A DNA stretch of 57,645 bases, the filler included, from Squatina squatina (taxonomy: Eukaryota): the NCBI GenBank assembly GCA_031763465.1. It is 3 parts of 3 records of this genome, joined end to end, with 100 filler letters (N's around TTAATTAATTAA, not from the genome) between each part and the next. Parts side by side here need not be neighbours in the genome. Positions count along the whole stretch, not along the records: positions 13,366 to 42,184 come from JARFOE010000203.1; 2 more parts are not named here. One strand, written 5' to 3'. Under the pieces are notes generated by a model. The model had not been told where the DNA came from and did not search any database. It saw only the letters and a program-made list of their open reading frames with translations. Below, one piece after another: positions 1 to 57,645 of the stretch. Made by a program: the position numbers and the translations under genes. The first letter of the stretch is position 1. Every line of letters begins with the position of its first letter.

Positions 1-800
1 GATAGTGGACAGGCTTTGAGAGGGGTCAGGAGGTGAACCACTCATCACAGAATACCCAGATGCTGACCTGCTGTTGTAGCCACTGTATTGATATGGCTGA
101 TCCAGTTAAGTTTTTGGACCTTGGTAACCCCCAAGATGTTGATGGTGAGGAGCTTGAGATGGAGATGCTGTTGAAGGTCAGGGGTTGGTGGTTGAACTTT
201 TTTTGTTATACAGTATGAATGTTATCTGCCAATTATCAGTCCAAATCTCAATGTAGCCTGCCATGGAGTGCTTCAAATAAATGGAACTGAATACTGTGGA
301 ATTGTCAGTGAACTGCCAGACAGCTGACTTTACAATAGAGGGAAGGTCATTTCTGAAGCAGGTGAAGATGATTGGGCCAAGAACGTTTTCCTGAGAAACT
401 CCAGCAGCGATGTCCTGGAGCTGTGATGGTTGGACTCTGGACAGTCCTGATCAGCTTCCCTTGCATCAGATATGACTCTTACTACTGGAGAGTTTTCCCT
501 TTGATCCACATTGACTTCACTTATGCTGGAGTTCTTTGGTTCCATACTCAGGCAAATACCACCTTTCATGTGAAAGACCTCTCATCTAGCATTTAGCTCT
601 TGATTCCATGTCTGTATTAAGACTGTGATTGGTCTGGAGCTGATTGGTTCTGGCAGAACCTAAACTGAGCATCAGTGAATAGGCCATTGGTGACCAGGTG
701 CCACTAATGATGACTCTTCCATCACTTTGCTGATAATTAGCTAAAGGCAAATAGAGATGGCAATTGATTTATCCTGTTTTTGATGGATCGGACATATCTG
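1..800 (-). mobile_element. Degenerate non-LTR retrotransposon (CR1/L2-group RT region) relic
   Basis: Minus strand has decayed RT-like sequence, including gttcactgacaat at ~301-313 where an FADD-like motif would lie; no intact ORF. Family assigned by recalled similarity only. Confidence 0.45.
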
Positions 801-809
801 GACATTCTT

Positions 810-1101
810 ACATAAGAACATAAGAAATAGGAGCATTAGTCGGTCATTTAACCCCTCGAGCCTGCTCTGCCATTCAATGAGATCACGACTGATCTGATTC
901 TGACCTCAACTCCACTTTCCTGCCTGTCATAACCTTTGACTCCCCTGTTGCTCAAAAACCTGTCTCTCTCAGCCTTGAATTTATTCAATGACTCAGCCTC
1001 CACAGCTCTCTGGGGTAAAGAATTCCAATTCCAAAGATTCATGACCCTCTGAGAGAAGAAATTCCTCTTCATCTCCGTCTTAAATGGGTGACCCCTTATT
1101 T
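810..1101 (-). mobile_element. CR1/HER1-type LINE 3' end
   Basis: Minus translation KIRGHPFKTEMKRNFFSQRVMNLWN..SLPQRAVEAESLNKFKAERDRFL is the CR1 ORF2 C-terminus. It is followed by the 3' tail (acataagaacataagaaataggagca on +), variants of which recur at ~7035, ~8058, ~36525 and ~54715. Confidence 0.85.
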
Positions 1102-1634
1102 TGAGTTGGCTGGGCATTTCCTTGAAGTGTTTGAATGGGGTTTCCGACACTTGCGGTGAAGTTACGGTGGTGGAGTGGGAGCAGCTCCGAGGAAATTCCC
1201 AGCCATTAATGCCTTTTGTTGAAAGGTTGCTGCTGGCCTTTGATTTTGAAGTTGAACAGTTGGCAGAGAGACCTGTTCAAGAAGCAATCAGAAGAAATGT
1301 TCCCTTTCCACAGGTGTAAATTGTAAAGTGGGTGTTAGTTGGCAGGAGGGATGTGGGAATGTCCTTCATGAAATTTCTGATATGGGTGTTCGTCAAATGC
1401 TCAGTCAAAATTACACCTGCCTTCAGCTTCTCCAGCCTTAACAAAGGCTGCCAATGGCTTTAAATGCTTTTTGAGTGTTTCTTCAAGCTACGAGTCTTAA
1501 AATCCTGCTCCTGATAAATAAATGAAATAGCCATGTGGTTAATCCATGAAATACGATGGCTATCACTGAAAAATGTGACAGAGAATGTTTGGCTTTTTTC
1601 CCCCAAACTGTGAATATGTCTAACATTGTTCTAG

Positions 1635-1772
1635 GGGCACACCTGAATCCTGCCATTTCCCTTTCTATGTGTGTGCTGGGACGGCTGCAATGGTTGAAAC
1701 TTCCCATCTACTGCATTGCTCAGCTTATCGGAGCCTTCATCGGTTCAGCGGCAGTTTTTGGGCTTTATTATG
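1635..1772 (+). CDS. AQP9: Aquaglyceroporin AQP9, internal exon with first NPA motif
   Basis: ag|GG...TATG|gtaagt, 138 nt, phase 1-1; [49 protein letters not shown]9 rather than AQP3/7/10 is supported by the next exon's sequence and by adjacency to LIPC. Confidence 0.88.
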
Positions 1773-1849
1773 GTAAGTTTGTCATTTTTACATTTGCATT
1801 TAACTAATGGAAATCACCAAATACTCAGTAATCCTTATGTACTTTTTAG

Positions 1850-1968
1850 ATGCCTTCATGGCTTTTGATGGTGGGAACTTGGCAATAACCGGTCAAAATG
1901 CAACAGCGCAGATTTTCTCCTCTTATCCAGCACCACATTTGTCATTTGCAAATGGCTTTGCAGATCAG
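1850..1968 (+). CDS. AQP9: AQP9, next internal exon
   Basis: ttttag|AT...GATCAG|gtaaac, 119 nt, after a 77-nt intron and phase-compatible with the previous exon. DAFMAFDGGNLAITGQNATAQIFSSYPAPHLSFANGFADQ matches the AQP9 pattern NATAxIFxxYPAPxLSxANxFADQ. Confidence 0.88.
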
Positions 1969-2567
1969 GTAAACATAAATGCTTTCAAGCTAATTTTACT
2001 GCTTCTGATATCTTGCATGTCTCACCCTTTTTGATCAATGCCAACTGATTTTTAAAACACCCTGCCATTGCGGTCATGAATGAGTTGCTCCCAGTCCTTT
2101 AGCACTCTGTAGGCTGCCATCAGTAGATGCATGAGTGCAGCCTGGGGTGACACACCCTTCTGATTTCCCCATCCATCCCCTGGGAAGCACTTGTCCTTTA
2201 TTGGCTCCTCTGTATTGCATCGGAGATGTGGAACTCCTACCAATGCATTGAAACTCCATCACATTGCACCAGCCTGCAATCTCTTTCCCCTCCGCCTGCT
2301 CCATATTCTGCACCACAAACCTGTACCAGTGCGAATAAAATGGCCAACTGTCAGGTTCATTGCCACTGTTGGTCTGGAGTTGGCTATGATGAGGTACTTA
2401 AGAGTAGCTATGGTATCTCACCGCTTGAAGTTTCTCTATTTTCAGGAGCAGAAGGACTTTTCCCAATGGCAGAAGGTAGACTGCAAAGTAGACTGCAAGT
2501 TCACCTTGGAAGAGATTGCAAGTGCAAACCCACATTATCTACCATTCCATGGCATGTGTACAGTGTC

Positions 2568-3039
2568 AGTCTGGCTCAGTGTTAGCGCCCACCTCTCAGT
2601 CCGAAGGTTGTGGGTTCAAACCCCAGTCCAGGAATTGGGCACAAAATCTAGGCTGACACTTCAATGTAGTGCTGCTGCACTATCAGTCTTTCAAATGAGT
2701 GATCAATGGAATGAAAATCGGGTGGGTTTTATAGTAGGTGGGCGATCTGCTCCACCCTGATTACTGCCCATGCAGTGAAGACTCGTTACATCAAGGCTCC
2801 ATCTACCTGAGTGTGAAAAAATCCCTTGGCACTATTTGCAGGGGAGTTCTTCTGATGGCCTGGTCAATATTTATTCCTCAAGCAACTGATAACTGTTCAA
2901 CTTATCTTGTGAGACCTTGCTGTATGGAAATTAGCTGCCAGATTTCCTACGTAACAAGAGTGACTACTTTTTAAATGTAATTCATTGGCTGTGGAAGTAC
3001 TTTGACATGTGAAAGGAGCAAAATAAATGTAAGGTCTTT
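2568..3039 (+). mobile_element. tRNA-derived SINE (shark SINE2/Deu-type), degenerate
   Basis: A-box-like tggctcagtgttag and B-box-like ggttcaaaccc head; tail tgtgaaaggagcaaaataaatgtaag. Related pieces at ~7545-7640, ~26690-26830 (-) and ~49370-49460 (-). Confidence 0.6.
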
Positions 3040-4783
3040 ACTGAGACACAGATGCTTCATCAATAAATGACCTCATTGAAATACACACAGTGATACTCCT
3101 GGCTGTTTGAATGTTCTACTTTTATGAACAAAATTCAGTTACAAAATGTCAACTCTCTTTTTTGACTGGATTGAATCGCATAATCATTTCATTCGGCAAA
3201 TATTAACCTCCGATCTCAGAAAACCTGAAGCATGAAAGAAAACCAGAATAAAAAGAAATTCATTAAAGTTTTGTTGTCATTTTTTAAAATATATGTGACA
3301 TATATATAAAACACAATACAGAGAAAAGATCACCTATCCAATTCACAGATTCAATTCACACAATAAAAGTGTTAAAGAGCAAAGGACAACACTAAAATGG
3401 GGTGATTTTCTGAGTGCATCCTGGGAGCAGCGGACCTTGCCCACCAGGAGAACATATCGGAAAATCACGGCTGCATTGCCTTTGATTTTGTGCTCATTGA
3501 CAAGGTTCCCCACCGTTGGTGTGAACTCAGAAAATTAACCCTAACATTCCTACTTGTGCTGAATGGAGGATCAAAGAAAAACACACAGTGAGAAACCATC
3601 AAAAACAGTGAGTCAATAATGCAATCACTGGCACCAAAAGTGCTGCAACTTCATACTAACAGGGAGTGGAGTATGAGGCCTACTCAGTGCCCAAGATACA
3701 CGGCACCCCATTGTGTGGCTTTGAGCATGAAGAGCCCCGGCCAGGCTAAAGTTGACCATTACGAGGTGATTAAGGGTAGCTGTGTATTAAATGAATACTC
3801 GCCCCAAAATGTGACTGAAGTGCCTAACAAATGATCCATTCCAAATGAGGGAGCCTTATAAATAAATTGAATCTACTACTTCCTGTTGGCCCTCTCCTCC
3901 AACTAGGACCAGCATTGCTCCTGGTCCTCCTGGTGCTTGGCGTACACAGGNNNNNNNNNNNNNNNNNNNNNNNNNNNNNNNNNNNNNNNNNNNNNNNNNN
4001 NNNNNNNNNNNNNNNNNNNNNNNNNNNNNNNNNNNNNNNNNNNNNNNNNNGCAAATGCAGCAGCTTCACGAAAATCACGAGGAGTTTAAGCACGAGATGC
4101 CATTTTTGCGGAGCTCACGGTGGAGGAACGCAAATCAGCCAGCAACTTGTGGCGATTGGCAATTCATGGGCTCTCCTTCGCTTCACGTTGCTGGTCGATT
4201 TGCGCATTAATAGCGGCGTGTGTCGTTCAGACACCGCAACGTTTTCAGCAACATCTGACCCACTGAATAATGGAGAATAGTTGAAACTGGAGATGCAGCC
4301 AAGGATTTGGGTCATTTAAGCACAAGAGTAGAGCAGGTGAAAAGCAAAGTGCTGCACTTGTGAAGCATTGAGCCAATTATCGGGTCCAAAAGCCATGATC
4401 TATCCTTAAACCTTTCTGTTTAACACATTAAAAAGAACCCAGAATTCAGTCATGCTAACAGATCTCCTTTGCTGTTGTTCATGGTTATATCATTTTATAT
4501 GGATAGGAACTTTATACTGTGAAAAGCACAATGTATTATTCAATGCTAATGAGTCTCTGCATGCAATGTGGCCTGCCCCTCTACGGCCATAAAGTCTTGT
4601 AGCTATAAATAAAGACATCCTGAGGTGTATTAGTCACATGCTACTTTTACTCACATCCTGTGGCAAATTAGAGTGTATTTTCTGTTGCTACGGAAATACC
4701 TCTGAAACCAACAGGAAATGACTATCATTCCTGAAGGAGTTTATGTTTTAACAGAAAGGTAAGAAAACAGTTGGATGAACTTC

Positions 4784-4927
4784 ATGTGTGTGTGAGTGTG
4801 TGTGTACACATGTGATTGTGTGTGCCCATGTATGCATGTATGCATGTACATGTGTTTGTGAGTGTGTGTGTCTGTGTATGTACGCATGCGTGTGTATGTA
4901 CATGGGTGTGTGTGTGAGTGTGTGTCT
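4784..4927. repeat. Imperfect (TG)n microsatellite
   Basis: Directly visible TG/TA dinucleotide run. Confidence 0.9.
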
Positions 4928-7675
4928 GAGACTGGTGCTCCTGTAATGACATTTACAGAGACAAACCAGTAAAATGCCTGGATACAACTGATCTTTGTAC
5001 TTCCCTACAAAAAATTCAGAACTACGTCACAGTAAGCTAGGAAAGTANNNNNNNNNNNNNNNNNNNNNNNNNNNNNNNNNNNNNNNNNNNNNNNNNNNNN
5101 NNNNNNNNNNNNNNNNNNNNNNNNNNNNNNNNNNNNNNNNNNNNNNNCAACTAAGCTATGCATATCAGGGATCAGAGATGCAATCTATCACTATATTGAG
5201 CCAGTTAAGATATTCCATTGACAGGGCAATCTTCCCCTCTGTGGGGCACTCTCTGAAAATCGTATTGGCTGCGGCCGCATATTTCTATTTTATGCACATT
5301 GTGGCTTTCTGATTGAAGTTGTTAATTTAGTGCCAGGTTGACCCACATTATAGAAAGGCTTTCTGCTGTGGGTCAATGCTCAGAAGAAAATTAATGTTGG
5401 AGGCTTTTTATTTACTTTTCCTGTCTGTCTCTTTTATCTTTCTCCCTTAATCCCATTTATATTTCCCAATCTTTATTTTGCTTTCTCTACATTATTTCAC
5501 TCTAATTTATATTTCCTTCTTTGTACTTCCTGGTTTGGACCCTGCATGGCTCAGTGAGGATTCTTCAATCTGATTGGCTGAAGAGGCTTGCTGTTTCTTA
5601 ACCTGCTCACTGATGCCACAGATCCCCTGTAGAGGGCGTCCCGCTGGGTCAGACGCCTGATGGCAGGAAGTCTCCACTCCAAAGCTGGTCAAATCATTGT
5701 GGGCAGCTGTCAGCGAGGTGAATGGCGAGCACCGTTCCTTCACCGCTGACCGCAAAATCCAATATATACAGCTCTGTAACACAGCAAACGTGTTGAAATT
5801 CAAGTGATTTGCTGTTTATTCCATACTGTGGTCTGGCAACTGTTTGATATTTTTTATATTCGCATACTTGCAAAGCCATAAAAACACTAATTTGTTTCAA
5901 AATTACATTTTAAACATATGGCATTATCAGGATATCTTTGCCAGCAGTGAGATATGATGAGTATCTCCGTTTATGAGGCTGACAATAATTCTTTCCAAAT
6001 TTCATTACTTGTGAGTTGAACTTTCAGCCTCAAGTGTGGTTATTTATCGTATCTCAAGGCTATCCCATGGCATGCCTTCTATTGATCACATTTTTCTCAT
6101 TAGTGCATTTTGGGAGGTTTGTGTGGAAGATCATGAGTCCTGAGGGTGATGGAAACCAATAACTTTTGATTTATAAAAGTTATTACCAGCACACATTAGA
6201 ATCCTGTGAGAATAGCAGTTTATAAGGTATTGAAATGATTGCACATGATTACAGAATACTGTACTTAGACACACAAATAATACGATTGAATTTTATTTAA
6301 GGGCTCAGGCCTGATTAACCCCCGCCTTTCATTTTTTGGGTGTGACAAACTGTTACCCTTTAGTGTTTTATATCCGCTGCACGATATTCCAGCAATACAA
6401 GGTAGTCCAGCATCCTCAGTTCTGCTGTGTCAAGTGTATCATTCTTAACTGTCTAACAAAGATTGTTTTCATTTTTAACATCCCTCTAATGTACTATAGG
6501 GGAGACTTTGAAGCCTCCCAGCCAACAGATATGGGCAGTCATGCCCCAAAATCACGGCTAGGAATTTTCTGCCTCGTTTCCACCGTCACTTTTTTGGTCA
6601 TCGCCATTTTGCTAGGGTCCTCAGGAGAGACTGTCCAGTTGACTGCCTGAAACATGCATTACAGCCAAGTTAGGCATTTAAATTGGGGTCCGATGACATC
6701 AATAGGACGCCAATGGAATTTTAACTGGGTTCTTTAAGGTGAAGCTGCTGTGGTTTTCCTAGCTGCAGCTGCAGCCTCAAAGCAAGGCACGTACAACACT
6801 TCCATTGGCAGTCAAGGTCACTGTCGTGCTCAGCTGTCATGTCATGGGCTCCTTTCAAGCAGAAACAGGTGAAGTTAGCAATATCCTGCATTTTGCAGGA
6901 TCAGGGAGGTCACCAAGGCTCTGTACAACAAGAGATATAATCTCCTTCACCATTAACAGAGAGAAGCAGGAAGAGAGAGGATGAGGATTTGCCCTCATTG
7001 AATCAAAGAATGGTTACAACACAGAAAGAGGTTATAGAAACATAGAAAATAGGTGCAGGAGTAGGCCATTTGGCCCTTCGAGCCTACACCGCCATTCAAC
7101 ACGATCATGGCTGATCTTTCAACTCAGTACCCCGTACCTNNNNNNNNNNNNNNNNNNNNNNNNNNNNNNNNNNNNNNNNNNNNNNNNNNNNNNNNNNNNN
7201 NNNNNNNNNNNNNNNNNNNNNNNNNNNNNNNNNNNNNNNGAAGTTGCTCAGCCAATATTATTGGGGATGAAGACATGCGAGAGCTTGCACCCACAGTACA
7301 ATTAATTTGTGTTACATAGAATATACAGCACAGAAACAGGCCATTCAGCCCCATCAGTCCATGCCAGCATTTATGCTCTATTTGAGCCTCCTCCCGTCCT
7401 TCCTCATCTAACTATCAGCATAAACCTCTATTCCCTTCTCCCTCGTATGCTTACTTAGCTTTGCCTTCAATGTATCTCTACCACTCCCTGTGGCAGCAAG
7501 CTCCATATTCTCACCATTCTCTGGATAAAGAAGTTTCTTAAATTGCAACAGTGACAACACATCAAAAAGTACTTCAACTGCAAAGCACTTTGGGATGTCC
7601 GGTGGTAATGAACGGCGCTATATAAATGCAAGTCTTTCCGTTACAAATACACTCTCTTCATTTTTTATTTCACAG

Positions 7676-7909
7676 GTCTCGACCCAGCTGGACCGCTGTT
7701 TGAAGGCATGTCACCAACAGATCGTTTATCTCCTGATGATGCAAATTTTGTTGATGCGCTACACACATTTACACAAGAACATATGGGACTGAGTGTTGGA
7801 ATCAATCAACCTGTAGCCCATTACGACTTCTACCCAAATGGTGGCACCTTTCAACCCGGCTGCCACCTCAAACACATGTACAATCATATTGCCCAGTATG
7901 GAATTCTAG
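7676..7909 (+). CDS. LIPC: Hepatic lipase exon with catalytic Asp and start of the lid
   Basis: cacag|GT...CTAG|gtatga, 234 nt; [63 protein letters not shown]. The EHMGLSVGI motif is LIPC-type rather than LPL/LIPG. Confidence 0.93.
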
Positions 7910-8209
7910 GTATGATTTGGCCTTGGAGGAACTGGTTGTAAATATTTCAGTGTAATAAGAAAAATAGATTAACACAAAAGCCATATTGATAATGAGGTGT
8001 TTGTTGATTCATTTGATGATGATGATGAAGGGTTATGAAAAAGAACATATGGAATTACATAGAAACATAGAAAATAGGAGCAGGAGTAGGCCATTCGGCC
8101 CTTCGAGCCNNNNNNNNNNNNNNNNNNNNNNNNNNNNNNNNNNNNNNNNNNNNNNNNNNNNNNNNNNNNNNNNNNNNNNNNNNNNNNNNNNNNNNNNNNN
8201 NNNNNNNNN

Positions 8210-9420
8210 CATCATGAGACTGACAGGGATTGGATGTTTGCCCACCTTTCGACTAGCAGGAATTTGATGTTTGTGCATAATTAGACTGGCATGGATTTAT
8301 GTTTGTGTACCTTTAGACTGGCAGTGTTTGGATGTTTCCCCATCTTTAGACTGGCAGGGATTGTATTTTTGCTCATCATTACACAGGCAGGAAGTTGTTG
8401 TTTGCCCATCATTTTACTGGCAGTGTTTGGATATTTGCCCATATTTAGACTAGCAGGGATTGGATGCTTGTGCCTCATAAGACTGGCAGGGATTTTATGT
8501 TTCCCCACCATTAGACTGGCAGGGATTGGATGTTTGCCCATCATTAGACTGGCAGCGATTGGATGTTTGCCCACCATTAGACGGGCAATGATTGGAAGTT
8601 TGCCCATCATGAGACTGGCAGGGATTGGATGTTTCCCCACCATTAAACTGGCAGGGATTGGATGTTTGCCCGTCATTAGACTGGCAGCGATTGGTAGTTT
8701 GCCCATCATTAGACTGACAGGGACTGGATGTTTAGCCACCTTTGGGCTGGCAGGGATTTAATGTTTGTGCATCCTTACACTGGCCGGGATTGTATGTTCG
8801 CCCATCATTAGACGGGCAATGATTCCTTGTTTGCCTGTAATTAGACTGGCAGGGATTGGATGTTTGCCCATCCTTAAATTGGCCAGAATTTTACGTTTGC
8901 CCATCAATAGTCTGGCAGGGATTGGATATTTGCTCATCATTAAACTGGCAGGGATTGGATGTTTGCCCACCTTTAGACTAGCAGGAATTGGATGCTTGTG
9001 CATCATTAGACTGGCATGGTTCTTATATTTGCCCCCGATTAGACTGGCAGGGATTGGATGTTTGCCCATCATTAGACTGGCAGTGATTGGATGTTTGCCC
9101 CCATTAGACGGGTAGCGATTGGAAGTTTGCCCATCATTAGACTGACAGGAATTGGATGTTTGCCCACCATTAGATTGGCATGGATTGGATGTTTGCCCAC
9201 CTTTAGACTGGCAGGGATTGGATGTTAGCCTATCATTAGACGGGCAGAGATTGGATCTTTGCCCATCATTAGATGGGCAGGGATTTGATGTATGCTCATC
9301 AGTAGGCGGGCAGGGATTCGATGTTTGCCCACCATTAAATGGGCAGGGAGTGGATGTTTGACCACCATTAGATGGACAGGGATTGGATGTTTGCCCATCT
9401 TTAGATGGTCAGGGATTGCC
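8210..9420. repeat. 33-bp minisatellite in a LIPC intron
   Basis: Unit ~attagactggcagggattggatgtttgcccatc; explains the 11-aa-periodic ORFs on both strands. Confidence 0.95.
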
Positions 9421-9579
9421 TTTATTACCACTTTGTGTTAATCTGAGGACGCCGTTGCATCATACATCACCTCAGCACCAAAAGGAGTCAATTATTTTAC
9501 ATTATCTATTTTTTTTTTCAAACTTTAGACTGCTCAGAAGGCTATTGTACCAATTGCTCATTCTTTCATTGTCTCCCAG

Positions 9580-9822
9580 GTATTACAGAAACTGTGAAGT
9601 GCGCACATGAGAGATCTGTGCACTTGTTCATTGATTCTTTGCTGAATGAAGACAAGCAAAGTGTTGCATATTGGTGCAATGACCTGAGCACATTTAACAA
9701 AGGAATCTGTCTGAGCTGCAGGAAAAATCGATGCAACACTCTGGGCTATAACATTAAAAAGGTCCGTACTCAAAGAAGCAAGAAAATGTACCTGAAAACC
9801 CGCGCTAATATGCCGTACAAAG
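9580..9822 (+). CDS. LIPC: Hepatic lipase exon with catalytic His
   Basis: cccag|GT...AAAG|gtaagt, 243 nt; [21 protein letters not shown]...[20 protein letters not shown]...PYK. Confidence 0.93.
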
Positions 9823-11128
9823 GTAAGTTCTCTAATTGTTTCCATTGCTTCTTTCNNNNNNNNNNNNNNNNNNNNNNNNNNNNNNNNNNNNNNNNNNNNN
9901 NNNNNNNNNNNNNNNNNNNNNNNNNNNNNNNNNNNNNNNNNNNNNNNNNNNNNNNTGGAGAGAAAGCAGGTACGGGGTACTGAGTTGAAAGATCAGCCAT
10001 GATCGAGTTGAATGGCAGTGCAGGCTCAAAGGCCTTCTGCACCTATTTTTCTATGTTTCACATACTGAGGGGTCAAACTGACACTTGTCAGTTTTCTAAT
10101 GACCCAACTCCTTTGGGTGACATAGAAGTGTTCTTTGGGTTCAAATGGGATTCTTACCATTGCTGTGCAGGCACCTTGTGTGGTTCTAGCAGGTTAATCT
10201 TTATTCGTAGTCTATATGTATTTGAGGGTTGCTCAGCCTTGGCTCCAGTCAACCTGTACCTGAATTCTCAGGACTTATATAACTGGGGTATGCTTGTACA
10301 GAAGGAGTGCACACTTCACTACAACCAAACTGAACCCCTCTAAGTTTGGCTTAGAGTCTCTTCAGCATAGAGAGCGTTTTACACATGAGTCAGCTGGCCA
10401 AAGAGTGGTTCTAACAATGTAGACAGATTTAGATGCAGTCTGAGCCCAATTCGGATTATAGGGAGAATGTGAGCATCCTAAAAGGAACATGATCTGAAGT
10501 ACCTGCCACCTGTTATCATTTTGTAATAAGACAGAGAAGATGCAACTGGAAATCTTATACAAGTTTCACCCAACCTCCTCCATAGCTGGGGACACGTCTC
10601 TTCCATGACAGATGGACAAGGTGTGATGAATACAGTTACCTCTATATAATTTTTCCCTCGGCTTTTCTCAGAATTTCTAGGACAAAAGTCACAGTTCACT
10701 AGACAATTATGGAAGGAAAGAGAGCTAATAATCAACAGGCTGAAAAAAAGGCCAGCCAGTCTCCAAATAGATGGATTTTGAATCTACTGATATCCATAGT
10801 AAGGAGTGGATGCACTCTACAGGAGGATGTCCTTTGCTATATTGCTTCAGCTATCTTGCTACAGACTTTGCCATTTTTTTGGTAAAAATTATGTTCGTAC
10901 TATGGGGCTCCTCGGTTTGCCTCTTTTTCAAGTAATTTAAAAAAGCAGATGGAAATGAACTGATTTTACTGTGCATGTTACTTACTCCAAGCTACCTTGT
11001 TTTAAGATTTCACATCAGAGTAGGGAACAGTTGTACTATATTGTTTGTAACTACCCTAATCAAAATGAATAGCTTTTTGAAATTACACTGGTATTAGATA
11101 AAGTGCAGGAACTTCGATTTTATTTCAG

Positions 11129-11347
11129 AGTTGAAAGCATCACTACCAACAAAACCTATTCATTTCTGATTCACACCGACGTTAACATTGGAGATTTGAT
11201 GATGCTGAAGTTCAAATGGGAAAACTCCGTTGCTTGGGCAAACCTTTGGAAGACTGTCCAAACATATTTTCCATGGAGACAGAATAATCTGAATTCCGAG
11301 CTCATTGTCAGAAAAATACGAATCAAAGCTGGAGAAACTCAACATAA
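11129..11347 (+). CDS. LIPC: Hepatic lipase PLAT-domain exon
   Basis: tttcag|A...CATAA|gtaagt, 219 nt; NKTYSFLIHTDVNIGDLMMLKFKWENSVAWANLW...IRIKAGETQ. It starts in phase 2 while the preceding visible exon ends in phase 1, so one exon is missing, probably in the gap at 9856-9955. Confidence 0.92.
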
Positions 11348-12369
11348 GTAAGTTGTGAAAAAAATGGTTGCATCTGTTTGCCAGATTACTTTTATTATCT
11401 ATGCAATCAAAGTCATCTCTCAAATCCTTATAATCCTTGTAACATCCTGGGAGGATGTTCCCCCTGGCTGGCGAGTCTAGACCTTGGGGTCACAGTCAAG
11501 GTTGCGGCACGCAGTATTCTGAAAGCTGCTCACCGGCTTTTCCATTGTAAATACCATGCATGCGCAGAAATTTAAAGGGTCCATGCAGAACAAAGCGCAG
11601 CTTACAGGGAACATTGGTCACAGTCTCAGAATAAGGGGTTGGCCATTTAGGACTGAGATGAGGAGAAATTTCTTCAAATGGTTGTGAATTTGTGGCATTC
11701 TCTATCCCAGATGGTGCGGATGCTCAGGCATTGNNNNNNNNNNNNNNNNNNNNNNNNNNNNNNNNNNNNNNNNNNNNNNNNNNNNNNNNNNNNNNNNNNN
11801 NNNNNNNNNNNNNNNNNNNNNNNNNNNNNNNNNNNNNNNNNNNNNNNNNNNNNNNNNNNNNNNNNNNNNNNNNNNNNNNNNNNNNNNNNNNNNNNNNNNN
11901 NNNNNNNNNNNNNNNNNNNNNNNNNNNNNNNNNNNNNNNNNNNNNNNNNNNNNNNNNNNNNNNNNNNNNNNNNNNNNNNNNNNNNNNNNNNNNNNNNNNN
12001 NNNNNNNNNNNNNNNNNNNNNNNNNNNNNNNNNNNNNNNNNNNNNNNNNNNNNNNNNNNNNNNNNNNNNNNNNNNNNNNNNNNNNNNNNNNNNNNNNNNN
12101 NNNNNNNNNNNNNNNNNNNNNNNNNNNNNNNNNNNNNNNNNNNNNNNNNNNNNNNNNNNNNNNNNNNNNNNNNNNNNNNNNNNNNNNNNNNNNNNNNNNN
12201 NNNNNNNNNNNNNNNNNNNNNNNNNNNNNNNNNNNNNNNNNNNNNNNNNNNNNNNNNNNNNNNNNNNNNNNNNNNNNNNNNNNNNNNNNNNNNNNNNNNN
12301 NNNNNNNNNNNNNNNNNNNNNNNNNNNNNNNNNNNNNNNNNNNNNNNNNNNNNNNNNNNNNNNNNNNNN

Positions 12370-12430
12370 TGTTAGGTGCATAGGTGACAGAAGCAGAAGA
12401 CATCACAGAAAGCTGAAGCACAGGATATGA
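12370..12430 (+). CDS. LIPC: Probable end of LIPC last coding exon (5' part lost in gap)
   Basis: VRCIGDRSRRHHRKLKHRI* resembles the LIPC C-terminus (FVKC followed by a basic heparin-binding tail); AATAAA at 12536-12541. Confidence 0.65.
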
Positions 12431-13265
12431 ACTTAAGCTGAAACCAAGATCATCAGTTCTACAGAATTCATTCAAAAATCAGAAACATGTTCTAGCCAAC
12501 AACTTGGAAAGTGTAAACATACTAACTACAACTGCAATAAAGAAATTCCCAAATCTATAGATGGATTAAAAACATTTTTTGGAACAGTAAATACTTATTA
12601 TAGAAACAGATTGGTGAGCTCATGACATCATATTAAGAGCAAAGGATACCAGAATTCTCAATGTGTCAAAAGGTGTTTATTATGCATAAATGTACTTCAT
12701 TCTAAAAGTAACATCCTGAAGAGATTAACTCACCATAAAAGTTCCTCTTTAGAAATATAGGCCTGACTTATGAAATGTAGTTATGTTTGTGTCATTTAAA
12801 AAAAGTTTCTGAAGGATATACTGCGAGTGTGAAATTTAATTTTGGATTGTGACTTGCTGAAACTCAGCACTTGTGTGACTAATACATGGCTTTTATCTAC
12901 AGAGGCAAGTGATTTAGCACAAATTAATTAGAGTTAAGATTAAAAATAGGATTGTGGTTAAACAGGAAGGTTGGCAACAATACAGTTAAGATACATTTCT
13001 GAATGTATTCAAGCGTACATATAATTAAATTTTACTTTAAAAAGGGACAGTCATAAATTTTCCTTGGGCAAAACCCTCAAAATCTTTCAATGACAAACAA
13101 AAAATAAACTGTTTCCCTCACTTCGCATCGTACTGAATTTTAACCAATACTGCTTGTATTTCTAAACATCCAATCATAACGTACTGATAGCTACCTCTTA
13201 CTGTCAAAGTATTCTCAATTTGTGACAGAAGCCATAAATTGGAGTGATCCCAAAAGACTTAAATA

Positions 13266-13365
13266 NNNNNNNNNNNNNNNNNNNNNNNNNNNNNNNNNNN
13301 NNNNNNNNNTTAATTAATTAANNNNNNNNNNNNNNNNNNNNNNNNNNNNNNNNNNNNNNNNNNNN
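13266..13365. other. Artificial scaffold linker N44-TTAATTAATTAA-N44
   Basis: Palindromic 12-mer with stops in all six frames, centred in a spacer of exactly 100 nt; identical copy at 42185-42284. Confidence 0.97.
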
Positions 13366-13704
13366 GTATTTCCTCATATGATGCAAGTTCTTTCTCTTAT
13401 CTAGCTTGTCCTCCAGCAAAGTTACACCAGGTAAAATGACATTCATGCTTTCTCAGCCTCCTTAATATGAAAAAGCGCATCTGAAGGCCTTATGAAGTAG
13501 CTTCACCTTCAGTAAGGAAGAGTACGCACAATGATCATTTTGACTGATATAACATAGCCAGGTTGGAAACAGCAGGATGCAACTGGGTTGGGACAGAAGC
13601 CGTCACATTAGGTCCAAAACAACCTGCTGGAGATTGCCGTGATACTTTACAAACACGCACTGGGAGTTTTAACACTCTTAACTTTGAATCTCATNNNNNN
13701 NNNN

Positions 13705-13940
13705 GCTCGATTTCACTGCAGGAATCCACTTCAGCATCTGGGCTTCCGGCCCCCTCCCGCGAGTTATCGAGATCAGGGCAGGAGTCATCCGAAGCTTTGG
13801 AGCGCTTGCGGCTTGGACCAGCCTCCTGGTTGCTGTGCGCGGACACGTTGCTGACGTGAGAGCGGCTGTCGCAGTTGTCCTCCCCGCCACTGAAAGTGGT
13901 ATTGTCTGATTCGTGCTGTGCCTTCCTTACTCGCTGAGCT
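13705..13940 (-). CDS. RING1: RING1 (PRC1 E3 ligase) linker exon, truncated by a 10-N gap; not in the ORF track
   Basis: cttcgtag|A acceptor, phase 2; (R)[78 protein letters not shown] leads into the EIELVFRPHP motif of RING1/RNF2. The RAQRVR start and the position beside SLC39A7 favour RING1. Confidence 0.85.
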
Positions 13941-14129
13941 CTACGAAGAGGAAATGGGAGGGGGTGGTGGGAGGGGTGAGCAGGTTTAAAATGTATCTGT
14001 GCCTCCAGCTACATAAAGAGGAAGGATACAGCCATCTAGCACCCATGAGAACAGTGTTCCAAAATCCTACAATAAAGCATCTGCATTATCTATCAAAAGT
14101 AACCTGGTAAGGTCCCACAGTTGCCGTCA

Positions 14130-14450
14130 GTAAATTGACTTGTGCAGTGTACAACTGAGTCCAGAAAAACTCCGGGTTTGGTCAATGTACTGGATTAGCT
14201 TATCTTGCCCAGGATAGTAGAGGCACTACAGCTGGGGTAGGCAGAAGATAAGCACAGCCAGGAGCTTCCACACCTGATCACTATCCAGCAACTCCAGCTG
14301 GAAAAAGCACATCCGAACACAGGCTAAAGATCAACAATGAGACCGGCCACTTGACCAAGGTACTGGAGGGTAGCAAAAGTCACTTGTCTTCAAGAGAGAT
14401 GGGGAAACTAACATTGTAGATCCTATGTCACCAAAAGTCACGAGCACTGA
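14130..14450 (+). mobile_element. Degenerate ancient SINE (MER131-like)
   Basis: ggcactaca...cagccagg...cctgatcactatccagcaactccagctggaaa resembles the recalled MER131 core; heavily diverged. Confidence 0.35.
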
Positions 14451-15178
14451 AAATGTTACGGATGTGAAATTACATGGTGAGATACTAGCGCACAAGCACT
14501 TAGTGCCAGAAAACCCCTTCTATTTTTACAAACGCGTTAACGGGTTTAAAAGAAGGATTAGCGCCTCCAATGAAGTAGCAGACACAGGAATTTCAGACCA
14601 CCAAATTAACATTCTTACACAATTAGCCAAGGATGGAATTTCAAGGCCCAAGTGTCATTATAGACCACAACAGAAGAATGAACACCGGCTGCAAAAAATC
14701 TCCCAAAGTGGATACCATTCAGTCACTCAGACAGTAATTCGAATTGGGAGATATTTTCTGAAACCCTCTCAAAATACTGGCTTGTAATAGGCAGTGCAAT
14801 TCAGAATCTCCTACATTAAAAACTGTCCTGTTTACAGATCCATCTTCACATCTACTTGCAAGCCTCGTTTTAATATACTTCAAAAAGTGAACCTCCTAAA
14901 ATTTGCAGATTACAACAACTCGAGCTCCAGCACTTTCATATCCAGTGAGATTTTTTACCCTGCCTGCGAACTGCAAATATCCTGCATTTCACACCTCTCT
15001 CCTAACAGACTGACTCTTGGCTTCTTCCTTTCACCATTTGAACGTCCTGGGATGCAAGGCCCCTCTTCGGGCCAGCAANNNNNNNNNNNNNNNNNNNNNN
15101 NNNNNNNNNNNNNNNNNNNNNNNNNNNNNNNNNNNNNNNNNNNNNNNNNNNNNNNNNNNNNNNNNNNNNNNNNNNNNN

Positions 15179-15640
15179 CTGCAAGGATCAATGCTTGGGT
15201 CTCAGCTTTTTACAATCTATATTAATGACTTAGGTGAGGTGACCAAGTGTAATGTATCCAAGTTTGCTTACAATACAAAGCTAGGTGGGAATGTAAGTTG
15301 TGAGGAGAATGCAAAGAAGTTTCATGGGGATATAGACAGGCTAAGTGAGGAGCCAAGAAAGTGACAGATAAAATGTAATGTGGAGAATTGTGAAGTTATC
15401 CACTTTGGTTGGAAAAATAGAAAAGCAGAGTATTTTTTTAAAAAGTGAGAGCCTGGGAAATGTTGGCATTCAGACGGTCCTGGGTATCCTTATAATCGAA
15501 TCACTGAAAGTTAACATGCAGCACACAACTAAAAAAGCAAATGGTATGTTAGCCTTCTGGAGCATAAAAGTAAAGAAGTCTTACTGCAATTATATAGGGC
15601 CTTGGTGAGATCACACCTGGAGTACTATAAGCAGTTTTGG
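15179..15640 (+). mobile_element. CR1-type LINE RT fragment, degenerate
   Basis: QGSMLGSQLFTIYINDL...SKFAYNTKLGG (decayed FADDTK), followed by frameshifted ORF2 sequence. Confidence 0.85.
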
Positions 15641-16222
15641 GCCACGGAATTCAGCTCTGCCGTGCCCATTTTTTGCGGTGCTACGGGTGCTGTTTTGTAT
15701 CCAAAATGGTGTCTGCGCTGTACATGCAACTTCTGGTGCAGGCCGCGCCAGATGCCACTTTGGTGAGGTTGTTAGCACGGCACTGGGAGCGCACGGCGGA
15801 AGTAGGCAGATTGTGATGAGAGTTTGACACCAGTGCTGCCATTTTCGATCTCAATGCTCCAGCTAACGCTGTCTCTNNNNNNNNNNCATCAACTGCTTTC
15901 AGGCTAGTTGCTGATTGATTTCTGCTGGCTCTTGGTGAGTTTGTAGCTATTCTTGTGGGTTGGCATCTTATTTAATGTTGCTGATGTCTCCAGGGAGTGG
16001 TGTGGGAGGTTACTTCAAGGCTTCTGCTCAGACCAGTTGCTCCCAGACATGGGTGCGGTAGTTTATATTTCCACAGGCCTGCAGCATGACAGGGAGAATG
16101 AGCAGAGGCAACACAGAGGAGGNNNNNNNNNNNNNNNNNNNNNNNNNNNNNNNNNNNNNNNNNNNNNNNNNNNNNNNNNNNNNNNNNNNNNNNNNNNNNN
16201 NNNNNNNNNNNNNNNNNNNNNN

Positions 16223-16656
16223 TGCAGGACAAAACTAACCTTCTGTGTGAGCTGATGCCCTCACCATCCGAATGCGATCGGGGCCAGCCAGAAAATCTGT
16301 ATTCCCTGTACAGCGCCATGTGACCCTCCCCCCTCCGGCGGTCCGCACCGCGCATGCTCAGGACACACTCCCTGGGACCTGTCAATCATCCACCACTGCG
16401 CCTGTGCGCTAGGTCCCTGAGCTTCAGGCTGCCGTTCGGGACTTTCTTTTTTGCGAAGTCACAATCAGTGAGTTTTCCCTGAGCTCCGATTGAGTACAGA
16501 AATGGGAGAGAATGAAGGTGAGTCAAAACCTACGATCCAGGACGTGAGCAGAGCTTAGTCAGTTTGGCAGAGTGCTCTCGAGGGACCCATGGCGGGCCGG
16601 ATTGAGCCTTTGGCGGGCCAGACTCTGGCCCACGGGCTGCCTGTTGGACAACCCTG
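16223..16656 (-). mobile_element. hAT (Charlie/SPIN-like) DNA transposon end, copy 1
   Basis: Colinear with 51560-52118. Terminus reads CAGGGTTGTCCAACAG on the minus strand, with a subterminal gcccgtgggcc motif typical of hAT-Charlie ends. Confidence 0.75.
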
Positions 16657-17389
16657 CTTTACAACATCTCAATTGCCTGACCTTTGAGAAGAAATTGTTT
16701 GATCATCAATTGCTTTAAGGTCAAAGTAATTACAATCATTTCACTGAAGACCAGCTCTGGGGTCTACAGTTCTTCATTTCGGACTGCTCGAACTAACAGG
16801 GACTCAGCGCACTATCGTCTCTACCTATGTCCATTTGTATGTGTGTGATGCTGAGGTTACTTATTGCCTTGGAGAAGATGGGAGCATGTGCTGAGACTCC
16901 ATGGATTCTCTGTTGAGCAAGTACCCTGACTCCTCTCTCTTCAACCCTGTATCCCAGGACACACCCACTGCTCTCCCCCCTCCCCCCACCCACCCGTACC
17001 TAATTCCAATGTTGGTGTCAAACCCTCAGCGCTCAGCGAGCACATGCTACAGTCTGCAGCTCTCTTTGGAAACCTTCAATAGGTTGCTCAAAACGTAGTC
17101 GCTGCTCCAGAAAAGCGCGGTGCTGTTGAATTCCAAATATGGTCACCACTACAAACTCCGTTCAAAGGCTTTCAACAGATAACGTTCCTCAAGCCAAAGG
17201 CCTTTGTTGCATAACTCTCACTAATAAATCCAGTAAAGATTTCAGGAGAAACTTCTTTATCCAGAGAGTGGTGAGAATGTGGAACTCGCNNNNNNNNNNN
17301 NNNNNNNNNNNNNNNNNNNNNNNNNNNNNNNNNNNNNNNNNNNNNNNNNNNNNNNNNNNNNNNNNNNNNNNNNNNNNNNNNNNNNNNNN

Positions 17390-17573
17390 CACCCGGACTG
17401 CACCAGGATTGCAAAGTCTCCGATCTCGTGAGGGACTTCGTGCAGCAAAATGGTGATGGTGGTGACAACCCCCACGTTGGTGCTGACGAGAAACGAGGCG
17501 CCGATCGCCAGCCCGTCTGTGAAGTTGTGAGTAAAGTCCGCCGCGAGGTTCAAGTATCCCGACACTTTAATAT
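17390..17573 (-). CDS. SLC39A7: Zinc transporter ZIP7/KE4 exon (TM4-TM5), truncated by gap
   Basis: ctcag|AT; [28 protein letters not shown]...[19 protein letters not shown] carries the LIV-1 subfamily signature. Confidence 0.93.
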
Positions 17574-17869
17574 CTGAGATCGGGGAGAGAGGAATGGTTA
17601 GCGAGACAACGGCGGGAAGGCTGGTGCGTCCCAGCGTGGCACCCGACATCTGCTCGAATCTAATTTACGCCATAAGCCCCAGGGAACTGCCGCCACCGCG
17701 GTTCACGGGACCGTGACTGGCCAGGCGGAGTTTGCGAGCCCGTCCGGACGGTCACTGCCCGACAGTAGACGAGGTAGCAGGGTTGCTCTCCTCCTGCTCC
17801 CGCTCCCGCTCCCGCTCTCCCGCTCCCCCAATCTTTGTGATCAGGACCATCGTAACACACAGCACTCAC

Positions 17870-18001
17870 CACTTCCCTGCGCCTTGGTTTCGGTCTTGGC
17901 GGCGGGAGTTTCGGCCTTCCTCCGTCTGACGCCCCCCCTCGGTTCACCGTGCGTGTTCTCCTCCTCCTCCCCCGAGCTCTCTTTGGCCTTCGGAGCAGTG
18001 G
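17870..18001 (-). CDS. SLC39A7: ZIP7 cytosolic loop exon
   Basis: ctttag|CC...GTG|gtgagt, 132 nt, phase 1-1; TAPKAKESSGEEEENTHGEPRGGVRRRKAETPAAKTETKAQGSG splices in frame to the 17573 exon. Confidence 0.8.
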
Positions 18002-18121
18002 CTAAAGTGGACAAAAACAAANNNNNNNNNNNNNNNNNNNNNNNNNNNNNNNNNNNNNNNNNNNNNNNNNNNNNNNNNNNNNNNNNNNNNNNNNNNNNNN
18101 NNNNNNNNNNNNNNNNNNNNN

Positions 18122-18270
18122 CCACAGGGGACGCCTGCACTACCTGCCTTCTTCGGCTGTGCCTAGTGGTCACCCATTTCCTTCCTGCCTGTGCAGCCTT
18201 TACCTGCGGTGTGACCAACTCACTAAACGTGCTTTCCACGACGTCCTCAGCATCAATTGTATATCCATTC
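18122..18270 (-). mobile_element. CR1-type LINE ORF1 fragment
   Basis: AEDVVESTFSELVTPQV...WVTTRHSRRRQVVQASPV resembles the CR1 ORF1 region upstream of the esterase domain (recalled similarity). Confidence 0.6.
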
Positions 18271-18278
18271 GCAGCTCT

Positions 18279-19176
18279 AATGTGTGTGTGTATATAAAGT
18301 GTGTGTGTATATATAATGTGTGTATGCCTGTGTCTTTATAATGTGTGTGTGTATATATAATGTGTGTGTGTGTATATTGTGTGAGTGTATATAGTGTGTG
18401 TACATTTTGTGTAGCGTGTATAGTGTGTGTGTATATATAATGTGTGTGTATATAACGTATATATAGTTTGTGTGTATATATAGTGTATGTGTATAGTGTG
18501 TGTGTGTATGTTTGTACATTGTGTAGTGTGTATAGTGTGTGTATATATATAATGTGTGTGTATAGTGTGTGTATATATAGGTGTGTGTATATACTATGTA
18601 TATAGTGTGTGTCTATATATAGTGTGTGTATATAATGTGAGTGTGTGTATATAAAGTGTATGTGTATAGTGTGTGTGTATATAATGTGTGTGTATAGTGT
18701 GTGTCTATATATAGTGTGTATATAACATGTATATAGTGTGTGTGTATATAGTGTATAGTGTGAGTATATATAGTGTNNNNNNNNNNNNNNNNNNNNNNNN
18801 NNNNNNNNNNNNNNNNNNNNNNNNNNNNNNNNNNNNNNNNNNNNNNNNNNNNNNNNNNNNNNNNNNNNNNNNNNNNNNNNNNNNNNNNNNNNNNNNNNNN
18901 NNNNNNNNNNNNNNNNNNNNNNNNNNNNNNNNNNNNNNNNNNNNNNNNNNNNNNNNNNNNNNNNNNNNNNNNNNNNNNNNNNNNNNNNNNNNNNNNNNNN
19001 NNNNNNNNNNNNNNNNNNNNNNNNNNNNNNNNNNNNNNNNNNNNNNNNNNNNNNNNNNNNNNNNNNNNNNNNNNNNNNNNNNNNNNATATAGCGTGTATA
19101 TAATGTGTGTGTGTATATATAATGTGTATATAATGTGTGTGTGTATATAGCGTGTATATAATGTGAGTGTGTGTCT
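18279..19176. repeat. TG/TA low-complexity microsatellite field
   Basis: Directly visible; spans a gap. Confidence 0.95.
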
Positions 19177-19276
19177 NNNNNNNNNNNNNNNNNNNNNNNN
19201 NNNNNNNNNNNNNNNNNNNNNNNNNNNNNNNNNNNNNNNNNNNNNNNNNNNNNNNNNNNNNNNNNNNNNNNNNNNN

Positions 19277-20159
19277 GGCCGGCCGGGCGAAGCTGGCGGG
19301 CACGGTGTCTACCGGCCGGGCCTCCGCCACCTGGGATAGCGGCTCCGCCCCCGCCAGACGCCTCACCAGGGCCAGCTCCTCGTCTGGGAGGCAGTCCACC
19401 ACTGACACTCCGTGCCGGAGGGCCGACTCCAGCACGCAGGGTGGCTGCCGGGCTCCGGACAGCAGCAGTCCCACCCCCAGACCCTGCAGGCATGCCAGGG
19501 ACTCATCCATCCTGCCTCGCACCCAGGCTCGAGCCTTCGCCAGGCCCACAGGCGACTCCAGCCGCAGGGTGCAGCCGGCCTGGGTCAGAGGGGGGAGCAG
19601 GCTGCAGGCTGCCACCAGCACCCGGGTTTCACCCTGGCCGCTGCAGCGCACCGCGAAGCTGCGGCTCAGCGGCAGCCCCTCCAGCACCCTGCTTCTGCCC
19701 ACGGGCAGCCCCGGCACCGTGCAGTGCAGGCCCAGGAAACAGTCAGCCGCCAGGCCCAGCGCATTCTCCGTCACCGTCTCCTCACCGCCCAGCTGCCAGA
19801 GGAAGTCGCAGGCCAGCCGGGTCAGGAAGGGGGCGTGAGCTGCCCCTACCTTCCCCGCGAAGTAGGCCCCCAGCACCCGGGCTGCCCACTCCCCGGGCAG
19901 GCACAGCCGCCCACTGGAGAGGCAGAGGGCCGAGGTGCAGTGAGGGGCCAGGCTCTGGCCCAGCACCTGCTCCAGCACCTCCTGCTCCAGGCTGGCCAGC
20001 CCCCCGGCCGCCCGGAGCCGCCATGCGGTCACGCCCGCTAGCCCCTCACTCCCCGCCTCTGCTCGCACTCCTCGCAGCATGGCGGCCAGCAGCAGGATGA
20101 AGGACTTGGCTCCGTCTCCGGTGACCCTGCAATGAGCCGACACGCACCGCACCATCAAC
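19277..20159 (-). CDS. BBS10: Chaperonin-like BBS10, large second exon, 3' end lost in gap
   Basis: tctccccacag|G, phase 2; (R)LMVRCVSAHCRVTGDGAKSFILLL matches BBS10 RMIVDCVSSH..TGDGAKTFIIFL. Also shows YFAGKVG and VPGLPVGRSRVLEGL motifs; open for ~290 codons. Confidence 0.88.
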
Positions 20160-20405
20160 CTGTGGGGAGACACAGCAGGCCCTGAGAGAGCGGTCGCAGC
20201 TTGGCAAAGACACCCAGAAATAATCACCCGCTCATAAACGCCCACATTAAACACCCGCTCATAAACAGCCACCCCATAAACGCCCATGTTAAACACACAC
20301 TCATANNNNNNNNNNNNNNNNNNNNNNNNNNNNNNNNNNNNNNNNNNNNNNNNNNNNNNNNNNNNNNNNNNNNNNNNNNNNNNNNNNNNNNNNNNNNNNN
20401 NNNNN

Positions 20406-20562
20406 TACACCGTGGGCCTCTCACGGTGCGTCATTTAACCCCCTGTACACCGGGAGCGTCTCACGGTGCAGCATTTAACCCCCTGTACACCGGGAGCGTC
20501 TCACGGTGCGGGATTCAACCCTCTGTACACCGGGAGCGTCTCACGCTGCGGGATTTAACACA
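20406..20562. repeat. 40-bp tandem repeat (~4 copies)
   Basis: Unit tacaccgggagcgtctcacggtgcagcatttaaccccctg. Confidence 0.9.
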
Positions 20563-21210
20563 GTGCCTCGCAACTCCCATTTTCACTGGCCAACCAGAAA
20601 GTGAACGGAGTCTTCGTTAAACGATTGGATGACTCTTGGATGGCATTGAAGCAGCCTGTTTTTGGACCACCAATATCGTTCATAACTAGAGAAAATGCAA
20701 GCACACACACAGTTTGCAAATCGCCAGACGCTTTTTCCGCCAGAGGGTTTTTTTCGCACAGCAGTGACCGGGGAGATTAATCTTCAATTCTCAGACAATC
20801 CTGGAGGTTTTAGCAACGCTACTCCTGGAGATGGAGAGGTTCTGCAGGGATTTCAGGGGGAAGGGCATCAGGCATATGAAGCTGGGCCTCACAGTCATCC
20901 AGAAGGTGGACAGTTTTGTGGTATGATGTTATGGGAGGTCATCAAGGAAGCTAGATGAGTTCAAGAGACAACCTGTGGAGACGAGGTGTGGGGGGAAGGG
21001 GCTAGATGTTCACCCTGTGTCCGATCCCCAACCCCAGTTTTCAGACCAGGCAGGCATGTGGAATCTCTAGCCCAAGGGATTGAGAGGCAGGCGGGGTCGA
21101 TCGATGAGAAAGTTTCCGATGGCCGGTTGGGTCAGAAGGCCTTCTGGTGAAATTTCTTTCGCTCCGTTTGACCGTGGCACTGATTGCTCTCTTGTCTGTT
21201 CTCTCTGCAG

Positions 21211-21378
21211 CCGATCCCGTAGATGTTTTACAAGTGTTGCAGTTTAATACATTACCTGAAGGAGTAAGGAAAGTCACAGGCTTCTGTCCCAAAAGGAAAT
21301 CCGTCTCCAGTTCAGATGTGGCTTACAGAATATCCAAAAAGGCTCAAATCAGCGCCCCCACCAAACAGCTGTTCCCAG
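21211..21378 (+). CDS. COL11A2: Collagen XI alpha-2, N-terminal TSPN exon
   Basis: ctgcag|CC...CCAG|gtaagc, 168 nt; [25 protein letters not shown]...[21 protein letters not shown]. Clade B fibrillar collagen; A2 favoured by [13 protein letters not shown] and by synteny. Confidence 0.85.
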
Positions 21379-21792
21379 GTAAGCAGGCGCTGAGTGGAAC
21401 GTGGCGGTGGGGGGGGGGCGAGCTCTGCCGAGTGTGTGAAAGGGGTGGTGTACAATTTGGGGAGAAGGATATGTGCCGCGTGCAGGGGAGGAGGAGCCAA
21501 AGAGTGTGACATTGGCTGGTGATTGGAGGATACTAATTAATGCATATTAGCCAGTGACCACCAGTTTCAACGTGACATCACCAACCAGTGCCTGCAGACT
21601 GGTGATCTATGGCCAATGCCAGTAAATGGGGCAATTTGTCGTGGAGCGTCTGATACTGACCATTGCTGCCTCTGACTTGAAAATGTTGTTGCNNNNNNNN
21701 NNNNNNNNNNNNNNNNNNNNNNNNNNNNNNNNNNNNNNNNNNNNNNNNNNNNNNNNNNNNNNNNNNNNNNNNNNNNNNNNNNNNNNNNNNNN

Positions 21793-24437
21793 TCAGGCTC
21801 TGGTTCAGTGTGTGGTTCAGTGTTTGCTTCAGTCTCTGGTTCAGTCTCTGGTTCAGTGTGTGGTTCAGTTTCTGGTTCAGGGTGTGGTTCCGTGTGTGAT
21901 TCTGTCTCTGGTTCAATGTGTGGCTCCGTTTGTGGTTCAGTCTCTGGTTCAGTCTCTGATTCAGTCTCTGGTTCAGTGTCTGGTTCAGTTTCTGGTTCAG
22001 TCTCTGGTTCAATCTCTGGGTCAGTGTGTGCTTCAGTGTGTGGTTCACTGTGTGGTTCAGTCTCTGGTGCAGTGTGTGGTTCAGTTTCTGCTTCAGTGTC
22101 TGGTTCAGTGTCTGGTTCAGTGTGTGGTTCAGTGTGTGTTTCACAGTGTGGTTCAGTCTCTGGCTCAGTGTGTGGTTCAATGTGTGGTTCAGTCTCTGGT
22201 TCAGTGTGTGTTTCAGTGTGTGGTTCAGTCTCTGGTTCAGTGTGTGGTTCAGTGTGTGGTTCAGTCTCTGCTTCAGTGTGTGGTTCAGTGTGTGGTTCAG
22301 TGTGTGGTTCAGTCTCTGATTCAGTCTCTGGTTCAGTTTGTGGTTCAGTCTCTGGTTCAGTGTGTGGTTCAGTTTCTGGTTGAGTGTGTGGTTCAGTCTC
22401 TGTTTCAGTCTCTGTTTCAGTGTGTGGTTCAGTGTGTGGTTCACTGTGTGGTTCAGTCTCTGGTTCCGTGTGCGGTTCCGTGTGTGGTTCAGTGTGTGGT
22501 TCAGTCACTGGTTCAGTGTGTGGTTCAGTTTCTGGTTCAGTTTCTGGTTCAGTGTCTGGTTCAGTGTGTGGTTCAGTCTCTGGTTCAATCTCTGGGTCAG
22601 TGTGTGCTTCAGTGTGTGGTTCAATGTGTGGTTCAGTGTGTGGTTCAGTGTGTGGTTCAGTCTCTGCTTCAGTGTGTGGTTCAGTGTATGGTTCAGTCTC
22701 TGATTCAGTCTCCGGTTCAGTGTGTGGTTCAGTCTCTGGTTCATTGTGTGGTTCAGTCTCTGGTTCAGTGTGTGATTTAGTGTGTGGTTCAGTGTTTGTT
22801 TCAATGAGTGGTTCGGTCTCTGGTTCAATCTCTGGGTCAGTGTGTGCTTCAGTGTGTGGTTCATTCTCTGGTTCCATGTGTGGCTCAGTTTGTGGTTCAC
22901 TCTCTGCTTCAGACTCTGGTTCAGTGTGTGGTTCAGTCACTGGTTCAGTGTGTGTTTCAGTGTCTGTCTCAGTGTGTGGTTCAGTGTGTGGTCCATCTCT
23001 GGTTCAGTCTCTGATGCAGTGTGTGGGTCAGCCTCTGGTTCAGTGTGTGTTTCAGTGTGTGTCTCAGTGTGTGGTTCAGTGTGTGGTTCAGTGTGTGGTT
23101 CAATCTCTGGTTCAGTGTGTGTTTCACTGTGTGGCTCAGTGTGTGGTTCAGTGTGTGGCTCAGTTTGTGGTTCAGTCTCTGGTTCAGTGTGTGGTTCAGT
23201 GTGTGGAATCAGTCTCTGGTTCAGTCTTTGGTTCAGTGTGTGTTTCATTGTGTGTCTCAGTTTGTGATTCAGTGTGTGGTTCAGTGTGTGTTTCACTGTG
23301 TAGTTCAGGCTCTGGTTCAGTGTGTGGTTCAGTCTCTGGTTCAGTGTGTGGTTCAGTTTCTGGTTCAGGGTGTGGTTCAGGGTCTGGTTCCGTGTGTGAT
23401 TCAGTCTCTGGTTCAATGTGTGGCTCAGTTTGTGGTTCAGTGTGTGGTTCAGTGTGTGGTTCACTGTGTGGCTCAGTCTCTGGTTCAGTCTCTGGTTCAG
23501 TGTGTGGTTCACTGTGTGGTTCAGTCTCTGGTTCCGTGTGCGGTTCCGTGTGTGGTTCAGTGTGTGTTTCAGTGTGTGGCTCAGTCTCTGGTTCAGTGTG
23601 TGGTTCAGTTTCTGGTTCAGTGTCTGGTTCAGTGTGTGGTTCATTCTCTGGTTCACTGTGTGGTTCAGTCTCTGCTTCAGTGTGTGGTTCACTGTGTGGT
23701 TCAGTCTCTGGTTCAGTGTGTGGTTCAGTATGTGGTTCAATCTCAGGTTCAGTGTGTGGTTCAGTGTGTGGTTCAGTCTCTGCTTCAGAGTGTGGTTCAG
23801 TCTCAGCTTCAGTGTGTATTTCAGTGTGTGGTTCAGTCTCTGGTTCAGTGTGTGGTTTATTCTCTGGCTCAGTGTGTGGTTCAGTGTGTGGTTCAATCTC
23901 TGGTTCAGTGTGTGGTTCAGTCTCAGCTTCAGTGTGTATTTCAGTGTGTGGTTCAGTCTCTGGTTCAGTCTCTGGTGCAGTGTGTGGGTCAGCCTCTGGT
24001 TCAGTGGGTGTTTTAGTGTGTGTCTCAGTGTGTGTTTCAGTGTGTGGTTCAATCTCTGCTTCAATGTGTGGCTCAGTTTGTGGTTCAGTCTCTGGTTCAG
24101 TCTCTGGTTCAATGTGTGGCTCATTTTGTGGTTCAGTCTCTGGTTCAGTGTGTGTTTCAATCTCTGGTTCAGTGTGTGTTTCAGTGTGTGGTTCAGTGTG
24201 TGGTTCAATCTCTGGTTCAGTGTGTGTTTCAGTGTGTGTTTCAGTGTGTGGTTCAGTGTGTGGCTCAGTGTGTGGTTCAGTCTCTGGTGCAGTGTGTGTT
24301 TCATTGTGTGTCTCAGTTTGTGGTTCAGTGTGTCGTTCAGTGTGTGTTTCACTGTGTAGTTCAGGCTCTGGTTCAGTGTGTGGTTCAGTGTTTGCTTCAG
24401 TCTCTGGTTCAGTCTCTGGTTCAGTGTGTGGTTCAGT
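21793..24437. repeat. 12-bp minisatellite, ~2.6 kb, placed within COL11A2
   Basis: Interspersed tcagtgtgtggt and tcagtctctggt variants; bounded by gaps on both sides. Confidence 0.97.
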
Positions 24438-24537
24438 NNNNNNNNNNNNNNNNNNNNNNNNNNNNNNNNNNNNNNNNNNNNNNNNNNNNNNNNNNNNNNN
24501 NNNNNNNNNNNNNNNNNNNNNNNNNNNNNNNNNNNNN

Positions 24538-24800
24538 ACTTTATATAGTTCCAGCATTACATTCCTGCTTTTATATTCTATATCTCAGCTAGTAAAGGAG
24601 AGCATTCCGTATGCCTTCTTCATTACCTTATCTACCTGTACTGCCACTTTCAGGGACCTGTGCACATGCACTCCAAGGTCTCTCACTTCCTGTACCGCCT
24701 GCAATATATTCCCGTTTATTGTGTATTTCCATTTACTGTTTGTCCTCCCTAAGTGCATTACCTCATACTTCTCTAGGTTGGACTCCATTTGCCACTGTTG
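24538..24800 (-). mobile_element. CR1-type LINE ORF2 fragment
   Basis: WQMESNLEKYEVMHLGRTN...RDLGVHVHRSLKVAVQVDKVMKKAYGML. Confidence 0.85.
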
Positions 24801-24969
24801 CCAGGTTCTACCCAATCAACTGTTTCCTTAAGTTGAAATGATATTTTGCCTCTGCATTCTCAGGATGCGAAGTGAGTAAGTGAGTTCTAGAGAAGGCGGG
24901 AGTTGCGACCCCTCCCCTTTACTATGGGCAATGATTTGTGTAACCATCTTGTTCTTGTTATTCACACAG

Positions 24970-25023
24970 GGTCCGTCAGGTCCTCAGGGTCCAATCGGCT
25001 ATCCTGGGCCACGTGGTGTGAAG
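24970..25023 (+). CDS. COL11A2: COL11A2 triple-helix exon (54 nt)
   Basis: cacag|GGT...AAG|gtgaga; GPSGPQGPIGYPGPRGVK; canonical 54-nt collagen exon. Confidence 0.9.
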
Positions 25024-25136
25024 GTGAGAATCAACGCAGAGCGTATTTTGGCTGTATTTGTGAGAGACTCTGATCGTGTGAGTCATCGTTGGTTGTCATC
25101 AGGCCCCATAACTAACTGTCCTTCTGTCTCTTTCAG

Positions 25137-25181
25137 GGATCTGAAGGAATCCGAGGGCTGATGGGACACAAAGGCGAAAAG
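25137..25181 (+). CDS. COL11A2: COL11A2 triple-helix exon (45 nt)
   Basis: tttcag|GGA...AAG|gtgaga; GSEGIRGLMGHKGEK, where GHKGEK is the COL11A2-type sequence. Confidence 0.88.
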
Positions 25182-25447
25182 GTGAGAACGTTTCATTCGG
25201 TCTTTGGTCTTCCGCATGTCCCTTTGAGTGTATTGCCAACAATGTTCCCTGTGAGCTGCGCTTTGTTCTGTGAGACCTTTTAGTGCGCGGCCCCTTTAAA
25301 CTTCTGCACGCGTGCGGTATTTACAACAGAGAAGCCGGTGAGCGGCCNNNNNNNNNNNNNNNNNNNNNNNNNNNNNNNNNNNNNNNNNNNNNNNNNNNNN
25401 NNNNNNNNNNNNNNNNNNNNNNNNNNNNNNNNNNNNNNNNNNNNNNN

Positions 25448-25615
25448 GAACCATTCCAGTAAATCTCCTCTGCACCCTCTCCAAGGCCTTGACATCCTTC
25501 CTAAAGTGTGGAGCCCAGAATTGGACCCAATCCTCCAGCTGGGGCCTCACCAGTGATTATAAAGGTTCACCATAACCCCCTTGCTTTTGTACTCGATGCC
25601 TCTGTTAATGAAGCA
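25448..25615 (-). mobile_element. CR1-type LINE ORF2 fragment
   Basis: [33 protein letters not shown]. Confidence 0.85.
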
Positions 25616-25718
25616 AGTGTCGGAGTTTGGATGGAATTCCCTTTGATCAAGGCCGTTCAGTGAACGTCCATTCACAGCGACACACAACAGAGGCTGGCTC
25701 AGAAAGGCTTCTACTCAC

Positions 25719-25961
25719 CAGCGTGCAGTACATCTCGGGGGTCTCTCCACACGTACTGTCGGAGGGATCCAACCTGACCTTCAGGAACCTGGTGAGCAGG
25801 GCGGCCTCGGGCTGGCAGGCCATGTAATCCCAACTCATCCCCTGGTCCCAGTGAACCTGAGCCTTACACAGGTCGTAGTGACCCCAGGACGGGAAGTGCT
25901 GCGCGGCGAGAGACAGGGCCGCCCAAAGGGCCTGAAGGGACAACAAACCGGACAGACGCAT
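25719..25961 (-). CDS. Netrin-G family first coding exon (signal peptide plus start of laminin N-terminal domain); NTNG1-like but divergent
   Basis: ATG at 25961, CTG|gtgagt donor; MRLSGLLSLQALWAALSLAAQHFPSWGHYDLCKAQVHWDQGMSWDYMACQPEAALLTRFLKVRLDPSDSTCGETPEMYCTL. WGHYDLCK and WDYMACQPE are NTNG1 motifs. A candidate acceptor at 26481 would give a long 5' UTR in the same exon. Confidence 0.88.
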
Positions 25962-26130
25962 CGCTCCGACTGGACCCCGCTCAGAGAGGGACGATCTCGC
26001 TCCGTCTGGGGGTGATTCAGGGGGTCTCCACTCTGACTGGACCCTGCTCAGAGAGGGGCGATCTCGCTCCGTCTGGAGGTGATTCAGGGGGTCTCCGCTC
26101 TGACTGGACCCCGCTCAGAGAGGGACGATC
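25961..26130. repeat. 67-bp tandem repeat abutting the netrin-G start codon
   Basis: Full units start at 25997 and 26064, plus a shortened unit at 25961-25996. Confidence 0.9.
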
Positions 26131-26152
26131 TCATTGCTTGTAGATGTACTAG

Positions 26153-26372
26153 GTCTGGGGATTCCAGCTGTTTTCCCAGTGTTGCTGCAGATGTTCCAGA
26201 TGTTGGGATTCCAGCTGTTTTCCCAGCGTTGGTGCAGATATTCCAGATGTTGGGATTTCAGCTGCTTTCCCAGTATTGGTGCAGATTTTCCAGGTGTGGG
26301 GATTCCAGCTGTTTTCCCAGTGTTGGCGCAGATGTTCCAGGTGTGGGGATTTCAGCTGTTTCCCCCAGCTGT
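26153..26372. repeat. 47-bp tandem repeat (4-5 copies)
   Basis: Unit ~ggattccagctgttttcccagtgttggtgcagatgttccagatgttg. Confidence 0.9.
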
Positions 26373-26823
26373 TTGCTGTGTCAGACAGATGTTCTAATTA
26401 GATGATCAGTCGGTCCTGATGAATGTCTCCTGACCAGAGTCTGTTTCCCATCGATCATCTCTTCCTTCTGACATCAGTTCCCTGTTTGGAGAGAAATAAA
26501 ATCAATGAACTTCGGCACAGATGCTGCTCCTGAACTTCGACCTTCGACCCCACCCTCAGACTCCGCCTCCCATTGGTTGCAGTGTTTCCCAGGAACAATC
26601 ACCAGTTGGTAATCACAGCAGCCAATAGGAGGCGGCAAAATGACTCTCACTAAGATCCCAACTGAGACGAATGGCCAATTATCCGACTTTAGTGATGTTG
26701 GTTGAGGGATAAATATTGGCCAGTAGCTGGGAGAACTTCCCCACTCTTCTTCAAAATAGAACCGTGGGATTTTTTACAACCATGTGAGAGGGCAGGAGGC
26801 ACCTCGGTTTAAAGTCTCATCCA

Positions 26824-26955
26824 CCAGTGAGGCGCTCCCTCAATACTGATCCTCCGACAGTGCAGCACTCCCTCAATACTGATCCTCCGCCAGTGCAGCG
26901 CTCCCTCAATACTGCCCCTCCGCCAGTGCAGCGCTCCCTCAATACTGCCCCTCCG
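26824..26955. repeat. 33-bp tandem repeat expanded from a SINE body
   Basis: Unit cagtgcagcgctccctcaatactgcccctccgc, contiguous with the minus-strand SINE at ~26690-26830. Confidence 0.8.
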
Positions 26956-28353
26956 NNNNNNNNNNNNNNNNNNNNNNNNNNNNNNNNNNNNNNNNNNNNN
27001 NNNNNNNNNNNNNNNNNNNNNNNNNNNNNNNNNNNNNNNNNNNNNNNNNNNNNNNAGTGGGGAGAATGTGGAACTCGCTCCCACAGGGAGTGGGGAGAAT
27101 GTGGAACTCGCTCCCACAGGGAGTGGTTGAGGTGAATAGCAGAGATGGATTTAAGGGGAAGCTGGATAAACACATGAGGGAGAAAGGAGTAGAAGGATAT
27201 GGTGATAGGGTGAGATGAAGAGGGGTGGGAGGAGGCTCGAGTGGACCATAAACACCGGCACGGCCCAGTGGGGCCGAATGGCCTGTTTCTGTGCTGTACA
27301 TTCTCCGTATATTTCACTGACTCCAACACACGACTCATTCCCTAAGGTCCTTCCGATCAGCGGCGGAGTGACGATTGGAAGTGGATTTATTCACAAAGCA
27401 GACTGGAGAATGTGATCAGTTCACACAAACAGCGACTGAACATGGAAATATATTCACAGGGGAATGTGGAATAATCGTCAGCTGGGGACAGAGAGATTGC
27501 ACCAAGTGTGTTCATTACAAACTCCAGACACGCTCAACAGCCCGTAATCAGTGCTCAGCCCGGTAACATTATCCTGTCAGTGTTATTACTTTATTACACG
27601 GTTCATTTTAATGGATAATAACAGTGTTTGAAACTGGGCTCCCTGACTCGCTCAGTAAGGGGATTCAGAGCCGCAGTGACTGGGCCAATAGGAGGCTCGT
27701 GTCCCTGATCTCAGTTCACCCGTAGTCCAGGCCTGAAGGCTGGGGAAGGCCCATCATTTCCTGCTCCGTTTTCTGTCCAGAATCTTTGTGTTAAATCGAT
27801 GGGCCTCAATCACAGGCTTTGGGCCTGTGTAAAACAACAATTGACCCTCAGTTGAAGCTGGTTGGAGCGAGCTGGAGACCAGGCCCACAGATAAAGGCGG
27901 CCACACTGAGATTTCATTCACTGAAATGTCGAGAACATTGAGAAATATGAAATTACACTTATTTTCTGTGAGAAAGTAAGATCTCGGATTTCCTTTTAAT
28001 GGTCGGATTGAGTCACTCGCGGAAAGGAGAATCTTTTATTTAAGATTCTCCGTATCATCAACATCGACTTTTATCTCCTTTGTGGCCAGTGGATGCACAG
28101 GTTGGTAAAAAGTCTCGTAATAGAATTGTACTGGAATAGAATCATAGAATGATCCAGCACAGAAGGAGGCCATTCACCTTCAATCTGTGTCCTCTGGTTC
28201 CCGACCCTCCTGCCACTGGAAACACTTTCTCCTCATTTACTCGATCAAACCCCNNNNNNNNNNNNNNNNNNNNNNNNNNNNNNNNNNNNNNNNNNNNNNN
28301 NNNNNNNNNNNNNNNNNNNNNNNNNNNNNNNNNNNNNNNNNNNNNNNNNNNNN

Positions 28354-28960
28354 TGTCCCATATCTCCAGTGAGGAATATCTCCAATTGTGTCTCTGAACC
28401 CTGTCCAATATCTCCCGTATGGAATATGCCCAATTGTGTCTCTGAACCCTGTCCAATATCTCCAGTGGGGAATATGTCCAATTGTGTCTCTGAATCCTGT
28501 CCGATATCTCCAGTGGGGAATATGTCTAATAGTGTCTCTGAAACCTTTCCAATATCTCCAGTGGAAAATATATCCAATTGTTTCTCTGAATCTCCAGTGG
28601 GGAATATGTCCAATTGTGTCTCTGAACCCTGTCAATTTTCTCCAGTGGAGAAGATGTCCAATTCTCTCTGAACCCTGTCCAATATCTCCAGTGGGGAATA
28701 TGTCCAATTGTGTCTCTGAACCCTGTCCATTATCTCCAGTTGAGAAAATGTCCAATTGTGTCTCTGAACCCTGTCCAATGTCTCCAGTGGAGATCATGTC
28801 CAATTCTGTCTGGACCCTGTCCAATATCTCCAGTGGAAAATATGTCCAATTGTGTCTCTGAATCTCCAGTGGGGAATATGTCCAATTGTGTCTCTGAACC
28901 CTCTCAATTGTCTCCAGTGGAGAATATGGTCAATTCTCTCTGAACCCTGTCCAATATCTC
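28354..28960. repeat. 48-bp minisatellite
   Basis: Unit tgtccaatatctccagtggggaatatgtccaattgtgtctctgaaccc; produces 16-aa-periodic ORFs. Confidence 0.95.
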
Positions 28961-29060
28961 NNNNNNNNNNNNNNNNNNNNNNNNNNNNNNNNNNNNNNNN
29001 NNNNNNNNNNNNNNNNNNNNNNNNNNNNNNNNNNNNNNNNNNNNNNNNNNNNNNNNNNNN

Positions 29061-30269
29061 TGTCTCATGTCAGCTCCTGTAAGGCCCATGAATGTCTCAG
29101 TGTCAGTCCCTGTACATCCTGTGTGTCTCAGTGTCAGCTCCCGTACAGCCCTGTGTGTCTCAGTGTCAGCTCCCGTACAGCCCTGTGTGTCTCAGTGTTA
29201 GTCCCTTTACGGCGTATGTGTGTCTCAGTGCCAGTCCCTGTACAGCCCGTGTGTGACTCAGTGTCAGTCCCTGTAGATCCCGGGTGTGTGTTTCAGTGTC
29301 AGCTCCTGTTTGGCCCGTATGTTTCTCTGTTTCAGTCCCCGTTTATCCCGTGTGTGGCTCAGTGTCAGTCCCTCTACGGCCCGTGTGTTTCTCAGTTTCG
29401 GCACCAGTACATCACGTGCGTGTCTCAGTATCAGACACTGTACGGCCCGTGTGTAACACAGTGTCAGCTACTGTACATCACGTGTGTCTCAGTGTCAGCT
29501 CCTGTACGGCTCTTCTCTGTCTCAGTGCCAGTCGCTGTACAGCCCGTGTGTGTCTCAGTGTCAGTCCCTGTAGATCCCTGGTATGTGTCTCAGTGTCAGC
29601 TCCTGTAAGGCCCATGAATGTCTCAGTGTCAGTCCCTGTACATCCTGTGTGTGTCTCAGTGTCAGTCCCTGTACATCCTTGGTGTGTCTCAGTGTCAGCT
29701 CCTGTAGGGCCCATGTGCGTCTCAGTGTCAGTCCCTGTACACCCCATGTTTGTCTCAGTGTCAGCTCCTGTAAGAACCTTCTGGTTCACAGTGCCAGTCC
29801 CTGTATAGTCCGTGTGTGTCTCAGTATCGGCTCCTGTCCACTCCGTGTGTGTCTCAGTGTCAGGTCCTGTGCAGCCCGTGTGTGTCTCAGGGTCAGTTCC
29901 TGTGCAGCCCGTGTGTGTCTCAGTGACAGCTCCTGTACAGCCCTGTGTGTGTCTCCGTGCCAGTCCCTGTACACACCGTGTGTGTCTCAGTTTCAGCTCC
30001 TCTACGCCCCGTGTGTGTGTCAGTGTCAGGCACTTAACTGCCCGTGTGTGTCTCAGTGTCAGACCCTGCACACCCTGTGTGTGACTCAGTGTCAATCCCT
30101 GTACATCCCGTGTGTGTCTCAGTGTCAGCTCCTGTAAGGTCCATGTCTGTCTCAGTGTCAATCCCTGTACATCCCGTGTGTGTCTCAGTGTCAGGTCCTG
30201 TGCAGCCCTGTATGTCTCAGTGTCAGGTCCTGTGCAGCCCTGTATGTCTCAGTGTCAGTCCCCGTAGAC
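29061..30269. repeat. ~33-35-bp minisatellite
   Basis: Unit ~tgtgtgtctcagtgtcagtccctgtacagcccg with variable TG number. Confidence 0.93.
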
Positions 30270-30369
30270 NNNNNNNNNNNNNNNNNNNNNNNNNNNNNNN
30301 NNNNNNNNNNNNNNNNNNNNNNNNNNNNNNNNNNNNNNNNNNNNNNNNNNNNNNNNNNNNNNNNNNNNN

Positions 30370-30480
30370 CATCCCCAGGGTCCAGGGTCTCATTGACTGT
30401 ACACACATAGCACTCCTTGTACCTTTGCTTCATCTTCAGGTCTTCCGTAATTGAAAGGGCTTCCACTCCTTGAATGTCTT
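30370..30480 (+). mobile_element. PIF/Harbinger transposase relic
   Basis: PRVQGLIDCTHIAL...FRN*KGFHSLNV matches the Harbinger DDE motif GxIDCTH...NRKGFHSLNVQ, with TGA in place of the Arg codon. Confidence 0.8.
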
Positions 30481-31145
30481 TGCACCAGGAAATGGTGCAA
30501 ATGGAGTGTAGCTCCATACAGAGTGTGGGAATTTGGTAAGAGAGGGAATTGTAAGCCTTACGTTTTAAGGGTAAATCTCTCTTGAAAGGGTTAATCTTTC
30601 TGTACATCTAGTTTAGTTTCTTTTTTTTTTGTAAAACATAAAACAATTAACAAATTAAACTAAAAACCAAAACTGAACAAAAACCCTGGTGTTTAAATTA
30701 AAACCCTAGTATCCCCAGTGAGGATGCAGTCCAGTCCCTAAATGCAGTTAAGTCAACCACTGCTGTGGGTCTGGAGTCACATAGGCCAAACCAAGTAAGG
30801 ATGGCAGATTTCCTTCTCTGAATGACATTAGTGAACCAGTTGGGTATTTTACAACAATTTGGTCGTTTCAGGATCATCGTTACTGATGCTAGCTTTTATT
30901 TCATTGTTTGTTTGTATTTATTTATTTTGAATTTAAATTCCCCAGCTGCCCTGGTGGGATTTGAACTAGTGTCTCTCAATCATTTTGTCCGGGCCTCTGG
31001 GTTAACCCAGTCCCACTTAAAGTGGAATGCGCTCCACTCCAGGAAAAGAACAATTGACTCATCTCCTCACCCCCCCAAACACCGGCACAGTCCTAGGTCA
31101 CTCACCAAGTTCGAACTCCAGTAAACCATGGGCTTTGTTCCGCAG

Positions 31146-31690
31146 GTCCGCTCGCCCTGTCTCTGGACCCCGAAACAGCAAACCCTTGGCTGCAGCTGTC
31201 TGAGGACCTGACCAGTGTACAGGTCATCGATACCAAGCAGCTGCTTCCCGACAACCTGGCGAGGTTTGATGTGTGTGTCTCTGTCCTGGCCACTGAGGGC
31301 TTCACAGCAGGGATGCACTACTGGGAGGTGGAGGTGAGCGACAAGTCCAAATGGGATGTGGGTGTAGCCAGAGAGTCCATTAACAGGAAGGGCGATATCT
31401 CTCTGAAGCCTGAGAATGGATACCTGGCACTATCTCTGAGCAACGGAAACCAGTACTGTGCTCTAACCTCACCCACAGTCACCACGCTGTCTCTGAGGGT
31501 GAAGCCCAGCCGGATTGGAGTTTACCTGGACTACGAGGGAGGTCAAGTGTCCTTTTACGTGGCTGATGACTTGTCTCATATCTACACTTTCACAGAGACA
31601 TTTGTCGAGAGAATGTTCCCTTTCTTTTGCCCCTGTTTGAATGACACTGGGGACAATGGCTCTCCTCTCTCGATCGGTTTGTTTAGTTGA
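31146..31690 (+). CDS. B30.2 (PRY-SPRY) terminal exon, TRIM/butyrophilin-type gene
   Basis: cgcag|GT, phase 1; [18 protein letters not shown]...RFD...GF..G.HYWEVEV...WDVGVARES...[15 protein letters not shown]...FCPC; stop at 31688-31690. Confidence 0.92.
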
Positions 31691-32626
31691 GTGTCTTTGA
31701 AGACCTGGTCAGCTCTAGTTGCTCCTGGGTAAGTTGGTGTATTAAAAATGCTTTACCAGAAATGTATAATTGTGGGTGTGCAAGGGGGAGGGATGAATTG
31801 TCTTTCCNNNNNNNNNNNNNNNNNNNNNNNNNNNNNNNNNNNNNNNNNNNNNNNNNNNNNNNNNNNNNNNNNNNNNNNNNNNNNNNNNNNNNNNNNNNNN
31901 NNNNNNNTTGTGTTAACTTTCTGTGTTTCGTGTACAAGGACAACCAAATCCCTCTGAACACCAACATTTAATAGTTTCTCACCATTTAAAAATATCCTGG
32001 GCTAGAGATTCACTATAGCCCAGGAATGGGCTGTGAAATTAGATCAGCTGGAGAATTAGCGGCAGGCGTTAATGCTTTAGACTGCATGCAAAATTCGTTC
32101 TCGCTGCTCAAAGAAATGATTGGAGCGCTAAATTAAGTCTTAAAGCCCTCGCTCATTGGCGTTACACTTAAAGGGTGGACCCATATTGGGTGAATTCTAA
32201 TCACAACACATGATTGCCATAGGCTTTTCCCAGTACTTGAAGGGGAGGTTCATTGATACTGCAGCACCTCAGTCTCAACATTGCTGGCTGTGCAGCTGCC
32301 TCAGTAAAAATAAGCACAGCAAGGAAAAGGAACTGGAAGACTGAAGCAGGTGTGCTCATGGCAGATCCATCTCAGTCGGGTGGTCAGGGTGATTGAATAA
32401 TCCAACAAATGCTACATACCACCATCTGTGCTCACATGCTGCCCAAAGCACCACATTCCAGCACTCAACCACCAACAATCTCTACCTACCAACATTCACA
32501 CCCACATCTCACGCCTTGAACATAATNNNNNNNNNNNNNNNNNNNNNNNNNNNNNNNNNNNNNNNNNNNNNNNNNNNNNNNNNNNNNNNNNNNNNNNNNN
32601 NNNNNNNNNNNNNNNNNNNNNNNNNN

Positions 32627-32942
32627 AGGGGGTGTGACACAGTAAATGTACACAGGAGTGTGTGTTAAAGGAGAGGGGTGTGTCACAGTGAATGTACACA
32701 GGAGTGTGTGTTAAAGGAGAGGGGTGTGTCACAGTGAATGTACACTGGAATGTGTGTTAAAGGAGAGGGGTGTGTCACAGTGAATGTACACTGGAGTGTG
32801 TGTTAATGGCGAGGGGGTGTGACACAGTGAATGTATACTGGAATGTGTGTTAAAGGAGAGGGGTGTGTCACAGTGAATGTATACTGGAGTGTGTTAAGGG
32901 TGAGGGATGCATCACAGTGAATGTATGCTGCCCTGTGTTAAA
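32627..32942. repeat. 46-bp tandem repeat in a FLOT1 intron
   Basis: Unit ttaaaggagaggggtgtgtcacagtgaatgtacacaggagtgtgtg. Confidence 0.92.
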
Positions 32943-32989
32943 GGCAAAAGGCAATCGGCAATCGCACAGAGTCCTCTGCTGCAGCCTAC

Positions 32990-33109
32990 CTGGTCATCGT
33001 GGATGTCCTTCAGGGTGTAACTGACCACTCCGATGCCCATGTTGACCAGGTCAGAGGACGCCACTTTAAACACCTGCTCCGAGAACTTCTTCCGGTCTTT
33101 GTAGATCTC
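32990..33109 (-). CDS. FLOT1: Flotillin-1 exon
   Basis: cccag|GAG...CAG|gtaggc, 120 nt; [40 protein letters not shown]. Confidence 0.95.
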
Positions 33110-33447
33110 CTGGGAAGAGAACGTAAGCGAGTGGAATCTGGCAAGCCCAACAACCAAGGGGCCCCCCTCCCAACCCCCGAGTCTGCCTCCCCAACACCCA
33201 ACACCCCCATCCCCCAACATCTATCACCTACAGAAAGACACCCTTCCCCTTCAAGTCCCATGAGCGTGGTTAGGTGGAGGCCGAGGGCAAGGCCTGGGCA
33301 CAGGCCAGTTTGCCCAATTTGTTGGCATTTGACATTTCTGCAAGAACGTTTTTTTTTTTAAGTAATCGATAATCCCAGGTGAACGGCCAAGGGGCAAAAG
33401 GTCAAGATTACACAAAAAGTAGGCGAGAAGACGGGGTTAGCTCCTAC

Positions 33448-33591
33448 CTCCACAGTCATGTGAGCCATGATGGCCCTCTGGTGACCTTCCAGCGTCTCCA
33501 GGGCGATCTGCGCTATTTCGACCTCCGACTTCCCCAGGAACATCTGGCAGGCAGCAGCCAGCATCTCCTTATTCTGCCCCTGTATCTTCAC
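33448..33591 (-). CDS. FLOT1: Flotillin-1 exon
   Basis: tacag|GTG...GAG|gtagga, 144 nt; [48 protein letters not shown]. Confidence 0.95.
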
Positions 33592-34969
33592 CTGTAAAAG
33601 GAAGAGGTCACTCAGGGGGAGGAGGCGCTCAATGGGACCCAACAGGGATGCGCTGCATTAATAAAAGACCGAAAGGAAATGTTCCCCACAGTGAAGTATG
33701 TAGGTGCAAACAGGAAGAGATGGGGCAAAAGGGTTAATCCTGATGGAGCAAGCTCACTCTACAGCATCCCAGTGCATCCACCATATAGTACCTCAAGGTA
33801 CTCTTACCCTTGTACAGAATTTTACTCAATGAAACCCTTTTCCATTCACTTCCGGGGAACAGATTCCAATAGATCAAAACCCTTCCCATTCGTTCCCACT
33901 GTACAGGTCGCAACAGATTGTACCAGCTTCCAATCGATCCCACTGTACGGATTCCAATTAGTGGAATTCCTTCCCAATTGCTTCCACAGTACAGATCCCC
34001 AATGGACCAAACCCTTCCCATTCATTCCCACTGTACAGATCCCAGCAGATTGTACCAGCTCCCAATCGATCTCACTATACATCCCAATGGATCAAATGCC
34101 TTCTCAAATGGAATCTGTACAGTGGGAATGATTGGGAAGGAATGTGATCCATTGAGACTTGTACAGTGGGATCAAATTCCTTCCTAATTGCCAATGGATC
34201 AAATCTCTCGCCATGCACTCATACTATGCAGAATTNNNNNNNNNNNNNNNNNNNNNNNNNNNNNNNNNNNNNNNNNNNNNNNNNNNNNNNNNNNNNNNNN
34301 NNNNNNNNNNNNNNNNNNNNNNNNNNNNNNNNNNNTTTATTACACCCGCATTTATTTCCATTTTATTTAAAGGGTTTCTCATTCACCGCCCCCCCCTCCC
34401 CCCCCCCCCCCCCCCCACTGATCCAGACTGCCACTTGACACCAGAACTCAAGTAATTTTATGAGCCGACCTGCCATGATGTTGCTCAGAGGGAGTCAAGA
34501 GGACAATTGCCTTGACGTCTGGAGTCGGGAATGCTGCTGGGCACTGGGGTGGGTCCCCAGATGCAGTTGTTACATTCCTGAACCTGAGTTGCTTTCCTGT
34601 AATGGCTGACGCTCGTGTTTCCTGATCACAGGGCCTTTTATTTTTCCATCCTCAGGCTGACAACTCGACAAAATACACATCGCGCCTTCCAGGACGGAGT
34701 TCAAATTACTTCCATTTGTCGCAGTTTGAATGGAAAAGTTTACAGAACTGAATTCAAAGGGTTGACTTTTAGAACACTGCCGGTCGGTTCAGGCAGTCAC
34801 TTATACCGCGCCATGAGTTAAGAGTGCGTGTACGGAAGTGGGCCGCGCTCTGGGCCTTGCGCTCAAGGCCTGGGTTGACCACTCAGCCTCCTAACCCAGG
34901 TTGCTACCAAACGAGCCAAGCTCGAATGTGTACATGCTAAATGCACATGCCAGAGCTTGCCCATGCATT

Positions 34970-35440
34970 GATAGCTTTGATCGAGGTGTTCAAAGTCATG
35001 AGGGGTCTGGACAGAGTAGATCGAGAGAAACTGTTCCCAATGGCAGAAGGGTCGAGAACCACAGGACACAGCAACAACAACAACAACTTGTATTTATATA
35101 GCACCTTTAATATAGTAAAACGTCCCAAGGTGCTTTACAGGAGTGTTACAAGACAAAAATTTGACATAGATTTAAGGTGATTGGCAGAAGAACCAAAGAT
35201 GATGTAAGAATTTTTTTTTTACATAGTGTGCAGTCAAGATCTGGAATGTACTGCCTGAAAGGGTGGTGGGGACAGATTTAATTTTATGTTTCAAAAGGGA
35301 ATTGGAGAAGTGTCTGAAGGGAAAGAAAATTGCAGGGTTATGGGGAAAGGACAAGGGAGTAGGAATAGCTGAAAGTCGGTATGGGCTCGACGGGCTGAAT
35401 GGCCTTCTTCCGTGCTGTACCTATTCTATGATTCTATAAT
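34970..35440 (+). mobile_element. CR1-type LINE 3' end interrupted by an inverted SINE tail
   Basis: LIEVFKVMRGLDRVDREKLFPMAEGSRTTGH is broken at ~35072-35165 by caacaacaacttgtatttatatagcacc...; the LINE resumes and ends in ttctatgattctat. Confidence 0.8.
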
Positions 35441-35869
35441 TCACATCTACTCTTTTAAACCATGGTGGTGTGCTGTATGATGGGAAGTGGAACTTCATCT
35501 GGGTTTTTCAAGATTATAAAAAGACAATCGAGAAACTGCACTGGGATTTGGTCTAAGAATGAAGAATATCTTAAACTGGCTCCTTGATCACAATAGACTT
35601 TTTGCTTTCTAGATAAATGCACTCTTGCCCATTACAGATAATCATTCAAAATATCGTGGGGCTTTCTGTGCAACTGGCAATGACCGAAGGAACAACCTTT
35701 AGAGGGGCAGTTCTGGGAGAAACTCTTGCTAGATCTCTGGGAAGTATTGTAGTCCTGTATGGGGACGATGTGTCAAAAGAATAAGAGCTACCATCCAAAC
35801 TGGTTTCCACCAGCTGGACGGCAACTTGAGCACACATGTACCATACTGCAGGTGAACTTGGGACAGCAA

Positions 35870-36200
35870 AGGGAGGTGAAGCTCAAGCTTCATATCGACA
35901 GATGCATAACAAGTGTAGACAGGGCTTTAAACTAAATAGTGGGGGTGGTGGGGAGAGTCCAGGAGGGGAAACTTAAAATGTCAAAGAGAACAGATATGGC
36001 AACAATGGGTATTATATGGGTAATGATAACCAGTGTGATAGGAAGGGACAGAGCATATGAACATAAAAAAAGCAACAGCAAACAGGGTCAAAGTGGGGAA
36101 AAATGGTAAAAAGACAAAATTAAGGGCTCTTTATCTGAATGCATGCAGCATTTGTAACAAAATAAAATGAATTGATGGCACAAATGGAAATAAATGGATA
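35870..36200 (+). mobile_element. CR1-type LINE ORF1/ORF2 junction, degenerate
   Basis: ctttatctgaatgcatgcagcatttgtaacaaa reads as a decayed LYLNARSIRNK endonuclease start. Confidence 0.7.
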
Positions 36201-36950
36201 NNNNNNNNNNNNNNNNNNNNNNNNNNNNNNNNNNNNNNNNNNNNNNNNNNNNNNNNNNNNNNNNNNNNNNNNNNNNNNNNNNNNNNNNNNNNNNNNNNNN
36301 TGTTATTTTAATTTGTAAAACAGCCATTTTTGAGCCGAGTAACTGTTAAGATTATAAAAGGCAAACTTCTCTAAAGGGATTCTTTTATTCACATGTTGCA
36401 TACTGAAGCACTTGTGGAGCTTTGGAAGAAACCTTCAGTGGAGGAAGTCTTATCCTGATACAGTATAGAGGAGAAATGGCAGACCTGCATAAGTTGTGCA
36501 GCACATCAATGAGGGAGAGGATAGGAGCACAGGAGCAGGAGTAGGCCATTCAGCCTGCTCCGCCATTCAATGAGATCATGGCTGATCTGCGATCTAACTT
36601 TATATACCTGCCTTTGGCCCATATTCTTGAATAACTTTGATTAACAAAAAGCTATCAATCTCCAATTTAAAATTAACAATTGATCCAGCATCAATTGCCA
36701 TTTGCAAAAGAGAGTTCTAAATTTCTACCAACCTTTGTGTTTAGAAGTGTTTCCTAATTCCACTCCTGAAAGGTCTTGCTCTAATTTTTAGACTGTGCCC
36801 CCTAATCCCAGAATCACCAACCAGCAGAAATAATTTCTCTCTATTTACCCNNNNNNNNNNNNNNNNNNNNNNNNNNNNNNNNNNNNNNNNNNNNNNNNNN
36901 NNNNNNNNNNNNNNNNNNNNNNNNNNNNNNNNNNNNNNNNNNNNNNNNNN

Positions 36951-38499
36951 GGGCTATGGAAGGAGAGTGGGGAGTGGGTCTGATTGTAGGGCTATGGGAT
37001 TGATTGTAGGGCTATGGAAAGAGAGTGGGGAGTGGGGCTGTTTGTAGGGATTGGGATTGATTGTAGGGCTATGGGAAGAGAGTGGGGAGTGGGATTGATT
37101 GTAGGGCTATGGGATTGATTGTAGGCCTATGGTAAGAGTGTGGGGAGTGGGCTGATTGTAGGGATTGGGATTGATTGTAGGGCTATGGGAAGCGAGTGGG
37201 GAGTGGGACTGAGTGTAGGGATTGGGATTGATTGTAGGGCTATGGGAAGAGAGTGGGGAGTGGGGCTGATTTTAGCGATTGGTATTGAATATAGGACTAT
37301 GGGAAGAGAGTTGAGAGTGGGACTGATTGTAGGGATTTGGATTGAGTGTAGGGCTCTGCGAAGAGAGTGGGGAGTGGGGCTGATTTTAGGGATTGGTATT
37401 GAATATAGGACTATGGGAAGAGAGTTGGGAGTGGGACTGATTATGGGGATTGGGATTGAGTGTCGGGCTATGCGAAGAGAGTGGGGAGTGGGGCTGATTG
37501 TAGGACTATGGGATACATTTTGGGCTATGGAAAGAGTGTGGGGAGTGGGGCTGATTGCAGGGATTGGGATTGATTGTAGGGCTATGGGAAGACAGTGGGG
37601 AGTGGGGCTGATTATAAGGCTATGGCATTGATTGCAGGGTTATGGGAAGAGAGTCGGCAGTGGGACTGATTGTAGGAATTGGGATTGATTGTAGGGCTAT
37701 GGGAAGAGAGTGGGGAGCCGGAATGATTGTAGGGATTGGGATTCACTGTAGGGCTATGGGAAGCGAGTGATGCGTTGTAATGATTGTCGTGCTATGGGAT
37801 TGATTGTAGGGCTATGGGAATAGAGTGGGGAGTGGGGCTCATTATAGGGATTGTCATTGATTGTCGGGCTATGGGAAGAGAGCGGGGAGTGGGGCTGATT
37901 ATAATCATTGGAATTGATTGTAGGGCTATGGGAAGAGTGAGGGGAGTGGGACTGATTGTTGGGATTGGCAATGATTGTTCGGCTATGGGGAGAGCGCGGG
38001 GAGTGTGAATGATTGTAGGGATATGGGGAGAGAGTGGGGAGTGGGTCTGATTGTAGGGATTGGGATTCATTGTAGGGCTATGGGAAGAAACTGGGGAGGG
38101 GTACTGATTTTTAGGGATTGGGATTGATTGTAGGGCTATGGGAAGAGAGTGGGGCGTGGGAATGATTGTCGTGCTATGGGATTGATTGTAGGGCTATGGG
38201 AAGAGAGTGGGGAGTGGGACTCATTATAGGGATTGGCATTGATTGTAGGGCTATGGGAAGAGAGTGGGGAGTGGGACTGATTATTGGGATTGATTGTAGG
38301 GCTATGGGAAGAGAGTGGGGAGTGGGGCTGATTTTAGGGCTATTGGATTGATTGTAGGGCGATGGTAAGAGAGTGGGGAGTGGGAATGATTGTAGGGATT
38401 GGGATTGATTGTAGGGCTATGTGAAGAGAGTGGGGAGTGGGACTGATTGTAGGAATTGTGATTGATTATAGGGCTATGGGAAGAGAGTGTGGAGTGGGG
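36951..38499. repeat. ~57-bp G-rich minisatellite
   Basis: Unit gggctatgggaagagagtggggagtggggctgattgtagggattgggattgattgta; produces 19-aa-periodic ORFs. Confidence 0.95.
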
Positions 38500-39305
38500 N
38501 NNNNNNNNNNNNNNNNNNNNNNNNNNNNNNNNNNNNNNNNNNNNNNNNNNNNNNNNNNNNNNNNNNNNNNNNNNNNNNNNNNNNNNNNNNNNNNNNNNNT
38601 GCGAGTACCTTCACCACACGGACTGCAGCTGTTCAAGAAGGCGGCTCAACACCACCTTCTCAAGGGCAATTAGGGATGGGCAATAAATGCTGGCCTCGCC
38701 AGTGACGCCCACATCCCAGGAACGAATTTTAAAAAACTGCACATGCATGAAAATTTGAATGAGCCACTCAGCCTGTTAAAGGGACTATGCACCCAAAAAT
38801 AATTAGGAGAACATTAGTTGTAGGGCTGGAGGAGATAGTGAGGGACGAGGCCATGGAGGTAACAAGGCTGAGAACTTTAAAATCAAGGTGTTCCTTAACC
38901 GGGAGCCAATGTCAGTCAGTGAGCATATTGAAGCTATACCCCATGCAAAACTCAAATGGTTTGAGGTTAATTAAGACAATTTACACCTTCTGGCATAAAA
39001 TAATTGTCAATTTGAGGAATTGGATACTTCTCTTGGAACTCTCTGATTGGCATCTGGTGATGTTGTCTCTAGTTTTCCCATTTATTTTGTGTTTTGTTTA
39101 AGTTTATATGCAAATCATCTAACCATCTCATTATTATAAATACAAATCATGTTTCCATTTCATGGAAGCATTTTTGCTTCATTTAAAAAAAAAATAATTT
39201 CTCACTGAACACAATTAAAGCAAATTTCTGTTAGGTTGACAAAAGACTGATCAGAAAATAACTGCAATTCTGAGGATTCTGACCCAGCACTGCATATGTT
39301 GTAAG

Positions 39306-39822
39306 TTATATGACAGATGCTTCATGTTGGAAAATGTCCGTAACCCAGCAGATTTTCATGGCTCTTGAGTTCTTCCCACCATCATTCAAACAGGGACAGA
39401 AGTATGGGTAGAGTTTTTCAGTGAAATTATCAGTGAAAGTGTGGAGGTGGGACATGTTGTCCGCATTGTAAAATGATACTTGTCCGCCCTCGTGGTCCAG
39501 GTACACCCCAATCTTTTTGGGGTTCACACTCAGGCTCAGGTAGGTAGGAGGTGTGGTGAAAGCAGTATATTCATTATTTCGCAGGCCCAATCTCCAGTAT
39601 CCATCCTCAGGCATCCGCTTGATTCTCCCTTTCCTTTTGCAAGACTTCTTGGCTACCCCCAGATCCCACTCAGTCTTGTCCCCCAGCTCCACTTCCCAGT
39701 AGTGCCTCCCTGATGTGAATCCCTTCGATCCCAGAACACAGGCACAGCGATCAAACCTCTGTGGTATGTCTTGAAGCAGTTGCCGTTGTTCCCCCATTTT
39801 CACACTGGACAAGTCCTCGGAC
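39306..39822 (-). CDS. Second B30.2 (PRY-SPRY) terminal exon, 5' end lost in gap
   Basis: SEDLSSVKMG...PQRFD..ACVLGSKGFTSGRHYWEVELGDKTEWDLGVA...[30 protein letters not shown]; stop at 39306-39308. Confidence 0.92.
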
Positions 39823-40054
39823 NNNNNNNNNNNNNNNNNNNNNNNNNNNNNNNNNNNNNNNNNNNNNNNNNNNNNNNNNNNNNNNNNNNNNNNNNNNNNN
39901 NNNNNNNNNNNNNNNNNNNNNNGAGACAGTTGTCACTGCTGGGCTCAGCATTGTGGAGAGAAAAAGAGAGAGACAGTTGTCACTGCTGGGCTCTGCATAG
40001 AAAGAGAGACACACACAGAGTTGCCGCTGCTGGGCTCAGGTAGGCCTTAGGTAG

Positions 40055-40260
40055 CCAATAGGAAAAGGTGGGGTGGAGCCTCCTTTGTCCCCTAATTTGC
40101 ATAGTGGGGTCTAACCGAGGCGGTGTGGCGGGCGAGCGGGCGGCCAATAGAAAAAGGGTGGGCTGGCGGGCAGCCAGTAGGAAAATTGCAGTGAGTGGGC
40201 AGCCAATAGGAAAAGCAGGCGCCTTCTGATCCGCTCATTTGCATAACGGGGTCTATATAA
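40055..40260 (+). promoter_or_regulatory. H2B-type promoter: CCAAT boxes, octamers and TATA
   Basis: CCAAT at 40055, 40144 and 40203; ATTTGCAT at 40095-40102 and 40237-40244; TATATAA at 40254-40260. An octamer just upstream of TATA is the established vertebrate H2B element. Confidence 0.9.
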
Positions 40261-40322
40261 GGCGGCGCGGCGGCGTCAGGCGGGCAGTCAGATAGTCCGG
40301 AGGGGGAGTGGTGGACGACGAC

Positions 40323-40700
40323 ATGCCGGAGACCGCCACCAAGGTGATCGCCAAGAAAGGGGCCAAGAAGGCGGCGTCCAAGTCTCACCACAAGGGCGAC
40401 AGGAAGCGCCGGCGGGCCCGCAAGGAGAGCTACGGCATCTACGTGTACAAGGTGCTGAAGCAGGTGCACCCGGACACGGGCATCTCCTCCAAGGCCATGA
40501 GTATCATGAACTCGTTCGTGAACGACGTCTTCGACCGCATTGCCTGCGAGGCCTCCCGCCTGGCCCACTACAGCCGGCGGCACACCATGTCGTCGCGGGA
40601 GATCCAGACCGCCGTCCGCCTGCTGGTGCCCGGCGAGCTAGCCAAGCACGCCGTGTCCGAGGGCACCAAGGCGGTCACCAAGTACACCAGCTCCAAGTGA
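40323..40700 (+). CDS. H2B: Histone H2B, intronless, 125 aa, divergent
   Basis: [16 protein letters not shown]...[35 protein letters not shown]...[21 protein letters not shown]. Confidence 0.97.
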
Positions 40701-40727
40701 GAGGGCCCTCACCCACCCACCAACAAC

Positions 40728-40770
40728 GGCTCTTTTCAGAGCCAACTTCCACCCACTCTTGCCAAGGAGC
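40728..40770 (+). terminator. Histone 3' stem-loop and downstream (U7) element
   Basis: GGCTCTTTTCAGAGCC at 40728-40743; purine-rich AAGGAGCT at ~40763-40770. Confidence 0.93.
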
Positions 40771-41543
40771 TCTTTCCACCACCTGATTTGATTTACTTTT
40801 CGCTGTTGTACCCACCCCTCCCCAGNNNNNNNNNNNNNNNNNNNNNNNNNNNNNNNNNNNNNNNNNNNNNNNNNNNNNNNNNNNNNNNNNNNNNNNNNNN
40901 NNNNNNNNNNNNNNNNNNNNNNNNNGATTCCAGGCAAACTCAAAAATGCTTCATCTATCTCCATTGGGGAACAGTTGCTACAAAATTGCATGGTGAATAT
41001 CCATGCTGTATGGAGGAAGGTATGAGCACTTGCACTTCATTGTTGAAAGTACAATGTTCCTAATTAAGACATACCATTTATATTTTCTTGATCAAGAATT
41101 GTTCCTTTCATTTGCATACTTTGCTGCAAGGGGTAATGATGCATTGCTCGTGAATTGTCATCCATGGCTGATTTATGGTTATTTCATATTTTAATGTCGC
41201 CTCTAGTGTATATCCTCTTTTGAAAATGACTAATATTTTATGTCATGGTAAATTAAAATGGTTTGTACTTGAAACATTAAAGTAGGATTTAAACCTTTCG
41301 TTAATCTTCAATGGGTGGAAATTGAAATCAATTTATTACAGTTATATTATGATCGATACTATATCACGGTATCCTTTGAGTCATGTATCAGCATGAGAAA
41401 TGATGAACAATGTTCAAAGGTGTAAAGATTTTTCAAATTTAATCGATGACTTGTGGAACTTGTGATTTGGTAAAAACCTTATCCTGTGCTAGTAACCGTT
41501 CAGTTACGTTCTACAAAATCTGTAATCATGTGTGTCCATGTGA

Positions 41544-42184
41544 CTATAATAGGACTGGAAAGAGATGGACTGATCCAAGTTTTTCTTTAAACGCCCGAAT
41601 AACACAGGGCACTGCAGCCTCATTAGTCTCGGTAGTTACACTGTTGATAGTTTCCTTGATCAGACTGACAAACCTACTCAGAATGTCCAGGGCGAGAGAG
41701 CACAACAGGGGCTGTTCTCCACTCGGGGCTGCACAGTACTGTGTGACTTGCTTTCTCAGCCACGCCTGCTCAAATGGTACCGTCCGTTGGATGTACCGAT
41801 AATATTCATCAAAATTGTCCTCTTCCTTCAAATGCAACATAAGAGCCACTTGGAAGTTCTTTCGAAATTTGAATTTCCCACCTTTGCCTTGGTACCTGAC
41901 GTGCTGTACAATCTCCGGTCCCAGTTTCTTGTTAACTGCGTTCAGCAAAGCCGGTTCCAAACAGGATTTACAGAATATCTCGGCTCTTTGTTTGGTTTGG
42001 TCTTTTTTTCGGTAGATATTCTTGAAGCTTTTATAGTAATTTTTTTTCTCGTGTTGCAGCAGCTGGAGCGCATCGTTTTTCTTAAAGAACCTGTCCTGCA
42101 TCTCCTGAAATTTCTCCACGGCCAAGGAGCAAACATGGAGGCTGAACTCTGCTGTGAAATTTTCGTTGAAAGTGAATTCATTGT
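41544..42184 (-). CDS. Very large inducible GTPase (GVIN1/URGCP family), C-terminal helical region; 5' end lost at the linker
   Basis: Open for ~213 codons; EFSLHVCSLAVEKFQEMQDRF...KDQTKQRAEIFCKSCLEPAL...LGPEIV...LKEEDNFDEYYRYI resembles the family's post-GTPase region (recalled similarity). Confidence 0.78.
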
Positions 42185-42284
42185 NNNNNNNNNNNNNNNN
42201 NNNNNNNNNNNNNNNNNNNNNNNNNNNNTTAATTAATTAANNNNNNNNNNNNNNNNNNNNNNNNNNNNNNNNNNNNNNNNNNNN
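42185..42284. other. Artificial scaffold linker N44-TTAATTAATTAA-N44
   Basis: Same structure as 13266-13365; the 12-mer is at 42229-42240. Confidence 0.97.
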
Positions 42285-44742
42285 TTTTTGTATCATATTC
42301 ATATTTGACAATCTTCATTTGGTGGGAATATTCAAATCATTTATGTAAATGAGAAACAATGGCAGTCCAAGTCTGACCTTTCAGAATTCTATTTAAACTC
42401 TTTCCCTAATTTGACAGCAAATTTCTCACGAACACTCTGCTTCCTCCCTTTCAATTAACTTGATATCCCATTCCCTTCTCTACTCTGGATTCGCATGGCT
42501 TTGAATTAATTAAAAGTCTTTCATGCAGAAACATGTCAAAAGTCCAAATAAACTATACTTAAGGGAATTCCACTGTCTACTTTTATCTGCAATGTCCTCT
42601 AGGCCAAGAGATTTGAGCCTTGATCTTCCCTTTTAAAAAGTATGTTGGTTACTTCTCATCAAGTTATTAAAAAAAGGTGCTCCTCTAGCCTACTCCTTGG
42701 AAGGGTTTCTGAGGTTTTGCCGGGTATAACAGTTAAGCTCACAGCCTTTTCGTTGTCAGGCTTGGATTTGTTTTGCTTTTAAAAAGAGGTATTACTTGTG
42801 TTTGTTTCTAATCCTGAAGTGCCTCAGGATGATAGCTGAAACCTTCTCCCTGGTCTCCCTCAACATCCTTTGATACATGCCATCAGCACCTGGGACTGGT
42901 TTATCTTCAATCCCCTTAACGAGTCCAGTACCTCTGCCATACCGACTTCAAAATCCTCTAGGATATATTTTATGTACCAATTACACAGTGCTGAACAAAA
43001 GGCTGTACAGAACAAGAGATGTGGAAGCACTCTTAGGGTTAAAAGACACTATTCAAATTAGATTTAATTTGGACACTGAAATTAAAGCCTAAATGCAACA
43101 TTAAAAGAATGCCATCCCCTGATGGAGTAATTCACAAAAAAACAACATAAGTGAAGTCATCAATTTCACTGACAGTAAATCATAGCCTATGAAACTAATT
43201 TATGGTATATGACATTCTATTCAACAGGACTCTCTAATAAATAGGTTTTGCATTTTTTTTTAATACAGCACTTGCAATATCATGCCAGACTAGTTAATTA
43301 CTACATAGAACAAATGTCTTTCCTCTTTTTGTGCTCCTTGAGTAAGGGCTCGTGAATTGCCAACTTCGGAGTTTTTGTATGTTAATGAGACTTTTATACA
43401 AAGGACTAACCTAGAGTAAGCTAATAAGGAACTAGACATCACATACTGAGTGCAGCGTTGAATTTTCATTGAAGCGTTGAAACAAAAAAAATCAAAACTT
43501 TAAAAGCACAGTCTCAGCAAACAGCAGCAAATTAAACAAGTATACAATATTTGAATGGTTTCTCCCAAAGGGGTCCAGTGTGTTAAAACGGAATGAGATC
43601 CATGGTCCAAAGATCTTGATTGGCTTTTTCCTCCCATTTCCCTCAAATTCGTTCACAAACATTAAATTTATTATTTTGCACAACACAACCATGTCAGTCT
43701 TTTAAATGTCAACAGGTAATTACTGAATATTCTAGTGGAAAATTTGTTTGACCGATATCATGTACGCAAAATCTGCTTCGGTTATGCTTGTTCCTTCCCG
43801 TTCCCCAACTACATTACTCTCACAGCAGCATATCTGCTGCCTCAACACTCTTGAGAAATCAATGCCCCATTTGCCTGTTCTCAGAGATAAAGCAGATTCA
43901 CAGCCTTAAAAGTGTTCTGACCAATATTGTCTAACAAACTTCAATGCCATCCTTCCCCAAGGGCCAATGTAGAATTTTACTGAAGTCCTGTCTTAAAAGT
44001 GTTCATAAGAAAGAAGTTATATCTATGAAAATTTTACACGGGACCTAATTTATTTTGGAGCCCAATAGGCACTGTACGAAGACGAGACAAACTCGTTTCA
44101 TGTGGGATCTGCAGCCATTCAAAGAATGAGCTCTATATCCCATTAGTACCAACTGAATTTAAAGCCAGGCCCGAGAAATGAAAAGCAGCATGCTTTTCGG
44201 GATGGCAAAGAAGGAAAAAAGGCAGCTAACTGCACTTCGAGTATTCCTTTAGGTACAGCTTAAACTGGAAGATAAGGCTCCAGAATGACCTTCCACTAAA
44301 AATACTTCTCCATACCACAATGATAAATCTGTTGAAAAAAAGATTGTTGGACTTCTGTTCTTTTTCAGTTCCTAAAAATTCTTGCGTTCTTAAACTCACC
44401 CACATTTTCTTTTTTTAAATAATTTAAAACATGATTCAATCCCTATTTCTTTCCACCAAAGATGCAGCCTTGCCTGGGTTAACCTAGAAACAGAAAACTT
44501 GCACTGATAAAAAATTACAACAGAAAGCAAACAAATTTGAAATAAATACATTTGAAAATATATAAAGACATACACAGAAAGGGGTTTCCATTTATAACAA
44601 CGACTTCTTTTCTCATCAAATTTCCTTGCCTTTTCTTCTGAACTGGCATCTTGCCTCATGCTGGGATATCAGTCCACAGGCGCTAGCAGTCCACCAGTGT
44701 TGGGGCAAGGAGGCCATTTATTGTACAATTACATAGTTACAC

Positions 44743-44945
44743 AGGCCCAGAATTTGTGGCGGGTAATAACAGCAAATGCTGTTTGTTGGCTGTCATTACC
44801 CCTTTCAAGCTGACCGCAACTTAAGAATTTAGCGCATGCACATCCTAATGTGGAAATCCTGAGGTTGTGTTCAGTCAGTCACTGCTCAGACACTGGCTGT
44901 GCTATGGACCCCCCTCCCCCCCCCCCCCCCCCCCCCCCCCCCCAA
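44743..44945 (+). repeat. Dispersed repeat with subterminal palindrome, copy 1
   Basis: Colinear with 48028-48348. Confidence 0.75.
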
Positions 44946-47900
44946 NNNNNNNNNNNNNNNNNNNNNNNNNNNNNNNNNNNNNNNNNNNNNNNNNNNNNNN
45001 NNNNNNNNNNNNNNNNNNNNNNNNNNNNNNNNNNNNNNNNNNNNNCACAGGGCGAGGCTTCAGACCAACCCGAGAACTGCTCTGGATTGGATGATCCTAC
45101 GAAATCATATTACAGGTTGGGAATATAAATACCTGTCTATGCTTTGATTTCCTGGAGTCTGGTGGCTTCAGAGCAGACCTCGTCCAGTTTGAAGTCTCGC
45201 CTTTGTGCAGTTTACAAAAAAACTTCTCCAGGATGCACATTGATGCTTCCTATAATTGTCATCTCTGGAGTTGCCTAACTGGCAGGATTACCCTATTGAA
45301 GATCTCCAAGGCAGTAATGTAACTGACACTTGTATTTTAAATAAAATGAGCGGAAAGGTTTTTGTTCAAAGTATTCCCACGTTTGATAGGGGAATAAAAT
45401 AATTTCTTTTGATGTTTTGGTGACACTGTGCAACCTGGATCAGCTCCATAGTTATCAGCATTGGCACAACTTCCAAACAACGAGACCACCTCCCGACCCT
45501 AGGAAATCACAGCACAGACCTGGAGGACAGGATTTTCAACAAGCTGCCTGGGGGTAAAGCGGGTGTTGCAGACCGGCTGCCCATTATAGAAACTGCCCAC
45601 TTTTTAATTCCATTGATTATCAATGATAAGCTTCGTGATTATATCAAATTAAAAATCTACCCCAGGATCTGCAACACCAGCCTATAGCGTGGTTACCCAG
45701 AATCATGTGGCTACTAGGCAGTGTGTGAGGCTAGTTTTAAGTCACCTCTCTGCTTGATACTTCCTATGGAGCCACTCCATGACTGAAGTGTCCCAACAGC
45801 TAGGCAGACATGACTCAAGGGTCTCCATCCCAAAAAAAAAACCTTGAGCAGTAAGCGGTCAGATTATTTTCTTTTCCAAAATGGGGATTATTTTAAATAA
45901 AATGCATTCCTCAAACACCTTCCTTCCTCTCTAAGCCATCTATGAAAACTTTGAAAGCAAAATGGTCAGTATGCAACCAAACAAACTTTGGAACAAATTC
46001 CCATTATAACCAAAAAGAGCACAGCAATTAAAAAGCACACAAATTGCTTCATGAGATTTTTTAAGTTGTATGAAATTACAGCAATTCCTTTTGTAACTAA
46101 CTAGTTATTCACTTATGAGTTTTGTGCAGACTAGAAGCCTATTTGGAGTAGTCGCAACAGAAAAAATAGCTGTTGAAACAAAAATGACATTTTGTGAGGT
46201 GTGGAAGGGGCATGGAGGGGAAAGTACACAAAATATACAAATACTATTTCTACAAAAACTTAGTGGGTTAATGCACTGTAAGCAGATACTGGATGCAAAA
46301 GTTATTCCGTCATAAAGAAATTAGATGTGCCAGCAGTTGATGTAGTGGTTCTGTTTGAGCTTACCTAGTTAAACACACTAAAAATCAAGGCAAGAACCCA
46401 AGCAGAAAAATGGCCTCAGAAGAGCCATTTCCGATGCGTAATAGGCATGTACCCATCTGACATCATTTCTTGGAGTACATCCAACATACACATCTGTTTC
46501 TCCACTGCACAGTTCTATCACATGACTGACAACACTCTTTGTTAACCCCCACCAGGAGGTTGGATCGTTTCATTGACTGTGCCCATGGAGCTTGTCTTAC
46601 ATGTTTAGTTTTCCTACTCACTTCCTCAAAATCTGATCAGATTGTCCAAATTGTTTGGTGTTTGACTCCATTTGAATGGATTAAATGTTGAGGTAAGTAT
46701 TAATATTGTTATAAAAAATCAACAGTAATAACTTTCAAATTAAGAATACATATCAGAGGTTTCTTCCTCCATCCTGAACAAACATTGTACATCCAACGGA
46801 GAAAACAACCTCCCCTGTTTTTCTACCAATGGTGCTCTGTATCTCAGCCGAAGGATATCTTAATCTAAAATTGAGCCTTTCCCCATCCCCTTCTCCCTTC
46901 TCCACTGCAGAAACATTTAGCCTCCATAAGCTAACTCCACTGGAGCATTAGGCTAATTTTGAAACTCGCAATCTGGTAAGCAGTGGGCCATCATATCATT
47001 CCACCCAGTTAAAGGTAATTCTACAAGTACCATAGAAATAGAATTTTAACTCTTCAATTACACACTTTGCCAAAAGACTGTGAGGGCTCAAAAGAAACGA
47101 CACTAAGAAAATTTGGAACAAAATGGAAAACAGTGTAATAGGAATCAACTTATCTTGTGGCTGAAACAGTAAGTGAATAGACGTGATAACTGCTAACTAC
47201 GCTGCTTTTCATGTTTATACTTCTGCCTGGTGCACAGAACTCAGCCATATGTATAATATGGATGATGTGAAGAACCAACAGTGAAATCAGAGTGGACACC
47301 CACTTATTTACTGTCTTTTTGTTTTGCTGAAATGTTGGTCCACAAGAATCAATAGGACCTCACTCAGTGAAAGTCTGAGCACGAAGAATTTCTTGTTGCA
47401 AGCAAGAAGCGCCAAACAGCAGTTGCTTTATGATGTGATCTATCTATCTCTGCCTTCTGCATTTTCAAAGCTGAAGTAACACCAGATTTGCAATCACAGA
47501 ACAGTGCTTCAGAATCTTTATTTAGCACTGCTTTGGCATGAAGAAAATTGAAGGAGAAATCTAAACTCCCAGCTGGTCATAGGTACATCACGCAGTTTCC
47601 AGAGTTCAAAAACAATAGTTATATTCTCAAAGGTGGGAGCTTTATATGGACTATTCAGAGATTTAAAAAGAACAATGTACTTAATTTCAAAGGTTGTAGC
47701 GCAGTGTTCCAGGCAGCACCTATTGCATATATTAAAAAGATAGTGACCCCAAAAACCTGTGAGTCACTCTGCTGCAATAACAATGGTGGAGAAGGGCTTC
47801 TGTCCTCATATGCCCCTTGTCCATCCTAAATTTGGAGTCACTAATGTACTTTCAGGACCAGTATCTCTTAGACTGGCTGAAAAAAAATCATGAGCATCCT

Positions 47901-48027
47901 GTGATATTGGGAGAATGGCAGAAAAGCCATTGATTTTGCATCCTGCTCCTATCATGTGATGAGCAGCAGAGAAACCAGAACGGAATGAGAGGATAACAAA
48001 ATTATACAAATGGCTACAAAAAAGATT

Positions 48028-48348
48028 GACCCGAAATTTGCGGTGGGTAATAATGACGAACGAACAGCGTTTGTCGTCATTACCCCTCTGAAACTGATCG
48101 CAACTTCCGGATTTAGCGCCTGCACATCTAAACACGGAAATCCTGAAGTTGCAGTCAGTCATTCACTGCTCCAACACTGGCTGCGCTGTGGACCCCACCG
48201 CTATCCTCCCCCCCCACAACCCCACCATAGCCAGCAATCAGTGAGATCAGTGGAAATTTGGCTTTTCGATCTTAAACTCCCCATTAAATGTTACACCTTG
48301 TTGGACTAGGTGTAACTGGGATTTTAACATCGCATTGACTGGCTCTGA
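48028..48348 (+). repeat. Dispersed repeat with subterminal palindrome, copy 2
   Basis: Shares aatttg.gg..ggtaata...gtcattacccc...atttagcgc.tgcacatc...ggaaatcctga with 44743-44945. Confidence 0.75.
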
Positions 48349-49305
48349 NNNNNNNNNNNNNNNNNNNNNNNNNNNNNNNNNNNNNNNNNNNNNNNNNNNN
48401 NNNNNNNNNNNNNNNNNNNNNNNNNNNNNNNNNNNNNNNNNNNNNNNNATTGTTTAAAAACTATACAATTACAATTTTACAATCATCTGGCATATAGTGT
48501 TGTAAGTGATCTGAATCACAATGAATTGGTGCATTTTGACCATGGCAGCAAAACATCGAGAACAGTTTAAATGAATGCCGTTGGAGAAGCATTAAGGCTT
48601 GATGTTGTACACCAATTAACCCTTCTTAGTCAATTTTCTCATTTGACATTGGAGGAAATCCTTGGAGGAAATGCTAAACACAAGTGAAACAATGGAACAG
48701 ATGGTGCAAGCCTGCATGATTGACTTTTGTTGGATTTCAAAAAGCTCAACCCAATTCATTAGAAACTCAGCTAATGAATACCACAACAGTATCTTCCTAT
48801 CAGTAAAAACGAACACAGATGGAGATTATTAAGCCTTTGGAGTACTGAATGTCCCTCATAAATTTACTACGGGTAGGTTATGACCATACGACCACCATCA
48901 CAACATTTCAATGCATGCAAAACAAATGTTGCTTTGGATCTATTTTACAGAATGAGTATTAAAATTACTATTTTGCAAGAGATCATTCTGCATTCATTAT
49001 TTGTTTTTAACAGATGAGTTATTTTTTCCAGAGCAAAAAGGTTAATCGTAATTTTCAAAGTTGAATCTCCTTCCCTGTTCCTCAGTGGGTCAGCGACAAA
49101 TGTACTGCTTGGTAGTGTTATGCGTCCAACAGACCCAGAATGTCCTAAATTCATCCCTGTGTAGCACTAGCCAGTCAAGTCTAGTCAGTCAGGATAGCAG
49201 TGAGGNNNNNNNNNNNNNNNNNNNNNNNNNNNNNNNNNNNNNNNNNNNNNNNNNNNNNNNNNNNNNNNNNNNNNNNNNNNNNNNNNNNNNNNNNNNNNNN
49301 NNNNN

Positions 49306-49368
49306 CCGTCCTGGTGGGGAATGGAGGTGTAGAGTGATTGAACGTCCATGGTGAAGAGGAGACGGTTG
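49306..49368 (-). mobile_element. Penelope-like element RT fragment
   Basis: RLLFTMDVQSLYTSIPHQD is the Penelope RT motif (DVxSLYTxIP). Confidence 0.75.
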
Positions 49369-51326
49369 ATGTTGGTTGAGGAATAAATATTGGCCATGAC
49401 ACCAGGCAAACTCCCCTTGCTCTTCTTTGAATAGTGCCATGGGATCTTTTACGTCCACCGTTGCAAACTGTAGCTTCGAAATTGGTGGCTTACCATTAAA
49501 TCATACTTGTGTAAAATAGCTACATCTTTCTGTATGTTTTGCAAATGCATAGTATTATGAAGCAAAATTAAACCGAGGCTACTGCAGTTCTTGAATAGGT
49601 TAATAAAAACTCTATAATGTTACTGCAGAACAGACATACATGCTGCACAAAATAGCACCAGTCAAGACTGCAGAACTATTTAATTGCAGTGTCAATCAAT
49701 CAGTTTTAAACTGCAAACTGACATTTTTAACGGAACAAGTAAATTACACACAATATTTAAGAATGCAGCACCATCTCCTGCGTCATCTGTTCCTTTCACA
49801 CTGAGGAATTTTCTATCATATATCTCAAGAAAATAAAAATAATCACAAATAGCCTGTTGAAAAAATGTTAAAATCACTGTGCATGCCAATTCTGAATTTG
49901 AGCAAAACCAATCTAAATGTACCTACATCCTCATAACAGACTTAAAAGTATTTAAATATTTAGTGTATTTTAAATTTAGTTTTGATCAGCACAACTAGCT
50001 GGTACATACATGAGCTTCGGATTCCAGCCTGCTGGATGTAACTTTAATAATTAATGCAAACTTAAATACAAAACACAACAGAACCGATTAATCAAAATCT
50101 TTCAAGAGCTTGACAGACAGAAATGTTCTATCAGGCTGCGTAAAATTAGCATTCAATAAGTGCAGCCAACAAGAACTAAAATATACACGATGGGAGAAAA
50201 AGAATCCCATGGCAATAATGATCTTTAATTACTTTATGTAACATTATTGTAATGAAAGCTTCCAGGGGCTCACTTCGAGTACAGCACTACTTACTATATG
50301 GGTCACTCCCAAAAGTTATGAAAGGAGCAGACCACAACTGTAAATGTGTCATATTTATATTATGCAATTTGTCTAAATTACAGACTCATGAATCTTTACT
50401 GAAGAAGTGTGGTGGTGTTCTCAAAAGCTACACTCTTAATGAAATAAGCTGCTTTTACATAGATCTTGGTTCAATTTGGATCCTGGGAGCCCAGGTATGC
50501 AAACCAGCTCCTGCAATATATGCTGTTCAAATTTGCTTCTATAGTCTGGTGCTGACATGTTGACCCACTTATCAGGTCTGCAAGTCTGCCACCAGTCTAC
50601 CCAAAAAGATTTTAATAACAAACTCAGAGCCAGTTCACAGACTCTGGAATCTAACTCAAAGGAAGGTCAATATAATCACTTTGGTGCTGATGAATCTGTG
50701 CTCACAATTTCTCACGTGACGAGTCTTCCTACCTCAGCTACAGCATACAAAGAAAAGGGTGAAGAAAGCTCCTTTAACAGGTTTTGTTATTTGCAGAGTC
50801 AAATAAATTGCAGGCACATAATTTAAATGCAAGAGTGAGGCACCTTTATCAAATCTTTACCACAGGAGTGGGGGAAAAAACATGCTCAGTCTGTACAGAT
50901 ACCTGGTGGTATATGCAATATACAAACAATCATATACAAACGGCATAATCCTCAAATACGTCAGGTTCTACATATACGTTGACAACATGCAGCTCTACCT
51001 CACCAGCTCTCGCAAATTCCCTGTCTACACCTCTCTACCTCCTTTAAGATACTCCTTATAACCTACCTGTTTGACCAAGCTTTTGGCCATCTGTCCCAAT
51101 ATCTCCTTATGTGGAGCCTTGGGACATTTTACTATGTTAAATGTGCAAAAGAATTCAAGTTGTTGTTGCTGATAATACAATAACAACATTGTGGTGGGAG
51201 AAGAGAATCCATATTAAACACCATACNNNNNNNNNNNNNNNNNNNNNNNNNNNNNNNNNNNNNNNNNNNNNNNNNNNNNNNNNNNNNNNNNNNNNNNNNN
51301 NNNNNNNNNNNNNNNNNNNNNNNNNN

Positions 51327-52118
51327 AAGAGCCTTTGAAGACTCGATATTCAGCATCAATTTTCCTTTTCTTGCTTGTAATCATGGGAGCCACCATCTTT
51401 GCAAAATTCTATGCCCCGGCCTGTTGGCGACTTATTTTATGCGCTTAAGAAACCACGTGTTTGACTTGGATTTTACTCAGTTTTTACTCAGTTTTAGGAT
51501 TATTAATTTAATTGTAAATGATATATAGTACTATAATACTATGGTGACCAGATTTGCGCGACAAAACTAACCTTCTGCTTGAGCTGATGCCCGCACCATT
51601 ATGCTAAAGTTGCTGCCAAGGCCGGTGTCGGTTCCGAGTCGGAAGTTCTGCTGGGGACAGGGAAGTAAAGTTCCTCAACATTCGAACGCGATTGGGGCCA
51701 GCCAGGAAATCTGCACTGGAAACTCAATCCCTACTCAGCCCCATGTGACCCTCCCCCTCTGGCAGTCCGTATCGCACATGCTCAGGACACACTACCTGGG
51801 ACCTGTCAATCATCTACCCCTGCGCCTGCGCGCTGGGTCCCTGAGCTGTGGGCTGCCGTGCGGGGCTTTCTTTTTTATGAAGTTGGTGTTGGTTCAGAGC
51901 TGCAGTGAAGGGAAGGGAAGTGAGTTTTCCCCCGAGCTCCAATCGAGAACAGAGGGAGGAGAGAATAAAAGGAAATCAAAACACGAGAGTCTGCTGATCC
52001 AGGACATGAGCGGAGTTTCTTCAGTTTGGTGGAGTGCACTCGAGGGACCCGTGGCGGGCTGGATAGGAGCCTTTGGCGGGCCGTACTCTGGCCCGCGGGC
52101 TACCTGTTGGACAACCTT
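51327..52118 (-). mobile_element. hAT (Charlie/SPIN, GTF2IRD2-like) transposon 5' end with transposase start
   Basis: Terminal sequence near 52118 as in copy 1; MITSKKRKIDAEYRVFK from 51384 matches the KRKxDxExRxF N-terminus of this transposase group; cut by a gap. Confidence 0.8.
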
Positions 52119-52466
52119 AGGATAGACCCCAGGCAGGGTGGAACTTCCTTCAAGATTCCGATCCAAAGGACACGAACTCTACCCAGGACAGCCGGATGAC
52201 ATCATTCTGGTTCTGTACTATAAACTAGTGCTAAGGCCTTTGTGTAATACCGAATGAAATACAATTGTACCATTTTGGAGTCACGTTGGACAATTGGGAA
52301 AGATTGCAAAAACCCTAATAATAAATTGCAGGTCCTAAATAAGACTGAAACTAGAGTGGTTTTGTTTTGTTAACTGTAAGAAAAAAATCTGAAATGCACA
52401 CAAATTGTGTAACCTCATCACTGAAGTTATTTTTCAATGCCACTGTCAAAAATAATTTGGACTTAC

Positions 52467-52597
52467 CATGCCAGCAGTGAGGGAAGGAGCCGACTGCCCC
52501 AAAGCCTGATTCCTCATACGCACCAAGTTGGAGGATTCTCCAGACACCTGACATGACAACGGTCCACTGCCACTGGAAAGTGGTAGCAAGTGTTTAC
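52467..52597 (-). CDS. MAST2: MAST2 kinase N-terminal exon
   Basis: actag|GT...ATG|gtaagt, 131 nt; GKHLLPLSS...SGESSNLVRMRNQALGQSAPSLTAGM matches MAST2 GKQLLPLSS...SNLVRMRNQSLGQSAPSLTAG; head-to-head with IPP. Confidence 0.9.
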
Positions 52598-53152
52598 CTA
52601 GTTCAGAAAATATGAAACTTAATGTAGGAGAACAACAANNNNNNNNNNNNNNNNNNNNNNNNNNNNNNNNNNNNNNNNNNNNNNNNNNNNNNNNNNNNNN
52701 NNNNNNNNNNNNNNNNNNNNNNNNNNNNNNNNNNNNNNCATACTTTTGACCACTTTTATTGGGACTTAATAGTGTGCTTGTAGTTTGAGACGACAGCATT
52801 CCACATTATTCAGTGCAATGCCCATTTTTGAATGCGTTATATTCAGGTAGAGTCTTAAGGCTCAAGAATAAGGCGATAAAATGGTTAATAAAAGTCAAAG
52901 TATTGATTTTACCTTTGTAGGGAATCCCATCTGCAGAATGTAAAATTATTTACAACATAGAAGCTGCAATTGAATGTTGTCAGTTTCAGTAAATGGTTGA
53001 GTAAAAGCCATGCCTGCTCACAATGTATTCACTGTGGTTAGAAAATTAATATCTGCAAGTAAGCGACAAAATCTAAAACCCATTTTATAAATGAGATTCT
53101 GTAAAATTAACAAGTTGTTCATAACCTCCACTTCCATGGATGATAAACTCAC

Positions 53153-53293
53153 CCTTTCTTTCTGTGATTCGCTCCTTTGCCCCTGGTCCAGCCCAGGTTT
53201 AACTTTATTTCGCTCAGTTTGTTCATCCCGCACAAGCTGTTTAGAGGCTTTCTTTTTGCTCTTCAAGCTGTTGTGCGCTCCCGATTTCTTCAT
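53153..53293 (-). CDS. MAST2: Probable MAST2 first coding exon
   Basis: ATG at the CpG-island edge, 47 codons MKKSGAHNS...ESQKER, strong phase-0 donor AGG|gtgagt. Call is positional; sequence conservation is low. Confidence 0.6.
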
Positions 53294-53389
53294 TGCTCAG
53301 CTGATGCCCAAATCCACACACGTGCAGCAATAACACAGCCAAACAAAAACTTGTCAGATCTCCCCCAAAGAGAGTGGTGAGTCTATGCT

Positions 53390-54340
53390 CCAGGCCGCAG
53401 CTGACGGGGAAACAACATCCTTGACAGGATGGTCCACGTTTAACTTCTTTTAAGAAGGAAGAAAGGGAAAAAGTTTGGGAACAAGCGGGTCGAGAGGACG
53501 TCCGTCTTCACCGGGTAACGAGGCGCAGACACCCGGGCATCTTCCCCCCGAGTCCAGGGCCGGGGGCCGCTCTCAGTCCGAGACAAAGCTAGAACTTAGA
53601 AAGAAGCCGCCACTCACTCACTCACTCACTCACACACGCTCGCTCAGAGACTCCCTGCTGCGGTTAAAGATCGGCTATGCCCAAGGCCGGCTCCTGCTCC
53701 TACTCAGGCTTCACTCTCCGGTCTCGGGCTTCACTTTCTGCTCCTGGCCGCTCGGCTGGGCGGGTTTTAATTGCCGACGCCGCTCCAGGTGAGAAGCCGC
53801 CACTCGCCGCTCTCGCGAACGCTGCCGGCACCAACCGTTCCCCTCTCGGCATCGCCGCACTCACCGTCCCCTCGGAAACACGCCGCGTCCCGCGTCACCC
53901 GCGCTGCGCCGGGCATGTCGGCGGGGCTGGTGCTGCTGGTGATGAGACTTTTATTTATATTTTTTATGGTTTTACTCGCCTTTAAACAGAACTCACTTCC
54001 GGTTGTCAGCGCGTTTGACCTTTCAGCCGGAAGTACCCGCTGAGGGCGGGAGGGCGCGCACCTGGTCGGGGGAGCTCTCGGCGTTCTGTCAAATCAGGTG
54101 TCGGAGGAAGGAAGCGTGTGTGGGCACGCGCGACTCTGCAGCAGTCCAAGTTGTTGCAGATTCATTTATCATCAGGTAAAACTTGAATTTGGCACCGGCT
54201 GTACCCGTGGCACGTTCACTGCAGCAAAAACATGCCTCAGCTGTCATCACCTGGCTTTCGCACCACCCTGCCTCTCTATCGCAGCGACCCTCAGCTCGTC
54301 GTGGGTCATTCGTCTTCTTGCTGGTTCCAGCAGGTAAATT
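53390..54340. promoter_or_regulatory. CpG island / bidirectional promoter for MAST2 (-) and IPP (+)
   Basis: CpG-dense; inverted ETS sites ACTTCCGG 53995-54002 and CCGGAAGT 54027-54034; GC box at 54044-54049. Confidence 0.8.
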
Positions 54341-55090
54341 TTACCTGTATCCCATAACCTGTCGCAACCAAGCGATGCAGTGTTAATTTGGACTCGAGGG
54401 ATTATGGGGATCGGGCAGGAAAGTGGAGTTGAGGTCGAAGATCAGCCATGTGGGCAGGTTCGAAGGGCCGTGCGGCCTATTCATAATTCTTACTTTCTTA
54501 ATGAGAGCTTTCCAACACATCTATTTTCCAAAAGGTAAGGAGTAGCAAATAGCTACTCAACCGTGCCAGAGGAGCTTTCCTGGGACTCGAAGTATAGTTA
54601 TCTGCTGATATGTNNNNNNNNNNNNNNNNNNNNNNNNNNNNNNNNNNNNNNNNNNNNNNNNNNNNNNNNNNNNNNNNNNNNNNNNNNNNNNNNNNNNNNN
54701 NNNNNNNNNNNNNAGCAGGAAAGTGGACTTGAGGAATGTTGGATCAGCCATGATCCTATTGAATGGCGGAGCAGGATCGAGGGTCCGAATGGCCTCCTCC
54801 TGTTCCTATTTCTTATGATAGGCCAGCGAATGAATTCTGATAAATCCAGAATATGCTGATGACTGTGCATTCAGTGTCAATTGAGTTATTGAAACAGTCT
54901 ACTTTTACTGTAGAGCAGCTGGTTCTGCAGCCTTTAGTTTGAAGCCCCATCAGAGCGAAGCTAAAATTAATATTTTTATTTTGGAGTACATGGGCAAGTT
55001 CAGTAATGACGTCATTTAACCTCACAACTGAGCAAGTGGTCCTGTCGTATGGGCTTTAAAATTAACTTTCTTCTGCTTCATGTCAAACAG

Positions 55091-55377
55091 GTACCATCAA
55101 TGTCAGCATAAAAAATGTACAAGAGGTGATCCTTGCAGCAGATATGTTGCAGTTAACAGAGATTGTGAACATGTGCAGTGATTTTTTGAAAGGGCAAATT
55201 GACCCCTCAAACTGTGTAGGAATTTATCAATTTGCTGAGCAAATCGCATGCCATGATCTTATAGAATTCAGTGAAAGCTACATTTATGTCCACTTCCTGG
55301 AGGTCTGTAAAACTGAGGAGTTTATGGGATTAGCCAAAGATCAACTGGTTAAGATTTTAAAAAGTGAAGAACTCTCA
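55091..55377 (+). CDS. IPP: IPP (KLHL27) BTB/BACK exon; homology ends abruptly
   Basis: aacag|GT; NVQEVILAADMLQLTEIVNMCSDFLKGQIDPSNCVGIYQFAEQIACHDLIEFSESYIYVHFLEV...LVKILKSEELS. Confidence 0.92.
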
Positions 55378-55938
55378 GACCCGCTTCATTCTGTGTATTT
55401 TCAAGTGACGTGGTCTCAGTCCAGGATCATTCTCTATGTTTAAACGTGAGGTGTTCTCAGTCCCAGACAACAATGCATTCTAAATAAGGTTGTTCTCTTT
55501 GACCCAAATTAAGATGGTCGTTAAGAAGTTATGGACTCTCAGTCCCATATCATTCCATGTCATTTTAAGTGAGGTCCTCTCAGTGCAGGATCATCCTGTG
55601 TTGTTAAAATTAATAGTGCTCTCAGTCCTGGATTATTTGTGTTTTAAAAAGCGATCTGCTGTTGGTCTCGTGTCATTCTTTCTGTTTAAAAGTTACATGC
55701 TCACAGACCCAGATCATTCTTTCTGTTTAGAAGTGACGTGCAGTCAAGCGGACTATTCTGTGTTTTTATAAGTGCTGTGCTCTCAGTCCCGGATCATTTA
55801 ATGCGATGAAAATTGATATTCTCTCAGTCCCAGATCATTCTTTGTGTTTTCAAGTGATCTTCTCTCAGTCCCAGATCATTCTGTGTGTTTAAAAGTGACG
55901 TGCTTTAACAGCAGGTCATTCTGTGTTTTAAAATGTGA
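55372..55938. repeat. ~41-bp satellite fused to the IPP exon
   Basis: Unit ~ctctcagtcccagatcattctgtgtgtttaaaagtgacgtg; copies start at 55780, 55821 and 55862, among others. Confidence 0.88.
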
Positions 55939-56853
55939 NNNNNNNNNNNNNNNNNNNNNNNNNNNNNNNNNNNNNNNNNNNNNNNNNNNNNNNNNNNNNN
56001 NNNNNNNNNNNNNNNNNNNNNNNNNNNNNNNNNNNNNNNNNNNNNNNNNNNNNNNNNNNNNNNNNNNNNNNNNNNNNNNNNNNNNNNNNNNNNNNNNNNN
56101 NNNNNNNNNNNNNNNNNNNNNNNNNNNNNNNNNNNNNNNNNNNNNNNNNNNNNNNNNNNNNNNNNNNNNNNNNNNNNNNNNNNNNNNNNNNNNNNNNNNN
56201 NNNNNNNNNNNNNNNNNNNNNNNNNNNNNNNNNNNNNNNNNNNNNNNNNNNNNNNNNNNNNNNNNNNNNNNNNNNNNNNNNNNNNNNNNNNNNNNNNNNN
56301 NNNNNNNNNNNNNNNNNNNNNNNNNNNNNNNNNNNNNNNNNNNNNNNNNNNNNNNNNNNNNNNNNNNNNNNNNNNNNNNNNNNNNNNNNNNNNNNNNNNN
56401 NNNNNNNNNNNNNNNNNNNNNNNNNNNNNNNNNNNNNNNNNNNNNNNNNNNNNNNNNNNNNNNNNNNNNNNNNNNNNNNNNNNNNNNNNNNAGTAGTGAA
56501 AACTTCTAAGCAGAGAATCAAAAACCTCCAGTATATCCATTTCACATTAAGATCTACATTATCCAGCCCTATTCGTTGAATTCTTCAGCTGGCTGTTTTT
56601 AAGATGGTTTAATCCATTCAAGCACAGACACAATGGGTTGAATGGTCTCCTTCTGTGCCGTAAATTTCTATGATTTTAATTTGCAATGAGCCCTGTCCGC
56701 CTAATCCAATTTATTTCTCAACACATGTTTAGCTTGTATTGTTGATGGCTTTGGTGCTTTATATTTAATTGTACTGCTAGGACATATTTCTGTGTGATAT
56801 AGTACATCTATTTTTTTGGGGTAAATACAACTGAATCTGATTCCAACCTCCAG

Positions 56854-57009
56854 GTATCCCTGATTTTAGTCTACGAGTTGCCCTGCAGAAGTTGCTGGAG
56901 GAATACAGGGAAGTCAGTAAACCTCAAAAAGAGAACAAGTTCTGCAAACTGCCACCTGCATCAAAGATTCGTCCCCGAAGGAAGGCCAGAAAGTACCTCT
57001 ATGCCATAG
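56854..57009 (+). CDS. IPP: IPP exon leading into the Kelch repeats; not in the ORF track
   Basis: tccag|GT...ATAG|gttaca, 156 nt; GIPDFSLRVALQKLLEEYREVSKPQKENKFC...KIRPRRKARKYLYAI. Confidence 0.92.
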   Translation, partial: VSLILVYELPCRSCWRNTGKSVNLKKRTSSANCHLHQRFVPEGRPESTSMP

Positions 57010-57645
57010 GTTACATCCTCTTTTATTGTAGCTTTTGTAATTCATTTAAATATATTTAAACAACCAATGAGAGTAGAATAACATTGATGGTTATCGGAGA
57101 TCAGGTCAGCCTCTTGGTCAAGAATTGGTACAAGTTATTAGGTACTATTTTAGTGTAACTGAAAAATAGGACAGATGAGAAAGATCAAATGCAGTGACCT
57201 GAAGTCACAGCAGCTGAAAGCTAATCCAGTAGAGCTGTATATAGTAACTCTGTAGTGTAACATCTTTTGTACATTGTTCCTTTTGCATTCATATTTTCTT
57301 CTTTCCTGGATATCTTTAGGGTGTTTATACTGCATGTCTGCTGCAATGTTTGATTTCCAACATTTGGAGACACTGTTTCCAACAGCAGTTACTTTCTGGA
57401 AATATTTAGATGACCCTAAAAGGGGGAGACCACAGTGCTTGAAAATCTCATTTGCAATTTTTTTCCCCTGCTTTCCCAAAGATGCTAACTCGTATCTTAT
57501 CTTGCCCAAGTGGCCATTCTTCATGTATGAATCTCAACCATGTTGGCAGAATATTTGATCATGTATTTGTTTCATGGAAGTCCAACCTGCTCTTCACTTG
57601 ACATCCATATCCGCATTGGAATACAATCACACAGCAATCCTCGCT

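Follow-up and report, generated by a model that had tools for sequence, protein, structure and literature searches.

Does the netrin-G exon that is placed beside a COL11A2-type collagen in the assembly of Squatina squatina belong to a third netrin-G gene, and is such a gene a relic of the 2R duplications or a younger copy of NTNG1? The stretch of DNA analysed here as a whole (57,645 nucleotides, called the window) had been read in an earlier note as carrying a retained MHC-paralogon ohnolog, sister to NTNG1 and absent from mammals. Mammalian netrin-Gs are GPI-linked axonal proteins (PMC4000137). They bind their NGL partners via three loops of the LamNT domain: loop I forms the common core, and specificity is determined by loops II and III (PMC3230378).

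The exon is the first coding one of a netrin-G1-type gene of elasmobranchs, and its coding part is located at 25719..25961 on the minus strand according to PDB and protein matches and to the alignment. From the start codon ATG at 25961-25959 a stop-free frame of 243 coding nucleotides, corresponding to 81 aa, runs to 25719. It encodes a signal-peptide-like N-terminus, recognised by eye and by alignment, and the start of the LamNT domain, and its last two residues are the first two of the NGL-binding loop I. Codon 81 is followed by a splice donor GT in phase 0 (25714..25718, minus strand). The same exon probably comprises a 5′UTR of 520 nt (25962..26481, minus strand) whose 5′ boundary is taken from a pyrimidine tract and an acceptor AG at 26483-26482; with this boundary a full exon of 763 nt (26481-25719) is plausible. 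Translation likewise starts in exon 2 of mouse Ntng1. Four short upstream ATG frames, each closed by a stop, are found in the 5′UTR together with tandem repeats of 67 bp (x2.5) and 47 bp (x4.8) in the arrays 25964-26132 and 26142-26365. The GC3 of the exon is 0.81.

Only three PDB sequences were matched by the exon, all of them netrin-G chains, with human NETRIN-G1 (E=2e-27, 98.3 bits) well ahead of NETRIN-G2 (E=1.7e-13, 53.9 bits). The exon is real and far above chance similarity, and the intact NTNG1-type first exon with signal peptide and LamNT start that the earlier note described is borne out by frame, donor and score. The closest protein is a 'netrin-G1-like' model of the sawshark Pristiophorus (93 % identity). 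Since the nearest proteins are models of this name, the gene is already auto-annotated, as had been surmised. Pfam gave no match with the exon, which is too short for it, and clusters of netrin-G1 and -G2 both scored 0.94-0.97 in the ESM Atlas, a range that does not discriminate between the two. Orthologs comprise PF00055, PF00053 and a hydrophobic tail, and the sawshark ortholog reached 624 and 481 bits with the netrin-Gs as against 215 bits with netrin-1. Just as the exon is closer to NTNG1 than to NTNG2, loops II and III of the orthologs are of the NTNG1 class. The window itself contains the first coding exon only: tblastn with four netrin-G proteins found this one netrin-G exon and no other.

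The window consists of 42 pieces separated by 41 N-runs, 32 of which are exactly 100 N in length. According to this N-run map, the netrin exon lies in a piece (25448..26955) flanked by 100-N gaps. This piece terminates in repeat-like sequence, presumably of LINE and SINE identity, with a 33-bp tandem array at 26820-26955. One of the flanking gaps (25348..25447) separates it from the collagen piece. Three collagen exons were found by tblastn, all on the plus strand: one encoding part of the N-terminal domain (21211..21378; 98 % identity to Pristiophorus, 91 % to Rhincodon) and, from the middle of the gene, two triple-helix exons within 24970..25181 (24970-25023, 54 bp; 25137-25181, 45 bp). The last of them maps to residue 672 of the 1590-aa salmon COL11A2 model, therefore more than half of the collagen gene is missing before the netrin piece. 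Given the intervening gap, adjacency and convergence of the two genes are a matter of scaffold order, not a sequence fact, and the claim of a netrin-G gene next to COL11A2 and convergent with it is not sustained by the window as such. An assignment of the collagen to COL11A1 was rejected because its elasmobranch relatives fall outside the COL11A1 clade, in a tree built without COL5A1 and COL5A3 references. All nine shark and ray models returned by the collagen search (P0132-P0140) are N-terminal fragments of 186-565 aa; their names are alpha-1(V)-like, alpha-1(XI)-like or hypothetical and in no case COL11A2, and this collagen looks poorly annotated in elasmobranchs.

Upstream of the collagen, two minus-strand features recall the MHC region. 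A ZIP zinc-transporter exon (17390..17664) is read as SLC39A7, a marker of the extended class II region, on the basis of Pfam and shark gene order, and a chaperonin-like open frame (19277..20305) is read as BBS10 from a weak Cpn60_TCP1 match and the shark MHC gene order. In the chromosome lists for white shark, catshark and sawfish, bbs10 is flanked by HSD17B8 and RXRB, but on reedfish chr1 it lies far from col11a2. Two PRY-SPRY exons (31097-31690, plus; 39306-39822, minus), flotillin-type exons (32912-33657, minus) and a histone H2B gene (40323-40700, plus; GC3 0.96) are also present, a content consistent with an MHC region. Further features are a minus-strand exon at 13706-13926, which had no Pfam match and presumably resembles the middle of RING1/RNF2, a BTB-BACK exon at 55066-55443 (plus) and a long minus-strand frame at 41544-42236. 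The latter had no match in Pfam, nor did 41547-42182 in the PDB, and we take it to resemble URGCP or a very large GTPase. None of 88 further open frames matched Pfam, and the long open frames on several strands of the long tandem-repeat arrays (21793-24437, 8210-9400, 28354-30269) are spurious. Aquaporin and lipase exons at 1550-11351 (plus) are probably from other chromosomes. The terms 'aquaporin', 'aqp9' and 'lipc' have no row in any of the chromosome lists of the PMC10751288 supplement; therefore the window probably mixes pieces from different chromosomes.

Whether a netrin-G gene belongs to this chromosome at all has thus to be judged from other elasmobranchs. In the whale shark (Rhincodon) a netrin-G1-like gene and a COL11A2-type collagen are both located on a sequence 25,067,188 bp long, and this identity of length shows one common chromosome, not adjacency. 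The whale shark MHC genes TNX and CYP21 are listed on chr35, the para-1 gene TNR on chr10, and chr34-50 form the class below 30 Mb, so that a sequence of 25,067,188 bp fits the MHC chromosome. In this wider sense the linkage does hold: a netrin-G copy and the COL11A2-type collagen share a chromosome in the whale shark. The order and strands within the window, SLC39A7 (minus), BBS10 (minus), collagen (plus) and netrin-G (minus), equal those listed for white-shark chr19, where COL11A2 spans 340 kb and an unnamed minus-strand gene of 49 kb, LOC121291647, starts 4.8 kb past it. A position of netrin-G1-like just 3′ of COL11A2 in sharks is probable. The two genes listed beyond COL11A2 in the catshark are small (1 and 11 kb) and unnamed. 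The named sawfish list for the MHC chromosome (chr34) contains no netrin and has a TRIM gene 3′ of COL11A2 instead, and no netrin-G appears among the named genes of the reedfish list.

Most netrin-G1-type copies of sharks and rays lie on sequences of 104-140 Mb, and some species possess several. Among 30 matches of the exon search 17 were named elasmobranch netrin-G1(-like) proteins from 11 species, the ray proteins bearing the plain name 'netrin-G1'. The sawshark has four netrin-G1-like clusters (93-99 %, 42 member sequences) and Heptranchias three (99 %, 52 member sequences on at least two unplaced scaffolds; cluster ids for both species P0002-P0004, P0012, P0005-P0007); squalomorph sharks thus seem to have amplified the gene. 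Such near-identical copies invite the objection that the contig stems from the para-1 NTNG1 or another squalomorph copy, was put beside COL11A2 by reference scaffolding and represents an ordinary NTNG1. The 100-N joins throughout, the probable mixing of chromosomes and the single netrin exon in the window agree with this, as does the equal distance (93 %) of the exon from two sawshark types. Against it stand the white-shark order and strands and the whale-shark copy: there is an MHC copy, and the contig could belong to it. We consider such a misplacement unlikely, though more probable than any other alternative to the preferred reading, and infer that the contig represents the MHC copy.

Independent evidence for the number of loci comes from the catshark, where RNA-seq of the habenula (supplement of PMC11589584) lists transcripts of Ntng2, Ntng1 and Ntng1l. 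Ntng1l (XM_038816765.1) is enriched on the left side (b +0.86, q 3.3e-6), Ntng1 on the right (b -0.45, q 2.1e-3), and Ntng2 is a left marker (b +1.31) (PMC11589584). The opposite bias of Ntng1l and Ntng1 is not mentioned in the passages of its main text covered here. The accession of Ntng1 follows that of Ntng2 by 12,014 and that of Ntng1l by 35,202, while among the tenascins TNR and TNX follow TNC by 13,242 and 33,684, respectively. This spacing suggests that catshark Ntng1 is located on para-1 near TNR and Ntng1l on the MHC chromosome near TNX. In the protein searches, which returned 90 % clusters with their members hidden, no shark displayed a para-1 copy together with an MHC copy. The third shark netrin-G locus that the earlier note had proposed is nevertheless well supported by the three catshark transcripts, and an MHC-linked, expressed locus is probably real. 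A reading of the exon as the only NTNG1 of sharks, with a purely artefactual linkage, was dropped in view of these transcripts and the whale-shark co-location.

How old is this locus? Identity to the exon drops with species distance, from 85-93 % in the sawshark and 83-84 % in the sevengill shark over 70-84 % in galeomorphs (Mustelus 89 %, over 35 aa only) and 75 % in rays to 68 % in the chimaera and 52-65 % in bony vertebrates. Of the numerous bony matches the trees included 20 and 6, and they omitted one isoform each of Cetorhinus and the chimaera; unnamed matches (P0029, P0030, P0064) and unnamed collagen matches were left out of all analyses. All 16 elasmobranch proteins form one clade with the exon (100/100) on a stem of 0.28-0.30, and in the unrooted tree this clade joins chimaera NTNG1 against bony vertebrates (100/99). 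A search from chimaera NTNG1 gave 1051 matches; the best 120 of them included 13 elasmobranch rows, every one of which the exon had already matched, and no more conserved NTNG1 appeared among these rows. Had an ohnolog coexisted with canonical NTNG1, a conserved NTNG1 of sharks would be expected among the first of these matches; therefore a 2R ohnolog is not favoured.

The root of this tree had to be approached indirectly, for the trees are without a true outgroup and human NTNG2 entered only via PDB scores and alignments read by eye. Bit-score quartets against human NTNG2 grouped sharks with the chimaera in seven of nine cases (four of these by less than 4 bits) and the chimaera with bony vertebrates in the other two; the third topology did not occur (0/9). 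Non-reversible rooting has no power here, as all 29 root positions lay within 2.5 log-likelihood units. By eye, 4 of 15 columns shared by sharks and chimaera are derived with respect to human NTNG2 (59, 106, 145, 233), and sharks agree with NTNG2 in 4 of 21 columns shared by chimaera and bony vertebrates (190, 192, 193, 238). The changes in these latter four columns all raise GC, and three of the columns vary within groups. Shark chains are GC-shifted (GARP 79-82 vs 67-70, FYMINK 67-78 vs 89-99), and a deep branch can therefore be mimicked. Despite the long shark stem, their scores against human NTNG2 (468-484 bits) are close to those of chimaera (470) and coelacanth (485).

Taken as an unconverted 2R sister of NTNG1, the whole elasmobranch clade would imply that canonical NTNG1 was lost in elasmobranchs and the ohnolog in chimaeras and bony vertebrates. 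A root on the long stem would equalise the branch lengths, the two dissenting quartets point in this direction and four others are near ties, but three independent losses and a later duplication would be required. Moreover, sharks share with the chimaera conserved derived states (106, 145, 233) and a one-residue gap near residue 25, while the plain 'netrin-G1' name of the ray proteins and the 104-140 Mb sequences do not fit an MHC ohnolog. Among the human regions, 2R made sister pairs of 6+9 and of 1+19, and an MHC ohnolog is therefore expected as sister to NTNG2. Room for a 2R sister of NTNG1 is left by the proposal that NTNG1 and NTNG2 date from the first duplication round (PMC4000137). This is the least probable of the readings weighed here, and the retained ohnolog of the earlier note is disfavoured by the elasmobranch-only clade beside chimaera NTNG1 and, further, by the sawfish and reedfish lists, in which genes are named.

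Alternatively, only the position may be a true 2R relic, its sequence having been overwritten in the elasmobranch stem by conversion or exchange with NTNG1 and having evolved partly in concert since, with a short NTNG2-like tract left. Residues 186-196 of elasmobranch netrin-G1 (numbering of P0002) form an NTNG2-like surface patch that is absent from chimaera and bony NTNG1. By eye, six of about ten columns in which sharks agree with NTNG2 against chimaera and bony fish lie in this patch. Besides this tract, the place next to a clade-B collagen paralog, the GC shift with the long stem, the division of the quartets between two topologies and the grouping of copies by species (sawshark 95/87, Heptranchias 98/92) are in agreement with such an overwriting. 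The NTNG2-like states are, on the other side, mostly GC-raising and at sites that vary among sharks, interchromosomal conversion does not start easily when protein identity is about 60 %, and the listed reedfish and sawfish MHC chromosomes are again without netrin-G. Nor has the Rhincodon copy been homogenised with those of other carpet sharks: it falls outside Stegostoma and Hemiscyllium (AU p=0.025; the comparison was picked once the tree had been seen), which is what a paralog would do. We regard a converted relic as improbable, somewhat less so than an unconverted ohnolog. On this improbable reading a roughly 450-million-year-old locus would have been overwritten by a paralog from another chromosome, with the copies now marking opposite sides of the habenula.

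A duplication within elasmobranchs is preferred to an older origin. We hold it to be somewhat better than an even chance that elasmobranch NTNG1 sped up while its composition shifted towards GC and then underwent duplication, with one shark copy coming to lie on the MHC chromosome as a lineage-specific NTNG1 duplicate. The exon would be the opening of a netrin-G1-lineage gene in a squalomorph shark. After the split from chimaeras, elasmobranch NTNG1 would have evolved fast under the GC shift and then been duplicated, and in sharks one copy would have settled on the MHC chromosome, where it probably follows directly on the 3′ side of COL11A2. The result would be three shark netrin-G loci, NTNG2, NTNG1 and NTNG1-like. 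One coincidence counts against this lineage-specific duplication: the collagen that, judging from consecutive accessions, stands beside ntng1 in salmon is a paralog of COL11A2, and that a random duplicate should come to lie beside COL11A2 itself is left unexplained.

Loops I-III of the orthologs match those of chimaera and basal bony-fish NTNG1 at most positions. Loop I is conserved, the motifs RGYVWKxDK of loop II and TGATxVD of loop III are common to sharks, chimaera and basal bony fish, and galeomorph copies have small changes in loop III. As these loops are of the NTNG1 class, no third adhesion axis is indicated, and the third netrin-G/NGL axis postulated for cartilaginous fish finds no support. 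Tetrapod NTNG1 has a loop II that is one residue shorter than in all fishes and dissimilar in sequence, so the NTNG1-NGL specificity of fish may differ from the solved human complex. Judged by the loop sequences of the orthologs, the MHC-linked copy likely has NGL1 (LRRC4C) as its partner. The signal peptide would direct the protein into the secretory path and the hydrophobic C-terminal tail would receive a GPI anchor on axons. Loops I-III would then clasp the LRR domain of NGL1 on the opposing dendrite, by which NGL1 may be sorted into sub-dendritic zones. The duplicate would be set apart mainly by its expression site rather than by its ligand; that the copies differ in expression more than in ligand is the more likely alternative, as the opposite habenular bias suggests.

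Neither 'netrin' nor 'ntng' occurs in the main text of PMC10751288. The literature covered, which includes PMC10751288, PMC3230378, PMC4000137, bioRxiv 10.1101/034645, PMC11401434, PMC10620051 and PMC11589584 and few subscription papers, contains nothing on shark netrin-G in connection with the MHC, on 'Netrin-G3' as a shark gene or on the origin or position of netrin-G1-like/Ntng1l, although the tree of Ntng1/2 in Suppl. Fig. 18 of PMC11589584 may treat Ntng1l. If the lineage-specific duplication is true, sharks have three netrin-G genes compared with two in mammals, and NTNG1-type copies with a bias to opposite habenular sides offer a natural test of job-splitting by expression in a gene for synaptic specificity. 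A non-immune gene would be added to the shark MHC map, and the case cautions against taking every paralog within a paralogon for an ohnolog. Should the position be a 2R relic, the MHC paralogon gains one more family and a case of late exchange between ohnolog loci.

Among known systems, the gene resembles netrin-G1 most (NTNG1, laminet-1; PDB 3ZYJ; 'Netrin G1' of Callorhinchus). Both have a long signal peptide, a WGHYD start and an exon 1 that ends at loop I, and the orthologs share the succession of LamNT, laminin EGF, EGF and hydrophobic tail, alternative exons of the NTNG1 kind and loops I-III like those of fish NTNG1. Differences are the long GC-shifted elasmobranch stem, the several copies per species, one of them on the COL11A2 chromosome, and a loop II unlike the tetrapod form. 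With NTNG2 (PDB 3ZYG/3ZYI/3TBD) it has the fold family and the patch 186-196 in common; it differs in the exon score (53.9 bits vs 98.3 with NTNG1), in the score of LamNT plus EGF1 (480.6 vs 586.6) and in loops II and III, and sharks own a separate Ntng2. The 'netrin-G1-like' models of sharks in RefSeq and UniRef belong to the same clade and are up to 93 % identical to the exon, and catshark Ntng1l is, by its accession, probably the MHC copy. The MHC-linked copy adds modestly to a family already known, and its gene is auto-annotated already, by labels only. The ohnolog sets of the MHC paralogon, RXR, PBX, NOTCH, BRD, tenascin and clade-B collagens, have according to the available lists shark members on the MHC chromosome as well as on para-1 and para-9, and netrin-G is probably represented in all three places too; unlike them, the MHC netrin-G groups with the para-1-type copies of its own lineage and not in a gnathostome-wide clade.
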